Shown piece by piece: positions 1 through 64,000 of a DNA stretch of 64,000 nucleotides. The notes under the pieces were generated by a model that had not been told where the DNA came from, searched no databases, and was given only the letters and a program-made list of their open reading frames with translations. This DNA comes from an uncultured Actinomycetes bacterium (GTDB lineage Bacteria > Actinomycetota > UBA4738 > HRBIN12): the NCBI GenBank assembly GCA_963722795.1, contig CAVROD010000004.1, positions 203,443 through 267,442 on the forward strand, read 5' to 3'. Numbering within the stretch: the stretch's first letter is position 1; every line of letters starts with the position of its first letter. A program made the position numbers and the translations under genes.

Positions 1-291
1 CTTCTGCATCGTCGCCCAGAGCCCGTACGCGTGCAGCCGGGCGACGTCGCGCTCGGCCTCGTCGCGCGTGCCGTTCGATACGACGGCCTTGCCCTTCGTG
101 TGCACGTCCCACATCAGCTTCTCCGCCTTGGCGCGCGGGTAGCCGAACAGCTTCTGGAAGACCCACGTGACGTATGTCATCAGGTTGATGGGGTCGTTCC
201 ACACGATCACGATCCATGGGACGTCGGGCTCGACGTTCTCGAGCGTCTCGGGCCGCTCGATCTCGACGGGCGCCGTACCGGCGCGCATCAT
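1..291 (-). CDS. clpS: ATP-dependent Clp protease adaptor ClpS (3' end runs off the window start)
   Basis: Reverse-strand translation from the ATGATG at 291-286 gives [97 protein letters not shown], a canonical ClpS core. It is absent from the ORF track because no stop codon lies inside the window. Confidence 0.85.
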
Positions 292-1097
292 CGGCCTGCC
301 TTGGTCGCCTTGAGGCCGGTGCGCCGCGCCTGCCGCACGCCCCATCGGTACAGCGGCGGGGTAAGCACGCGGAACGCCTGCAGCGGCGCCACCCAGCGCG
401 GCACCGAATACTCGGGTGCGATGCCCTGGCGCACGACCGTGACGATAGCCTCCCCGACCCGATCGGCCCCCATCACGGCCCAGGCCGGCAGGTCTTCCTG
501 CGGGAACCCCTCGGTCGCCACGAACCCGGGGTTCACGGCGGTCACGCGCACCCCGCGAGCTTCCGCGTCGTAGTTCGCCGATTCACTCGCTGCGACCACG
601 GCGTGCTTCGTTGCCGAGTACAGGGCGGTGCCCGGCGTTGCGAACCGTCCAGCCAGCGACGCCACGTTCACCACGTGCCCGTGGCCGGAACGAACCATCT
701 CGGGCAGGAACGCTCGCATCCCGTACAGCACGCCGAGCAGGTTGACCTCCACGACCCGGCGGATCTGCCGGTAGTCGAGGTCCTCGATCGAGCCACCCGC
801 CGGCACGCCGGCGTTGTTCACGACCACGTCGGCCGGCCTGTCGTAGACCTCGCGGACCAACCTCGGAAGCGCGTCGACCTCGTGTGGCTCGGTCACATCG
901 ACGCGAAGCGCGAGGGCGGACCCTCCGGCGCGCTGGATCCGCTCCGCGAGCGCCTCGAGCCGCTCGAGGCGTCGGGCGACGAGCACGACCCTCGCCCCGC
1001 GTCTGGCGAACGCCACCGAGGTGGCCTCGCCGATGCCCGCGGACGCGCCGGTCACGACGACGACCGCGCCCTTCAGTTCCACGGACGGCTCCAGGAC
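288..1097 (-). CDS. short-chain dehydrogenase/reductase (SDR) family oxidoreductase
   Basis: From ORF 288..1124. Gly-rich NAD(P) motif [11 protein letters not shown] near the N-terminus and catalytic YSATK motif. The start codon is uncertain (first ATG at 1124 versus an internal GTG). Its stop abuts the clpS start. Confidence 0.8.
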
Positions 1098-1152
1098 TCG
1101 GGTCGGCCTGCACTGCCTGCACATACACCGGCTGCTCTAGCATCGGCCATGC

Positions 1153-1977
1153 ATGGACGTTATCGAACGCCACGTCGCCCGGCTCCCCGCGCTCGACGAC
1201 CGATGGACGCCTCGGGAGCACCGCGACGATGCCCTCGCCTCGGCGCTGCTCGAGGGTGGCGTCGCGGGCACCGCCACGCATCCGCTCGACAACGTGCGCG
1301 CGAACGCGCTGATGCTGATCGACGGCGACCCGGACAAGCTCTTCGGCCTGTCGGGGCTGCCCGGCGGCTACGACCTCGACGGCATCCTCGACCTCGTGGG
1401 CACGAGCGCCGGGGTGCCGATCGACCATGACGCCCGATACGGACCGGTCGAGATCGCGCCCGAGCCCATCCTCGCTGCCTGCGGTGCGATGGGGGAGCGG
1501 CTGGCCGGAGCTGCAGCTCGCGGTGAGCACGTCGTGCTGGCGACCGGGCACCCGGTGGGACTCGCGCTCTTCTACCACGCGCTCGACGGGCTGCTCGGCG
1601 ACCGCGGGGCCCGGGTGTCGAGGCCCGCCCGCGGCGAGCGGTGGCGCGATCCTCATCTGGCGCACGACTGGACGATCGCGCACTGGGGAGGGGTCGGCAT
1701 GATCACCGACGGCCGTGAGCCCCGGCACACCCACTGGCCCGAGGCGATGCGGCGCATGCTCGCTGCCGAGCGCCCCGACGTCGTCGTGGCCGACCACGGG
1801 TTCGCCGGCGCGGCGATCGAGGCGGGGGTGGAGACCCTGTCCATCGCCGACGTCAACGATCCGGCCTTGATCGTGGCCAAGGCCCTTGGCCGCACCGAGG
1901 TGGTCGTCGTGATGGACGACCACGTCGCGCCCGACGCGTACTGGCCCTGCTTCCAGGCGATCGCGGCTCGGTTCTGA
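1153..1977 (+). CDS. hypothetical protein (274 aa, Asp/His-rich, no confident family assignment)
   Basis: Clean 274-codon ORF with GC3-rich codon usage typical of the surrounding genes, transcribed divergently from the SDR gene. Confidence 0.5.
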   Translation: MDVIERHVARLPALDDRWTPREHRDDALASALLEGGVAGTATHPLDNVRANALMLIDGDPDKLFGLSGLPGGYDLDGILDLVGTSAGVPIDHDARYGPVEIAPEPILAACGAMGERLAGAAARGEHVVLATGHPVGLALFYHALDGLLGDRGARVSRPARGERWRDPHLAHDWTIAHWGGVGMITDGREPRHTHWPEAMRRMLAAERPDVVVADHGFAGAAIEAGVETLSIADVNDPALIVAKALGRTEVVVVMDDHVAPDAYWPCFQAIAARF

Positions 1978-2067
1978 ATCGCATTCAGTCGCGCCGCTGG
2001 GGCCGCACCGCCTCTGATCTGGGGGTTCGCACCTCGGGCTATCCAGCGAGGGGGTCGAACACCTACG

Positions 2068-2277
2068 ATGCGGCCCATCGTGAATCGAGAACCCTTCACC
2101 GAGGCTCGGCTGAAGACCGTCAATGAGGTCGCAGACCTGTTGCGCGTATCCAGGATGACCGTCTACCGAATGATCAAGACAGGGGAGATGCCCGCCGTGA
2201 GGGTGGGCCGGAGCTATCGGCTCCGTTCCGAAGACGTCGACACCTACCTGACGGAGCGCTACACCGAGGCCGGTTAG
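2068..2277 (+). CDS. helix-turn-helix (excisionase/MerR-like) DNA-binding protein, 69 aa
   Basis: The segment NEVADLLRVSRMTVYRMIKTGEMPAVRVGRSYRL is a typical HTH_17-type excisionase-family fold. Confidence 0.7.
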   Translation: MRPIVNREPFTEARLKTVNEVADLLRVSRMTVYRMIKTGEMPAVRVGRSYRLRSEDVDTYLTERYTEAG

Positions 2278-2341
2278 CCCGGCCCGATCGCTTCCGCGCA
2301 CCGCGCGCTCAGCCGACCTCCGTGGAGAACGGAGGGGGCGC

Positions 2342-3232
2342 ATGAACGAGCACGACCGGCTCGTCGATCGAGCCGCCCGCGACGCACGCACCGTGCTGTT
2401 CGTGGGCGGTCTCGACGCCGGCAAGAGCACGCTGGCGCGCGCGACTGCGGCGTTCGCGCTGCGGCTCGGGCGCACGGTCGCCTACCTCGACGCCGACGTC
2501 GCGCAGAAGACGGTCGGCCCGCCGGCGACCGTGGGGCTCAAGCACATCCGCGAGCCCGACGACCTCACGCTCGATCGCCTCGCTCAGGCCGACGCCCTCG
2601 GGTTCGTCGGTTCCACGAGTCCTCAGGGGCACGTGCTGCCCCTCGTAGGCGCGCTCGCGCGGCTGCGCGACCGAGGGCGCGCCGAGGGCGCCGACCTGGT
2701 CGTCGTCGACACGAGCGCCATGGTGAGCGGCATCTGGGGCCAGCTCGTGAAGTACTACAAGGTCGACATGCTCGAGCCCGACCTCGTGGTGGGCCTGCAG
2801 CGTGGCGAGGAGCTCGAGCCCGTGCTCGGTGTGATCCAACGGTTCTTCGGGGTCGAGCTCGTGACCCTGCCCGTGCATCCCAGCGTGGTGCCCACGAGCG
2901 TCGACCAGCGCTCCGACCAGCGAGAAGGCGCGATGGCGGCCTACTTCCGGGGCGCCCTGCAGCGGTTCCGCGTGAAGCCCACGGTCTTCATGCCTGCGTT
3001 GCCGCCGCTGTTCGACCTGCACGAGCTCGACCGGCTCCTCGTGGGCCTCTCCGACGGCGCCGGAGGGTTCACGGGGCTCGGCTACCTCGAGTACGTGCCC
3101 GAGGACCAAGGCCTGCGGCTGATCTCGCCCGTGGCAGAGCCGCCGAAAGCGCTTAGACTGGGCTCCGTTCGTCTGGAGGACAGCTTCCGCGTGAAGCGTG
3201 TCGACCTCCGGAATCTCTTCGGAACCGAGTGA
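2342..3232 (+). CDS. Clp1/Grc3-family P-loop polynucleotide 5'-kinase-like protein
   Basis: Walker A VLFVGGLDAGKSTLARATAAFALRLGRTVAYLDADVAQKTVGPPATVGL closely parallels the Clp1 signature GKST...RLGR..TY.ELDVGQ. SD GGAGGGGG lies 4 nt upstream of the ATG. Confidence 0.6.
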   Translation: MNEHDRLVDRAARDARTVLFVGGLDAGKSTLARATAAFALRLGRTVAYLDADVAQKTVGPPATVGLKHIREPDDLTLDRLAQADALGFVGSTSPQGHVLPLVGALARLRDRGRAEGADLVVVDTSAMVSGIWGQLVKYYKVDMLEPDLVVGLQRGEELEPVLGVIQRFFGVELVTLPVHPSVVPTSVDQRSDQREGAMAAYFRGALQRFRVKPTVFMPALPPLFDLHELDRLLVGLSDGAGGFTGLGYLEYVPEDQGLRLISPVAEPPKALRLGSVRLEDSFRVKRVDLRNLFGTE

Positions 3233-3244
3233 AAGGGCTCCCGC

Positions 3245-3346
3245 TTGCCGTCGCTGATCAAGAAGCGCCGCAAGAAGATGCGCAAGAAGAAGCACAAGAA
3301 GCTCCTCAAGCGCACGCGGCACCAGCGCATGAAGCTGGGCAAGTAA
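3245..3346 (+). CDS. 30S ribosomal protein bS22 (33 aa; missing from ORF track)
   Basis: TTG start, translating to MPSLIKKRRKKMRKKKHKKLLKRTRHQRMKLGK with a TAA stop at 3344-3346. It matches the mycobacterial bS22 pattern [30 protein letters not shown]. It lies in a different frame from the artefactual 5' extension of ORF 3229..4137. Confidence 0.75.
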   Translation: MPSLIKKRRKKMRKKKHKKLLKRTRHQRMKLGK

Positions 3347-3360
3347 GCGCGAGCCCGCTC

Positions 3361-4137
3361 GTGCGTCGATCGAGGTCGCGGCGACGCCGGCTCTCGGTCG
3401 CCCTCGCCGTCCTGGGTCTCGCGCTTCCCGCCTGCGGTCCCTCGTCGCCCCCCGACTCCCCCGGGTCGAGCACGGTGCGATTCACCTCGTTCGGGGGCGT
3501 CGAGCTCGACGGCAGGTTGTTCGAGGCCGAGGGCGCGACCGCCGGGGTCGTGCTCGCGCACATGCAGCCCGCCGATCAGTCTTCGTGGTTCGACTACGCC
3601 GACACGCTCGCCGACGACGGGTACCGCACCCTCACGTTCAACTTCCGCGGAACCTGTCCCGGCGGCGACGCCGGCTGTTCCCAGGGCGAGGCCGACCCCA
3701 CGATGCTGTGGCGCGACGTGCAAGCGGCCGTGCGCTACCTGCGCACGAACGGCACGCCGCGAGTGGCGGTCATCGGCGCGAGCATGGGGGGCACCGCGGC
3801 GCTCGACGCCGCCGCACGGCCCGGGTCGTCGATGGGCGCCGTCGTGGCATTGTCGGCGCCCATCACGACCGGCACGCTCACGGTCACGCCGGAGACCCTC
3901 GTGGCCGCGACGGCTGCGAAGCTGTTCGTCGCCGGCGCCGGCGACGCCGCCGCTGCGGCCGACGCCCAGCGCATGTACGACCTGAGCGTGCCTCCCAAGC
4001 GCGTGGAGATCGTGCCGTCGGACGACCACGGCACGGATCTGCTCGCCGGGAGCCAGGGCCCGAACGTGCGCGCGGTGCTGGCCCGGTGGCTCGCCCAGTT
4101 CCTTCCGGTGGACGCGCCCGAACGAACCGACGCATGA
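3361..4137 (+). CDS. secreted alpha/beta-hydrolase lipoprotein
   Basis: GTG start. The N-terminus VRRSRSRRRRLSVALAVLGLALPACG is a signal peptide with an LPAC lipobox. GASMGG is a nucleophile-elbow GxSxG motif. The real start is downstream of the bS22 gene, not at 3229. Confidence 0.7.
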   Translation: MRRSRSRRRRLSVALAVLGLALPACGPSSPPDSPGSSTVRFTSFGGVELDGRLFEAEGATAGVVLAHMQPADQSSWFDYADTLADDGYRTLTFNFRGTCPGGDAGCSQGEADPTMLWRDVQAAVRYLRTNGTPRVAVIGASMGGTAALDAAARPGSSMGAVVALSAPITTGTLTVTPETLVAATAAKLFVAGAGDAAAAADAQRMYDLSVPPKRVEIVPSDDHGTDLLAGSQGPNVRAVLARWLAQFLPVDAPERTDA

Positions 4138-4153
4138 TGGGCGAGGGGGTCCG

Positions 4154-4939
4154 ATGACGAGACCGATCGTGTTCTGCACCGACTACGGTCTCGCAGACGG
4201 ATTCGTGGGCGTGTGCCAGGGGGTGATGACGCGCATCGCGCCAGATGCCCGCATCATCGATCTCACCCACGACATCCCACGGCAGGACGTGCTGAGGGGC
4301 GCCCTCACGCTCTCGCGCGCGACCCCGTACATGCCCGCCGACGCCGTCTACGTGGCGGTCGTCGACCCCGGCGTGGGGTCGGAACGCCGTTCCATCGCCG
4401 TGCGCACCGAGGCCGGTGCCCTGCTCGTGGGCCCCGACAACGGTGTGTTGTCGATGGCGTGGGCATCGCTCGGCGGTGCAGCGTCGGCAGCCCTGATCGA
4501 GAACGAGCTCGTGCTGCTCTCGCCGGTGTCGAAGACGTTCCATGGGCGCGACGTGTTCGCGCCCGCGGCGGCGCATCTCGCCTCGGGCTTCCCGTTCGAC
4601 GAGGTGGGTGCTGCCCTCGAACCCGAGTCGCTGCGGGTCGTGGAGCTGCCCGGACCGATGGTGACGCCCGGCGCGATCGGCACGAGGGTCGTCGAGATCG
4701 ACGCGTTCGGCAACGTGCAGCTGGGTGCGCGCATGGCCGACCTCGAGGCGGCCGGCATCGCGGGGCCGCTGACCCTCGGCGGACGTCCGGTGCCGCTGGT
4801 GGGCATCTTCGCCGATGTGCCCGACGGCGCCCTGGCCGCCATCGTCGACTCGCAGGGCTATCTCGCGCTCATCGTGAACCACGGCAGCGCCGCGCAGATG
4901 CTGAACCTGCGGGCCGGCAGCGCCGTCGTGCTGGAGTAG
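4154..4939 (+). CDS. SAM hydroxide adenosyltransferase family protein (DUF62; fluorinase/chlorinase-like SAM hydrolase)
   Basis: N-terminal IVFCTDYGLADGFVGVCQGVM motif and overall length (261 aa) are typical of PF01887. Confidence 0.8.
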   Translation: MTRPIVFCTDYGLADGFVGVCQGVMTRIAPDARIIDLTHDIPRQDVLRGALTLSRATPYMPADAVYVAVVDPGVGSERRSIAVRTEAGALLVGPDNGVLSMAWASLGGAASAALIENELVLLSPVSKTFHGRDVFAPAAAHLASGFPFDEVGAALEPESLRVVELPGPMVTPGAIGTRVVEIDAFGNVQLGARMADLEAAGIAGPLTLGGRPVPLVGIFADVPDGALAAIVDSQGYLALIVNHGSAAQMLNLRAGSAVVLE

Positions 4940-4963
4940 GTCGGGCCGCCCTCGGGAAGCCGG

Positions 4964-5152
4964 TCAGCCAGGCGACGTCGTGGGACCGGCCGAGGAGCTG
5001 GGCGAGGGACTGGCCGAGGAGCTGGGCAGCTGGCCGGGGCTCGCCGGGCCGGGGAAGGGGTCCCCGCCGCCGCTCACGATCACGATCTGGGCCACCGCGG
5101 CCGCCCCGATGAGCACGAACAACACGACGATCATGATGAGGGTCTGGCGCCG
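4964..5152 (-). CDS. putative small single-TM protein with Pro/Ser-rich tail (62 aa)
   Basis: Translates to MRRQTLIMIVVLFVLIGAAAVAQIVIVSGGGDPFPGPASPGQLPSSSASPSPSSSAGPTTSPG. The ATG start at 5152 lies in the frame of ORF 4964..5776. Weak support. Confidence 0.3.
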   Translation of the reverse strand, partial: RRQTLIMIVVLFVLIGAAAVAQIVIVSGGGDPFPGPASPGQLPSSSASPSPSSSAGPTTSPG

Positions 5153-5172
5153 CATGACGAGGCCGAAGGCTA

Positions 5173-6010
5173 TCAGGCGCCGTTGCCCTGACCCTGCGCC
5201 GCGGAGGCATCGGGACCGAGCATGCGCTCGGCGTGTTCCCGCATGTCGACCATGACCGTTCGAAGCCGGATCGGGTCGGTGAGGTAGGTGCGGAGGTCGA
5301 CCTCGAGCGACACCGCGTGCGTCGTACCCGCTGCGCGCGAGGTCGGTGCAGAACGCGGCGAGGTCGAGTACGCCATCGCCGGGCGGCAGGTGCGAGTCCC
5401 AGCCCTGGCCCGCGTTGTCGGACAGATGCACGTGACGAAGGCGGTCGCCGAAGCGCCGCCGCACCTCGATCGGGTCGTGGCTCGGCGACCGCCGCATGGC
5501 TCGTGTCGAGCACGAGGTGGGGCAAGCCCTCCAGGTCGTCGAGGTCCTGGTTCGCGTGGAAGGTGACGCGCGCGCCGTCCCATGCGCACCGGGAACATGT
5601 TCTCGATCGCGACGGTGACCCCCGTGCGGGCCTCGACCCGCGGCAGCTCGTCGTCGAGCCAGCGTCGGTACGCCCGCTGCCACCGGTAGGGCGGGTGCAT
5701 CACGACGACCGGCACCTCGGCTTCCTCGGCCACCTGCACGGCGCGGTCGATCTTGCCGATCGGGTCGGTGCCCCACACCTTGCGTGTGACGAGCAGCGAC
5801 GGCGCGTGGATCGCCCCGATCGTCAGGTCATGCTCCTTCGCGAGCGCTCGCATCGTGGCAGGGTCCTGGCTCGCAGGATCCTTCGTCACCATGACCTCGA
5901 CGCCGGAGTACCCGGTCTCGGCCACGATGCGGAAGGTGGCGGCCAGGGGCCGGGCGAAGAACGCTGCCGACGAGAAGAGCAGTCGCGTGGTTGGCACCCC
6001 GACATCGTAG
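5173..6010 (-). CDS. sugar phosphate isomerase/epimerase (xylose-isomerase-like TIM barrel), frame-disrupted
   Basis: The N-terminal two thirds (VPTTRLLFSSAAFFARP...VTVAIENMFPV) lie in the frame of ORF 5173..6063. The middle (HVHLSDNAGQGWDSHLPPGDGVLDLAAFCTDLARSGYD) lies in the frame of ORF 4964..5776. The C-terminus returns to the first frame (VSLEVDLRTYLTDPIRL). This gives two compensating frame switches near 5590 and 5340. Confidence 0.6.
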
Positions 6011-6049
6011 GCATGCGGGCGCCCGACCGGCGGGCGTCTCGAGGCCCGT

Positions 6050-6765
6050 ATGCTGGGGGACATGTGGGTGTTCCCGCTGGTGGCCGCCGCGGTGGCCGGC
6101 CCTGTTCGCCGGGCTCGTGGCCGCCGCAGTACCGAACCCGCCGGCGCCCGTACCAGCTCGCGTGGGCCGTCGCGATGGCGATGTACGCCGTTGCCTCGAT
6201 CGCGGTGGCGCTCGGCGTGGCCGGGGGCTGGACGCAGCGGTGAGTTCCAGGTCTATTGGGCGCTCGGCGCGGTGCTGAACGTGCCGTTCCTGGCCGGTGG
6301 CGAGCTGATGCTGCTCGTGCGCAACCGCACGGTGCACGCGGCGATCTGGATCGTGCTCGTGTTCCTCACGGCCTACACGCTCGCGGTGCTGCGAGGCGCC
6401 TCGCTCGACGTCGCAGCGCTCGCCGAGGAGCTGCCGTCGGGCAAGCACGTCTTCGGCGACGGGTCGGCAGCCCACCGGCTGCCACAGCTCATCTCGATCC
6501 CGTCGTACCTGGTGCTCGTGCTCGGCGCGCTCTGGTCGGCGTGGCGCATGCGCGGGCGGCGGCGACCTGCGCGACCGGTTCATCGGCACGCTGCTCGTCG
6601 CGCTCGGCGCGACCGTGATCGCCGGGTTCGGCTCGGCGTTCGCCGCCGCCGGCGGCGCTGGCCGCGTTCTCGCTGTCGCTCGTCGCCGGCATCGCCGTGA
6701 TGTTCGCGGGGTTCCTGCGGGCCGCCCGCCAGGCGCCGTCGCCCGCCCCGACGGTCGCCGCGTAA
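6050..6765 (+). CDS. polytopic membrane protein, hypothetical, frame-disrupted
   Basis: Hydrophobic segments are spread over three frames (MLGDMWVFPLVAAAVAG / ALFAGLVAAAV / AWAVAMAMYAVASIAVALGVAGG / FQVYWALGAVLNVPFLAGGELMLL...LVLVLGALWSAW / AAFSLSLVAGIAVMFAGFLRAARQ). TAA stop at 6763-6765. Confidence 0.4.
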
Positions 6766-6813
6766 TCGCGTGATCGCGTGACCGCGTGATCGCGCAGTCG
6801 CGCCGTCGCCCCG

Positions 6814-7523
6814 CTACGCCGCCTCGGCCTCGCTCGCCGACCACCACTCGGCGCTCGTCGGCCGGTCGGTCGGGGCGTCGACGGGCTCGATGGAGATCCA
6901 CAGGTCGTCGTAGCGCGTGGGGTCAACCGGGATGTCGAGGAAGACGTGCCCCTCCGCCGGCGTGAAGCTCGCCGACGAACGTGGGGTCACCGCTGGCCAC
7001 GAGCCACACCCGGTACACCGAGCCGGCGGGCGGCTCGGGCACCCCGTCGCCCATCACGTAGGTGTGCTCCTCGCCGGGGGCCGTGATCTCGTGCACGGGA
7101 CCGACGTCGATACGGCTCGCATCGGGGCGCGTCGCGAGCTGCGCGGCGTTGGCGAGGGCCTCGGCCCGCACGTCGGCATCGTTGGCGCGCATGCTCTGGC
7201 TGATCGTGGCCCCCGCGAGCCCCACGACGACCGCGATGCCGGCGGCCACCGCGAACACCTGCATCGGACGCCGGCGCGGCGCCTGCGGTTCGAGCTCGCG
7301 GTGCAGGCGGGGCAACAGCGTCTCGGGAGGCGCCAGCGGCTCGGCCCCCACGCCCAGATCGGCGGAGAGGCGCTGGAAGTCGTCGAGGGCCTCACGGCAG
7401 GCGCCGCAGCCGGGCACGTGTTCGGAGAGCAGCCGGTCGGCTTCCGCGGCGTCGGCCCCCGACACGCTGCGCAGCACGTAGCCGGCCAGCAGTTCGTCGA
7501 TCGCATCGTGGTCGTCGTTCACC
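6814..7523 (-). CDS. rskA: anti-sigma-K factor RskA-like (zinc-binding anti-sigma factor with TM and C-terminal domain), one frame switch near 6960
   Basis: GTG start overlaps the sigma-factor stop (GTGA). N-terminal motif HVPGCGACREAL (HxxxCxxC) is followed by TM segment VFAVAAGIAVVVGLAG. The C-terminal domain continues in a second frame (…GELH / TPAEGHVFLDIPVDPTRYDDLWISIEPVD…) to a TAG at 6814. Confidence 0.7.
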
Positions 7524-8126
7524 GGCGCTCCAAGTCGGTCGGGAGATCTTCGGTTTCGAGCTCGGTGCGGTCGAGCGCTCGGCGCAACTTGCGCATCGCC
7601 GCGAGGGTCCTCGTCTTCACGGTGCCGACCGGGATCGCGATCTCCTCGGCGATCTGCACCTGGGTCTTCCCGCCGTAATACGCCATCTCGAGCACCTGTC
7701 GTTGTTCGGGCGGAAGGGTGTCGAGCGCCGCCCGGACCTCGATGCGACGCTCGGCCAGGTCGGCCGCGTCGGTGACACCCTCCGCTGGGTCTTCGACGGC
7801 CACCGGCTCGAGGTTCGAGGCCCGCTCCTGCCGGGCTCTGATGCGCTCCTCGCGCCGGACGGTGTCGACGGCGCGATGGTGCACGAGCGAGAGGAAGAAC
7901 GTGCGGAAGGCGCCGCGAGCGGGGTCGAACGCTTCCGGGGCGCGCCACACGGCCAGGAACGCGTCATGCACGACGTCCTGGGCGAGCACCTGCTGGCCCG
8001 TGATGCGATATGCCAGGCCGTATGCCAACGCGGAGTACCTGCGGTACAGGTCATCGAAGGCGCCGCGATCGCCCGCCGACAGGCTGCGGTGCAACTCCAG
8101 GTCGTCGCGCTCGCCCTCGCGCATGC
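7519..8126 (-). CDS. sigK: ECF (sigma-70 family) RNA polymerase sigma factor, SigK-like
   Basis: Region-2 motifs (DDLYRRYSALAYGLAYRITGQQVLAQDVVHDAFLAVW) and a region-4 HTH (LPPEQRQVLEMAYYGGKTQVQIAEEIAIPVGTVKTRT). Start taken at MREGERDDLE (ATG ~8126). Co-transcribed with the anti-sigma gene. Confidence 0.85.
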
Positions 8127-8147
8127 GCCGTATCCTCCCAGACACCG

Positions 8148-8417
8148 ATGCGCCCCCCCGACCGAGCCGGCGACCCCGCCCCACAGCACGTGGTGTTGTA
8201 CACCCGCCCGGGGTGTCACCTCTGCGACGACGCCCGGGCGGTGCTGCGCCAAGTTCGCGCGAGCGTGCCGTTCGAGCTGCACGAGGTGGACATCGAGACC
8301 TCCGACACCCTGGTGGGCGAATACGGCCTGCGCATCCCGGTGGTCGTCATCGACGGCCGGGAAGCATTCGAATACACGGTCGATCCCGTCGAACTCGAGT
8401 CGACGCTTCGTCGATGA
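8148..8417 (+). CDS. glutaredoxin-family protein (mycoredoxin/NrdH-like, CxxC)
   Basis: VVLYTRPGCHLCDDARAVL redox motif and IPVVVIDGRE follow a thioredoxin-fold pattern. The gene is divergent from sigK. The N-terminal extension in ORF 8010..8417 is spurious; ATG at 8148 precedes a C7 homopolymer. Confidence 0.75.
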   Translation: MRPPDRAGDPAPQHVVLYTRPGCHLCDDARAVLRQVRASVPFELHEVDIETSDTLVGEYGLRIPVVVIDGREAFEYTVDPVELESTLRR

Positions 8418-8503
8418 ACTGCCGCTTGGCCCACCCCGCTTGTGAGTTTGTGAACGCTGCCATCACGGCGCTAGTCTGAAGCCATGCAGCGGAGCGCTTC
8501 CCC

Positions 8504-9202
8504 GTGGTGAGGGATCGGACGATCCCCGAGGCCACGGTGGGGCGGCTGCCTGTCTACCTGCGCGCACTCGTCGATCTCGCGGAAGCCGGCGCCGGCACGG
8601 TCTCGAGCGACGAGCTCGCCGAGGCGGCGGGCGTGAACTCCGCGAAGGTGCGCAAGGATCTCTCGCACCTCGGGTCCTACGGCACGCGGGGCGTCGGCTA
8701 CGACGTCGCCTACCTCATCCACCAGATCCGCCGCGAGCTGGGGCTCACCCAGCACTGGGCGATCGCGATCGTGGGCGTCGGCAACCTCGGCCAGGCCCTG
8801 GCGAACTACGGTGGGTTCGCCGAGCGCGGCTTCCGGGTCGCGGCCCTCGTCGACGCCGACACCGCACGGATGGGCGAGCGCATCGGCGACCTCGAGGTGC
8901 GCCACGTCGACGACCTGCCGGCGATCGTGTCGGAGCTCGACGTGGCCATCGGCGTGATCGCCACGCCAGCCGGGGCCGCGCAGGAGGTGGCGGATCGGCT
9001 CGTCGACGCCGGGGTGCGGTCGATCCTGAACTTCGCGCCGGCGATGATCGCGGTGCCCCACGGGGTGTCGGTGCGCAAGGTCGACCTAGCGGTGGAGCTC
9101 CAGATCCTGGCGTTCTACGAGCAACGGAAGGCGACGCTCGCCGACCTGAAGCGCCGGGGCCGGGCGGTCGCCGACCTGGGCCCGGCTACTTCGAGATCGT
9201 GA
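8504..9202 (+). CDS. rex: redox-sensing transcriptional repressor Rex
   Basis: N-terminal winged helix (RLPVYLRALVDLAEAG...VSSDELA) plus Rossmann NADH-binding motif IAIVGVGNLGQALANY. Length 232 aa. Confidence 0.9.
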   Translation: MVRDRTIPEATVGRLPVYLRALVDLAEAGAGTVSSDELAEAAGVNSAKVRKDLSHLGSYGTRGVGYDVAYLIHQIRRELGLTQHWAIAIVGVGNLGQALANYGGFAERGFRVAALVDADTARMGERIGDLEVRHVDDLPAIVSELDVAIGVIATPAGAAQEVADRLVDAGVRSILNFAPAMIAVPHGVSVRKVDLAVELQILAFYEQRKATLADLKRRGRAVADLGPATSRS

Positions 9203-9299
9203 CCCAGAGGGCGGCGAAGACCGCGAGGATCATGATGCCCATCAGGATGAACTGCACGCTTCCCTGTTCGAGGAAGGGGAGCTCGAGGTTGGCGATCAT
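9186..9299 (-). CDS. putative small membrane protein (37 aa), last gene of the qcr-like operon; overlaps the rex 3' end
   Basis: ATG at 9299, translating to MIANLELPFLEQGSVQFILMGIMILAVFAALWVTISK with a TAG stop. One TM helix. It lies 22 nt downstream of the preceding membrane-protein gene on the same strand. Confidence 0.35.
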   Translation of the reverse strand: MIANLELPFLEQGSVQFILMGIMILAVFAALWVTISK

Positions 9300-9320
9300 C
9301 GGTTCGTCCTCTCTCGCGGG

Positions 9321-10052
9321 CTAGGCCGGGCCGTACCAGGCGGGTGCGCCGCCCCCGGTCAGGAACTCCTTGCGCTTCTTCTCGGCCCGGTCCATCAGCG
9401 GCAGGAACACCGCGAACGCCACGATCGAGCCGGCCAGGAACATGTACGAGTAGCGGGGCACGCTGCCCCCGTCGTAGTACAGCGAGACGGTCCACAGCGG
9501 TCCGCCGCCCGTGAAGTGCGATTGCACGACGGCGAGCTTCGTGCCGTCGTCCTCGGCGAAGCGGATCGAGTCGATCGCGAACTGGCTGCCGAGCACCGCG
9601 GTGGGGTCGGTCTCGGCGAGCCCCAGCTCTTCGTTCGTCTGCTCGGCGAGGAAGGCCGTCACGGCGCCGCTCGCGCTCTGCACGTCGGCGTTCGCGGCCT
9701 CGGGCACCACCCACGGGTCTCCCGGCCAGGTCCCGAAGGCGGCGTACTCGGTGGAGGTCTCGTCGACCGCGGCCTCGAGCGCCACCCAGGCCGGCTCGGC
9801 TCCGCGCGGTCCGAGGTTGGTCGGCGTCTCGAGGCCCTGCGACCAGAAGCCGAACAGCCAGAGCGCGGACTGCAGGACCATCCAGCCCGAGAACGACACC
9901 GCGAGCACCAGGAACCCGAGCCACCGGCCGAAGATGGCCGTGAGCAGCAGGTACGTGCTGAAGATGAACAGCGTGAAGCCCATGATCGTGACGCCGGCGC
10001 CCTTCCACAGGGTGTCGCACTCGATCGCGAAGCCGAGGCAGCTGTGCTCCAT
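9321..10052 (-). CDS. hypothetical polytopic membrane protein co-operonic with the cytochrome c / Rieske / cytochrome b genes
   Basis: Intact 243-aa ORF with four hydrophobic helices (three N-terminal, one C-terminal) around a ~120-aa hydrophilic domain. Its ATG directly abuts the stop of the upstream cytochrome c gene. Confidence 0.6.
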   Translation of the reverse strand: MEHSCLGFAIECDTLWKGAGVTIMGFTLFIFSTYLLLTAIFGRWLGFLVLAVSFSGWMVLQSALWLFGFWSQGLETPTNLGPRGAEPAWVALEAAVDETSTEYAAFGTWPGDPWVVPEAANADVQSASGAVTAFLAEQTNEELGLAETDPTAVLGSQFAIDSIRFAEDDGTKLAVVQSHFTGGGPLWTVSLYYDGGSVPRYSYMFLAGSIVAFAVFLPLMDRAEKKRKEFLTGGGAPAWYGPA

Positions 10053-10781
10053 CTACGGATCCCTCGGGTTGAGGCCGGGTCCGCCGTTCTCGGGCAGGTT
10101 CTCTTCGAGCGCCCGGGCCGAGGCCTCCTCGTTCAGGCAGACGTTGTCCTCGAACGGCACGTTCTCCGAGCTCATCTCGACGAGGTAGACGACCAGGTCG
10201 TTGATCTGCTGGTCGTTCAGCGCGCCCTGATAGCGGATGCTCCACGACGGCATCGCGCCCCGGCCCTCCTCGAGTCACCTGGTAGATGTCGTCCTGGGAG
10301 AAGATCGCTGGGTGGCGGGGTGCCGAACGGCCCGCGCACAGAGTTCGTGAGGTCCGGCGGGTACGCGAACGCGTCTCCCGCCTGGATCACGCCACCGCGA
10401 AGCTCCGGTCCGTGGCAGCGGACGCAGCCGACGCCGAGCTGGTTCTCCTCGGAGAAGGGCTGCACGGCGAGCTCGCCGCGGTCGTAGGCGAGCGTGAGCA
10501 GCTCGTCCTCCTGACGCAGGTTCTCCGAGGGCTCGCGCAGCCAGTTGTAGGGGATGAAGACCACGAAGAAGGCGACGAGCACGCACGCCCCAGCCCTGCA
10601 GCTTCTGCAGCAGCGGGGTCTCGAGGGCGGCGTCGCTCGGGCCCGGTCGCATGCCACGCGGGATGTCGAGCGGCTGCTCCTGCTGGCGGCTGCGCAGGAA
10701 CAACGCGGCGCCGGCCGCGACCACGAAGATCGCGCCGAGCACGAGCAGGACGATGCCTGCGGTGTTCGTGGCGGCGAGCAT
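10053..10781 (-). CDS. membrane-anchored monohaem c-type cytochrome (electron acceptor of the Rieske/cyt b complex), ~3 frame switches
   Basis: Assembled across three frames: two N-terminal TM helices (IVLLVLGAIFVVAAGAALFL, VLVAFFVVFIPYNW), haem motif CVRCHGP, a Met-ligand region (GGPGRD.MPSW) and the class-I C-terminus QINDLVVYLVEM. Confidence 0.7.
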
Positions 10782-10799
10782 CTCCGTGGCCGTTCCTCT

Positions 10800-11520
10800 C
10801 TATCCGGTCGCCACGCAGAAGGGGCCCTGCGGTGGCTGGTCGATCGTGTCGGCGCCGCGCGGGGGCCCGAGGATCACCTCGGACGTGTCGACGACGACGT
10901 TGCCGTCGGTGATCTCGAGCTTGAACCGGTCCATGCCGCGCAGGCGCCGGGCCGAGCTTGTACTCCCCGGCGCCGTTGTACTTCGAGCCGTGGCACGGGC
11001 ACTCGAACCACTTCGACGACCCGCAGTACGGGCACCCGGCAGCCGAGGTGCACGCATCGCTGGTACAGGGGCATGATGCCCTCGGCCGCGACGCCCTCGG
11101 TCACGTAGTCGACGTCACCGCTCGGTGAGCCGTTGTACCCGACGACGTAGAAGCGGCCGGTGCCGTTGTAGGCCGCGCCCGCCGGACTCGTCGATCTCGG
11201 CCTTGATGTCGGCGACGTTGCCGGCGTCGACGAGCGAGCCGAACCCGCCCTTGAGGTTCGGCCACAGGAACGCGATCGTGGCGCCGCCGAACTGGGCGCC
11301 GAAGACGACAGCGACGTCAGCAGGGAGCGGCGGAAGAAGTCGCGCCGCGAGAGCGACTTGACCGGCTTGCCGGCGACCTCGATCTGCCCGTCGGCGGTCT
11401 CGCGCGGCGGCGCGATTGCGCGCGCACGAACGACAGGCCGAACACGATCGCGAAGATGTCGAGCACCACGAACGCGAGGATCGCGGCGACGAGCGGCGTG
11501 GAGACAGCGCGAGCGTGCTC
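10800..11520 (-). CDS. qcrA: Rieske [2Fe-2S] iron-sulfur subunit (QcrA/PetC-like), at least 4 frame switches
   Basis: Pieces in different frames: TM LVAAILAFVVLDIFAIVFGL; Tat-like SLSRRDFFRRSLLT; FGAQFGGATIAFLWPNLKGGFGSLVDAG; box I CVHLGC; box II CPCHGSKYN; C-terminus GMDRFKLEITDGNVVVDTSEVILGPPRG. TAG stop at 10800. Confidence 0.75.
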
Positions 11521-12360
11521 ACAGCTCGAAGAACACCCCCTGCGCCCACGGCCAGACCCAGTTGTAGCCGGGGCCGCGGAAGAACGAGCCGATGATCGTG
11601 AGGACGCCGCCGAACATGAACAGGATCGTGAACAGCGTGATCGCGATCTTGCGGTCGCCCGGCTTGTTGCTCGGGTTGCGGTCGACGTAGGGCACCGCCG
11701 CGAGCCCGACCAGGATGAACGTGGGGATCGTGATGCCGGCCACCATCGGGTGGAAGTAGCGCAGCAGCTCCTGCAGGCCGAGGAAGTACCACGGCGCCTT
11801 CGACGGGTTCGGCGTGAGGTTGGGGTTCGCGAGCTCGCGCAGCGGCGCGTTGATGAACGTGGAGAACAGCGTCAGGCCCGCGAGCAGGATGAACATCGCG
11901 ACGAACTCTTCGATCAGCAGGTGCGGCCAGACGTTCACGCGGTCGCCCTGCTCGCGCTCGACCCGCTGGATGCCCTCGGGCGGCACCAGCGCCAGCAGGC
12001 GGTGCTTGTCGTCGGCGCCCTTCTTCGGCGTCGGGCACGTTGCCCGTGGGCAGCGGGGCTTCGCGCATCGGGGTCGTGACCGACGCGGCCACGGCCACGG
12101 CGGCAGGTGCCGCGGCACCGGCGGCGGCGGCAGCGGGTGCGGCAGCGGCCGCGCGCGCCGGGCGCGGCCGCCGCGGCCGCGGCACCGGCGCCGGCGGCCT
12201 CGTGCTTCGCTGCCTCCTCGGGGTTGGCGGCGCGGAATGCGCGCACGGCCGGCGACCGAGCGCGACCCTCGGCCACGCGGCGGTCGGTGCCCTTGGCGAG
12301 CTCCGCCTCCAGCGTGGAGTCGAAGACCTCCTGGTCGAGCGGGGTGTCTTCCTTGGCCAT
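11519..12360 (-). CDS. cytochrome b6f-type subunit IV (PetD-like C-terminal half of cytochrome b), Ala-rich N-terminal extension, frame-disrupted
   Basis: Motifs [21 protein letters not shown] and [21 protein letters not shown] match subunit IV / cyt b C-terminal helices. The N-terminus [23 protein letters not shown] lies in another frame. Confidence 0.7.
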
Positions 12361-12377
12361 GTCTCTCCTTGGACTCC

Positions 12378-13150
12378 CTAGAGCGGTCCCGAGATGCCGC
12401 CGTCCTTGCGGATGCGCCAGAAGTGCACCGCGAGGAAGATCACCAGCACGAACGGCAGTGCGATCACATGCAGCGTGTACCAGCGGAGCAGGGTCTCGGG
12501 CCCGACCACGACGCCGCCGAGCAGCAGGAAGTTCGCCTGCTTCGCGATGAACGGCGAGTAGCCCGGCGAGCGACGTGCCCACGGTGACCGCCCAGATCGC
12601 GAGCTGGTCCCACGGCAGCAGGTAGCCGGTGAACGACAGGCCGAGCGTGAGGAACAGCAGGATCACGCCGACGACCCAGTTGAACTCGCGCGGCGGCTTG
12701 TAGGCGCCCGGTGTAGAACACGCGCGCCATGTGCAGCGTGACGCTGAAGACCATGAGGTGGGCGCCCCACCGGTGCAGGTTGCGCACCAGGTCGCCGAAG
12801 AACACCGACGTGCGGATGCTCTGCATGTCGGTGAAGGCCTGCGCGCCGCCGATGTCGGCCGTGGGCCGGTAGAAGAACATCAGGAAGATGCCGGTGATGG
12901 TGAGCAGGATGAACAGGAAGAACGACAGCCCGCCCAGGCAGAACGTGTAGGTCAGCTTCAGCCCGTGCCGCTTCACCTTCACCGGGTGCAGGTGGTAGAG
13001 CACGTTGTTCATCGTCGCGAGCGCGCGGTCGCGCGACGTGTCCTTGTAGCCCTTGCGGAAGATCGACCCCGGCCGGAAGATCGACTTCCAGACCTCGGTC
13101 TCCCTGATCCGGTCACCCAGGTCGCTCGGCGACGGAGGCTTCAGCTTCAC
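12378..13150 (-). CDS. qcrB: cytochrome b6-like (N-terminal cytochrome b, bis-haem), two single-base frame switches
   Basis: Conserved segments [86 protein letters not shown] and [21 protein letters not shown]. The protein stops after ~255 aa, so it is a split b6-type, not a full-length cyt b. Confidence 0.85.
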
Positions 13151-13174
13151 GTCTTCTCCCTCTCGCGTCGCGGC

Positions 13175-13580
13175 TCATCCGGCCTCGGCCTGCGAGGTCG
13201 GCACCTCGGCCATCGTGCGCGTGCCGCCCTTGGAACCCTCGGGCAGTCGCGCATAGTACAGGGTGTCGGTGGGGCAGCGGTCGACGCACACCGAGCATCG
13301 CGTGCAGGCGTTGTCGTCGACGACGAAGATCGGCGTTCGACGTTGTCGACCTCGTCGCCGACCGACGTCGATCGGCCGCGCCCTCGACGATGCCCGGCGA
13401 CATCATGTAGATGCAGTTCCAGGGGCAGACGTCCTCGCAGGCGCGGCACAGGATGCAGTTGTCGGGATCGAGCATCAGGTGCTTCGGCGACTTCACGCCC
13501 TGGGCGAGCCACGCCGGGTCGACGGCCTCCACGACGTAGTCCTCGTGGATGTCGACCTCGGTCTTCGTGTAGGCCATCGC
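13175..13580 (-). CDS. 2[4Fe-4S] ferredoxin-like protein co-operonic with cytochrome b6, one frame switch
   Basis: Starts MAYTKTEVDIHEDYVVEAV... First cluster motif CILCRACEDVCP, second CTRCSVCVDRCP after a frame switch near 13370. Its ATG is 10 nt downstream of the preceding gene's stop. Confidence 0.7.
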
Positions 13581-13590
13581 GCGCCCGATC

Positions 13591-14018
13591 CTACCGGTAT
13601 CCGCCGGTCGGACGGTTGTCGGATTGCCCGCGCAGCTTGCGGCGCCAGTTCTGCATGATCGCCCCGCCGACGAGCACGATGATGATCGGCCCGGTGCTGC
13701 AGGCCCATCGCGACCGCGTCGCGCACCTGCAGCAGCAGCTCGTCGTAGGCGGCCGGCTCGCCGCCCGGCAGCAACGTGGGCAGCTCTTCGAGCGCCGCTT
13801 CGATGTCGGTCGGGCCCTGCCAGCCGAACTTCTGCTCGCGTCAAGTAGAGCCAGAACGACGGGAGCACCGAGGTCGTGATCAGCAGGAAGAACACGAGCC
13901 CGAGCGAGAAGACGACCGCTGTGGTCCACGTCCACTCGAAGTCCTTGAGGAACGCCTCGACGCGTGCCCTTCGGGTCTGCGTGGCCGTGGCGGGCGTCGT
14001 GGTCTCGACCTGGCTCAT
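13591..14018 (-). CDS. hypothetical two-TM membrane protein, first gene of the qcr-like operon, two frame switches
   Basis: SD AGGAGCG then ATG at 14018. Starts MSQVETTTPATATQTRRARVEAFLKDFEWTWTTAVVFSLGLVFFLLITTSVLPSFWLYL... and ends in a second TM GPIIIVLVGGAIMQNWRRKLRG. Confidence 0.5.
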
Positions 14019-14126
14019 ACGCTCCTGTGTTCCTCGCGTGTCTCGTCGGGCGAGTCTGCCTGAGGCGGGGGGATTATAGACATGTGCCGCACGCGCTCGA
14101 CGACCGCCTTCCACGCTTCGCGATGC

Positions 14127-14144
14127 TCGTGAATCGTTTCACAA
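14127..14144. promoter_or_regulatory. Rex operator (ROP) candidate TCGTGAATCGTTTCACAA
   Basis: 17/18 match to the actinobacterial Rex consensus TTGTGAAnnnnTTCACAA. It sits in the divergent intergenic region between the qcr-like operon (start 14018, minus) and ccdA (14214, plus). Confidence 0.55.
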
Positions 14145-14213
14145 GCGCGTCCGTCTACTATCGCTCGGGTACGCCCTCGGTCCGCGCAAGACAACCGAGC
14201 TCGGAGCCGACCG

Positions 14214-14957
14214 TTGATCGCCGACATCGTGCAGACAGGACTCGCCTCGTGGTGGGCGCCCGCGCTCGCGTTCGCCGCCGGGCTCGTGTCCTGTCTCAGC
14301 CCGTGCGTGTGGCCCGCTGCTGCCCGGGCTACGTCTCGTTCGTCACCGGCGAGCGCATCGCGAGCGGCGACGACGGCGAGCGCCCGGCCGCTCGCGCCGA
14401 TGCTGCTGTTCATCGCCGGGTTCACGATCGTGTTCGTGCTGCTCGGCGCGTTCGCCTCGACCTTCGTGCAGATCTTCCGTGGCATCGACCGGCCAGCGGG
14501 TCGGCGGCGCGATCGTGATCGCGTTCGGCGTGCTGATGATCGGCTACGCGCTCGGCCGTGGGTCGCTCGCGCTGTACGCCGAGCGCCGGCCGTTCCTCGC
14601 CCGGGTGCGGCCCGGGCACGGTCGGCGCCGTGCCGCTCGGCATGGCGTTCGCCGCCGGGTGGACGCCCTGCATCGGGCCGGTGCTCGGGTCGATCCTCGT
14701 GATCGCCGCGACGGGCAGCACCGCTCGCGCCGTGCTGCTGCTCGTGAGCTACTCCGCGGGCCTCGGGGTGCCGTTCCTGCTCGTGGGTCTCGGGGTCACG
14801 CGGTTCATGGGAGCCTTCGAGTGGGTGAAGCGCCGCTACACGGCGATCGCCGTCGTGCTCGGGCGCGCTGATGATCGCCGTCGGCGTGCTGCTCTTCACG
14901 GGCGAGTTCACCCGGCTCGTCGCCCCGCTCGCCGAGCGGTTCACCCTGGGTATCTGA
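14214..14957 (+). CDS. ccdA: cytochrome c-type biogenesis protein CcdA (DsbD-family thiol-disulfide transporter), ~3 frame switches
   Basis: LSPCV(LPLLPGY)VSFVTG motif and a second TPCIGPVLGSIL motif with multiple TM helices. At the first disruption the sequence GTGTGGCCCGCTGCTGCCCGGGC is explained by extra C/G bases in C/G runs. Confidence 0.75.
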
Positions 14958-14975
14958 GGGGCGCCGCTAGGATCG

Positions 14976-16624
14976 GTGCTGGCCCCATGTCGTCTCCCCA
15001 GCGCCTCTCGATCGCGCCAGTCGGTCGCCCTCGTGTGGCGGACCCTGCGCTCGATGCGCACGGCGCTGATCCTGCTGCTGCTCATCGCGCTCGCCTCGGT
15101 CGCCGGGTCGCTGCTGCCCGCAGTGGCCCGAACACGCCCGGACCGCGTGCTGCAGTACCAGGTCGACGCACCCGTTCTGGGGCACGTTCTTCGACCGCGC
15201 CGGACTGTTCGACGTCTTCGGGTCCTGGTGGTTCGTGCTGCTCGCGACGCTGCTGTTCGTCTCGCTCGTCGCCTGCCTCGTGCCGCGCACCCGCGCGCTC
15301 TGGCGGGCGTTGCGCACGCCGCCGCGTGCAGGCTCGCGAGATCGACGCCTTCCCGCGCTACGCCGAGGTCGCGCGTCGCCGCGGGCGCCCGAGGCGGCCA
15401 TCGAGGCGGCTCGCGACGGGTGCTGCGCCGTCGGCGGTTCCGGGTGGCGCGCGACCCGGCCGGCCCGCCCTCGCCGCCGAGAAGGGCGTGGCCCGCGAGG
15501 TCGGCAGCCTCGCGTTCCACTGGGCGTTCATCCTGCTGCTCGCCGGCGTCGTCTATGGCAAGGGCACCGGGTTCAGCGGGCTCGTCGCGGTGGTCGAGGG
15601 CCAGACCTGGGTCGACGCCGAGGCGAACTACGACGGCACACTCCGAGCGGGCCGGTTCTTCGACGACTTCACCGGGGTCGGGCTGCGCTTGCGTGACTTC
15701 GGCAGCGAATTCGCGCACACCGGGCAGCCGATGGACTTCGTCTCCGAGGTCGACCTGCTCGACGCCCGACGGCTCGTCGCTGCGACAGGAGTCATCAGGG
15801 TGAACCATCCGGCGAAGATCGACGGCATCTGGATCTATCAGTCGAGCTTCGGGTGGGCGCCGCTCATCGAGGTGACGCTCGACGGCGAGGTCGTCTCGTC
15901 GGGACCCGTGGTCATGGATCGTGACGCCGCGCCCGAGGGGGTCGTCGAGTTCGCGATGCCGTGGCGCGGCGTCGTGAAGCTGCCGGGGGCCGGCGACCAG
16001 GGCCTCGACCGCGCGATCGAGCTCGAGCTCTGGCCCGACAGCACGGCACTCGCGAACCTGGTGCAAGGTGGCGAACCGCAGGCCATGCTTCGCGAGTTCG
16101 ATCCGGTCATCCGCTTCACGGTCTGGGAAGGCGTGCTCGGCGACCTCTCCACGAACCGCCTCGACACGACGACCCTCGAGGACGTCTCGAGCGGCATCGT
16201 CGGCGCCGGGCGCACCGCCGATCTCGCCGACGGCGGCGCCCTGCCCGAGGGCGGCACGGGATCGGGCTCGACGATCTCGTTCCCCGAGCTGCGGCAGTAC
16301 TCGGTGTTCCAGGTCGCGCGCGACCCCGGGGTGCCCCTGGTGCTGGCCGCGGCTATCCTCATCCTCGCGGGCCTGCTGCCCGCGCTGTACAGCTCGCGGC
16401 GCAAGGTCTGGGTGCGCGCCGACCCGGACGGCGACGGGGCGGTGCTGCGTGTCGGCGGGCTCGCGATGCAGCGCAAGCCGCAGTTCGAAGAGGAGTTCGC
16501 TCGGCTCGTCGACGCGCTCGCGTCGGCGGCCGGCAGCGCCCCGGCGCCCGGCCCGCCGACCGGGGCCGGTGACGACCCAGGGGCACAGGAACCAGGAGCG
16601 CAGGAAAGGGTGCCGACGCCGTGA
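14976..16624 (+). CDS. resB: cytochrome c biogenesis protein ResB/Ccs1, ~3 frame switches in the N-terminal third
   Basis: N-terminal TM RTALILLLLIALASVAGSLLP, FWGTFFDRAGLFDVFGSWWFVLL, and a large periplasmic domain (…GIWIYQSSFGWAPLIEVTLDGE…) with a C-terminal TM LVLAAAILILAGLL. Confidence 0.75.
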
Positions 16625-17593
16625 CCGACCTGCAGTGGGCCCGCGTCTCGAACGACGCGTTCAACGTCGCGCTGTTCGCCTACCTCGCCTCGATGCTCGG
16701 CTACTTCGTGTTCCTCGCCTTCAAGCGCGAAGGCGTCTGGCAGGTGTCGAGGGCGGTGGCGGTCGTGGGCGTGGCCGCGAACCTCGTGTCGATCGTGGCG
16801 CGCGGGCTCTCGGCCGACCGCGTGCCGTGGGGAAACATGTACGAGTACTCCTCGCTGCTGGCGATGCTCGTCGTGGTCGGCGCGCTCGTCGTGGTCGAGG
16901 GCGTGTACAAGGTGCGCTCGCTCACCGGCTTCGCCCTGATGTTCAGCGTGCTCACGATGGCGGTGGCCGTGTCGTTCCTCTACGTCGGCCCCGGACCGCT
17001 CGTGCCGGCGCTCAACTCGTACTGGATCAAGATCCACGTGCAGGCGGCGATCTGGGGTTCCTCGCTGTTCGCGCTCGGTGGCATCGCGACGATCGCCTAC
17101 CTCGTGGTGGACCGGTCGGAACAGCGACGGCTCGCGAGGCTCGGCTCGCACACGCCGCCGCCGATCATGGGCGGCTCGATCGACCTCGAGGCCGGCGCCC
17201 CTCGCCCCGACGCACCCGACGACCTGGTGCCCGACTCGGCCGAGGACGTCGCCACCCGGCCCTCGCTCGCGCCGCCTCGTGCCGTCGGCCGCCGGGCTCG
17301 ACCGACTCGCGTACCGCATCATCGCGCTCGCGTTCCCGATCTGGACGTTCGCGGTGATCGCCGGCGCGATCTGGGCGCAGGAAGCCTGGGGGCGCTACTG
17401 GGGCTGGGACCCGAAGGAGACGTGGTCGTTCATCACGTGGGTCATCTTCGCCGGGTACCTGCACGCGCGCGCCACGAGCGGGTGGAAGGGTCGCCGCGCC
17501 GCCGTCATCGCGCTCGTCGGCTTCGTCTCGCTGTTGATCACGTACTACGCCGTGAACCTCTGGATCGTGGGTCTGCACAGCTATGCGAAGTGA
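16621..17593 (+). CDS. resC: cytochrome c biogenesis protein CcsA/ResC (haem exporter), one frame switch near 17280
   Basis: WWD-domain C-terminus WAQEAWGRYWGWDPKETWSFITWVIFAGYLHAR. Start overlaps the resB stop (GTGA). Confidence 0.8.
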
Positions 17594-17706
17594 TGCGGCG
17601 ACGACCTCTGGATGCACGAGGCGTCGGTGATACAGTGCGCGCGTTCCGGCCGGGTCGGGGGCAGGCCGCGGACAGCCGAGCCGTCAGGTAAGGAGCGAGA
17701 GCGATC

Positions 17707-18804
17707 GTGCGGAAGAAGTCGCTGTGGACCCTCGGCCTGATCGCCGTGGGACTGCTGCTCGCGGCATGTTCTCCCGACGCCAGCCAGGACACCCTGCAGC
17801 CCGTCGGCGACGTCGCGAAGCAGCAGAAGGCCCTCTTCGTGCCGGTGTTCTGGGTGGCCGTCGGGGTCTTCGTGATCGTGCAGGGCGGCATCCTGTACAT
17901 CGCCATCCGCTACCGGCACCGCAAGGGCCGCGACCGCATGCCCAGGCAGACCCACGGCAACACCCGGCTCGAGATCGGCTGGACGATCGCCGCCGGCGGT
18001 GGTGCTCGCCGTCGTCATGGTGCCGACGGTGTCGCTGCTCTGGGACCTCGCCCGCCCGCCGGCCGACGGCGCCCTCAACATCACGGTCGAGGGCTACCAG
18101 TGGTGGTGGGGCTTCGCCTATCCCGACGACGACATGGTGACCGACTGGGACACGCCCCATCACGATCGCCGACACGATGGTGGTGCCCACCGGGCGCGAC
18201 GTCTACCTCTCGCTGGAGTCCCGTGGCGGCGGGGCGCAGGACGCGAACGGCGATCCGGACTTCCAGGTGATCCACTCGTTCTGGGTGCCCGAGCTGTTCG
18301 GCAAGCAGGACGTGATGCCGGGCCGGACGAACCACGATCCTGTTCAGCGTCGACGAGCCTGGCACCTACACCGGGCAGTGCGCGGAGTTCTGCGGGCTGC
18401 AGCACGGGCTGATGAAGCTCGAGGTCGTCGCGCTCGCGCCGACGGACTGGGAGGCCTGGGTCGCGAACCAGCAGACGCTGCCGCCGAGCCCGACCGACCC
18501 GCTGGCGAAGCAAGGGGAGGAGCTGTTCCTGAACCCGCTGAGCGACGGTCGCGGCCAGTGCACGGCGTGCCACGCCGTCGGCGACTCGCCGGGCGGCGCG
18601 GCCGCGCCCGAACCTGACGCACTTCGCCGACCCCGACCCACACGTGCTTCGCGGGGTGCAACTGGTCCACCGAGGACCGTGAGGCGCTCGCGGCCTGGCT
18701 CGAGAACCCCGACGCGGTCGAAGCTCGGCGCGAAGATGCCCGACTACGGCCTCACGCCCGAGGAGATCGATGCCCTCGTCGCCTACCTGTACAGCCTGAC
18801 GTGA
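17707..18804 (+). CDS. ctaC: cytochrome c oxidase subunit II with C-terminal cytochrome c domain (caa3-type), ~4 frame switches
   Basis: Lipoprotein-like signal LAACS, CuA motif HSFWVPELFGKQDVMPGRTN...CAEFCGLQHGLM, then a C-terminal CTACH haem-c motif and LTPEEIDALVAYLYSL. Confidence 0.85.
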
Positions 18805-18823
18805 TGGAGGCGATCACCGACCC

Positions 18824-20704
18824 ATGGCGAGCGTGAGCGTTCCGGCGAGCGGCCGGGGTCTGCTGCGGCGGCCCACGGCGATCACCGGCTTCTGGAGCTG
18901 GTTCACCACGGTGGACCACAAGAAGATCGGCATCATGTACGGCGTCACCGCCTTCGTGTTCTTCATCGTCGGGCGGTCTCGAGGCGCTGCTGATCCGGGC
19001 GCAGCTCGCGCAGCCCGACGGCACCCTGCTGAACGCCGACCAGTACAACCAGATCTTCACGATGCACGGCATCACGATGATCTTCCTGTTCGTGATGCCG
19101 ATGTCGGCGGCGTTCTTCAACTACATGATCCCGCTGATGATCGGGGCGCGCGACGTGGCGTTCCCGCGGCTCAACGCCTACAGCTTCTGGGTCTTCCTGC
19201 TTGGCGGTCTGTTCCTGTACTCGAGCTTCGTTCCTGGGCGGCGCGCCCAACGGCGGCTGGTTCGGCTACGCGCCGAACTCCACGACCGACCCGTCGATCG
19301 GCATGACCTTCTACGCGATCGGACTGCTGATCACGGGCATCGCCTCGACCGTCGGCGCGGTGAACCTGGCGGTCACGGTCGTGAACATGCGCGCGCCGGG
19401 CATGACGTTGTTCCGCATGCCGCCGTTCGTCTGGATGGGGCTCGTGGTGCAGTTCCTGCTGGTGTTCTCGCTGCCGATCATCACGGTGGCCCTGTTCCAG
19501 CTGCTGTTCGACCGGCGATGGGACACGGCGTTCTTCGATCCGACCCGTGGCGGGGAGCCGATCCTGTGGCAGCACCTGTTCTGGCTCTTCGGCCACCCCG
19601 AGGTCTACATCCTGATCCTGCCGGCCTTCGGCATCATCAGCGAGGTCCTGCCGGTCTTCAGCCGAAAGCCCCTGTTCGGCTACCAGTTCGTGGTCTTCTC
19701 GGGCATCGCGATCGGCTTCATCGGGTTCGGCGTGTGGGCCCACCACATGTTCGCCGCCGGACTGGGGCCGGTCGCCAACACCGCGTTCGGCATCTCGACC
19801 GCGATCATCGCGATCCCCACGGGCGTGAAGATCTTCAACTGGATGGGCACGATGTACGGAGGCGACATCCGGTTCGCGACGCCGATGCTCTTCTCGGTCG
19901 GCGCCGTCGCGATGTTCGTGATCGGTGGACTCTCGGGGGTCACGCACGCGATCGTGCCGAGCGACTACCAGCAGACCGACACCTACTACATCGTCGCGCA
20001 CTTCCATTACGTGATCTTCGGCGGTGCCGTCTTCGGCATCTTCGCCGGGCTGTTCTACTGGTGGCCGAAGGTGTTCGGGCGCAGCTTGGGCGAGGCGTCG
20101 GGCAAGGTGCAGTTCTGGCTCTTGCTCGTCGGGTTCAACCTCGCGTTCGGGCCGATGCACATCCTCGGCCTGCAGGGCATGATCCGACGCGAATACACCT
20201 ACCCCGAGTCGCTCGGCCTCACCTTCTGGAACCAGATCGCGACGGTCGGCGCGTTCCTGATCGCCGTCTCGGTGTTGATGTTCATCGTGAACGCCGTGCG
20301 CACGCAGCTCCGACAGCCCGCGGCGAGGTCGTCGAGGACCCATGGGACGCGCGCACCCTGGAGTGGATGACGTACGAGCCCGCCGCCGGTGCACAACTTC
20401 GACGAGATCCCGACCGTGCACTCCCTCGACGAGTTCTGGCACCGCAAGTACGTGGAGGACGAGCGCACCGGCACGCTCGTACCGGCGCAGGCGGGGGCCT
20501 CCGACCAGGACCCCGGTCATGCGTCCGGGCACGGCTCGATCCATCTGCCGAGCCCGTCGTACTGGCCGCTCGTGTCGGGCCTCGGCCTGCCGATCATCGG
20601 GCTACGGCGTGCTCTACTCCTGGTGGCTGATCGGGCTCGGCGCGCTCGTCGTCGCTGATCGGGTTCTACGGCTGGGCCCTCGAGCCATCGGTCGCGGAGG
20701 ACTA
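18824..20704 (+). CDS. ctaD: cytochrome c oxidase subunit I with C-terminal extension, ~4 frame switches
   Basis: Conserved segments GFWSWFTTVDHKKIGIMYG, MIFLFVMPMSAAFFNYMIPLMIGARDVAFPRLN, WQHLFWLFGHPEVYILILPAFGIISEV, GVWAHHMFAAG and YIVAHFHYVIFGG. Ends ...FYGWALEPSVAED. Confidence 0.85.
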
Positions 20705-20706
20705 GT

Positions 20707-21348
20707 CATGGCCGACCTCGCGATCACCCCCGGGCACGGCGCCGTCGAAGCGCACGACGAGCACGCGACCACCACGGGGCTGCCGAACACGAAGCTCGCG
20801 ATGTGGATGTTCCTCGCGTCGGAATGCATGTTGTTCGGCGCGCTGATCAGCACCTACGTGCTGTACCGCGGCGCCAGCCAGACGGGCCCGTACCCCGACG
20901 ACGTCTTCGACATCCCCTACACGTCGGTGTCGTCGTTCGTGCTGCTCGCGTCGTCGCTCACGATGGTGCTCGCGCTCGCTGCGGCGCAGAAGCGCGACGT
21001 CGCTGCGCATGCGCCTGTGGCTGCTCACCACCGCGCTGCTCGGCCTCACGTTCGTCGGCGGCCAGGTCTACGAGTTCACGACCTTCTACGACGAGGGCCT
21101 GTCGATCTCGACGAACCTGTTCGGCACGACGTTCTACGTGCTCACCGGCTTCCACGGGGTGCACGTCACCGTCGGCATCCTGATGCTGCTCTCGCTCGTC
21201 GGCTTCTCGACCGCCGACCGGCTGCCCGACGACGCCGCGTTCCCGGTCGAGATGGTCGGGCTGTACTGGCACTTCGTCGACATCGTGTGGATCGTCGATC
21301 TTCACGGTCGTGTACCTGATCCCGACCCCTTCCCCGGCCCCGGTCTAG
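20707..21348 (+). CDS. ctaE: cytochrome c oxidase subunit III, two frame switches
   Basis: Starts HTTGLPNTKLAMWMFLASECMLFGALISTYVLYRG, continues TTFYVLTGFHGVHVTVGILML and ends LYWHFVDIVWIVIFTVVYLIP. Confidence 0.8.
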
Positions 21349-21354
21349 GAGGCG

Positions 21355-21731
21355 ATGACGGTGTCCGAGATCGAATCGCGCTTCCAGGAGGAACTCGGCA
21401 CGCGCGACATGGCCGACCCCGGTGAGGCTCGCGCGCCTCACCACGAGCACCCGAGCGCCAAGGAGTACATCCGCATCGGCGTGATCCTCGCCGTGCTCAC
21501 CGCCCTCGAGGTCGCGACGTACTACGTCGACGTCGGTGGCGCGCTCGTGCCGACCCTGATCGGGCTCTCGGTCGTGAAGTTCGCGCTCGTCGTGATGTGG
21601 TTCATGCACCTGAAGTTCGACAGTCCGACGCTACGCGCGGTACTTCCTGATGGGCCTCGCCGGGGCGACCACGCTGTACCTCGTCGTACTGATCTCGTTC
21701 GGCGTCTTCAAGGTCGGAGTGAGGGAGCGTG
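21355..21731 (+). CDS. ctaF: cytochrome c oxidase subunit IV (prokaryotic caa3 CoxIV/CtaF-like), frame-disrupted; 3' end uncertain
   Basis: SD GGAGG then ATG. Central motif HPSAKEYIRIGVILAVLTALEVATYYV, then FALVVMWFMHLKFDS / RYFLMGLAGATTLYLVVLISFGVF in a second frame. Confidence 0.6.
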
Positions 21732-22561
21732 CAGCTTCCCGACTGGCATCTGCACCCCGACGTGTGGCTGCTGTTCGGCTCGATCGTCGCCGCGTACCTG
21801 ATCGCCGCGCGCCGGCACCTCGACGACGACAGGCGAGGCGACGTCGCGGCGCTCGAGGACCCTGTTCCTCACGGGCATGGGAGTGCTCTGGCTCGGCGCC
21901 GACTGGCCCGTGCACGACCTGGCCGAGGGCTACCTCTACTCCATGCACATGACCCAGCACCTGCTGTTCACGCTCGTCGCGGCCCCGCTGCTGATCGCGG
22001 GCATGCCGGCGTGGATGCTGCGCGTGCTGCTCGCGCCCGCCGCCCGTGCGCCGGGTGTTCCGGTTCGTGACGCGGCCGCTCGTGGCGCTCGTCGTCTTCA
22101 ACGGCGTGCTGCTCTTCACGCACTGGCCCGCGGTCGTGGAGGCATCGGTCGGCTCCGAACCGATCCACCTGTCGCTGCACGTGCTGATCGTCGCCTCGGC
22201 GCTCGTGATGTGGTGGCCCGTGATGTCGCCGCTGCCCGAGATGCCGTCGCTGTCGGCGCCCGGCCAGATGATCTACCTGTTCCTGCAGTCGCTCGCGCCC
22301 ACGATCCCGGCGTCGTTCCTGACGTTCGGACACACGCCGCTGTATCCGGTCTACGCGACGTTCCCGCGCATCTGGGGCATGTCGGCGCTCACCGACCAGC
22401 TCATCGCGGGCCTCATCATGAAGCTCGCGGGCGGGCTGTTGCTGTGGACCGTGATCGCGGTCATCTTCTTCCGCTGGTTCGAGCAGGAGCAGCGCGACGG
22501 GCTGGACCGGTCGGCCCACCAGAACCTGCACCGAGAGATCGGCGCGGAGCTGTCCCGATGA
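21729..22561 (+). CDS. ctaG: caa3-type cytochrome oxidase assembly factor CtaG-like polytopic membrane protein, two frame switches
   Basis: Seven predicted TM helices (LLFGSIVAAYLIAARRH, LFLTGMGVLWLGADWP, HMTQHLLFTLVAAPLLIAGMPAW, PLVALVVFNGVLLFTHWP, LHVLIVASALVMWWPV, IYLFLQSLAPTIPASFLTF, LIAGLIMKLAGGLLLWTVIAVIFF). Family call rests on position in ctaCDEF(G) and topology. Confidence 0.6.
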
Positions 22562-22613
22562 GGAGCGACCGAACGGATGAGTGCCGGATGCGTGCCAGAG
22601 ATGAGCGACCGAG

Positions 22614-23925
22614 ATGAGTGACAGCAAGAACCGGCAGAGCCTGCTGCTGCCGATCCTGATGCCGATCGCGGTGCTCGCCGTGATCGTGCTCGTGCTGTTC
22701 GGGTTCTCGCGCGTGTTGCTGGCGGTCTCGCACAACGCCGCCACCGTGGTCGCGCTCGTGGCGGCCGCCGGCATCGTCGTCGGTCGCCGCCTGGGTCGCC
22801 TCGCGCAAGCGCGTGACGGGCGGCACGCTCTTCTCGATGGTCGCCGCGATGGCGGGCATCGCGATGGTGGCCGGTGGGCTCGCCGTGGTCGCGGCGCCCC
22901 TGCATGCCGAGGAGGAAGTCGAGGAGCCGGGCGGGGTCGTCGTGGCGCTCGCGGCCCCCGAGGGCGCGGCGGCGTCGGGCTTCTCCACCGAAGCCCTCTC
23001 GGTGCCGAGCGACGAGCCGTTCACGATCGCCTTCGACAACCAGGACCCCGCGGTGCCCGCACAACGTCGTGGTGTTCGACGGGCCGGACGCCGAAGCGCC
23101 GGCCCTCGTCACGGGTGAGCTGATCACCGGTCCGGCCACGGCCGACTACCCGGTCGAGCCCGTGCCCGAGGGGGAGTACTTCTTCCACTGCGAGGTGCAT
23201 CCGACCACGATGGTCGGCACGATGACCGCTGCGCCTGGCGCCGGCGGCGGAGGCGGTGAGGAGGGGGTCACGGTCGTGGCCGCCGACCTCGCGTTCGACA
23301 CCGACACGATCGAGCTGCCCGTCGACGTCGAAACCACGATCACGATGGACAACCAGGACCCCGGCATCCAGCACAACATCGCGATCTACACCGACGACTC
23401 GCTCGGGGAGGAACTGTTCAAGGGGGAGCTCGCGACCGGGCCGGCGAGCGTGAACTACACCGTGCCGCCGCTGCCGGCCGGCGAGTACTACTTCCAGTGC
23501 GACGTGCATCCGAACATGGCGGGCACCGTCGTGGTGGCCGGCGATGAAGGTGGCGGTGGGGGCGAGGATCCCGGCGGCGGCGAGGATCCCGGCGGCGGTG
23601 AGGACCCGGCGGCGGCGAGGAGCCGCCCGACGGCGGGGGCACCGCGGCGGCCGCGGTCACGGCCGTCGGCCTCGCGTTCGAGCCCACGACGCTCACCTGG
23701 CCCTCGAACAGCGAGGTGACGCTCACCTTCGACAACCAGGACGACGCCGCCGTCAACGGCCAGCACAACGTGTCGATCTACGACGGCGACACGGCCCTGT
23801 TCCAGGGCGAGCTGGTCTCGGGGGTCGCCACGGTCGACTACACGATCCCGCCGATGGAACCCGGCACGTTCGAATTCCGATGCGACGTGCATCCCACGAT
23901 GGTCGGCACGGTCGAGGTCACCTGA
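22614..23925 (+). CDS. membrane-anchored protein with three tandem plastocyanin-like type-1 copper (cupredoxin) domains, ~3 frame switches
   Basis: N-terminal TM helices (LLLPILMPIAVLAVIVLVLFGF). Three repeats of the pattern FDNQD...HN...F.GEL..GP......P...GEY.F.C.VHP.M.GT (AVPHNVVVFDG/FHCEVHPTTMVGT; GIQHNIAIYTD/FQCDVHPNMAGT; GQHNVSIYDG/FRCDVHPTMVGT), separated by Gly-rich linkers GGGGGEEG and GGGGGEDPGGGEDPGGGEDP. Confidence 0.7.
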
Positions 23926-24533
23926 CGACCTCGCTCGAGACCCCGCCGAGCGCCGCCCCGGACCCCGACGCATCGCCGGCACCTCGCCGTCGCGGCCGCA
24001 CCGTCGTTCTCGTCGTCGTGGTGGCGCTCGCGGTCGCCGGCGCCGGCTGGCTGCTGCGACCGACGTCGGATCCGCGGGTCGACGGCGGCGTGGCTGAGAT
24101 CGACGAGCCGTTCCCGGGGTTGAACGGCGAAGCCGTCGTCGGGCCGCCGCTCGACACCGCCGCGCAGGAGTGGTCGGTGCTCGTGGTGAACGTGTGGGCC
24201 ACCTGGTGCGAGCCCTGTCGGCGCGAGCAGCCCGCCCTGCAGCGGGTGCAGGCGAGCTACGAGGACCGGGGCGTCGTCTTCGTCGGGGTCGACTACCGCG
24301 ACGACCGTGCGGCGGCCGAGCGGTGGATCGAGAGCTTCGGGGTGACGTACCCGAGCCTGTACGACCCCCAGGGGCGCACGGCGGCGACCCTCGGTTTCCC
24401 CTTCCTGCCCGACACCTACCTGGTCGATGCGACCGGCACGATGCGCTACGTCGTCTACGGCGAGACGAGCGCCGAGGAGCTCGCAGGCTTGCTCGACGGG
24501 CTGCTGGTCGCCGGTGGCCCGGACGCTTCTTAG
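23880..24533 (+). CDS. resA: thiol-disulfide oxidoreductase ResA/TlpA-like (thioredoxin fold, cytochrome c maturation)
   Basis: TM anchor TVVLVVVVALAVAGAGWLL, active-site WATWCEPCRRE and TlpA-like C-terminus. Intact frame. Start is uncertain (ATG 23880 overlaps the upstream gene; GTG alternatives downstream). Confidence 0.75.
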   Translation: MRRASHDGRHGRGHLTTSLETPPSAAPDPDASPAPRRRGRTVVLVVVVALAVAGAGWLLRPTSDPRVDGGVAEIDEPFPGLNGEAVVGPPLDTAAQEWSVLVVNVWATWCEPCRREQPALQRVQASYEDRGVVFVGVDYRDDRAAAERWIESFGVTYPSLYDPQGRTAATLGFPFLPDTYLVDATGTMRYVVYGETSAEELAGLLDGLLVAGGPDAS

Positions 24534-26356
24534 ACGACCGCGTCGAGCGCGACGGCCCCGAACAGGGCGGCGAGGTAGACGATCGAGTACGTGAAGAGCT
24601 TCCACGACCGGTCGGAGCCAGCGAAGCGCCAGAGCACGAGGGCCCGGTAGACGAACACGCCGCCCAGCACGACCGCCGTGCCGAGGTAGATCGGACCCAT
24701 GCCCGCGACCGGGGCCAGCAGCAGCGTGGTGCCGAACAGCACGAGCGAGTAGAGGAAGATCTGCCGTCGGGTCTCGTCGTCGCCCTTCACGACCGGCAGC
24801 ATCGGCACCCCCGCGGCTGCGTAGTCCCCCTGGAAGCGCAGCGCCAGCGCCCAGAAATGCGGTGGTGTCCAGACGAAGACGATGGCGAACAAGATCCAGG
24901 CGGGCAGGGCGAGCGACCCCGTCACGGCGGCCCAGCCGATCAGCGCGGGCGCGGCGCCGGCGGCCCCGCCGATCACGATGTTCTGCGTGGTCGAACGCTT
25001 CAGCCACATCGTGTAGATCACGACGTAGAACGCGATCGCAGCGAGCGAGAGCGTGGCGGCCAGTACGTTCACCGTCATCGCGAGGAACAGGAACGAGAAG
25101 GCGCCGAGCCAGAACCCGAACGCGAGGGCGCGCTCCGGCGGCACCTGGTGGGCGGGCAGCGGCCGCCCGCGAGTGCGGCGCATCACCTCGTCGATGTCGC
25201 GGTCGAGGTACATGTTGATCGCGTTGGCGGCGCCTGCGGCGAGCGTGCCGCCGACGAGGGTCGCGAGCACCAACCACAGCGGCGGCAGACCGCCCTGGGC
25301 CAGCACCATCGCCGGCACCGTCGTGATGAGCAGCAGCACGATGATGCGCGGCTTCGTGAGCCGGAAGTAGGCGGTGAGCGTGTCGACGATCGGTGCCGAC
25401 GGCTCGTCGGCCGGCTCCTGCATGGGGCCCTGCACCTCGCGTGACACGTGCCCCGTGTTCGCGGGCTCGCGACGCGCCACCACCGCCAGCGCGACCATCG
25501 TGGCCCAGATGGCGGCCGACAGGCCGACGTGCAGGGCTCGCGGCAGCGTGGACAGCTCGGTGAGCACGTTCACGCCGCCGGCCACGATCTGGCCGAGGAA
25601 GAGCGCGCCGGCCAGCGTCGACAGGCGCACGAGCCGTGCCGACCGCACGGCCATCGTGCGGGCGCGCACCGACAGCCACAGCACGAGGGCGGCCACGACG
25701 ATCGCGAGCACACGGTGCGCGAACATCTCCGCCGCCCCTCGCGGACCGAACGAGGGCACGAGGCGCCCGCCCATGAGCGGCCAGTCGCGGAACGCGAGCC
25801 CGGCTCCTTCGGCGCGCACGTAGGTGCCGACGAGCAGCAGCGCGAAGGTCGCCACCGCGGCGACGATGGCCAGCCGCGCGAATCCGCGATCGCCGGCCCG
25901 CGCGTCGCCTTCGAAGGCCAGCGTCGTCGCGGCCACCAGCACGCCGAGCACGATCATCGCCAGGCCGAAGTGCAGCGTGACGACGGCCGGGTCGAGCTCG
26001 CTGTTCACCACCGCCCCGCCGAGGGCGCCCTGCACGCCGAACAGCGGCACGAGCGCGACGGCCATCCACACCGCGCCGCGAGAGGTGTCGGTCGGCCTCC
26101 CCCCGCGAGCGCGCACCAGCTCGACCACGCCCACGACCGCGAGCGCGACGGCGAGCAGTCCCGACACGACGCCGAGCGCCCGGTGCACGTACTCGATGAG
26201 GGTGTGGTACTCCCAGCGGGGGATCCAACTGCCGAAGCACGTCGGCCAGTCGGGGCAGCCGTCGCCCGACCCGGTGGCGCGCACGATGCCGCCCCACACG
26301 ATCAGCATGAGCGTCGAGACCGTGGTGGTCACCGCCAGCTTCTGGAACCGGGTCAT
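24530..26356 (-). CDS. ctaAB: fused haem A synthase (CtaA, N-terminal) - protohaem IX farnesyltransferase / haem O synthase (CtaB, C-terminal), 608 aa, intact
   Basis: N-terminal half MTRFQKLAVTTTVSTLMLIVWGGIVRATGSGDGCPDWPTCFG is the CtaA/Cox15 signature with a second Cys pair region. C-terminal half TAYFRLTKPRIIVLLLITTVPAMVLA...NMYLDRDIDEVMRRTRGRPLP...TPPHFWALAL is UbiA-family CtaB. The 307 codons upstream of the ATG at 26356 in ORF 24530..27277 are non-coding read-through. Confidence 0.85.
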   Translation of the reverse strand: MTRFQKLAVTTTVSTLMLIVWGGIVRATGSGDGCPDWPTCFGSWIPRWEYHTLIEYVHRALGVVSGLLAVALAVVGVVELVRARGGRPTDTSRGAVWMAVALVPLFGVQGALGGAVVNSELDPAVVTLHFGLAMIVLGVLVAATTLAFEGDARAGDRGFARLAIVAAVATFALLLVGTYVRAEGAGLAFRDWPLMGGRLVPSFGPRGAAEMFAHRVLAIVVAALVLWLSVRARTMAVRSARLVRLSTLAGALFLGQIVAGGVNVLTELSTLPRALHVGLSAAIWATMVALAVVARREPANTGHVSREVQGPMQEPADEPSAPIVDTLTAYFRLTKPRIIVLLLITTVPAMVLAQGGLPPLWLVLATLVGGTLAAGAANAINMYLDRDIDEVMRRTRGRPLPAHQVPPERALAFGFWLGAFSFLFLAMTVNVLAATLSLAAIAFYVVIYTMWLKRSTTQNIVIGGAAGAAPALIGWAAVTGSLALPAWILFAIVFVWTPPHFWALALRFQGDYAAAGVPMLPVVKGDDETRRQIFLYSLVLFGTTLLLAPVAGMGPIYLGTAVVLGGVFVYRALVLWRFAGSDRSWKLFTYSIVYLAALFGAVALDAVV

Positions 26357-26449
26357 CGAGTCCTCTGGGGTCGGGGCGCCCGCGCGGTCGACGGGGCGCG
26401 ACCCATGATAGTGGCGGGTCGGCGTGCCCGGCTGCGAGATACTCCGCAC

Positions 26450-27352
26450 ATGACCGCGACCCCGGCGACCGGCAGCGACGTCGTCGGCGTCGTGCGCGGG
26501 CCGGTCGACCGCGTCCTCACCGACTATCTCGCCCGCAGCGCCGACGACCTCGCCCGCATCGACGAGCATGCGCCGTTGCTCGTGCTCGAGATCGGCCGGC
26601 TCGTGGCGGCCGGGGGCAAGCGGCTGCGACCGGCCTTCTGCATCTGGGGCTACCGGGCGGCCATGGCGCCGGGCGGCGCCGTCGTCGATGAGGAGCCCAT
26701 CGTGCGGTCGGCCGCCGCCATCGAGCTGCTCCACACGATGGCGCTCGTGCACGACGACCTGATGGATGCCGCCACCCACCGTCGCGGGGTCGCGGCGTCG
26801 GCGCCCCACCTCGCCCGGCGGGCGCGCGAGCTGTCGCTGCCGGCCGAGCCCGATCGCGTCGGGCGCTCGGCGGCCTTGCTCGTGGGCGACCTCGCGGCCG
26901 TGCTCGCCGACCGGCTGTTCCTCACGAGCGGATGCGAGCCCGCCGCGATCGTGCGGGCCCTCGTGCCGTATCACGAGATGCGCCTCGAGATGGCCGCCGG
27001 GCAGCTGCTCGACGTCGCCGGGCTCGCCTCCGAGCCCGACGCCGCGCGTCGCGCCGCTCGTCTGAAGGGCGGCAGCTACACGGTGGTCGGGCCCCTGCTG
27101 GTCGGGGCGGCGCTCGCCGGCGATCGCGACGACGTGCGGGCGGCGTTGCGCGCCTTTGGCGAGCCGCTCGGCGAGGCATTCCAGCTCCGTGACGACCTGC
27201 ACGACCGCGAGGGGGCGCACGGCGCGACCCGGGAGACGGTGAACGACCTCGTCCTGGCATCGAGGCAGGCGCTGCAAGGCGCCCGGTCCGCGCTCGCCCC
27301 GGACGCGGTTGGCGCCCTCGACGCCCTGGCCGCCTCGGTGGCGATGCCGTGA
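26450..27352 (+). CDS. polyprenyl synthetase family protein (farnesyl/geranylgeranyl diphosphate synthase-like)
   Basis: First Asp-rich motif LVHDDLMD and second FQLRDDLHD, with a GKRLRPAF region. Divergent from ctaAB. Confidence 0.85.
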   Translation: MTATPATGSDVVGVVRGPVDRVLTDYLARSADDLARIDEHAPLLVLEIGRLVAAGGKRLRPAFCIWGYRAAMAPGGAVVDEEPIVRSAAAIELLHTMALVHDDLMDAATHRRGVAASAPHLARRARELSLPAEPDRVGRSAALLVGDLAAVLADRLFLTSGCEPAAIVRALVPYHEMRLEMAAGQLLDVAGLASEPDAARRAARLKGGSYTVVGPLLVGAALAGDRDDVRAALRAFGEPLGEAFQLRDDLHDREGAHGATRETVNDLVLASRQALQGARSALAPDAVGALDALAASVAMP

Positions 27353-27774
27353 GCGACGATCAGGTGGGTCTGCGGCGAGCGTTCGGCGACGTGCCGGCGT
27401 GCAGGGTGGGCACCGTGCGCCCCGACGGCGGTCCCCACGTGGCGACGCGATGGTTCGTGTGGCGCGACGACGGACTGTGGGTCTCGACCCGCGTCGACGA
27501 CACGACGTGGCGCCACGCCCTGCGCGACCCTCGGGTGTCGGTCGTGATCGACCATGGGCGCGAGTGGACCGACCTGGCCGGCGTGCGCGTGGAAGGGGTC
27601 GCCGAGGCGTTCCCGGCGGAGCATCCGGACCTGCGTGCGCCGATGTCGGGTTGGCACGACAAGTACCGGCAGATGTTCGCGCGCGACGGCTTCGAGTCGT
27701 TCACCCGCGACGTGCCCGCGCTGGGTTTCCTGCGCGTCGTGCCCTCGCGCGTGGATGCGTGGGCTCACCGCTGA
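27349..27774 (+). CDS. pyridoxamine 5'-phosphate oxidase-like (PPOX/FMN- or F420-binding split-barrel) family protein
   Basis: 141 aa. Start GTG overlaps the upstream stop. RVGTVRPDGGPHVATRWFVW... is typical of the PPOX split barrel. Confidence 0.6.
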   Translation: MSDDQVGLRRAFGDVPACRVGTVRPDGGPHVATRWFVWRDDGLWVSTRVDDTTWRHALRDPRVSVVIDHGREWTDLAGVRVEGVAEAFPAEHPDLRAPMSGWHDKYRQMFARDGFESFTRDVPALGFLRVVPSRVDAWAHR

Positions 27775-27860
27775 TCGCCCGACCCGGCGCGTTGTGCGCC
27801 GTCGAGCCCGCGGGGTAGCGTGGGTCGTGCGCGTTCCGACGCGCTGCGGTAGCCTGAGGC

Positions 27861-27878
27861 TTGTGAAACTTTTCACAA
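27861..27878. promoter_or_regulatory. Rex operator TTGTGAAACTTTTCACAA (perfect 18-bp palindrome)
   Basis: Exact match to the consensus TTGTGAA-N4-TTCACAA, 32 nt upstream of the geranylgeranyl reductase start that leads into nuoA. Confidence 0.7.
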
Positions 27879-27909
27879 GCTCTGCCACGTCCGCAGAGAG
27901 GGAACCGAC

Positions 27910-29160
27910 GTGATGGCGCAACCGCTCGAGACCGACGTGCTCGTGGTCGGCGGGGGCCCCGGCGGGGCGGCCGCGGCCTACTACCTGGCACGGCAGGGGC
28001 TCGACGTCACGGTCGTCGACCGGTCGTCGTTCCCGAGGGAGAAGGTCTGCGGCGACGGCCTCACGCCGCGCAGCGTGGCGGCGCTGTTGCGCATGGGCAT
28101 CGACACCGACGACCCAGGCTTCGAGCGCGTGCAGGGCCTGCGGGTCTACTCGAGGGGAGCCACGATCGAGCTTCCTTGGCCGGAGCTTTCGAGCTGGCCG
28201 GGGTACGGGCTCGTGATGCCGCGGGCGCGGTTCGACCACCTGCTGATCCAGCGCGCCGAGAAGGCCGGCGCCCGGGTGCAGGAGCGAACCGAGGCGGTCT
28301 CGCCGACGTTCGACGGGGGGTGGGTCACGGGCGCCACCCTGCGCGATGCCGACGACAAGGACGCCGAGCCCACCGAGATCAAGGCGCGCTTCACGATCGC
28401 GGCCGACGGCGCCGCGAGCCGCTTCGCGAAGCCGGCGGGGGTGCGTCGCGACGATTCCCGGCCGCTCGGCATCGCGGCCCGCCGCTACTACCGCACGTCC
28501 TACCACCCCGGACCCTGGTTCGAATCGTGGCTCGACCTGTGGGAGGGCGACCTGCTGCTGCCCGGGTACGGCTGGTTGTTCCCGGTCGCCGGCGGGCAGA
28601 TCAACCTGGGCGCCGGCCTGCTCAACACGTTCAAGGACTTCAAGCAGATCTCGGCCCAGCGGCTGTTCGATGCCTTCTCGACGATGTTGCCGCCCGAGTG
28701 GGAGATCGCCGAGGAGACCGCCGAGGGGCGGGTGCTGTCAGGTCCGCTGCCGATGAGCCTGAATCGCGTGCCCCAGGTCGTGCCGGGCATGCTGCTGATC
28801 GGTGACGCCGCCGGCGCCGTGAACCCGTTCAACGGCGAGGGCATCGCGTACGCGATGGAGACCGGCGAGGTCGCCGCCGATCTCGTGCACGAGGCGCTGG
28901 TGCAGGACCGGCCGGGCATCGCGATGATGTACCCCACCGTGCTGCGCGAGCGCTACGGCGACTACTTCACGATCGGCCGCGGCTTCGCGAAGATCATCGG
29001 GCGTCCGGCGATCATGAGCCGCGCCACCCGGTACCTGTTGCCGAATCGGCGGGTCATGGGGTTCGCGATGCGCGTGATGGCCAACCTCACCGACGGGCCC
29101 GACGGCGACCGCCAGGACCGCCTCTTCCACCTGCTGCAACGGATCGCGAGGGTGGCGTGA
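27910..29160 (+). CDS. geranylgeranyl reductase family FAD-dependent oxidoreductase (MenJ-like menaquinone isoprenyl reductase)
   Basis: FAD motif VLVVGGGPGGAAAAYYLARQGLDVTVVDR, CGDGLTP, and C-terminal GDAAGAVNPFNGEGIAYAM. 416 aa, intact. Confidence 0.85.
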   Translation: MMAQPLETDVLVVGGGPGGAAAAYYLARQGLDVTVVDRSSFPREKVCGDGLTPRSVAALLRMGIDTDDPGFERVQGLRVYSRGATIELPWPELSSWPGYGLVMPRARFDHLLIQRAEKAGARVQERTEAVSPTFDGGWVTGATLRDADDKDAEPTEIKARFTIAADGAASRFAKPAGVRRDDSRPLGIAARRYYRTSYHPGPWFESWLDLWEGDLLLPGYGWLFPVAGGQINLGAGLLNTFKDFKQISAQRLFDAFSTMLPPEWEIAEETAEGRVLSGPLPMSLNRVPQVVPGMLLIGDAAGAVNPFNGEGIAYAMETGEVAADLVHEALVQDRPGIAMMYPTVLRERYGDYFTIGRGFAKIIGRPAIMSRATRYLLPNRRVMGFAMRVMANLTDGPDGDRQDRLFHLLQRIARVA

Positions 29161-29176
29161 CCGCTAGGATTCGCCC

Positions 29177-29650
29177 GTGCTGATCGAGTACCTGCCGATC
29201 GTCGTCATGGCCGCGCTGGCGATCGTGTTCGGTGTGGCCTCGCTGCTCGTGTCGAGGGCGTTCCGCCCCCATCGCCCGAACCCCGTGAAGCTGTCGCCGT
29301 ACGAGTGCGGCAACGACCCGGTACGCCTGCCGCGTGGCGAGAAGTTCAGCGTGAAGTTCTACGTCGTCGCGATGCTGTTCATCATCTTCGACATCGAGAT
29401 CATCTTCTTGTTCCCGTGGGCGGTGCGCTTCCGCCAACTGGGGCTGTTCGGCCTGATCGAGATGGCGTTCTTCATCGGCCTCGTGTTCATCGCCTACGTC
29501 TACATCTGGCGCACGGGCGGGTTCGACTGGGGCGACAGCGTGGCGCCGCCCATCGAGGGCGGGCTGCCTCGGGAAGCTGACGTGATGGCCGAGGCCGACG
29601 CCGACCTCGCGGCCGCGATGCGCGACCCGGAGGCCGCCGGTGCCCGTTGA
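29177..29650 (+). CDS. nuoA: NADH-quinone oxidoreductase subunit A
   Basis: Contains YECG...FSVKFY..A.LF..FD.E..FLFPW, three TM helices. First gene of the 14-gene operon. Confidence 0.9.
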
Positions 29651-30158
29651 GCGCATCGAGGGCGTGCACCTCGGCAAGACGCCCGAGGAGATCGAGGACG
29701 AGGTCCGTCGCGGCGTGTTGCTGACCTCGCTCGATCGGGCGGTCGGGTGGGCGCGCAAACAGTCGATGTGGCCGGCGACGTTCGGCCTCGCGTGTTGCGC
29801 GATCGAGATGATGTCGACGGGCGCCGGCAAGTACGACCTGTCGCGCTGGGGCATGGAGCTGTTCCGTGCCTCGCCGCGCCAGGCCGACCTGATGATCGTC
29901 GCGGGGCGGGTCTCGCAGAAGATGGCCCCGGTGCTGCGGCGCATCTACGACCAGATGCCCGAGCCGCGGTGGGTGATCTCCATGGGCGTGTGCGCGAGCG
30001 CCGGCGGCATGTTCACGAACTACGCGATCGTGCAAGGGGTCGACACGATCGTGCCGGTCGACGTGTACGTGCCGGGGTGCCCCCCCAAGCCCGAGATGCT
30101 GATGCACGGCATCTTGAAGCTGCACGAGAAGGTGCGCACGACGGAGCCGTTCAAGTGA
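29640..30158 (+). CDS. nuoB: NADH-quinone oxidoreductase subunit B
   Basis: Contains [18 protein letters not shown] and VPGCPP motifs (N2 cluster ligands). Confidence 0.9.
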
Positions 30159-30655
30159 TGCCCGCAGATCTGGCCGAGCGAGTGCGCGAGCGTTGTGCCG
30201 ACGTGGTGGTGGCCCGCGGCGAGGTGACCGCCATCGTCGATCGCGACGAGCTGCTCGACCTGCTCGCGTGGTTGCGTGATGACCCCGGCCTCTCGCTGGG
30301 GTTCTGTGCGAGCCTCACCGCGACCGACTGGCCCGGTTCCGAGCCCCGGTTCTGGATGGCTTACGAGCTGCTGTCGATCGAGCACCATCACCGGTTGCGG
30401 GTGAAGGTCGGCCTCGCGGCATCCGACGCGCGCGTGCCGAGCGTGACGCCGTTGTTCCCCACGGCGAACTGGCACGAGCGCGAGACGCACGACTTCTACG
30501 GCATCGTGTTCGAGGGGCATCCCGATCCACGGCCGCTGCTGCTGCCCGAGGGGTGGGAAGGCCATCCCCTGTTGAAGACCGAGGCGCTCGGCGGCGTGAA
30601 CACCCGCTTCCAGGGGGCATTCATCCCGCCGGTCGACACTCGCACGGCCCCCTGA
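30158..30655 (+). CDS. nuoC: NADH-quinone oxidoreductase subunit C
   Basis: Contains [20 protein letters not shown], the NuoC 30-kDa signature. Confidence 0.9.
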
Positions 30656-30660
30656 GGACC

Positions 30661-31948
30661 ATGACCGACGCTCCCACCACGCCGATCACGCCCGACCCGC
30701 CGGCGGTCGATGCCCGCACGGGCGAGATCCGTCAGGAGACGATGATCATCAACATGGGGCCGCAGCACCCCTCGACCCACGGCGTGCTGCGCCTGCTGCT
30801 CGAGCTCGACGGCGAGACGGTCATCAAGTGCACGCCGATCATCGGGTACCTACACACCGGCATCGAGAAGAACACCGAGTACCGCAGCTGGATGCAGGGC
30901 GTCACCTTCGTCACGCGTGCCGACTACCTGTCGCCGTTCTTCAACGAGCTCGGGTACTGCCTGGCGGTCGAGCGACTGCTCGGCGTCGAGGCGCCCCCGC
31001 GCGCCCAGGTCATCAGGGTGTTGATGAACGAGCTGAACCGCATCTCCTCGCACCTCGTGTGGCTCGCCACCGGCGGTCTGGAGCTCGGCGCGGTGAGCGT
31101 GATGCTCTACGGGTTCCGCGAGCGCGAGGTGCTGCTCGACATCTTCGAAGAGGTCACCGGGCTGCGCATGAACCACGCGTACATCCGCATCGGCGGCGTG
31201 ATCATGGACCTGCCCGACGAGGGCGTGCGCAAGATGCGCCGCTTCCTCGAGGACATGCCGGCGCGCATCGACGACTACGAGCGCCTGCTCGACCGCAACC
31301 CGATCTGGCTCGAGCGAAACGTGGGGGTCGGCGTGCTCCCGGCCGCCGACGCGCTGGCGCTCGGCGTGACCGGGCCGGTGCTGCGCGCGGCCGGCGTGCC
31401 CACAGACGTGCGCAAGGATGCCCCCTATTGCGGCTACGAGACCTACGACTTCGACGTGCCCGTGCGCACCGAAGCCGACTCCTACGCGCGGTACCGCCTG
31501 CGCATCGAGGAGATGCGCGAATCGATGAAGATCGTCGCGCCAGTGCCTCGACCGCCTCGACGAGCCCGGTCCGGTGATGATCGAGGACCCCAAGGTTGCG
31601 TGGCCCGCGAAGCTCACCGTGGGGCCCGACGGCATCGGCAACGACCCCGCGTACATCACCCACATCATGGAAGAGTCGATGGAGGCCCTCATCCATCACT
31701 TCAAGATGGTGACCGAGGGCGTCGAGGTGCCGCCGGGCGAGGTCTATCAGCCCGTCGAGTCCCCGCGTGGCGAGCTCGGGTTCTACGTGGTCTCCGACGG
31801 CGAGCACCGTCCGTACCGCGTCAAGATCCGCGACCCTTCGTTCGTGAACCTGCAGGCGATCCCGGCCATGGTCGAGGGCTTCCTCGTGGCCGACGCCATC
31901 GCGGCGATCGCCTCGCTCGACCCGGTGATGGGCGGGGTGGACCGCTGA
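30661..31948 (+). CDS. nuoD: NADH-quinone oxidoreductase subunit D, one frame switch near 31550
   Basis: Contains [20 protein letters not shown] and GYLHTG. The C-terminal part (…[17 protein letters not shown]…[11 protein letters not shown]…) lies in a second frame. Confidence 0.85.
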
Positions 31949-32547
31949 TGGCGATCTTCGAGGGCGACCGTCTCGACGAGGCGCGCGCGATCATCGCGCG
32001 CTATCCCGATGGGCGGCAGCGCTCGGCCGTGATGCCGCTGCTCTACCTCGCGCAATCGGTCGACGGACAGGTGACCCGCGCCGCCCTGCAGGAGGTGGCC
32101 GGGCTCATCGGTGTGCGCACCGCCGAGGTGGAAGCGGTCGCGAGCTTCTACACGATGCTGCGCCTGCGGCCGACCGGCACCCACCTGATCGCGGTCTGCA
32201 CGAACCTCTCGTGCGCGCTGCGCGGTGCGAACGAGGTCTACGAGGCCGCCCACGAGGCGACCGGCATCCCGCACGGCGGCGAGATGAGCGACGACGGTCT
32301 GTTCAGCGTGCACGAAGAGGAATGCCTCGGCGTGTGCGAGCTGGCGCCGGTCGTGCAGGTGAACGTGGCGAACCACGACACCGTGACGCCCGAGCGCGTT
32401 CGCGAGATCGTGGGAGCCCTGCGCGGCGGTGTCGTGCCCGAGCCAGCCCGGGGCCCCGCGGTCGAGAGCTTCAAGGCCGCCTCGCGCATCCTCGCCGGGC
32501 TCGAGCCGCTCGAGGCCGTCACGTCGAGCGAGGGAGCGAGCGCGTGA
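31948..32547 (+). CDS. nuoE: NADH-quinone oxidoreductase subunit E
   Basis: Thioredoxin-like [2Fe-2S] motifs [10 protein letters not shown] and CLGVCELAP. Confidence 0.9.
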
Positions 32548-33902
32548 GCGAGACCCGCCGGGTGCTCACCGCCCACTGGGACGACCCGAGCGTGGTCTCC
32601 CTGCCGGGCTACGAGGCCGCGGGCGGCTACCGCGCCCTGCGCATCGCGCTCGGCATGAGCGCCGACGAGCTGATCCAGCTCGTGAAGGATTCCGGGCTGC
32701 GTGGCCGCGGGGGAGCGGGCTTCCCCACCGGCATGAAGTGGTCGTTCGTGCCCCGCGACACGGGCAAGCCCACCTACGTCACGGTGAACTTCGACGAGTC
32801 GGAGCCCGGCACGTGCAACAACCGGGAGCTCGTGGAGCGCGAGCCGCACGCCCTGATCGAAGGCACCGCGATCGCGGCCCGGGCCATCGATTGCCGCCTC
32901 GCGTTCATCTACGTCCGCGGGGAGTACCTGTGGCAAGGACGGGTGCTGCAGCGCGCGCTCGACGAGGCCTACGAGGCCGGCTACCTCGGCCAGGGCATCA
33001 TGGGCAGCGACGAGGACCTCGACATCGTGCTGCACCGGGGCGCGGGTGCGTACATCTGCGGCGAGGAGACGGCGCTGCTCTCGAGTCTCGAGGGCTACCG
33101 GGGCCAGCCCCGGCTGCGTCCGCCGTTCCCGGCGGTCGAGGGCCTGTACGAGTCGCCGACGGTGATCAACAACGTCGAGACGCTGATGAACGTGCCGCAC
33201 ATCGTGAACAACGGCGCGGACTGGTTCAAGGAGGTCGGCACCGAGAAGGCGCCCGGCACCAAGATGTTCACGATCAGCGGCAAGGTGGAGCGCCCCGGCA
33301 ACTACGAGCTGGCGATGGGCACCCCGATGCGCACCCTGCTCGAGGATCACGCGGGCGGCGTGCTCGGGGGCAAGGCGCTCAAGGCGTGGACGCCGGGCGG
33401 CTCCTCGACCCCGTTCCTCACGGCCGACCACCTCGACGTGGGCCTGGACTTCGAGTCGGTGATGGCTGCGGGGTCCCTGCTCGGCACCGGCGCGATCATG
33501 GTGCTCGACGAGACCGATTGCATGGTGGAGGCCGCCCGTCGCTTGGTCGAGTTCTACGCCCACGAGTCCTGCGGCAAGTGCACCCCGTGCCGCGAGGGCA
33601 CCTGGTGGGCCACCCGCGTGCTCGGCCGCATCGAGGCCGGGTACGGGCGCGAGGACGATCTGCCGCTCATGGCCGACGTGAGCGAGAACATCCTGTTCCG
33701 CGCGTTCTGCGCCCTCGCCGACGGCGCGGTCTCGCCGATCCAATCGACGCTCACCCACTTCATGGACGAGTACGAGGCGCACATCCGCGACGGCCGCTGT
33801 CCGGTCACCGGGATCGGTCCCGGTCGCGGTGCCGAGCCCGAGCAGGAAGCCGTCACGTTCGCGACGACGGGACCCTTCGAGATCCAGGGAGCGAACCCGT
33901 GA
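32544..33902 (+). CDS. nuoF: NADH-quinone oxidoreductase subunit F
   Basis: FMN/NADH site [13 protein letters not shown] and 4Fe-4S motif [12 protein letters not shown]. Confidence 0.9.
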
Positions 33903-36473
33903 CGGGACAGGGACAGGTGGTCACGCTCACGATCGACGGCAAGGAGGTGACCGTGCCCGCCGGCACGCTCATCATCCGCGCCGCCGAGCAGGTCGGCGTC
34001 GAGATCCCACGCTTCTGCGACCACCCGATGCTCGAGCCCGTCGGCGCCTGCCGCCAGTGCTACGTGGAGGTCGAGGGCCAGCGCAAGCTCTTCACCTCGT
34101 GCACGACGACGGTGGCCGAGGGCATGGTGGTGCGCACGCAAGACACGAGCGACGTCGTGCACGGCGCGCAGGTCGCGAACCTCGAGTTCCTGCTGCTGAA
34201 CCATCCGCTCGACTGCCCGATCTGTGACCGCGGCGGGGAATGCCCGCTGCAGGACCAGGCACTCGCCTTCGGGCCGGGGGAGAGCCGCTACCGCGAGGCC
34301 AAGCGCGTGTACCCGAAGCCGCTGCCGCTGTCGCCGCTCGTGAACCTCGACCGCGAGCGATGTGTGCTGTGCGCCCGGTGCACGCGCTTCTGCGACCAGA
34401 TCTCGGGTGACCGGTTCATCGAGCTGTTCGCGCGCGGCGCCGCCGAGCAGGTTTCCATCGCGCCCGGCGAGGACTTCCGCTCGCCCTTCAGCGGCAACAC
34501 GGTGCAGATCTGCCCCGTCGGCGCCCTCACCTCGACCCCGTACCGGTTCGCCGCGCGTCCGTTCGACCTGTCCACGGTCGACACGGTGTGCCCGCACTGC
34601 AGCGCCGGCTGCAACATCAAGCTCGACATGCGCCGGGGCGAGGTCGTGCGCCAGCTCGCGCGCGACAACGTCGACGTGAACGACGCGTGGCTCTGCGACA
34701 AGGGACGCTACGCGTTCCGCTTCCCCGACGCGCCCGATCGCATCGCGACACCGCTGATCCGCGACCACGGGCTCGAGCCGGCGTCGTTCGGGGAGGTGCT
34801 CACGAGGGTCGCGGCGTGGACCGACGGCGCGCGCGTCGCGATGCTCACCGGTGGCCGGCTGATGGACGAGGACTACTTCGCGCTGTCGAAGCTCGCCCGC
34901 ACGGTGTTCCGCACGAACGACCTCGACCACCGGCGAGCGGGCGAGAGCGGAGCCGCCGCCGCGGAGCGTCACGCCGCGGCCAGCCCGATGTCGGTGACCT
35001 ACAAGGACGTGGAACGGGCCGGCGTGATCGTCGTGGTGGGTCTCGACGCCGAACAGGAAGTGCCGATCCTGCACCTGCGCCTGCGCAAGGCCGCCCGGCG
35101 TGGGGCTCGCATCTGGGTGCTGCATCCGCGCAGGACCCGCCTGCACGACGTGGCGACGCACGTGCTGTGCGTGCCGGGCGACGAGGCTCGCTTGCTGGCC
35201 GGGGGGGCCGACCGCACCGTCGACGAGGCGCTCGACGCCCTGCGCGAGGCAGGCGAGCTCGGTGTCGTGCTCGCGGGGGAGCGATCGGGGCGGCCGACGC
35301 CGCGAAGGCTGCCGCCGACGCCGCGGGCGCGCGGTTCCAGTACGTGACGCGCCGGGCCAACGACCGAGGCGCCTTGCTGGCCGGCGTGCACCCGTCGCTG
35401 CTGCCCGGTGGCCGCGAGATGCACGAGGTCGACGAGGTCGAGCGCGCCTGGGGGCCGCTGATGAACCGCGAGCCCGGCCGCGACACGATGGGCATCCTGC
35501 GGGCGTGCGCCGACCGCGAGGTCGACGTGCTGTTCCTGATCGGCATCGACCCGCTGCGCGACCTGCCCGACGGCGACCTCGTGCGATCGGGCCCTCGACA
35601 ACGTGCCCGTGAAGATCGTGCAGGGGCTGGAGCTCGGGTCGCTCGAGCGCTACGCCGACGCGTTCCTGCCCGCGAGCGCCTTCCTCGAGAAGGACGGCCA
35701 CGTCTCCACGTGGGAAGGCCGGGGCCAGCGGCTGCGGGCGATCCGCGGGCGCGACGGCATCAGCCTCGCCGACTGGGAGATCTTCGCGAGCATGGCCCTT
35801 GCCTGCGGCGGCGACCTCGGCTTCGAGTCGCTCGACGAGCTGCACGAGCAGATGGGCCGTGCTGATGGGGGCGCGCGAGGGGAGCGGGCGTGACGAGGCG
35901 GTCGGCGCGCCCGACGCCGACGGTCAGCCCAGCGGCTCGGTCGAGGGGCTCGACGCCCAGCCCGATTGGGAGCGCGAGCGCGGCGCGCACGGCGCGACGG
36001 CCGAGGTGGACCGTGCGCGCGACGACCTCGGGGAGAGCCACAGCGCCGACACCGCCGGGTCGGCGGACGGCGAGGGCCTCGTGCTTTTCACCTATCCCTT
36101 GCTCGTCGACGAGGGGCGCCTGTCCGAGGGGGCCGACGAGCTGAAGGCCGCCCTCGGCGACGACGCCTTCGTCGAGGTGCACCCCCGCGATGCGGCAGCG
36201 GCGGGGCTCGCCGACGGGGTGGTCGCGCTCGTGCGCACCGACGCGGGCGAGGCCGAGCTGCCGGTGCGGGTCACCGAGCATGTCGCGGCTGGCTCCGTCT
36301 TCGTGCCGTTCAACCAGCCGGGACCGGCGATCAACGCGCTGCTCTCCGGGCAGATGGTTGCGCGTGCAACCATCGCTTCGACGGCGAGCGCCGAGGAATC
36401 CGAAGGAACCGAGCCGGCCGACGCCGCATCGGCGGCGGAACCGGCCGCGGCATCGATCGGCGGTGACGCCTGA
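33899..36473 (+). CDS. nuoG: NADH-quinone oxidoreductase subunit G, ~3 frame switches in the C-terminal half
   Basis: N-terminal 2Fe-2S/4Fe-4S motifs (CRQCYVEV, CPICDRGGECPLQD, CVLCARCTRFC, CPVGAL). Frame changes near 35300, 35600 and 35870. Confidence 0.85.
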
Positions 36474-37606
36474 TGGACTGGGTCGATTGGGCGATCCTGG
36501 TGGTGCGGGTGGTGCTCGTGTTCTTCGTGCTGCTGATCGCCGTCATGCTCTACATCTGGATGGAGCGCAAGGTGATCGCCGATATGCAGACGCGTGTCGG
36601 TCCGATGCGCGCCGGTCCTCGCGGTGTGCTGATCACCCTTGCCGACGGCATCAAGCTCTTCTTCAAGGAAGGCATCACGCCGACCGAGGCCGACCGGCCG
36701 GTGTACGCGATCGCCCCGATCCTCGCGATGTTCCCCGGCTTCCTCGCCTTCTGCGTGATCCCGTTCGGCACCGAGGTCACGCTCTTCGGCCGGGTGATCC
36801 CGTTCCAACTCGCCGACCTCAACATCGGCATCCTGTGGATCCTCGCGATGACCTCGCTGGGGGTCTACGGCGTGGTGCTCGCTGGGTGGTCGAGCGGCTC
36901 GAATTACCCGCTGCTCGGCGCCGTGCGCTCGAGCGCCCAGATGATCTCCTACGAGGTGGGCATGGGCCTCGCCCTCGTCGCGGTGCTGATGTACAGCGGC
37001 ACCCTGCGCATGAGCGAGCTCGTGGCCGCGCAGGACACCGTCTGGAACATCGTGCCGCAGTTCCCCGCGTTCCTGGTGTTCCTGATCGGGGCGATCGCTG
37101 AGACGAACCGGCCCCCGTTCGACCTGGCGGAGGCCGAGTCCGAGCTCGTGGCGGGCTTCCACACGGAGTACTCGGGCATCAAGTTCGCGATGTTCTACCT
37201 GGGGGAGTACGTGAGCACGGTGACGGTCGCCGCGGTCGCGGTGACGTTGTTCCTCGGCGGCTGGCGCGGCTACTGGCCCTTCGACGGCGCCGTGGCGTGG
37301 GTCGGCCCCTTCCTGTGGTTCCTGCTCAAGGTGACCGCGGTGATCTACGTGTTGATCCTGGTGCGCGCGACGCTGCCGCGCATGCGCTACGACCGCCTGA
37401 TGAACTTCGGCTGGAAGGTGCTCATCCCGTTCGGGCTGCTCTGGGTGATGATCACCGGCGTCGTTGTCGTGCTGCCGCAGGAGTACGGCAACCGGGGCCG
37501 CTACATCGCCGCCGCCGTCATCGTGGGCGCGGCGGCGATCGCAACGCTCGTCGCTCCGCTGTTCTCGCGCGGCCCGGCGCTCGAGAGCGAGGAGACCCGC
37601 GCATGA
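36473..37606 (+). CDS. nuoH: NADH-quinone oxidoreductase subunit H
   Basis: Contains [26 protein letters not shown] and [26 protein letters not shown]. Intact. Confidence 0.9.
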
Positions 37607-38181
37607 CCGAAGAGACGAGACCCCAGCCGACCGAGCCCGACGCCGATGGCGACGCCGGCGCCGACGCGGAGATCCGCGAGCCCGTGCACGAGCCGCGGCA
37701 GGGAGAGCAGGGGGGGTGGGACGGTGCGGTCGCGATCGCCAAGGGCATGGCGACGGTCTTCAAGCAGACCTTCCGGCCCGACAACACCGAGCGCTATCCG
37801 ACGGAGATCGCGCCGATCCCCGAACGCTCGCACATCGGCCGCCATCGCCTGAACCGACACGACGACGGCCTCGAGAAGTGCATCGGGTGCGAGCTGTGCG
37901 CCTTCGCCTGCCCGGCCGACGCCATCTGGGTGGAGGGTGCCGACAACGACCCCGAGGCCCCCGTGAGCCCCGGGGAGCGCTACGCGAAGGACTACCAGAT
38001 CAACTACCTGCGCTGCATCATGTGCGGCCTGTGCGTCGAGGCGTGCCCCACCCGCGCGTTGACCCTCACCGACTACTTCGAGCTCGCCTTCACGAGCCGC
38101 GAGGACGCCATCTGGACCAAGGAGCAGCTGCTGCAGAAGCCGCCGGAGCTCGGCACCGACCCGGTGGACCGGGAGGGCTAG
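37603..38181 (+). CDS. nuoI: NADH-quinone oxidoreductase subunit I
   Basis: Two 4Fe-4S motifs [12 protein letters not shown] and [12 protein letters not shown]. Confidence 0.9.
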
Positions 38182-38187
38182 GGCGCC

Positions 38188-38811
38188 GTGCCGCTCGACA
38201 ACGTCGTGTTCTGGGTCTTCGCGCCGCTCTCCGTGGCCACGGCCATCGGCATGATCGTCGTGCGCAACGCGGTGCACGCGGCGCTGTTCCTCGTCGTGAA
38301 CTTCTTCACGATCGCGGTGATGTACCTGCTGCTCGATGCGCCGTTCCTGTTCGCGGTGCAGATCGTCGTGTACGCAGGCGCGATCATGGTGCTCTTCCTC
38401 TTCGTGATCATGCTGCTCGGGGTCGACCGGGGCGAGGAGCCCTCCGAGCGGCTGTTCGGCCAGCGCACGACCGCCGTCATCCTCGCGGTCGCCGTCGTGG
38501 CCGAGCTCGCGACCGCGATCCGTGCCGGCGTGGGGTTCGCGACGCGGGCTCCAGAGGGCTTCGACACGGTGAACCCCGGGGGGAACCCCGCGGCGCTCGC
38601 CGACGTGCTCTTCCGCGATTACTTCTTCCCGTTCGAGGTCACCTCGGTGCTGCTGATCGTCGCGGCGGTCGCGGCGATGGTGCTGGCGCTGCGTCGCACG
38701 AAGGCCATCACCCAGCGCGAGGTCGCCGCCCACGCCGGCGACGATCTCGGGGCCTATGCGATGGCGCCGCCCGGCGGGCTGCCCCCATCGACCGAGGGAC
38801 CGGCCCGATGA
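38188..38811 (+). CDS. nuoJ: NADH-quinone oxidoreductase subunit J
   Basis: Contains [53 protein letters not shown]. Confidence 0.9.
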
Positions 38812-39113
38812 GGACCCCGATCGCCTACTTCCTGCTGTTGTCGGCCGTGTTGTTCGCGCTCGGCTCCGCCTCGGTGCTGCTGCGCCGCAACGCGCTGCGC
38901 ATCTTCATGGGGGTCGAGCTGCAGCTCAACGCCGTGAACCTCACGCTCGTGGCCTTCTCGCGCATGCACATGCAGCTCGATGGACAGATCCTGGCGTTCT
39001 TCTCGATGGTCGTGGCCGCGGCTGAGGTGGTGGTCGGGCTCGCCATCATCGTCGCGGTGTTCCGGCGCACGGCTACGACCGACGTCGACCGAGCGAGCGT
39101 GCTGCGCGGATGA
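38808..39113 (+). CDS. nuoK: NADH-quinone oxidoreductase subunit K
   Basis: Contains [26 protein letters not shown]...[17 protein letters not shown]. Confidence 0.9.
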
Positions 39114-40990
39114 TCGATCTCATCGGCCTCGCGATCGTGATCCCGCTCGGCGCGGCGGCCGTGAACATGCTGTTCGGGTCTCGGTTCGCGCGACGGTCGG
39201 GGTGGTTGGCAACCACCGCCCTCACGGCGTCGTTCGCGATCGCGCTGGGCGCCCTGCTCGAGATGCTGTCGCTGCCCGCGGAGGAGCGCACGCAGGTCGT
39301 CACGGTCGTGGAGTGGATCCGTGCCGGCGCCGCCACGGTGTCGCTCGACCTGCGGGTCGACCCCTTGTCGATCACGATGGCGATGGTCGTGACGGGCATC
39401 GGTTCGCTCATCCATCTATACGCGATCGGCTACATGGAGCACGACCCGCGGCCGTGGCGCTTCTTCGGCTACACGAACCTGTTCTGCGCGTTCATGCTCG
39501 CGCTCGTGCTCGCGAACGACTTCCTGCTGCTCTACCTCGGGTGGGAAGGCGTGGGCCTGTGCTCGTACCTGTTGATCGGGTTCTGGTCCGACCGGCCCGA
39601 GGCGGCCCGGGCGGCGAAGAAGGCGTTCATCACGACCCGGGTCGGCGACGTGCTGCTGATGCTGGGGCTGTTCGTGATGTTCATGCACTTCGGCTCGTTC
39701 GACTTCGACACGGTGCTCGGGCACGAGGGCTCGCTGCCCGAGATCGCCGCCGGCACCGCGACCGCGATCTCGTTGCTGCTGCTCGGCGGCGCGGTGGGCA
39801 AGTCGGCGCAGCTGCCCCTGCACGTCTGGCTGCCCGACGCCATGGCGGGCCCGACCCCCGTCTCGGCGCTGATCCACGCGGCCACGATGGTGACCGCCGG
39901 CGTGTACCTCGTGGTGCGCTCCCACGTGCTCTTCGAGATCTCCGATGTGGCACTCACCGTCGTCGCCGTGGTGGGGCTCGCGAGCGCGCTGTACGCCGGG
40001 TTCGCCTCGCTCGGGCAGTACGACATGAAGCGAGCGCTCGCGTACTCGACGATGTCGCAGCTCGGCTTCATGTTCCTGGCGGCCGGCCTCGGCTACTTCG
40101 CGGTCGCGATCTCGTTGCTCGTGGCGCACGCGTTCTACAAGGCGTTGCTGTTCCTCACGTCGGGCAACGTGATGCACGGGCTGCACGACGAGATCGACGT
40201 GCGTCGCCTCGGCGGGCTGCGCCTCGACATGCCGTGGACCGCGGCCCTGTTCGCTGCCGGGGCGCTCGCGCTCTCGGGGTTGCCGCCGTTCAGCGGCTTC
40301 TTCACGAAGGACGCGATCCTCGAGCTCGCGAGCCACGACGGGAAGACGTGGGCCTACCTGCTCGGCTCGCTCGGCGCCCTCGTGTCCGCCTGGTACATCA
40401 CGCGCCTGTACGTCGCGGCGTTCGCCGGCGAGCGGCGGTACGAGGGCCACGCGCACGAGGCGTCGCCGTTGATGCGCGCCCCGCTCGTCGTGCTCGCGAT
40501 CGGAGGGCTGTTCGTCGGTGCCTGGCTGGCGTTCACCCCGGAAGGAAGGCTCGCGACGTTCCTCGAGCCGGTGGTCGGTCACCTCAGCGAGGGCGAGGCG
40601 GGACCCTCGACCGCGACGCTGATCGCGGTCTCGGTCGTGGTGACCCTCGCCGGCATCGGCGTGGCCTGGCTCTTGTACCGCCCCCGCAACGCGGAACGGT
40701 GGATCTCCTTCCCCGAGCGCGAGCCCGCGATGGCCGGCGCGCTCGGGCATGCCTTCTACATCGACGATCTGTACGCCTGGGTCGTCGGCACCGTGGGCCT
40801 CCGGGGCGCGGCGGCCCTCGCGTGGTTCGATCGTGTGGTCATCGACGGTGCGGTCAACGGCGCGGGCCGCCTGGCCGTCATGGCCTCGGGTCTCGCGCCC
40901 ATCTGGCAGTCGGGCAAGGTGCGCCGCTACGCCCTGTCGTTCATGGCGGGCGGGGCGGCGCTGCTCTTCTACGCGGCGGCGAGGGTCTGA
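39110..40990 (+). CDS. nuoL: NADH-quinone oxidoreductase subunit L
   Basis: Antiporter-like, 626 aa, with [28 protein letters not shown]. Confidence 0.9.
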
Positions 40991-42540
40991 TGGACACCGT
41001 GCCCTGGTTGACGCTCGCGATCGCCGCGCCGCTCGTGGGACTGCCGGTGCTCCTGTTCTGGCGCTCGATCTCCGACGATGCGGCGCGGTGGATCGGGCTC
41101 GCCTCGACGCTCACGGCCTTCGTGGTCTCCCTCGGCATGCTCGCGAACTTCGAGTCGGGGCAGGCCGGCTTCCAGATGGTCTCGAAGCACCCGTGGGTCG
41201 AGTCGGTCGGTCTCTCGTGGTTCGTCGGCGTCGACGGCTTCTCGATCTGGCTCGTGATGGTCACGACGTTCATGTTCCCCATCGCGGTCGCGGCGTCGTG
41301 GAAGGTCGACCATCAGGTGCGCCGCTACATGGCGATGTCGCTGTTCCTGGAGACCGTGATCATCGGCGCGTTCCTGTCGCTGGACCTGCTGCTGTTCTTC
41401 GTGTTCTTCGAGGCCCTGCTGTTCCCGATGTACTACATCATCGGGGTGTGGGGCTCGAAGCGGCGCGTGTACGCCGCCACGAAGTTCCTGCTGTACACGA
41501 TGTTCGGCTCGGCGTTCCTGCTCGTGGGCATCCTCTACCTGTACGTGGAGTCGGGGCGCCAGCTCGGCGCGGCGACCTTCGATCTCACGGCGCTCGAGCA
41601 GCTCGAGCTGTCGACGAGCGCAGGACGGTGGCTGTTCCTCGCCTTCTTCATCGGGTTCGCCGTCAAGGTGCCGGTGTGGCCGCTGCACACGTGGTTGCCC
41701 GACGCCCACACCGAGGCGCCGACGAAGGGCTCGATCGTGCTGGCCGCGATCCTGCTGAAGACGGGGCCCTACGGCATGTTGCGGTTCAACCTCGACCTGT
41801 TCCCCGAGGCGGCGCAGTACTTCGCCACCGCGATCATGGTGCTCGCGGTCATCGGCATCATCTACGGGGCTGTGGTGGCGATGATGCAGACCGACATCAA
41901 GCGGCTCATCGCGTACTCGTCGGTGAGTCACATGGGGCTCATCGTGCTCGGCATCTTCGCGTTCTCGGCCGAGTCGATGGACGGCGCCGTGATCCAGATG
42001 GTGAACCACGGTCTCAGTACGGGCATGTTGTTCCTCGTGTTCGGCATGCTGTACGAGCGCACGCACACGCGCGAGATCGCCGACCTCGGCGGCATCGTGC
42101 AGGTCACGCCGTGGCTCGCGGGCGCCTACGTGATCGCGATGCTGTCGTCGATCGGCCTGCCCGGGCTCAACAACTTCGTGGGCGAGTTCCTCGTGCTGCT
42201 CGGCACCTTCTCGGTCGACCGGGTGCTGGCGTCGATCGCCATCGTCGGCGTGATCCTCAGCGCCGTGTACATGCTCTGGTCGTACCAGCGCACGTTCCAG
42301 GGCTCCCTGAAGGACCGGTGGGCCTCGTTGCCGGACCTGAGCTGGCGAGAGGGTGCGATCGTGGCGCCGATCGTCGTTGCGATGCTCTGGATCGGTCTGC
42401 ATCCGGCGCCGGTGCTCGAACGGCTGCGACCGACCTCGGAGCAGGTGTCGGAGCGCATGGCTACCTTCGAGCCGACGACCATCTCGACCACCGCCGGCAC
42501 GACGGTCCCCGGCGATCCCACGGGCGGGGAGGCGCCGTGA
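40990..42540 (+). CDS. nuoM: NADH-quinone oxidoreductase subunit M
   Basis: Antiporter-like, with WPLHTWLPDAHTEAPTKGSIVLAAILLKTGPYG. Confidence 0.9.
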   Translation: MDTVPWLTLAIAAPLVGLPVLLFWRSISDDAARWIGLASTLTAFVVSLGMLANFESGQAGFQMVSKHPWVESVGLSWFVGVDGFSIWLVMVTTFMFPIAVAASWKVDHQVRRYMAMSLFLETVIIGAFLSLDLLLFFVFFEALLFPMYYIIGVWGSKRRVYAATKFLLYTMFGSAFLLVGILYLYVESGRQLGAATFDLTALEQLELSTSAGRWLFLAFFIGFAVKVPVWPLHTWLPDAHTEAPTKGSIVLAAILLKTGPYGMLRFNLDLFPEAAQYFATAIMVLAVIGIIYGAVVAMMQTDIKRLIAYSSVSHMGLIVLGIFAFSAESMDGAVIQMVNHGLSTGMLFLVFGMLYERTHTREIADLGGIVQVTPWLAGAYVIAMLSSIGLPGLNNFVGEFLVLLGTFSVDRVLASIAIVGVILSAVYMLWSYQRTFQGSLKDRWASLPDLSWREGAIVAPIVVAMLWIGLHPAPVLERLRPTSEQVSERMATFEPTTISTTAGTTVPGDPTGGEAP

Positions 42541-43982
42541 GCGACGCCCCGCGCGTGGAGCTGTGGGCGATCCTGCCCGTGTTGATCCTGTTCGGCGGGG
42601 CGCTCGTGGCGCTGCTCGGCTCGGCGTTCGCCCGGCGCGGCGCCCAGGCCCCGTTCGTGCTGTTCACGCTCGCCGTGCTCGCCGCCGCATCGGCCTCGGC
42701 GCTCTGGCTCTGGGACCGCGAACCCGTCACCGTGCTGGAGGGCATGGCGAGCGTCGACCGGCTCGCCGTCGTGGGCACCCTCATGCTCTGCGGCATCGGG
42801 GCCTTCGCTGCCTACCTCGGGTTCCACTACTTCGAGCGTGACGAGTTCCGGCGCAACGAGTTCTACGCGTTGGTGCTCTTCGCCCTCGGGGGCATGGCGC
42901 TGCTCGTGGCCGCCGCCGACCTCATCGTGGTGTTCCTCGCGATCGAGGTGCTCTCGCTCTCGCTGTACGTGCTCACGGCGCTCACGTTCCGCCGCGGGCC
43001 CGCCGAGGCCGCGATGAAGTACTTCCTGCTCGGGGCGTTCGCCTCGGCGTTCCTGCTCTACGGGGTCGCGATGAGCTACGGCGCGGCGGCGACGACGAGC
43101 ATCCAGGGCCTCGCGCGCGCCCTCGCCGGCGGGGGGGACAGCCGGGCGCTCGCGATCGCCGGGGCGCTCTTGCTCGTGGTCGGCCTCGGGTTCAAGGTCT
43201 CGCTCGTGCCGTTCCACATGTGGACGCCCGACGTGTATCAGGGCGCGCCGAGCCCCGTGACCGCGTTCATGGCCGCCGCGACGAAGGTGGCGGTGTTCGT
43301 CGTGCTCGTGCGCGTGCTCGACGTGGCGTTCAGCCCGTTGCAGTGGGATCTCGCGCCCGCCGTAGCGGCCCTGTCGGCCGTCTCGATGGTCGTGGGCAGC
43401 GTGCTCGCGATCGCCCAGCGCGACGTGAAGCGCATGCTGGCCTACTCGAGCATCGCCCAGGCCGGGTTCATCCTGTCGGCGTTCGTCTCGCCCGACAGCG
43501 AGGCGATCGCGGCGGCGTTGTTCTATCTGATCGCCTACGGCGCTGCCGTGCTCGGCGCCTTCGGCGTCGTGATGCTCATCTCCGGCGGCATCCGCGAGCA
43601 GACCGGCTTCGACCGGTTCCGGGGCCTCGGCCGGCGGCAGCCCGCGCTGGCGGTGCTGCTCACGGTGTTCCTGCTCTCGCTCGCGGGCATCCCGCCGACC
43701 GCCGGGTTCGCGGCCAAGGTGCTCGTGTTCGGGGCGGCGACGAACGCGGGGTACTGGCCGCTCGTGCTGATCGGGGCCCTCGCGAGCGTGGTCGGAGCCT
43801 TCTTCTACCTGCGGGTCGTCGCCCTCATGGCGATGCAGGAACCCGAGGGCGACGACGTCGCCGACCCCTCCCCGCTGCCTCGCCTCGTGCTGGCCGTGCC
43901 CGCGCTGTCGGTCATCGTGCTGGGTATCGTGCCGGGTGTGCTCGTGCCGCTGCTGCAGGAAGCCGGGGTCCTCTCGTGGTGA
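42537..43982 (+). CDS. nuoN: NADH-quinone oxidoreductase subunit N
   Basis: Antiporter-like, with FHMWTPDVYQGAPSPVTAFMAAATK. Confidence 0.9.
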   Translation: MSDAPRVELWAILPVLILFGGALVALLGSAFARRGAQAPFVLFTLAVLAAASASALWLWDREPVTVLEGMASVDRLAVVGTLMLCGIGAFAAYLGFHYFERDEFRRNEFYALVLFALGGMALLVAAADLIVVFLAIEVLSLSLYVLTALTFRRGPAEAAMKYFLLGAFASAFLLYGVAMSYGAAATTSIQGLARALAGGGDSRALAIAGALLLVVGLGFKVSLVPFHMWTPDVYQGAPSPVTAFMAAATKVAVFVVLVRVLDVAFSPLQWDLAPAVAALSAVSMVVGSVLAIAQRDVKRMLAYSSIAQAGFILSAFVSPDSEAIAAALFYLIAYGAAVLGAFGVVMLISGGIREQTGFDRFRGLGRRQPALAVLLTVFLLSLAGIPPTAGFAAKVLVFGAATNAGYWPLVLIGALASVVGAFFYLRVVALMAMQEPEGDDVADPSPLPRLVLAVPALSVIVLGIVPGVLVPLLQEAGVLSW

Positions 43983-43989
43983 GGTGCGC

Positions 43990-45000
43990 ATGAGCCGTCG
44001 CGTGATCCCGGGCCTCGAGGCGCCCGACGCCACCCTGGAGGCCGAGGTGCGCACCCGTCTCGACCAGGTCGAGCAGGCGCTGGAGAAGTCGGTGCACGCC
44101 GAGGCCTCGGGCATGCTCACCGAGACCTCGTCGTACCTGATCGCGGCCGGTGGCAAGCGGTTCCGGGCGATGCTGGTGCTGCTCGCCGGCTACTTCGGCG
44201 ACCCGGCCGACCCGCGGCTCGTGCCGGGCTCGGTCTCGATCGAGCTCGTGCACCTCGCCACGCTCTACCACGACGACGTGATCGACGAGGCCGATGCCCG
44301 GCGCGGGGCGCCGAGCGCGAACGTGCGCTGGGACAACACGGTCGCGATCCTCACGGGCGACTTCTTGTTCGCGCGGGCCTCGGAGATCTCGACCGATCTC
44401 GGCACCGACGTCTGCCGCCTGCTCGCCCGCACGATCGCGGTGCTGTGCGACGGTCAGATCCGAGAGGTCGACAGCTCGGCCAAGGTCGAGCAGGAGGTCT
44501 CGAACTACCTCGAGATCATCCGCCGCAAGACGGCGTCGCTGATCGCGACCTCGTGCCGGCTCGGCGGCATGCTCTCCGACGCCGCGCCCGAGGCGGTCGA
44601 GGTGCTCGACGAGTTCGGCGACGCGCTCGGCATGGCCTACCAGCTCTCCGACGACATCATGGACATCACCTCGTCGCAGATGGAGCTCGGCAAGGAGCCC
44701 GGCCAGGACCTCCGCGAGGGCGTCTACACGCTGCCGGTGCTGCACGCCCTGGCCCACGACGAGCATCGCGAGGAGCTCTCGCGCATCCTCTCCCACGGCT
44801 CGCCCGACGGCGAGATGCTCGATCGCGCCCTCGAGATCGTGCGGTCGGGGGGCTCGGTCGACGTGGCCCGCGCGGCCGTGACCGACGAGGTCAGGCGGGC
44901 GACGCGGCTCGCCGAGCGACTGCCCGAGGGACCGGCTCGCCACGCCTTGATCCAGCTCGCGAAGTTCCTGGCCGCCAGGTGCGGCGCGGAGGCCGGATGA
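43990..45000 (+). CDS. polyprenyl synthetase family protein (long-chain, menaquinone side-chain type)
   Basis: Asp-rich motifs LYHDDVIDEAD and YQLSDDIMD. Immediately follows nuoN. Confidence 0.85.
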   Translation: MSRRVIPGLEAPDATLEAEVRTRLDQVEQALEKSVHAEASGMLTETSSYLIAAGGKRFRAMLVLLAGYFGDPADPRLVPGSVSIELVHLATLYHDDVIDEADARRGAPSANVRWDNTVAILTGDFLFARASEISTDLGTDVCRLLARTIAVLCDGQIREVDSSAKVEQEVSNYLEIIRRKTASLIATSCRLGGMLSDAAPEAVEVLDEFGDALGMAYQLSDDIMDITSSQMELGKEPGQDLREGVYTLPVLHALAHDEHREELSRILSHGSPDGEMLDRALEIVRSGGSVDVARAAVTDEVRRATRLAERLPEGPARHALIQLAKFLAARCGAEAG

Positions 45001-45073
45001 GCCGTTCCGACACCCCCCGAACCCCCGAGAAGGCGCTGCTAGGATACGGGCGCCCGAGGAGCCGTTCACTGTC

Positions 45074-45439
45074 ATGAGCGATTACTACGCGTCGTACGGA
45101 GTGGTGCTGGCGGTCCTGACCGCGGGTGCGCTGCTGGTCGCCGTGGCGTTCACCGCGGCGCGTCTGATCGCCCCGAACCGGCCAAGTCGCGAGAAGCTCC
45201 TGACCTACGAATGCGGCATCGATCCGGTCGGACAGGGGTGGTCGCAGAGCCACGTGCGCTACTACGTGTACGGCTTCCTGTTCGTCATCTTCGACGTCGA
45301 GAGCGTGTTCCTCTTCCCGTGGGCGAGGGTCCTCGAGGACATCGGGTACGCGGCCGTGGTGGAGATGGCGATCTTCATCGCGATCTTGGCCGTCGGGCTG
45401 CTCTACGCGTGGCGCAAGGGGGTCCTGCGGTGGGCCTGA
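45074..45439 (+). CDS. nuoA2: NADH-quinone oxidoreductase subunit A, second copy
   Basis: Contains YECGIDP...[22 protein letters not shown]. Confidence 0.85.
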
Positions 45440-45936
45440 TCACCGAGAAGACCGCGCTGCCGCGCATCCAGCCCGTGAAGTTCATCCTCAACTGGGGGCG
45501 CCGCTACTCCCTGTGGGTCATGAACTTCGGACTCGCGTGCTGCGCGATCGAGTTCATCGCCGCGTCGACCGCCAAGAACGACTTCATCCGCCTCGGTGTC
45601 ATCCCCACGGCCCACGGCCCGCGCCAGGCCGACCTGCTCGTGGTGGCCGGCACCCTCACCGACAAGATGGCCCCGGCGCTCAAGCGCGTGTACGAGCAGA
45701 TGCCCGACCCGAAGTACGTGATCTCGTTCGGCTCGTGCTCCAACTGCGGCGGCCCCTACTGGGACAGCTACTCCGTGACCAAGGGCGTCGACCAGATCGT
45801 GCCCATCGACGTGTACGTGCCGGGGTGTCCGCCGCGGCCCGAAGCGCTGCTGCACGGCATCCTGGAGCTGCAGCGCAAGATCAAGGACGAAGACATCGCG
45901 GAGAAGTTCGGTGGCCCGGCATCCGCGGCGTTCTGA
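45430..45936 (+). CDS. nuoB2: NADH-quinone oxidoreductase subunit B, second copy
   Basis: Contains [20 protein letters not shown] and VPGCPP. Confidence 0.85.
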
Positions 45937-45946
45937 TGGGGGCGCG

Positions 45947-46471
45947 GTGAGCGGCGCCGGCACCCTGGCGCTCGACGATGCCGCCTCGCGGCTTCGGGCT
46001 CGATTCGGCGACGACCTGCTCGAGGTGGCCGAGCAGCACGGCCACCTCGCGGTGTCGGTGACGCCCGCCCGCTACCACGACGTCTGCCGATTCGTGCGCG
46101 ACGAGCCCGAGTTCGACTGTGACTACGCCGACTTCACCACAGGCGTCGACCGAGGCGACGACGGCGGGTTCGAGGTCGTGACCCATGTCTTCTCGACGAC
46201 CCATCACCACAACGTGCGCGTGAAGGTGACGCTGCCACATGACGAGCCCGCCGTGGCGACCGTGAGCGACCTGTGGGCCACATGCGACTGGCACGAACGT
46301 GAGACCGCGGAGATGTTCGGCATCCGGTTCGAGGGCCACCCCCAGCCCGTGAAGCTGTTGCTCTCCGAGCCGTTCGAGGGACATCCGCTGCGCAAGGACT
46401 TCGCGCTCATGACGCGCGAGGCCAAGCCCTGGCCCGGCGCGTCCGAGGGCGAGGAGGACGACGAGGCATGA
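45947..46471 (+). CDS. nuoC2: NADH-quinone oxidoreductase subunit C, second copy; no nuoD-like gene follows
   Basis: Contains CDWHERETAEMFGIRFEGHP. 174 aa, so it is not a C-D fusion. Its stop overlaps the nuoH2 start (ATGA). Confidence 0.8.
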   Translation: MSGAGTLALDDAASRLRARFGDDLLEVAEQHGHLAVSVTPARYHDVCRFVRDEPEFDCDYADFTTGVDRGDDGGFEVVTHVFSTTHHHNVRVKVTLPHDEPAVATVSDLWATCDWHERETAEMFGIRFEGHPQPVKLLLSEPFEGHPLRKDFALMTREAKPWPGASEGEEDDEA

Positions 46472-47481
46472 TCGACGTGGTCGCCACCTCGGGCGTCTCG
46501 TTCATCGAGGAGCTCACGTCCAACTTCTGGCTCTCGCTGGTGCTGAAGACGGTGCTGGTCATGGCCTTCTTCCTCATCGTGCCACTCGGGGTGGGCTACA
46601 TGGAGCACAAGGTGCTGGCGCACATGCAGTCGCGTCTCGGACCCATGGAGGCGGGCGCCTTCCACGGCTGGGCGCAGCTCATCGCCGACGGCGTGAAGTT
46701 CATCCAGAAGGAGAACGTCGTGCCGGCGGCGGCCGACCGCACGATCTACTCGCTGGCGCCGGCGGTGGCGATGGTGCCCTACATCGCGATCCTCGTCGTG
46801 CTGCCCTTCAGTGACACGCTGTTCGCGCTCGATCTCGACATCGGCATCTTCTTCGTGATGGCCATGTCGAGCGTGTCGGTGATCGGCGTGCTCATGGCAG
46901 GGTGGTCGAGCGCCAACAAGTTCTCGCTGATCGGGGCTTTGCGCGCGGCCGCGCAGCTGATCGCCTACGAGCTGCCGCTCGTGCTGGCCGCTGCGGGCGT
47001 CGTGATGCTCTCGGGCGTGACCTCGATGGTCGGCATCGTCGAGGCGCAGGAATCGCTCTGGTACGTGATCCCGCTGTTCCCGCTGTTCGTGATCTTCATG
47101 CTCGCCTCGCTCGCCGAGCTGAGCCGCACGCCCTTCGACATGCCGATCGCCGACTCCGAGATCATCTTCGGCGCCTACACCGAGTACGGGGGGCTGAAGT
47201 TCGCGTTCTTCCTGCTCGCCGAGTACGGGGGCATCGTGGCGCTCTCGGGCGTCGCCGCCGTGCTGTTCCTCGGCGGCTACCAGGGCCTGCCGGGCATCCC
47301 GCTCCCCGACCCGATCTGGATGGCGGGCAAGATCGGCGTGCTGTCGTTCTTCGTGATCTGGCTGCGGGCCACCTACCCGCGCCTGCGCGAGGACCAGCTG
47401 CAGCGGTTCGCCTGGCTCACGCTCATCCCGATCTCGCTCCTGTGGATCCTGGGCGCCGCCGTCTTCAAGGTCGCCTTCTAA
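46468..47481 (+). CDS. nuoH2: NADH-quinone oxidoreductase subunit H, second copy
   Basis: Contains SRLGPMEAG..GWAQLIADGVKFIQKE and ELSRTPFDMPIADSEIIFGAYTEYGG. Confidence 0.85.
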   Translation: MIDVVATSGVSFIEELTSNFWLSLVLKTVLVMAFFLIVPLGVGYMEHKVLAHMQSRLGPMEAGAFHGWAQLIADGVKFIQKENVVPAAADRTIYSLAPAVAMVPYIAILVVLPFSDTLFALDLDIGIFFVMAMSSVSVIGVLMAGWSSANKFSLIGALRAAAQLIAYELPLVLAAAGVVMLSGVTSMVGIVEAQESLWYVIPLFPLFVIFMLASLAELSRTPFDMPIADSEIIFGAYTEYGGLKFAFFLLAEYGGIVALSGVAAVLFLGGYQGLPGIPLPDPIWMAGKIGVLSFFVIWLRATYPRLREDQLQRFAWLTLIPISLLWILGAAVFKVAF

Positions 47482-47502
47482 CCGACAAGGACGAACGACA
47501 CC

Positions 47503-48036
47503 GTGGCCATCGACCGAACGCACATCGACCAGCCCGAATCGGGGGTCGGCCAGGGCCTGCTCAAGGGCCTCGCGGTCACGATGAAGACGATGCTGCGCCC
47601 GGCGGTCACGGTGCAGTACCCGCACGTGAAGCCCGATCTGCCGGCGCGCACGCGCGGCGTCATCGCCCTGAAGCAGGAGAACTGCACCGTCTGCTACAAG
47701 TGCTCGCGCGAGTGCCCCGACTGGTGCATCTACATCGACGCCCACAAGGAGACCCACGAGCCGGCGGGCGGGGGCCGCGGGCGCTCGATGAAGGTGCTCG
47801 ACCGTTTCGCGATCGACTACGCCCTGTGCATGTACTGCGGCATCTGCGTCGAGGTGTGCCCGTTCGATGCCCTCTTCTGGAGCCCCGAGTTCGAGTACGC
47901 GGAGTACGAGATGGACCTGCTCATCCACGAGAAGGAGCGTCTCGAGGAGTGGACGTACACGGTGCTGCCGCCGCCCGCCTTGGAGGTCGGCGCCGAGCCG
48001 AGCGCCGACGCCCTCGTGGCGGAGGAGACCGCGTGA
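47503..48036 (+). CDS. nuoI2: NADH-quinone oxidoreductase subunit I, second copy
   Basis: Contains [12 protein letters not shown] and [12 protein letters not shown]. Confidence 0.85.
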
Positions 48037-48533
48037 GCGCACAGGAGTACGCCTTCTGCGTGCTGGCCGTCGTCGGCGGTCTGGCGGCCATCGCCGTGGT
48101 GACCGTGCGCAACGTCGTGCACGCGGCCCTGTACCTGGTGGTCTCGCTGCTCTCGGTCGCCGGGGTGTACCTGCTGCTCGGCGCCGAGTTCGTGGCCTGG
48201 GTGCAGATCCTGATCTACGTCGGTGCGATCGTGATCTTGTTCCTGTTCGGCTTGATGCTCACGAAGGCCCCGATCGGGCGCGATGCGCTCGACAACCAGC
48301 AACGCTGGCTCGGCGCACTCGTGGGCGTGGGCGTGTTCGCCGGGCTCGTGTTCCTGATCCAGCGGGCCTATCCGGTGCAGGACGCCGTGGCGTTCCGAAC
48401 GGTCGAGGGCACGACCGACGTCGTGGGCGAGGCGATCTTCCGCCACTACGTGCTGCCGTTCGAGGCCGTGTCGTTCCTGCTGCTGGCGGCCCTGATCGGC
48501 GCCATCGTGCTCGCCCGCAAGGACGACGCATGA
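48033..48533 (+). CDS. nuoJ2: NADH-quinone oxidoreductase subunit J, second copy
   Basis: Contains [48 protein letters not shown]. Confidence 0.85.
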
Positions 48534-48832
48534 TCCGGCTGCCGCTGGTGCTGATGTTCTCGGCCCTGCTGTTCTCCGCAGGGGTCTACGGGGTGCTCGC
48601 CCGCCGCAACGCGGTGATGGTGCTCATGGCGATCGAGCTGATGCTGAACGCCGTCAACGTGAACCTGGTCGCCTTCGCGGCCTCGCTGCAGGAGATGACG
48701 GGGCAGGTCTTCGCGCTGTTCGTGATCGCGGTGGCCGCCGCCGAGGTCGGCATCGGTCTCGCGATCGTCATCTTGCTGTTCCGCACGCGCGAGTCGATCA
48801 ACGTGGACGAGGTGAACCTGCTCAAGTGGTGA
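48530..48832 (+). CDS. nuoK2: NADH-quinone oxidoreductase subunit K, second copy
   Basis: Contains [26 protein letters not shown]...[17 protein letters not shown]. Confidence 0.85.
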
Positions 48833-50826
48833 CCGCGCTGGCGTCCGAGGGGGAGGCGGCCTTCAAGGCCACGACCGACGGCATCTGGTTCGTCGAGCAT
48901 GCCTGGATCGTGGTGCTGCTGCCGCTGATCTCGTCGGCGCTCATCCTGTTCTTCGGCAAGCGCACGCCCGGCAAGGGGGCGGTGATCGGCATCACCGCGG
49001 TGGCCGCCGCGTTCGCGTTCTCGCTCGGCGTGCTCTGGCACTTCGTGGAAGGCGGGGGGCCCTTCGAGGCGAGCGTCGATTGGTTCACGGTCGGGCCGCT
49101 GCATCTGGAGCTCGGCATCCTCGTCGACGGACTCACCGCCATCATGCTCGTCGTCGTCACCTCGGTCTCGCTCTGCGTGCACGTCTACTCCCTCGGGTAC
49201 ATGCACGGCGACGAGCGGTTCACCTGGTTCTACGTGGTGCTCTCGCTGTTCACCGCCGCGATGCTCACCGTGGTCGTCTCGAACAACCTGATCCAGCTGC
49301 TCGTGGGCTGGGAGGTCATGGGCGTCTGCTCCTACCTGTTGATCGGGCACTGGTGGGAGGTCAAGGAGAACTCGAACGCCGCGATCAAGGCGTTCATCAC
49401 CACGCGCATCGGCGACATCCCGTTCATGTTCGGCATCATCATGCTCATCGCGCTCACCGGGTTCGAGACGACGAACATCGCCGAGATCTCGCACGAGTTG
49501 GGGGTCGGGGTGGCCTCGCCGCTGTTCGTCTCGATGGCGGCCATCCTGTTGTTCGGCGGCACGGTCGGGAAGTCGGCGCAGTTCCCGTTGCACGTGTGGC
49601 TGCCCGACGCGATGGCAGGTCCCACGCCCGTGTCGGCCCTGATCCACGCCGCCACCATGGTGGCGGCGGGCGTCTACCTGATCGGGCGCCTGTTCGAGGT
49701 GTTCCTGCAGGCCGAGCCGTGGGTGCTCACCACGGTCAGCATCGTCGCCGCGATCACCGCGCTCGGCGCCGCCCTGCTGGCGATCGTGCAGGACGACATC
49801 AAGCGTGTGCTCGCCTATTCGACGCTCTCGCAGCTCGCCTACATGGTGGCGGGGCTCTCCCTCGGCGAGCTGGGGCTCACCGCGGGGTTCTTCCACCTGT
49901 TCACCCACGCCTTCTTCAAAGCCCTGCTCTTCCTCGGGGCGGGCTCGGTGATCCACGCCGTGCACTCCAACAACATGAGCGACATGGGGGGCCTGCGGAA
50001 GTCGATGCCCGTCACGTTCTGGACGATGCTGATCGGCTCGCTCGCGCTCGCGGGCATCTTCCCGCTGGCCGGCTTCTGGTCGAAGGACGAGCTGCTCGTG
50101 GTCGCCGAGGAGGAGCATGTGACCTGGCTCTTCGTCGTCTTCCTCATCACCGCGGTGATCACCGCCTTCTACACGATCCGTATGGTGCTGCTCACGTTCT
50201 TCGGGGAGTACAAAGGGCAGGCGCACCCGCACGAATCGCCCCGTACGATGACCGGCCCGCTCGTCGCGCTCGCCGCCGCCACGATCGGGGTGGGCCTCCT
50301 CGGCTCGCCGCAACTCGGCGCCGTGTTCGGCAAGTGGGTCTTCTACGACGCGATCCACGAGGCCGTCTTCGTGCCGTGGATCGCGCTGCTGTCGACGGCC
50401 GGCGCGCTGCTGGGCCTGGCCGCGGGCTGGGCTCTCTACAAGGAACGGAAGCAACAGGACCCGCTGCAGGCCCCGATGGGGCCGCTGTGGAACGTGCTCG
50501 AGCACCGCTACTACATCGACGCCTTCTACATGCGGGCGATCGTCTACCCCGTGCGCGACACCTGGTCGGGGGCCGTCAACTGGTTCAATCAGACGGTGAT
50601 CGACGGCGTCGTGAACGGCGCCGCCCTGCTGGCGAGAGGCTTCGGTCAGGTGGTCGCCTGGTTCGACCGCTCGGTGATCGACGGCGTCGTGAACGGTGCT
50701 GGCGAGACCGCCGGGCGTACCGGCAACGTGCTGAAGTACCTGCAGACGGGCAACGTGCAGTGGTACGCCGTCGCGCTGTTCGTCGGCGTGATCGCGATGG
50801 CCGTCGTGTTCATCCGAGTCGTTTGA
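48826..50826 (+). CDS. nuoL2: NADH-quinone oxidoreductase subunit L, second copy
   Basis: 666 aa, with [28 protein letters not shown]. Confidence 0.85.
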
Positions 50827-50845
50827 GAGGAAGCGTGGAGGCCAC

Positions 50846-52382
50846 ATGACCTGGGAGAACTCGGCCATCACGATCACCACGATGCTGCCCATCGTCGGCG
50901 CGCTGGTGATCGTGCTGATGCCACGGGGCAAGGACCGCGCGATCCGCGGTCTCGGCATCGTGTTCACGGGGGCGGCGCTCGTGCTCGCGATCGCGATCGC
51001 GATCGGGTTCGACTACGGCACCGATGGCCTGCAGTACGTGCTCGACGTGAACTGGATCAGCGCGATCGGGGTGCGCTACCACGTGGGCATCGACGGCATC
51101 TCGCTGCCCCTCTACGTGCTGACCTTCCTGCTGTCGTTCCTCTGCGCGATCTACAGCTGGCGCTACGTGCCCGACCCGGGCCGCACGAAGGCCTTCCTCG
51201 CACTGATGCTGCTGCTCGAGACCGGCATGGCGGGCACGTTCATCGCGTTCGACCTGATCCTGTTCTTCGTGTTCTGGGAGATGGTGCTCGTGCCGATGTA
51301 CTTCCTCATCGCCGTCTGGGGTTCGGCGAACCGCGAGTACGCCTCGATCAAGTTCTTCCTCTACACGCTGTTCGGGTCGATCTTCATGCTGCTGGGCTTC
51401 CTCGCGATGTACTTCCAGGGGCCCGACCCGCACACGTTCGACATGGTGGTGCTCCGCGACTTCGGCATCGCGGGCGGCTTCACGTCAGTCGTTCCAGCTG
51501 ATCGTGTTCGGAGCCGTTGCGCTCGGCTTCGCGGTGAAGGTGCCGATGTGGCCGTTCCACACGTGGCTGCCCGACGCCCACACCGAGGCCCCGACGATCG
51601 GCTCGGTGCTGCTGGCCGGCATCATGCTGAAGATGGGCACCTACGGGTTCATCCGCATCGCGATCCCGATCCTGCCCGACGGCGCCCAGAAGTACGCACC
51701 GTGGATCGGTGCGCTCGCCGCGATCGCCATCGTGTACGCAGCGCTCGCGTGCCTCGCGCAGAAGGACCTGAAACGCCTCATCGCGTTCTCATCGGTCGGG
51801 CACATGGGCTTCGTGATGCTCGGCATCGCGACCCTCACCGAGATCGGCATCCAGGCAGCCATCTTCGGCATGGTGGCCCACGGCGTGATCACGGGCATGC
51901 TGTTCTTCTGCGTCGGCTCGATCTACGACCGCTACCACACGCGCGAGATCGCGAAGATCGGGGGCGGCATGCTGCAGGCGATGCCGAAGCTCGGCAGCGT
52001 CTTCGCCTTCGTGGCGATCGCTTCGCTCGGCCTGCCCGGGCTCGCCGGGTTCTGGGGTGAGGTGATGGCGCTGCTCAGCTCGTTCAGCCCGAACGAGGTC
52101 CTGTTGGCGGACCAGGTGGGTCTGTTCCGTGTGTTCATGGTGATGGGGGGCATCGGCACCGTGCTCACGGCCGGCTACTTCCTGTGGATGCTGCAGCGGG
52201 TGAACATGGGCACCGTGCCCGACCAGTGGCGCGAGGCGGGGCTGCGCGACGTGCTGGTGATCGAGTGGGTGTCGTGGGTGCCCCTGCTGCTGTTGACCCT
52301 GGTGCTCGGGTTGTACCCGCGACTCGTGTTCGGTGTCACCGACGAGGCCGTGAACGGCCTCATGCAGCTGTTGGGGAGCTAG
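50846..52382 (+). CDS. nuoM2: NADH-quinone oxidoreductase subunit M, second copy, one frame switch near 51490
   Basis: Contains WPFHTWLPDAHTEAPTIGSVLLAGIMLKMGTYG. The N-terminal 215 aa lie in a different frame from the rest. Confidence 0.8.
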
Positions 52383-52391
52383 GTCGCCTCG

Positions 52392-53864
52392 ATGGACGTC
52401 GACTACCACGCCCTGCTGCCCGAGTTCATCCTCGCGGGCACGATCCTGCTCGTGCTGGTCGTCGACGTGTTCCTGCCTGAGCGCACGAAGTGGCTCGCGA
52501 TGCCGATCGGGCTCCTCGGGGTGGTCGCGTCGTTCGTCGCGGTGCTCACGCTTATCGGCGCCGACACCCGCATCAGCTTCGGCGGATCGTACGTGGTCGA
52601 CGAGTTCGCGCTGCTGTTCAAGGGGTTCTTCCTCGTGGTGGCGAGCGTGGTGCTGGCCCTGTCGCTGCGGTACTTCCGCGAAGGCGGGTTCTATCAGGGC
52701 GAGTACTACTTCCTGCTGCTCACCTCGTTCCTCGGCTGCGTGATGATGCCGAGTTCGCGCGACCTGCTGCTGCTGTTCATCGCGCTCGAGCTCGTGTCGG
52801 CACCCGGGTTCCTGATGGCTGCGTTCCGCAAGGGCGACGTGAAGTCGAACGAGGCGGGCGTGAAGTTCTTCATCATCGGCGTGTTGTCGACGGCCGTGAT
52901 GCTCTTCGGCATGAGCCTGATCTACGGCGTGACGGGCGGTCAGACGCAGCTCGCCGAGATCGCGGTCGCCCTCGACGGCGTGACGGGCGACCTCGAGACT
53001 CTGGCGTTCGCGGCCATCCTGTTCGTCGTGGTGGGCTTCGCGTTCAAGGTGTCGGCGTTCCCGTTCCAGTTCTGGGCGCCCGACACGTATGAAGGGTCGC
53101 CGGTGCCGGTCGCGGCGTTCCTCGCGGTCGCCTCGAGCGTGGCGGGCTTCGCAGGCCTGTTGCAGCTGATGTTCGTGGCGTTCGCGGGCCAGCACGAGTT
53201 CTGGGTGCCGATCTTCGCGTTCCTGTCGATCGCGACGATGACGGTGGGCAACTTCGTGGCGCTGCAGCAGACGCAGGTCGTGCGGCTGCTCGCGTACTCG
53301 GGCATCGCGCAGTCGGGCTACATCTTGATGACCTTCGCCCTGGTGACCGACGACGCCACGTCGAATCGCGATGCGTTCGCCGCCGGAGTGGCCTACATCC
53401 TGATCTACGGCATCATGAACCTGGGAGCCTTCGCGGCGACCGTCGCCGTGTCGCGGCGCCACCCGGCGCTGCAGGTGGCCGACTTCGCCGGTCTGCGGGA
53501 GACCGCGCCGATCATCGCGGTCGGCATGGCCGTGTTCATGATCTCCCTCGCGGGCGTGCCGCCGACCGGTGGGTTCTGGGGGAAGCTGCTCATCTTCCAG
53601 GCGGCGATCGAACGCGGCGGCACCCTCGGGCCGGCACTCGCCGTGGTGATGCTCGTGAACTCGGTCGTGAGCGTCTTCTACTACCTGGTCGTGCCCCGGC
53701 AGATGTTCCTGCGTGACGCCGCCGACCGTTCACGGCTGCGCGTGCCGGGCCTCGTGACGGCCGTCGTCGTGCTCGCGATGATCGCGATCCTCGCGATCTT
53801 CGTGTTGCCGAACGCCGTCGCGCGGCTGGCCGAGATCTCCACGCTGGTCGGCCTCGGGCCGTAA
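52392..53864 (+). CDS. nuoN2: NADH-quinone oxidoreductase subunit N, second copy
   Basis: Contains FPFQFWAPDTYEGSPVPVAAFLAVASS. 490 aa. Confidence 0.85.
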   Translation: MDVDYHALLPEFILAGTILLVLVVDVFLPERTKWLAMPIGLLGVVASFVAVLTLIGADTRISFGGSYVVDEFALLFKGFFLVVASVVLALSLRYFREGGFYQGEYYFLLLTSFLGCVMMPSSRDLLLLFIALELVSAPGFLMAAFRKGDVKSNEAGVKFFIIGVLSTAVMLFGMSLIYGVTGGQTQLAEIAVALDGVTGDLETLAFAAILFVVVGFAFKVSAFPFQFWAPDTYEGSPVPVAAFLAVASSVAGFAGLLQLMFVAFAGQHEFWVPIFAFLSIATMTVGNFVALQQTQVVRLLAYSGIAQSGYILMTFALVTDDATSNRDAFAAGVAYILIYGIMNLGAFAATVAVSRRHPALQVADFAGLRETAPIIAVGMAVFMISLAGVPPTGGFWGKLLIFQAAIERGGTLGPALAVVMLVNSVVSVFYYLVVPRQMFLRDAADRSRLRVPGLVTAVVVLAMIAILAIFVLPNAVARLAEISTLVGLGP

Positions 53865-53945
53865 GCATCCCCGTTCGGGGAACCGTCGGGTCCCACGTAT
53901 CGAAACCCCCATGGGACGATGGATGGGAACGACCGACGAGGAGTG

Positions 53946-54832
53946 ATGACGGTGACACCAGGTATCAACAGGGCCAAGACGTGGGTCCTGATCGCGGCGA
54001 TGATGGGCCTGTTCCTGGCGATCGGCGCGTTGCTGGGCGGACGGGCCGGCGTGACGACGGCACTCGTGCTGGGGCTGGGCTTCAACTTCGCCATGTACTG
54101 GTGGTCGGGCTCGATCGCGGTTCGCTCGACCCGCTCGCGCGAGGTGGGGGAGGCCGAGTACCCGCACTGCATCGCATCGTCCGCGAGCTGGCGCAGGCCA
54201 ACGACATGCCGATGCCGGGCGTCTACGTCTCCGACATGCAGCAGCCCAACGCCTTCGCGACCGGTCGCAACCCGCGCAACGCCAAGGTCGCCGTGACGCA
54301 GGGCATCCTGCAGATCCTCGACGAGCGCGAGTTGCGCGGCGTGCTCGCGCACGAGCTGAGCCACGTCGCGAACCGCGACATCCTGGTCGGTTCGGTCGCC
54401 GCGGCGATCGGCACCTCGATCAGCTACCTCGCCTGGATGGCGCTGTGGTTCGGCGGTGACGACGAGGGCGGGAACCCGATCGTCGCCCTCGTCGCGTGGA
54501 TCCTCGCGCCGATCGCCGCCGGTCTGATCCAGATGGCGGTGTCGCGTTCACGCGAGTTCCAGGCCGACGAGTCGGGGGCGTTCCTGTCCCGCGATCCGTC
54601 GGCGCTGGCGAGCGCGTTGCAGAAGCTCGACCAGACGAGCCGGCGGGTACCGCCGCCCCACTCGCTGCAGCCCGGAGAGGCGCACATGTTCATCGTGAAT
54701 CCGCTCGCGGCGCTGAAGGGCCGCGGCCTCACGAGCCTGTTCTCGACGCATCCGCCGACCGAGGAACGGGTCGCGCGGCTGATGGCGATGCAGGACGAGG
54801 TGTACCGCCGGCAGGGACCGATCGGGAACTAG
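53946..54832 (+). CDS. htpX: zinc metalloprotease HtpX (M48 family), one frame switch near 54120
   Basis: Two N-terminal TM helices and an HELSH zinc motif (GVLAHELSHVANRD). Confidence 0.8.
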
Positions 54833-54895
54833 CGCACCGAGGCGCCCGAGAGGCTCCCGAGAGCGGCGACACGGTGGTGTTGCGCCGGCGGTCTT

Positions 54896-54945
54896 GGCAG
54901 GGACCTCCGTCTTCCGTCGCAGGGGGCACGACGGAGGTCCTTGCC
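54896..54945. terminator. bidirectional stem-loop between convergent htpX and decarboxylase genes
   Basis: 16-nt arms GGCAGGGACCTCCGTC / GACGGAGGTCCTTGCC (15/16 complementary) around an 18-nt loop. No U-tract, as is common in high-GC genomes. Confidence 0.45.
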
Positions 54946-55015
54946 GAGTGCCGGCGCGAACCCGCGCGTTCGCGAGCTCCGCGCACGCCCGCGAACCCAG
55001 CGACTCCGCGGCCCG

Positions 55016-56398
55016 CTACGACGCCATCGTCCCAAGCACCGCTCGCACATGATCGATGGTCGTGCGTGGGTTCACGAAGCACAGCCGTGCGAGCTTCTCG
55101 CCCTTCCACGTGGTCGGCTGCACGAAGGCGATCTGCGCCTCGAGCAGCCTTCGCCACCAGGCTTCGTAGTCGGCGTCGCCCCAGCCTCGCCGGCGGAAGA
55201 GCACGACCGACAGCTCGGGGTCCATCACGAGCTCGAGCTCGGGCCGCGCCGAGATCTCCCCGGCCGTCTCGCGCGTGAGCGTCAGCACGCGCTCGATCGC
55301 GTCGCGGTAGGCGTCGGTGCCGTAGGTCGCGAGCGAGAACCACAGCGGGAGCCCCCGGGCGCGTCGGGACAGGTGGTAGGCGTAGTCCGCCGGATTCCAC
55401 TCGCTCCAGGCGGCGTCGGGCTGGTTCACCGTGTCGAGGTAGCCGGCTTCCTGCCGGAACACCCCGTACGCGGCGGTGGGGTCGCGGTAGACCAGAGCGC
55501 AGCAATCGTAGGGCGCGAACAGCCACTTGTGCGGGTCGACGATGAACGAGTCGGCACGCTCGATGCCGCGGTAGCGCTCGCGCACCGAGGGCGCCGCGAG
55601 CCCGGCACCGCCGTAGGCCCCGTCGACGTGGAACCAGACCCCGTGACGGTCGCAGGCCTCGGCCACGCCCGCGAGGTCGTCGACCGTGCCCGCGTTCGTG
55701 GCGCCTGCGCTCGCGACGACCGCGACGACGCTCGCCGCTTCGTCGGGGCCGAGCGTGTCGAGCGTGGCGGCGAGGGCATCGCCGGTGAGCCGCCCGCGTT
55801 CGTCGCCGGGCACGTCCACGACGCCCACGTCGATCACGCGGGCGGCGGTGGCGACCGAGGAATGCACGCTGTCGGCGACCGCGATCTTCCAGCCGGTGGC
55901 CGGGCGTCGGCCGAGGCGGGCGGCCGCTCGCGCCCGGGCGGCGACCAGGGCCGAGAGATTGCCCGCCGAGCCGCCGCTCACGAAGACGCCGCCGGCCCCA
56001 TCGGGGAAGCCGGCGAGGTCGGCGAGCCAGCGCAGCGCCTGGTTCTCCGCCCAGATCGCCCCGGCGCCGTCGATCCAGCCCGCGGCGATCGTCGACGAGG
56101 CGCCGACCACGAGGTCGAAGAGCACCGCGGCCTTGGTGGGCGCGCCCGGCACGAACGCCATCGAGGAGGGGTGGTCGGTCGAGATCGTGGCGGGAGCGAG
56201 CACCTCGCTCCACACGCGCAAGGCCTCCTCACCGCCGATGCCCTCGGGCGTGACGGTCGCGCCGGCGCGCCGGGCGAGCTCGTCGCCGCTCGCCGAGCCG
56301 TCGAGCGGCTGCGGGCTCGCGATGCGGTTGCGCGCGTACGTCACGATCGCGTTCGAGAGCGCCTCGGTCTCGTCGGTGTAGCGGTGCATGTCGTCCAT
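55016..56398 (-). CDS. group II pyridoxal-phosphate-dependent decarboxylase (aromatic amino acid / L-2,4-diaminobutyrate decarboxylase family)
   Basis: PLP-Lys motif SFIVDPHKWLFAPYDCCALVY. 461 aa, intact. Starts MDDMHRYTDE. Confidence 0.8.
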   Translation of the reverse strand: MDDMHRYTDETEALSNAIVTYARNRIASPQPLDGSASGDELARRAGATVTPEGIGGEEALRVWSEVLAPATISTDHPSSMAFVPGAPTKAAVLFDLVVGASSTIAAGWIDGAGAIWAENQALRWLADLAGFPDGAGGVFVSGGSAGNLSALVAARARAAARLGRRPATGWKIAVADSVHSSVATAARVIDVGVVDVPGDERGRLTGDALAATLDTLGPDEAASVVAVVASAGATNAGTVDDLAGVAEACDRHGVWFHVDGAYGGAGLAAPSVRERYRGIERADSFIVDPHKWLFAPYDCCALVYRDPTAAYGVFRQEAGYLDTVNQPDAAWSEWNPADYAYHLSRRARGLPLWFSLATYGTDAYRDAIERVLTLTRETAGEISARPELELVMDPELSVVLFRRRGWGDADYEAWWRRLLEAQIAFVQPTTWKGEKLARLCFVNPRTTIDHVRAVLGTMAS

Positions 56399-56475
56399 CG
56401 TTTCACCCCCGCATACGCGAAGGGCCGGCCCGAAGGCCGGCCCGCCGCGTCTGGTCGCTACCCGTCCGCGCGTGG

Positions 56476-57859
56476 TTACGCGGTCAGCTCCTGGCAGAAC
56501 GCGCCGAAGGCCTCGACGTAGATCTGCACGTCGCTCTCGGTGTGCTGCACGGAGACCGTCCACTGCTCCTCGTCGCCCGGGGTCATGAAGATGCCGCGGT
56601 TGACCATCCACGGGTACGACGCCCAGTAGATCTCTGGGATCGTCTCCAGGAAGTCCCGGTAGTTGGCGAGCGGCTCGCTCCGGTAGGAGACGCAGCCCTT
56701 CGCGCCGAGGTCGACCGTGTGCGCCGGGATGCCGCTGTCGGCGATGGCCCGGTTGCACCCTTCGGCCAGCATCGTGCCGAGCTTGCCGAGGTGGTCGTAG
56801 GCGTCGCGCGTGAGCACCTGCGTGAGCGCCGCGAGCCCCACCGCCGAGGAGAGCGGGTTGCCGTTGAAGGTGCCTTGCTGGGCGGCGCCCTTCGTCACGT
56901 ACTCCATGATGGCCGCATCGCCGCCGAAGGCGCCGGTGGTGGCGCCTCCGCCGATGGCCTTGGCCCACGCGGCGAGGTGCGGCACCACGCCGAAGCGCTC
57001 TGCGGCGCCGCCGTAGGCGATCGTGCCGCCGCACTTGACCTCGTCGAAGATGAGCACCGCGCCGTGACGCTCGCAGGCGTCCTTGAGCGCCTGCAGGTAC
57101 CCGTCGTGCGGCACCACGATGCCGATGTTCATCATGACCGGCTCGAGGATGACCGCCGCGATCTCGACCGGGGTTGTCGGTGAAGGCGGCCTCGACGGCC
57201 GATGCGTCGTTGAAGGGCACGATGATCGTCGTGTCCCACAGCGCCTGTGGCACGCCCTTCGATGTCGGCTGCGTGGTGTACCACGGCTTCCCGCTCTCAT
57301 CGACGCTATGCCGAAGGTCGAGCACGTCGGCCTCGGGCACGACCGAGAACAGCACCGAGTCGTGATGGCCGTGGTAGGAGCCTTCCATCTTGATGATCTT
57401 GTCGCGGCCGGTCGCGGCCCGGGCGACCCGGATCGCGTCCATCGTGGCCTCGGTGCCCGAGTTCACGAACCGCATCTGCTCGCACTGGAACCGCGAGCAG
57501 ATCTCCTCGGCGAGCGCGACCGTGGTCTCGGTGGTGACCGCGAAGTGGATCGCGTCGTCGGCCGCCTTCTTGATGGCTTCGACGATCTTCGGATGGGCGT
57601 GCCCGACGACGTTGACGCCGAACCCGCCGTGGAAGTCGGTGTAAAGGTTGTCGTCGACGTCGGTGACCGTGGAGCCCTTGCCGTGCTTGAGGTACACGGG
57701 ATAGGGGTCGCCCGCCTGGAAGTTCGAGACCACGCCGTTGGGCAGGGTCTTGATCGCCCGCTGGTACAGCCGTTCACTCGCCTGGGTCCGACCCAGCCAT
57801 TCCTTCGTTTCCTTCTCGGCGATCTCCGCCGCGCGCGCCTTCAACCGGTCGAGGTCCAC
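56476..57859 (-). CDS. class-III aminotransferase (glutamate-1-semialdehyde 2,1-aminomutase-like), one frame switch near 57180
   Basis: SD AGGAGG 8 nt upstream of GTG. N-terminus LPNGVVSNFQAGDPYPVYLKHGKGSTVTDVDDNLYTDFHGGFGVNVVGHAHPKIVEAI follows the HemL-like pattern. Confidence 0.75.
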
Positions 57860-57921
57860 GCGTATCACCTCCTGAGTCGCGCCAGGGTACTCGGGGGCGA
57901 GGTCGCCCCGCAATGGGGCCG

Positions 57922-58419
57922 TCAGGGCCGGTAATTCGTGAACTGCAGCGCCAGCCCGAAGTCGTGGTCCTTCACGGCTCGGATCGCGGCCTGCAGGTCG
58001 TCCTTGCTCTTGCCGAGCACCCGCACCTGTGCGCCCTGGATCTGGGTCTGGATCTTGGGCACCGCCTGGCGCACGAACTTCGATATCTCCTTGGTCTTCT
58101 CGTCGGAGATGCCGGTGACGATGGTGACCGTCTGGCGTGCCGTGCCCTTGGCGGCGTCCTCGATGGAGCCAGCCTGCAGCGCCTTGAGCGGGATGTTGCG
58201 CTTCACGGCGCGCTCCTGCAGCACCTGCCAGGCCGCCTTGAGTCGATCCTCGGTGGCCGAGTGCATCTCGATCGTGCCGTCGCCGAGCTCGATCGACGTG
58301 CCCGTGCCCTTGAAGTCGAACCGCTGGGAGATCTCGCGCCCGGTCTGGTCCACCGCGTTGCGCACTTCCTGCAGGTCGACCTCGGAGACGATGTCGAAGC
58401 TGAACTGATCTTTCGCCAT
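57922..58419 (-). CDS. yajQ: YajQ-family (UPF0234) nucleotide/c-di-GMP-binding protein
   Basis: Starts MAKDQFSFDIVSEVDLQEVRNAVDQ and ends KIQTQIQGAQVRVLGKSKDDLQAAIRAV, matching E. coli YajQ end to end. 165 aa. Confidence 0.85.
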   Translation of the reverse strand: MAKDQFSFDIVSEVDLQEVRNAVDQTGREISQRFDFKGTGTSIELGDGTIEMHSATEDRLKAAWQVLQERAVKRNIPLKALQAGSIEDAAKGTARQTVTIVTGISDEKTKEISKFVRQAVPKIQTQIQGAQVRVLGKSKDDLQAAIRAVKDHDFGLALQFTNYRP

Positions 58420-58485
58420 GGCCGAAGGATACCGCCCGGGCGGTGCGGGCCACCCCGCCGGTTCGCTATCCTCGGTGAGCACCAC

Positions 58486-58569
58486 GGGAGGATGCCCGAG
58501 TGGCCAAAGGGAGCGGCCTGTAAAGTCGCCGGCGATGCCTACGGAGGTTCGAATCCTCCTCCTCCCACC
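58486..58569 (+). tRNA. tRNA-Tyr (anticodon GTA), class II with long variable arm
   Basis: Acceptor GGGAGGA/TCCTCCC; anticodon stem GCGGC/GTCGC with loop CTGTAAA; T-arm GGAGG-TTCGAAT-CCTCC; discriminator A then CC. The 3'-terminal A of CCA is not encoded. Confidence 0.8.
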
Positions 58570-58771
58570 TTGTGATGTCTCGAGACATCGTTCACACGTG
58601 TCTCGGGACATCGTGCCCCTCAGGCCTCCTCCGGCGAGCGCGCCTGGTAGTCCTTGGAGGAGTCGAGGTGAAGCTCGACACCGTGGGCGGCATCAGTTCC
58701 CTCATTCGTCCGTCGCCGGGGTCCTGGCAGGGCTCAAGAGTAGTGCATGAGGAGTGCAGTATCATGCACTG

Positions 58772-59371
58772 ATGGACGATGAGACCACAGCGCTCGCGAT
58801 GGCGATCGGCGGACGGGTGCGACGGGAGCGGCAGTCGCGCCGCTGGACGCTGGATCGGCTGGCCGAGGCCGCCGGGGTGAGCCGCAGGATGGTGGTGAAT
58901 GTCGAGCAGGGTGCGGTCAATCCGAGCGTCGGCAGTCTGCTCAGGATCAGCGACGCGCTCGGCGTCGGGCTTCCGGCGCTGGTCGAGCCGCCGGCAGCGA
59001 CCCCGGTCACGGTGACCCGGAAGGGGACGGGCGCAACCCTGTGGACCAGCGGATCGGGGGGACGGGCGGTGCTCCTTGCCGGCACCGACCCTCCCGATGT
59101 CGTCGAACTGTGGGACTGGACGCTCGGCCCGGGCGACCGACACGCGAGCGAACCGCACATGCAGGGCACCCACGAGCTTCTGACGGTGCACAAGGGCTCG
59201 ATCGCCGTCGAGGTCGAGGGCCGGGCGGTCACGCTCGCGGCCGGGGACACCGCCGCGTTCTCCGGCGATGTCGCACACTCCTACGAGAACCCTCGCACAC
59301 GTCCGGCGGCGTTCTCGTTGGTCGTCTTCCAGCCCGGTGTCGGCGAACGATCGGGGGCGCAGGATGGCTGA
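58772..59371 (+). CDS. XRE-family HTH transcriptional regulator with C-terminal cupin domain
   Basis: HTH_3 region RRWTLDRLAEAAGVSRRMVVNVEQGAVNPSVGSLLRISDALGV, then a cupin beta-barrel. Start may be GTG 58754 or ATG 58772. Confidence 0.7.
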   Translation: MDDETTALAMAIGGRVRRERQSRRWTLDRLAEAAGVSRRMVVNVEQGAVNPSVGSLLRISDALGVGLPALVEPPAATPVTVTRKGTGATLWTSGSGGRAVLLAGTDPPDVVELWDWTLGPGDRHASEPHMQGTHELLTVHKGSIAVEVEGRAVTLAAGDTAAFSGDVAHSYENPRTRPAAFSLVVFQPGVGERSGAQDG

Positions 59372-60098
59372 CCTCGGCGAGCTCGAGAGCTTCCTGGCGG
59401 GCGCCCGCGTCGACGCCGACGTGTTCGCGCTGCGGCCCGACTACCGCGCGTCGCTCCTGGCCGTCGACGGCCTCGTGGCCGGTTCGAGCGATCACGAGAG
59501 CGATGCGCTGCTGCGCGCCGCGGAGGCGACGGCCGCCGAGGCGCTGCGCGACCAAGCCGCGGAACAGCTCCCGCACGTCGCCGCGTGGCGGCACGCGTAC
59601 CGAGCATTCGGCGCCAAGCCGCAGCGCACCCGCAACAGCGTGGAGGCCCTTTTGCGCCGTGCGGCCTCCGGGCTTCCCAGTGTGGATCGGCTCACCGACG
59701 TCTACAACGCGGTGTCGGTGAGGCATCAGATCCCACTCGGAGGAGAGGACCTCGCCCGTTATGCCGGAACGCCCAGGCTGAAGCGCGCCGACGGCACGGA
59801 GCCGTTCGACACGGTGGCCGAGGGCATCGCCGTGACCGAGTACCCCGACGCCGGCGAGGTGGTGTGGTGCGACGACGTCGGCGTCACCTGTCGGCGCTGG
59901 AACTGGCGCCAGGCCCGCCGAACCCAGCTCGGGCCCGAGACGACCAGCGCTCTGTTCATCCTCGATGCCCTCGAACCTCTCTCGGACGAGATGCTGGATG
60001 CCGCCGCCGCGGACCTGGTGGCGCATCTCACGCACCTCGGGCCCGATGTGCGGGTTGCCCGACGCCACCTCAGCGCCACCACGACGAACGGAGCCTGA
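59364..60098 (+). CDS. B3/4 domain-containing protein (Phe-tRNA ligase beta-subunit-related nucleic-acid-binding fold)
   Basis: 244 aa. Start overlaps the upstream stop. Assignment by general resemblance to stand-alone B3/4 proteins. Confidence 0.5.
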   Translation: MADLGELESFLAGARVDADVFALRPDYRASLLAVDGLVAGSSDHESDALLRAAEATAAEALRDQAAEQLPHVAAWRHAYRAFGAKPQRTRNSVEALLRRAASGLPSVDRLTDVYNAVSVRHQIPLGGEDLARYAGTPRLKRADGTEPFDTVAEGIAVTEYPDAGEVVWCDDVGVTCRRWNWRQARRTQLGPETTSALFILDALEPLSDEMLDAAAADLVAHLTHLGPDVRVARRHLSATTTNGA

Positions 60099-60099
60099 C

Positions 60100-60765
60100 A
60101 TGTTGATCCATCCTTGGGATGCCGCGCTCGACGCCGACGAGTGGAAGGATTGGCTGGCCTCGACCGACCGGTTCGGCATGCTCGTCGTCGGCAACCTCGA
60201 TCCCGCGCAGGCTCCGCTGGCCTTGCCCACGCACTTCTCCCTCGCGGGTGACGAGGTGGTCTTCCACCTCGCACGGCCGAACCCGGTCTGGGCGCACCTC
60301 GAGGCGGCGTCGGAGGTGCGGCTCGCGGTGGTCGGTGACTACGCCTACATCCCGTCGTACTGGCGAGCGAAAGCTGGTGGTCCCGACGAGGACGGGGTGC
60401 CGACGAGCTACTACTCGGCCGTGCAGTTCGTGTGTCGCCCGACGGTCGTCGACGACCCGGCAGAGAAGGTGCAGATCCTCGAGACCCAGTTCGGCGATCT
60501 TCAGCCCGAGGGGGACCACGCTGCGGTCGGGGTGGACACTGAGCCGTACGGGCGGATGCTGTCGGGCATCCGCGGTGTGCGGCTGGCGGTGCTGCGCGTC
60601 GACGCCAAGTTCAAGTACGACGACTCCAACCCGGTCGATCATCGCGAGCGCGTGATCGGCTCGCTCGAGGAACGCGGCCGGGGGGTCGACGCCGGGGCGG
60701 CGAGGCAGCAACGTCGTCGCCTCGACACGATCGGCGACTGGCAGGCCCACCGGACCCGTCCATGA
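60100..60765 (+). CDS. PaiB-family FMN-binding protein (PPOX-like split barrel, putative negative transcriptional regulator)
   Basis: 221 aa. Start 2 nt after the upstream stop. Confidence 0.55.
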   Translation: MLIHPWDAALDADEWKDWLASTDRFGMLVVGNLDPAQAPLALPTHFSLAGDEVVFHLARPNPVWAHLEAASEVRLAVVGDYAYIPSYWRAKAGGPDEDGVPTSYYSAVQFVCRPTVVDDPAEKVQILETQFGDLQPEGDHAAVGVDTEPYGRMLSGIRGVRLAVLRVDAKFKYDDSNPVDHRERVIGSLEERGRGVDAGAARQQRRRLDTIGDWQAHRTRP

Positions 60766-60896
60766 ACCCGGCGAGGGCAGGGGGTTCGCACTCGACATGC
60801 GGGATGAGCGGGACCGATCCGGACGGCCCCGAGTGGGCCTTCGGCTCGATGCGGATCGAGTCGAGGACCGCGCCGCGGTTGTCGGATGAGCGAAGC

Positions 60897-61670
60897 TCAG
60901 TTCGCCAGTGAGCCGGCGAAGATCTGCCACGCCAGCACCGACTTCGCCACCAGGCTGAGTACGAGGTAGCTCTTCTCACCGAAGGCGTACTCACCCCATC
61001 TGCCGATCTCCCGGTACTGCAGCCATTGATTGACGCCGAAGCTGGAGAAGAAGATGAACTGCGCGATGACGATCCCGTAGACGAACCCCGGGACCGTCTG
61101 GGATCCCGCGATGTTCACACCGATCGAGATCCACGGGACGATGCCCACGATCGCCCCGAACCAGAAAGCGAGCATCGTCGTCGAGGTCCTCCCCGGCGGG
61201 TTCATCCGCTCCTGGAGCCAACCGAACAGGATCATGCCGACGTTGGCCCCGGCCACGGCGATGACGGCGTTGATCGAGGTGATGCCGGAGTAGAAGCCGA
61301 TCAGGATGATCATCAAGGTGGCGCTGAACGAATACTCGATCCACCGGAAGCGGTTGATGCCTCGTCGCAGGTCGCGCTCGTACGCGCCGCGGGAGACGGT
61401 CGCCGTGAGCAGATGGTCGACGGCCGCCAGAGCCAGGAACACCGCGACGGCCCACCCGATGCGCACGTCGAACAACGTCTCGGGCGCAGGGGGCGGCGTG
61501 CCGGGAGGTCCCTCGGGGAACGACGACGTGACGGCGATGGCGAATCCGCCGGCGAGGAACACGATCAATGCTGCTTGCGCCAGATGGATGAGTGTCAGGC
61601 CGAGGTTCCACCGGTGGAGCCCGCCCAGCCTCGCGTCGTCGACTCCGGTGGCGATGGGAGCTCCGCTCAT
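60897..61670 (-). CDS. heliorhodopsin (7-TM retinal-binding photoreceptor with inverted topology)
   Basis: 257 aa, intact. Tracks the prototype HeR 48C12 block by block: NRFRWIEYSFSATLMIIL (cf. NIFRWVEYSLSSSVMIVL), MILFGWLQE (identical), FWFGAIVGIVPWI, VPGFVYGIVIAQFIFFSSF, and retinal-Lys helix YLVLSLVAKSVLAWQIFAGSL (cf. YIVLSLVAKSALAWQIFSGTL). Confidence 0.85.
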   Translation of the reverse strand: MSGAPIATGVDDARLGGLHRWNLGLTLIHLAQAALIVFLAGGFAIAVTSSFPEGPPGTPPPAPETLFDVRIGWAVAVFLALAAVDHLLTATVSRGAYERDLRRGINRFRWIEYSFSATLMIILIGFYSGITSINAVIAVAGANVGMILFGWLQERMNPPGRTSTTMLAFWFGAIVGIVPWISIGVNIAGSQTVPGFVYGIVIAQFIFFSSFGVNQWLQYREIGRWGEYAFGEKSYLVLSLVAKSVLAWQIFAGSLAN

Positions 61671-61798
61671 CGCTCGTTCCCCGACGTGTCGTCGCTGCCG
61701 AGTGCTGGCATGACCAGTCTCCTTCCATCGGTGGTGACCCGGCTATGGGTGGTGATCCGAACCCCGAGCGACCTCGGACGGCCGAGAGCCCGGCGTGC

Positions 61799-62257
61799 AT
61801 GGGTTACTCCTCGCACGGGGTTCGTTCGACGGAAGGGTACGCTCGAGGCGTGCGAAAGCGAGTCGAGGTTCGAGGACCGGCGAGCGCGGTCGCGATGTGG
61901 TCGGCGTACGCGGACACCTCGCGCTGGTCTACCTGGGCACCTCAGATCCGACGGGTCGAACCGCTGGGGCCGCTCGAGACTGGTATGCGAGGGAAGGTGG
62001 AAGGGCCGTTCTGGACGACGGCCCGGTTCGAGGTCACCGCCGTCGACGAGGCAGCAGGGTTATGGACGTGGAGGGTGCGGGTGGGTCCCGCCAGCCTCAC
62101 GATCGATCACGAAGTTGCCGACGGTCTCGCGGCGGTGGAGATCGACGGGCCCCCGCCGCTCGTCTACGCCTATGCCCCCGTCGCACGTATCGCACTCGCC
62201 CGGCTCGTGCACGTCCCCGGCACGCGTCCACGCACGCGACGGGAACCGGTCGTGTGA
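61799..62257 (+). CDS. SRPBCC (START/Bet v1-like, polyketide cyclase/dehydrase fold) family protein
   Basis: ~150 aa, divergent from the heliorhodopsin gene. Start ATG 61799 or GTG 61849. Confidence 0.55.
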   Translation: MGYSSHGVRSTEGYARGVRKRVEVRGPASAVAMWSAYADTSRWSTWAPQIRRVEPLGPLETGMRGKVEGPFWTTARFEVTAVDEAAGLWTWRVRVGPASLTIDHEVADGLAAVEIDGPPPLVYAYAPVARIALARLVHVPGTRPRTRREPVV

Positions 62258-62292
62258 CCCAGGTAAGCTCGCGTCGACCTGAAGGGGGTGGC

Positions 62293-63006
62293 GTGGAGTC
62301 AGAAGCGGATGAGATCCTTCGTGAGCAGCACCGGTACTACGAGGACAGAGCTCCCGAGTACGACGACGTGTGGTACCGCCGCGGTATCTACGACCTGGGA
62401 GTTGCTGGGAACGAGCGGTGGTTCGAAGAGACGGCCAAGCTCGAAGCGGCGGTCGACGAGCTCGACGTCTCGGGAAGTGTGCTGGAGCTGGCGTGCGGGA
62501 CCGGGTTGTTCACTCGCCACCTCGCGCCCCGCGCCGGACGCATGGTCGCTGTCGACGCGGCCGCCAGCGCGCTGGCTATCAATCGCGAACGGGTCGCCGA
62601 CCCGCGCGTCGAGTACGTGCACGCGGACATGTTCGAATGGGCGCCGCCCGACGACACGCGGTTCGACACGATCTTCTTCGCCTTCCTCGTCTCGCACATC
62701 CTGCCGGAGCGTTCTCGGGCGTTCTGGGATCGACTCCGCGGGTGGCTCGCGCCCGGGGGCAGCGTCTTCTTCTGCGATGACGTCGCCGGCGCCGAGCCTC
62801 GCCGTTCCGATCCGGGAGGCCCCGCCCTCGATGGTCCGCATTTCGCCCACCGCCGCCGCCTGAGCGACGGTCGCGAATACACGATCGTGAAGATCCTCTA
62901 CGGTCCTGAGGAGTTCCGCGAGACACTCAGCGCGTTCGGCTGGGATGCAGACGTCCGAACCACGGGGGATGAGTTCTTCTACGGGGTGGCGCGTCCGTCG
63001 GAGTAG
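62293..63006 (+). CDS. class I SAM-dependent methyltransferase
   Basis: Motif I VLELACGTGLFTRHLA. ~237 aa. Upstream codons of ORF 61795..63006 are read-through. Confidence 0.7.
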   Translation: MESEADEILREQHRYYEDRAPEYDDVWYRRGIYDLGVAGNERWFEETAKLEAAVDELDVSGSVLELACGTGLFTRHLAPRAGRMVAVDAAASALAINRERVADPRVEYVHADMFEWAPPDDTRFDTIFFAFLVSHILPERSRAFWDRLRGWLAPGGSVFFCDDVAGAEPRRSDPGGPALDGPHFAHRRRLSDGREYTIVKILYGPEEFRETLSAFGWDADVRTTGDEFFYGVARPSE

Positions 63007-63053
63007 TCACGTCGCAGGCCGAGCGTGAACACGACGTCAGGAACTCTGCGAGG

Positions 63054-63296
63054 ATGGGCTGCATGCGCGAGGAACAGCGCTACCGTGTGATCGGTGCGAT
63101 CCTGGCGGAGCCGCGCAAGAGTGTTCACGTGTGGACCGTGAGCTTCACCCCATGTGCACGACCGACGGGTCTGCCGTTCGATCCCGACGCCGGGAAGGAG
63201 ATCATCGTCACGATCCTGCCCTCGGTGCTCGACGGGATGAGCTTCGACCACGAGTACACCCGGGTCGAGATCGAGTCGCTGCGGGCGTCACTGTAG
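63054..63296 (+). CDS. hypothetical protein (80 aa)
   Basis: Clean short ORF with plausible amino-acid composition. No family recognised. Confidence 0.3.
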   Translation: MGCMREEQRYRVIGAILAEPRKSVHVWTVSFTPCARPTGLPFDPDAGKEIIVTILPSVLDGMSFDHEYTRVEIESLRASL

Positions 63297-63899
63297 GACC
63301 TGGCCAGGTGGGGGCGAGGCGGGTGGATAGGGGACTGCCACCGTGATGGACGGGGAGACTCCCGGCGCTCCGGGGAACCCGAGTACCGACAGAGGCCAGG
63401 AGCCTCCTCGTTGCACGAGTGTGCGCTCGCCACGTCCGGACCACAACCCCGCCCAGCGGTGTCTCAGTTTGAAGATCGAACTGAGACGCCACCCCCGCCC
63501 AGCTCTCCTCTAGGGTGTCGAGCGTTCGACCACGCTGGCGTCATAGAGCGTCCTGAACTCGGCCGCCAGTTCTGCTCTGTCGACACGAAGTCGCTCGCTC
63601 TCGAATCTCCTGGAGTTGGCGATTGCACCGCCGCTTGTCGGCGGAGATGACGCGGCGAGGAGGATTCGCGTAGCGCCGATCGCCGCCCGCCTCGACGATC
63701 AAGACCCGTAGAACGCTCCGTGCGACTCGAGCGGTACGCAGAGCGCGAGGCGGTGTGGGCTCGGGTCGGAAGTGTCGCCCGGGTCGGAGCGGTCCGGCAA
63801 CTCGGAAAAGGACATCCACATGAGCCGAGGTCTCCTGGTTAGGGGGACCGGAGTCACCGTACGCGTGTCGCGGCTATCACGACGAGGTCACCCGGGCGA

Positions 63900-64000
63900 T
63901 CACGTTACCAGCTCGTCGTCTGATTCGAGGAGCATGATGGCTCCGCTGTCGCCCTCGAGCAGGTCCATCGAGCTTCGAAGGATCGTTCGCAGCACGGCGG
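63900..64000 (-). CDS. C-terminal end of a gene running off the window end (hypothetical)
   Basis: Reverse-frame translation ends ...AVLRTILRSSMDLLEGDSGAIMLLESDDELVT with a TGA at 63900-63902. The body lies beyond 64000. Confidence 0.25.
   Translation of the reverse strand, partial: AVLRTILRSSMDLLEGDSGAIMLLESDDELVT

Follow-up and report, generated by a model that had tools for sequence, protein, structure and literature searches.

The locus raised two questions: whether its 257-aa minus-strand ORF, which begins with ATG and includes ...YLVLSLVAKSVLAWQIFAGSLAN (ORF list and sequence), encodes a genuine heliorhodopsin (HeR), and whether the genes around it in the window (the whole 64-kb stretch of DNA that was analysed) indicate what the protein does. 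The original prediction had described a frame-intact HeR gene, and profile searches, structural modelling and related assemblies bore this out. PF18761 (Heliorhodopsin), the Pfam profile proposed for checking the identification, was the top match of the ORF and covered profile positions 1–242 of 242 (319.6 bits against a cut-off of 26.7). The E-value of 1.5e-95 across the full profile excluded a chance match. The NCBIfam equivalog NF038020 ('heliorhodopsin HeR') was likewise matched over positions 1–244 of 244 (270.5 bits, cut-off 100). Among solved structures, the closest by sequence were three depositions of HeR 48C12 (E ~3e-62), followed by a Thermoplasmatales HeR. In the HMMER alignment to 6su3, which had no large gaps, 47% of the 236 aligned positions were identical to 48C12. 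The features of the locus are listed in Table 1.

Table 1. Positions of the HeR gene, its functional codons and neighbours, and of isoprenoid-type genes elsewhere in the window.
Feature	Position	Strand	Basis and remarks
CtaB heme-O synthase, UbiA family	24533-25600
Geranylgeranyl-reductase/MenJ-like flavoprotein	27853-29157
Polyprenyl synthase, PF00348	43936-44997		Best NCBIfam matches: long-chain nonaprenyl/heptaprenyl synthases
tRNA-Tyr (GTA), conserved locus anchor	58486-58569	+	ARAGORN and Rfam; ~2.3 kb from HeR stop
XRE-HTH+Cupin_2	58754-59371	+	Pfam
B3_4	59364-60098	+	Pfam
FMN_bind_2/PaiB-like	60100-60765	+	Pfam; convergent with HeR
Spacer between PaiB-like stop and HeR stop, convergent, 131 bp	60766-60896		Gene orientations
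HeR CDS, 257 aa	60897-61670	-	ATG 61668-61670, stop 60897-60899; ORF list and sequence, PF18761, NF038020, 48C12 match, AlphaFold2 model
Lys243 codon, retinal Schiff-base lysine (48C12 K241)	60942-60944	-	HMMER alignment to 6su3, residue mapping
Glu112 codon, Schiff-base counter-ion (48C12 E107)	61335-61337	-	Alignment and conservation in homologues and loci
Ala82 codon, at 48C12 Ser76 position	61425-61427	-	Ungapped alignment anchored by F78/F72 and H86/H80
Divergent intergenic region HeR/SRPBCC, presumed HeR promoter region	61671-61867		Gene orientations
Putative ribosome-binding site GGGGAA, purine-rich	61677-61682	-	6 nt upstream of HeR ATG; inferred from the sequence
Polyketide_cyc2/SRPBCC-like	61868-62257	+	Borderline Pfam match (27.3 bits, cut-off 27.4); divergent from HeR
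SAM methyltransferase	62290-63006	+	Pfam

A type-1 microbial rhodopsin, the alternative named in the original prediction, was supported neither by profile nor by fold. No type-1 rhodopsin family matched the ORF in the Pfam scan, even at E ≤ 1. An AlphaFold2 model was computed from 48 homologues (pLDDT 91.7); compared with known structures by Foldseek, it was clearly nearer to HeR, with a TM-score of 0.88 (rmsd 2.0 Å, E 5e-19) against 6su3 and of 0.86–0.89 across the HeR structures 6su3, 6is6 and 7u55. Type-1 rhodopsins scored 0.47–0.68, the best type-1 structure giving E 2.4e-4 at a TM-score of 0.60. The model contained seven helices and a long beta-hairpin between helices A and B (strands 44–49 and 64–70); such a hairpin in the A–B loop is typical of HeRs. 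Hydropathy and charge counts placed 12 Lys/Arg residues in the N-terminus and loops B–C, D–E and F–G, and none in loops A–B and E–F and the C-terminus. By the positive-inside rule this distribution fits the inverted topology that had been anticipated, with a predicted cytoplasmic N-terminus and the C-terminus outside.

The residues expected to hold and serve the chromophore were retained. In helix 7, K243 within SLVAKSVLAWQIF aligned with the retinal-binding K241 of 48C12 within SLVAKSALAWQIF, the alignment on which the original prediction had staked the assignment, and the single counter-ion Glu of helix 3 (E112) and the His positions aligned as well. Lys243 was invariant in the 48 close homologues and in 81 related loci. 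His29 and His86 correspond to the conserved pair H23 and H80 of 48C12, and S116 and S239 to the serines S111 and S237, both kept. A network of N22, Q32, Y97, R109, E154, E232 and W248 was fully conserved relative to 48C12. In 48C12 numbering, the residues retained were K241, E107, H23, H80, S111, S237, N16 and Q26, together with Y92, N101, R104, E149, E230 and W246. The functional positions were invariant in the 48 homologues and invariant or nearly so across the 81 loci (65–95% identity), where N22 and H29 each differed in one locus.

The reading frame was also found in other assemblies. The independent Logan assembly L084 (run ERR11593888) was identical to window positions 59663–61568 apart from one mismatch, with no gaps, and a metagenome contig (L001; 96–98.6% identical) was gap-free within the HeR CDS. 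Because both agreed with the window, the frame was considered real and not an accident of assembly. The ORF was thus confirmed as a genuine, intact HeR gene, and its product is predicted to be a retinal-binding light sensor of inverted membrane topology.

Intactness had been regarded as notable in the original prediction, which set the HeR gene against many neighbours that were not frame-intact. This description applied to the window at large. When a break was defined as consecutive parts of one Pfam model lying in different frames, COX1, COX2, Caa3_CtaG, cytochrome b, Aminotran_3, NuoD and NuoG were broken, and the M48 peptidase gene showed a one-base difference to L001 within a run of G; at least 11 breaks were counted in 64 kb (~0.18 per kb). 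It did not apply to the six immediate neighbours of HeR, all of which were intact, the nearest broken gene being the aminotransferase 3.7 kb away. If the genome were truly pseudogenising and HeR had been selectively retained, the protein would have an important function, and breaks in COX1, COX2, CtaG, cytochrome b, NuoD, NuoG, the aminotransferase and M48 beside an intact HeR would be in keeping with this. We consider such decay very unlikely, since L001 was intact at the aminotransferase and M48 break sites of the window. The aminotransferase break in the window was an extra T at position 57167, through which L001 reads, and L001 had a private break of its own in the same gene, 480 bp away, where the window was correct. 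Further single-base indels of the window lie at 54160, ~19.27 kb and ~31.54 kb. Genes in L082, a related locus apparently of the same assembly series, were fragmented too. Moreover, the broken genes still scored strongly in Pfam, retained a GC3 of 0.92–0.97 and were otherwise free of signs of decay, and several of the indels lay in homopolymer runs. Related MAGs are Nanopore-only Flye assemblies with one Medaka polish, for which the authors noted residual Nanopore errors (PMC12313526). Taken together with L001, L082 and the high GC3, and by way of these related MAGs, the frame breaks look like long-read assembly indels. With breaks at ~0.18 per kb, a gene of 774 bp would be intact by chance in ~87% of cases. 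Given this, and since most genes of the window and all six neighbours were intact as well, the intactness of HeR among assembly-type indels was uninformative and not the distinguishing feature it had been taken for.

The neighbours themselves were present as originally described: a convergent PaiB-like gene, a divergent SRPBCC and methyltransferase pair, an XRE-cupin regulator and tRNA-Tyr, the last lying ~2.3 kb off. To the left of tRNA-Tyr, the window encoded YajQ/DUF520, a class-III aminotransferase, a PLP decarboxylase and the M48 peptidase. Both genes flanking HeR sit on the opposite strand, one convergent with it and the other divergent, so by gene orientation HeR is expected to be monocistronic. 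No intrinsic-terminator-like site was found in the 131-bp spacer, and no sigma-70-like consensus in the upstream region, the latter result being uninformative for a high-GC actinobacterium. HeRs have been reported to work through association with partner proteins (PMC9529153, PMC9769723, PMC11109279). The glutamine-synthetase or photolyase neighbour pattern suggested for inspection was absent beside the window HeR, and no glutamine synthetase, photolyase or ABC transporter partner gene flanked it at the locus. The recurrent partner classes include glutamine synthetase, photolyase, ABC transporter, MerR, TerC and SDR as well as alpha/beta hydrolase, DUF2177 and DUF2238 (PMC11109279). None of the ten classes in that study was adjacent to the window HeR, whose flanks were FMN_bind_2 and Polyketide_cyc2. 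Co-transcription with an adjacent gene is predicted for only 38.6% of helR genes, which puts the window HeR in the majority class of stand-alone genes (PMC11109279).

A partnership with the neighbours was considered in the form of a light/redox module, in which HeR would function with the XRE-cupin, B3_4 or PaiB-like protein, or with the SRPBCC protein and methyltransferase, for instance to place a flavin or oxidative-stress response under the control of light. Oxidative-stress links have been proposed for HeRs (10.1101/2021.02.01.429150), and the arrangement in L001 was identical. L001 had the window gene order including the XRE/B3_4/PaiB trio, plus an extra amino-acid permease in the slot, but at ~97% DNA identity it is essentially the same species as the window, and the shared order is simply inherited. 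More distant loci differed. L082, whose HeR is 87% identical, shared the backbone with the window (NDH-1, M48, decarboxylase, aminotransferase, YajQ and tRNA-Tyr), but it retained HeR without the trio (window positions 58754–60765, plus strand), having one small DUF7712 gene between the tRNA-Tyr backbone and HeR. The trio was also missing beside HeR in two further loci (L083 and L003) and in the 80 genome loci. SRPBCC was the only window neighbour to persist near HeR in L082, where its copy was 77% identical and separated from HeR by an epimerase gene. Distant SRPBCC copies lay within 5 kb of HeR in L062 and L069, and L083 had a methyltransferase divergent to HeR, though without detectable homology to that of the window.

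None of the five window neighbours was found near HeR in the 80 other genomes. Clustering of all flanking ORFs revealed nothing shared except generic SDR/NAD-binding genes (11–16 loci). In the 137 ORFs flanking HeR most closely, Pfam recognised 182 families, the commonest of which (NAD_binding_10/NmrA/Epimerase) occurred in eight, and the window's neighbour families were not among the top-ranking ones. Enrichment of SRPBCC near HeR was rejected, as iterated HMM searches of all ORFs placed the subfamily in only 4 of 84 loci. With the gene orientations ruling out an operon, the module is largely refuted by synteny and we regard it as very unlikely; the gene context, to which the original prediction had implied significance, was lineage-specific and not conserved. 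The tRNA-Tyr was the same in L001, L082 and L003 and flanked HeR in each, and in L003, with an 85% identical HeR, the slot was occupied by unrelated genes spanning 5.6 kb. Since these relatives keep HeR by tRNA-Tyr with different cargo, the comparison supported a variable slot with changing content and incidental neighbours. This agrees with the published view that the role of actinobacterial HeRs is not to be read from the genes around them. GC3 in the 58.7–63.3 kb block was 0.78–0.89, compared with 0.92–0.97. A mobile island integrated at tRNA-Tyr was considered and rejected, because neither an att-like repeat of the tRNA end nor an integrase turned up and a similarly low GC3 recurred in genes at the window's left end.

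The source of retinal was sought by translating and annotating every coding segment of the window and comparing each candidate with Pfam and NCBIfam. Respiratory genes predominated (cytochrome bc, aa3 oxidase, CtaA/CtaB, two NDH-1 operons and Rex). As had been claimed, no CrtB, CrtI, CrtY or Blh was encoded in the 64 kb. The claim of two polyprenyl synthases had to be corrected, as only one gene was a true synthase (PF00348), the other prenyl-type gene being CtaB. A role of the synthase as CrtE was rejected, CrtE ranking far below the nonaprenyl/heptaprenyl synthases; since the gene directly follows an NDH-1 operon, it is more likely menaquinone-related. The geranylgeranyl-reductase-like gene was rejected as a lycopene cyclase, with PF05834 covering only the Rossmann N-terminus below the cut-off, and its best NCBIfam matches were the geranylgeranyl-reductase family and MenJ. 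Carotenoid genes beside HeR in L003 were likewise dismissed: the downstream flavoprotein was of a generic FAD/amine-oxidase type, and next to it came a glyoxalase-like gene with adenylate-cyclase/STAND genes rather than a crt cluster.

In a published survey of 381 HeR-only genomes, a full retinal pathway was present in one, beta-carotene oxygenase in 55% and retinol dehydrogenase in 63%, and HeRs were reported to capture exogenous retinal (10.1101/2021.02.01.429150). The retinal source, presented as unexplained in the original prediction, is therefore no anomaly, missing retinal genes being the published norm for HeR-only genomes; their lack here is unremarkable, and 64 kb does not speak for the whole genome. 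The same points bear on whether HeR is an apo-protein or relic without light function in an organism unable to obtain retinal. The lack of crt and blh genes in the window would suit a relic, as would the frame-shifted HeRs of some Geodermatophilaceae, which suggest weak selection there (10.1101/2024.05.16.594530). Against it stand the frequent beta-carotene oxygenases or retinol dehydrogenases of HeR-only genomes, the capture of exogenous retinal and the silence of the window on the remaining genome. The conservation of pocket and Schiff-base residues across the 81 loci further points to purifying selection, and loss of light function seems highly improbable. The SRPBCC protein (START/Bet v1 fold) could conceivably be a hydrophobic-ligand carrier that brings retinal or a retinoid to HeR where the retinal pathway is absent. 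This idea is extremely improbable; if true, it would provide the first molecular answer to chromophore loading in HeR-only bacteria.

At E ≤ 1e-20 the window HeR matched more than 6,900 database proteins, of which the closest was 95% identical and 120 were at least 76% identical, and 317 HeR loci were confirmed in species-representative genomes. The exact protein sequence was absent from the databases searched, as were those of the YajQ and B3_4 proteins of the window; of these genes, only the PaiB-like one had its protein matched, on a 1.9-kb Logan contig. The best matches were Actinomycetota MAGs at 82–95% identity, and the best 80 of the 317 loci were nearly all from Actinomycetota MAGs, including Acidimicrobiia, Gaiellales, Solirubrobacterales, Geodermatophilaceae/Modestobacter and other Actinomycetota classes. 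All named close relatives belonged to Actinomycetota, and the window, with ~70% GC, carried a gene set of actinobacterial type. HeR hosts have been described as monoderm prokaryotes (10.1101/2021.02.01.429150); the relatives, GC and gene set of the window place its host among these. The window HeR adds one member to a large described clade with thousands of sequences and several solved structures. Its significance beyond correct annotation is small, and standard pipelines would already name the gene 'heliorhodopsin HeR'.

Very probably, this is a functional, monocistronic HeR from the same large and predominantly actinobacterial subfamily as 48C12, acting as a slow photosensor or regulator with retinal from outside the window. 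The mechanism proposed here draws on 48C12, TaHeR, BagHR and the partner-binding HeRs, while the fold, topology and pocket residues come from this analysis; retinal binding, a photocycle and the absence of transport are inferred by homology to 48C12 and BagHR. All-trans retinal would be bound at K243, as in characterised relatives. Like most hosts with HeR alone, the organism would either scavenge it or produce it with genes that lie beyond the window. Light would isomerise the retinal, and the Schiff-base proton would pass to the E112/H86/H29 cluster without release from the protein. A long-lived intermediate may then alter the cytoplasmic loops or face and modulate a partner protein. HeR would thus probably be a slow photosensor or a regulator of another protein and not an ion pump, although some viral HeRs conduct protons and sequence by itself is a limited guide to transport. 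AbHeR, TfHeR and OcHeR, which regulate glutamine synthetase (PMC9529153), a photolyase (PMC9769723) and the ABC transporter OmrDE (PMC11109279), respectively, share with the window HeR the family and the expected mode, a light-dependent protein–protein interaction via positive cytoplasmic loops. Each of these, however, lies in an operon with its partner, whereas the window HeR would be transcribed alone and its partner, if any, encoded elsewhere.

Geodermatophilaceae HeRs offer a comparison from a different lineage. They are assigned to subfamily 1/group A, and their genes are solitary in diverse neighbourhoods of mostly opposed orientation, which was read as no co-expression; BagHR of Blastococcus aggregatus, when expressed, absorbed at 559 nm compared with 551 nm for 48C12, with no pumping detected (10.1101/2024.05.16.594530). 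The Geodermatophilaceae/Modestobacter HeRs of L013, L075 and L079 were 69–76% identical to the window HeR and had Ala at the Ser76 position; BagHR is likened to the window HeR by its published properties.

The main departure from 48C12 in the pocket was this Ser76 position. A QM/MM study called Ser76, Ser111 and Ser237 around the Schiff base highly conserved and assigned to Ser76 of 48C12 a hydrogen bond to the counter-ion, an effect of ~-9 nm on the absorption maximum and a change of orientation ahead of Schiff-base-to-Glu proton transfer, described as its prerequisite (PMC9726877). In the window HeR this triad was incomplete, with Ala82 at the Ser76 position, and Ala occurred there in all 48 close homologues and all 81 related loci. 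Across these sequences Ala82 thus appears as a clade trait that gives no ground for exclusion from HeR, and the serine triad is not strictly defining. As Ser76 is absent, the photochemistry may differ in detail from that of 48C12. A small spectral effect is plausible: Ala82 would give a slightly red-shifted absorption, predicted at ~555–560 nm, and the same replacement may explain the 559-nm absorption of the relative BagHR. The soil/high-GC actinobacterial clade with Ala for Ser76 could serve as a natural test of the model in which Ser76 gates proton transfer. Beyond the shared fold, the window HeR also differed from 48C12 by two further substitutions (Ser112 to Ala117 and Cys166 to Ala173), a cytoplasmic D–E loop longer by two residues and an extracellular E–F loop shorter by five. 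48C12 comes from a freshwater actinobacterial fosmid (structures 6su3, 6su4, 6uh3 and 9ljj), whereas the host of the window HeR is a high-GC (~70%) soil-type actinobacterium.

The heliorhodopsin of the window carried alanine (Ala82, codon at window 61425–61427) at the position occupied by Ser76 in the family prototype 48C12, a residue that the literature calls highly conserved. Alanine was present at this position in 48/48 close homologues and in 81/81 related loci compared. The heliorhodopsin clade of soil and high-GC actinobacteria is a natural S76A variant. The Logan contig L084, assembled from the public sequencing run ERR11593888 as part of a set of short contigs, represented the exact strain and spanned the end of the B3_4 gene, the PaiB-like gene and the heliorhodopsin region; it matched window 59663–61568 with one mismatch and no gaps.

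The interval between tRNA-Tyr and the heliorhodopsin gene was a variable slot when the window was compared with L001, a metagenome contig 96–98.6% identical to it, and with the relatives L082 and L003, whose heliorhodopsins were 87% and 85% identical, respectively (Table). The slot showed neither an integrase nor an att-like repeat. On the right side of the heliorhodopsin gene, an 80-aa ORF without a Pfam match was 99% conserved in L001, and approximately 380 bp just past it were absent from that contig. Third-position GC was 0.78–0.89 in the genes of the heliorhodopsin block (window 58754–63296) versus 0.92–0.97 in the adjoining respiratory genes, which would fit accessory genes or genes acquired more recently, but values in the left-end genes of the window (303–4936) were similar to those of the block.

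Among 137 nearest-neighbour ORFs flanking heliorhodopsin in the related loci L002–L083, the commonest families were NAD_binding_10/NmrA/Epimerase (8), ABC_tran (5), DUF2867 (4) and B12-binding domains (3), the last possibly representing LitR/CarH-type light regulators. Immediately upstream of the heliorhodopsin gene of L082, and on its strand, lay an epimerase gene. This gene and the neighbour families echoed the published heliorhodopsin neighbour groups 'SDR' and 'ABC transporter'.

Genes that were otherwise well conserved contained at least 11 frame breaks across the window, and one further break was probably present in the second nuoM, near window 51470. The breaks look like long-read assembly indels, because the near-identical L001 was unbroken at both window break sites within its overlap (n = 2) and had a private frame break of its own.

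Two NDH-1 (NADH-dehydrogenase) operons were arranged in tandem. The first appeared complete (nuoA–N); the second appeared to lack the NADH-oxidising subunits E, F and G, based on translations read by eye and a Pfam check on part of the operon. The COX15/CtaA (heme A synthase) and CtaB (heme O synthase, UbiA family) domains were encoded in a single uninterrupted frame with no intervening stop, which suggests a fused CtaA–CtaB protein.

Table. Positions of the features in the window and in the compared contigs.
Sequence	Positions (strand)	Feature
Window	58570–60896	Slot: XRE-cupin/B3_4/PaiB
L001	12938–15019	Slot: XRE-cupin/B3_4/PaiB and amino-acid permease
L082	10784–11335	Slot: DUF7712 gene only
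L003	7165–12800	Slot: FAD oxidase, glyoxalase-like gene, adenylate-cyclase/STAND genes
Window	63054–63296 (+)	80-aa ORF
Window	63450–63832	Segment absent from L001
Window	10300–13200, 17692–22558, 30724–31942, 33914–36359, 53951–54829, 56479–57919	Frame-break regions
Window		Broken genes: cytochrome b, COX2 (at least 2), COX1, COX3, CtaG, NuoD, NuoG (at least 2), M48 peptidase, class-III aminotransferase
Window	24533–26602 (−)	CtaA and CtaB domains
Window	29168–43979	First NDH-1 operon
Window	43936–44997	Long-chain polyprenyl synthase, directly after the first NDH-1 operon
Window	45011–53861	Second NDH-1 operon
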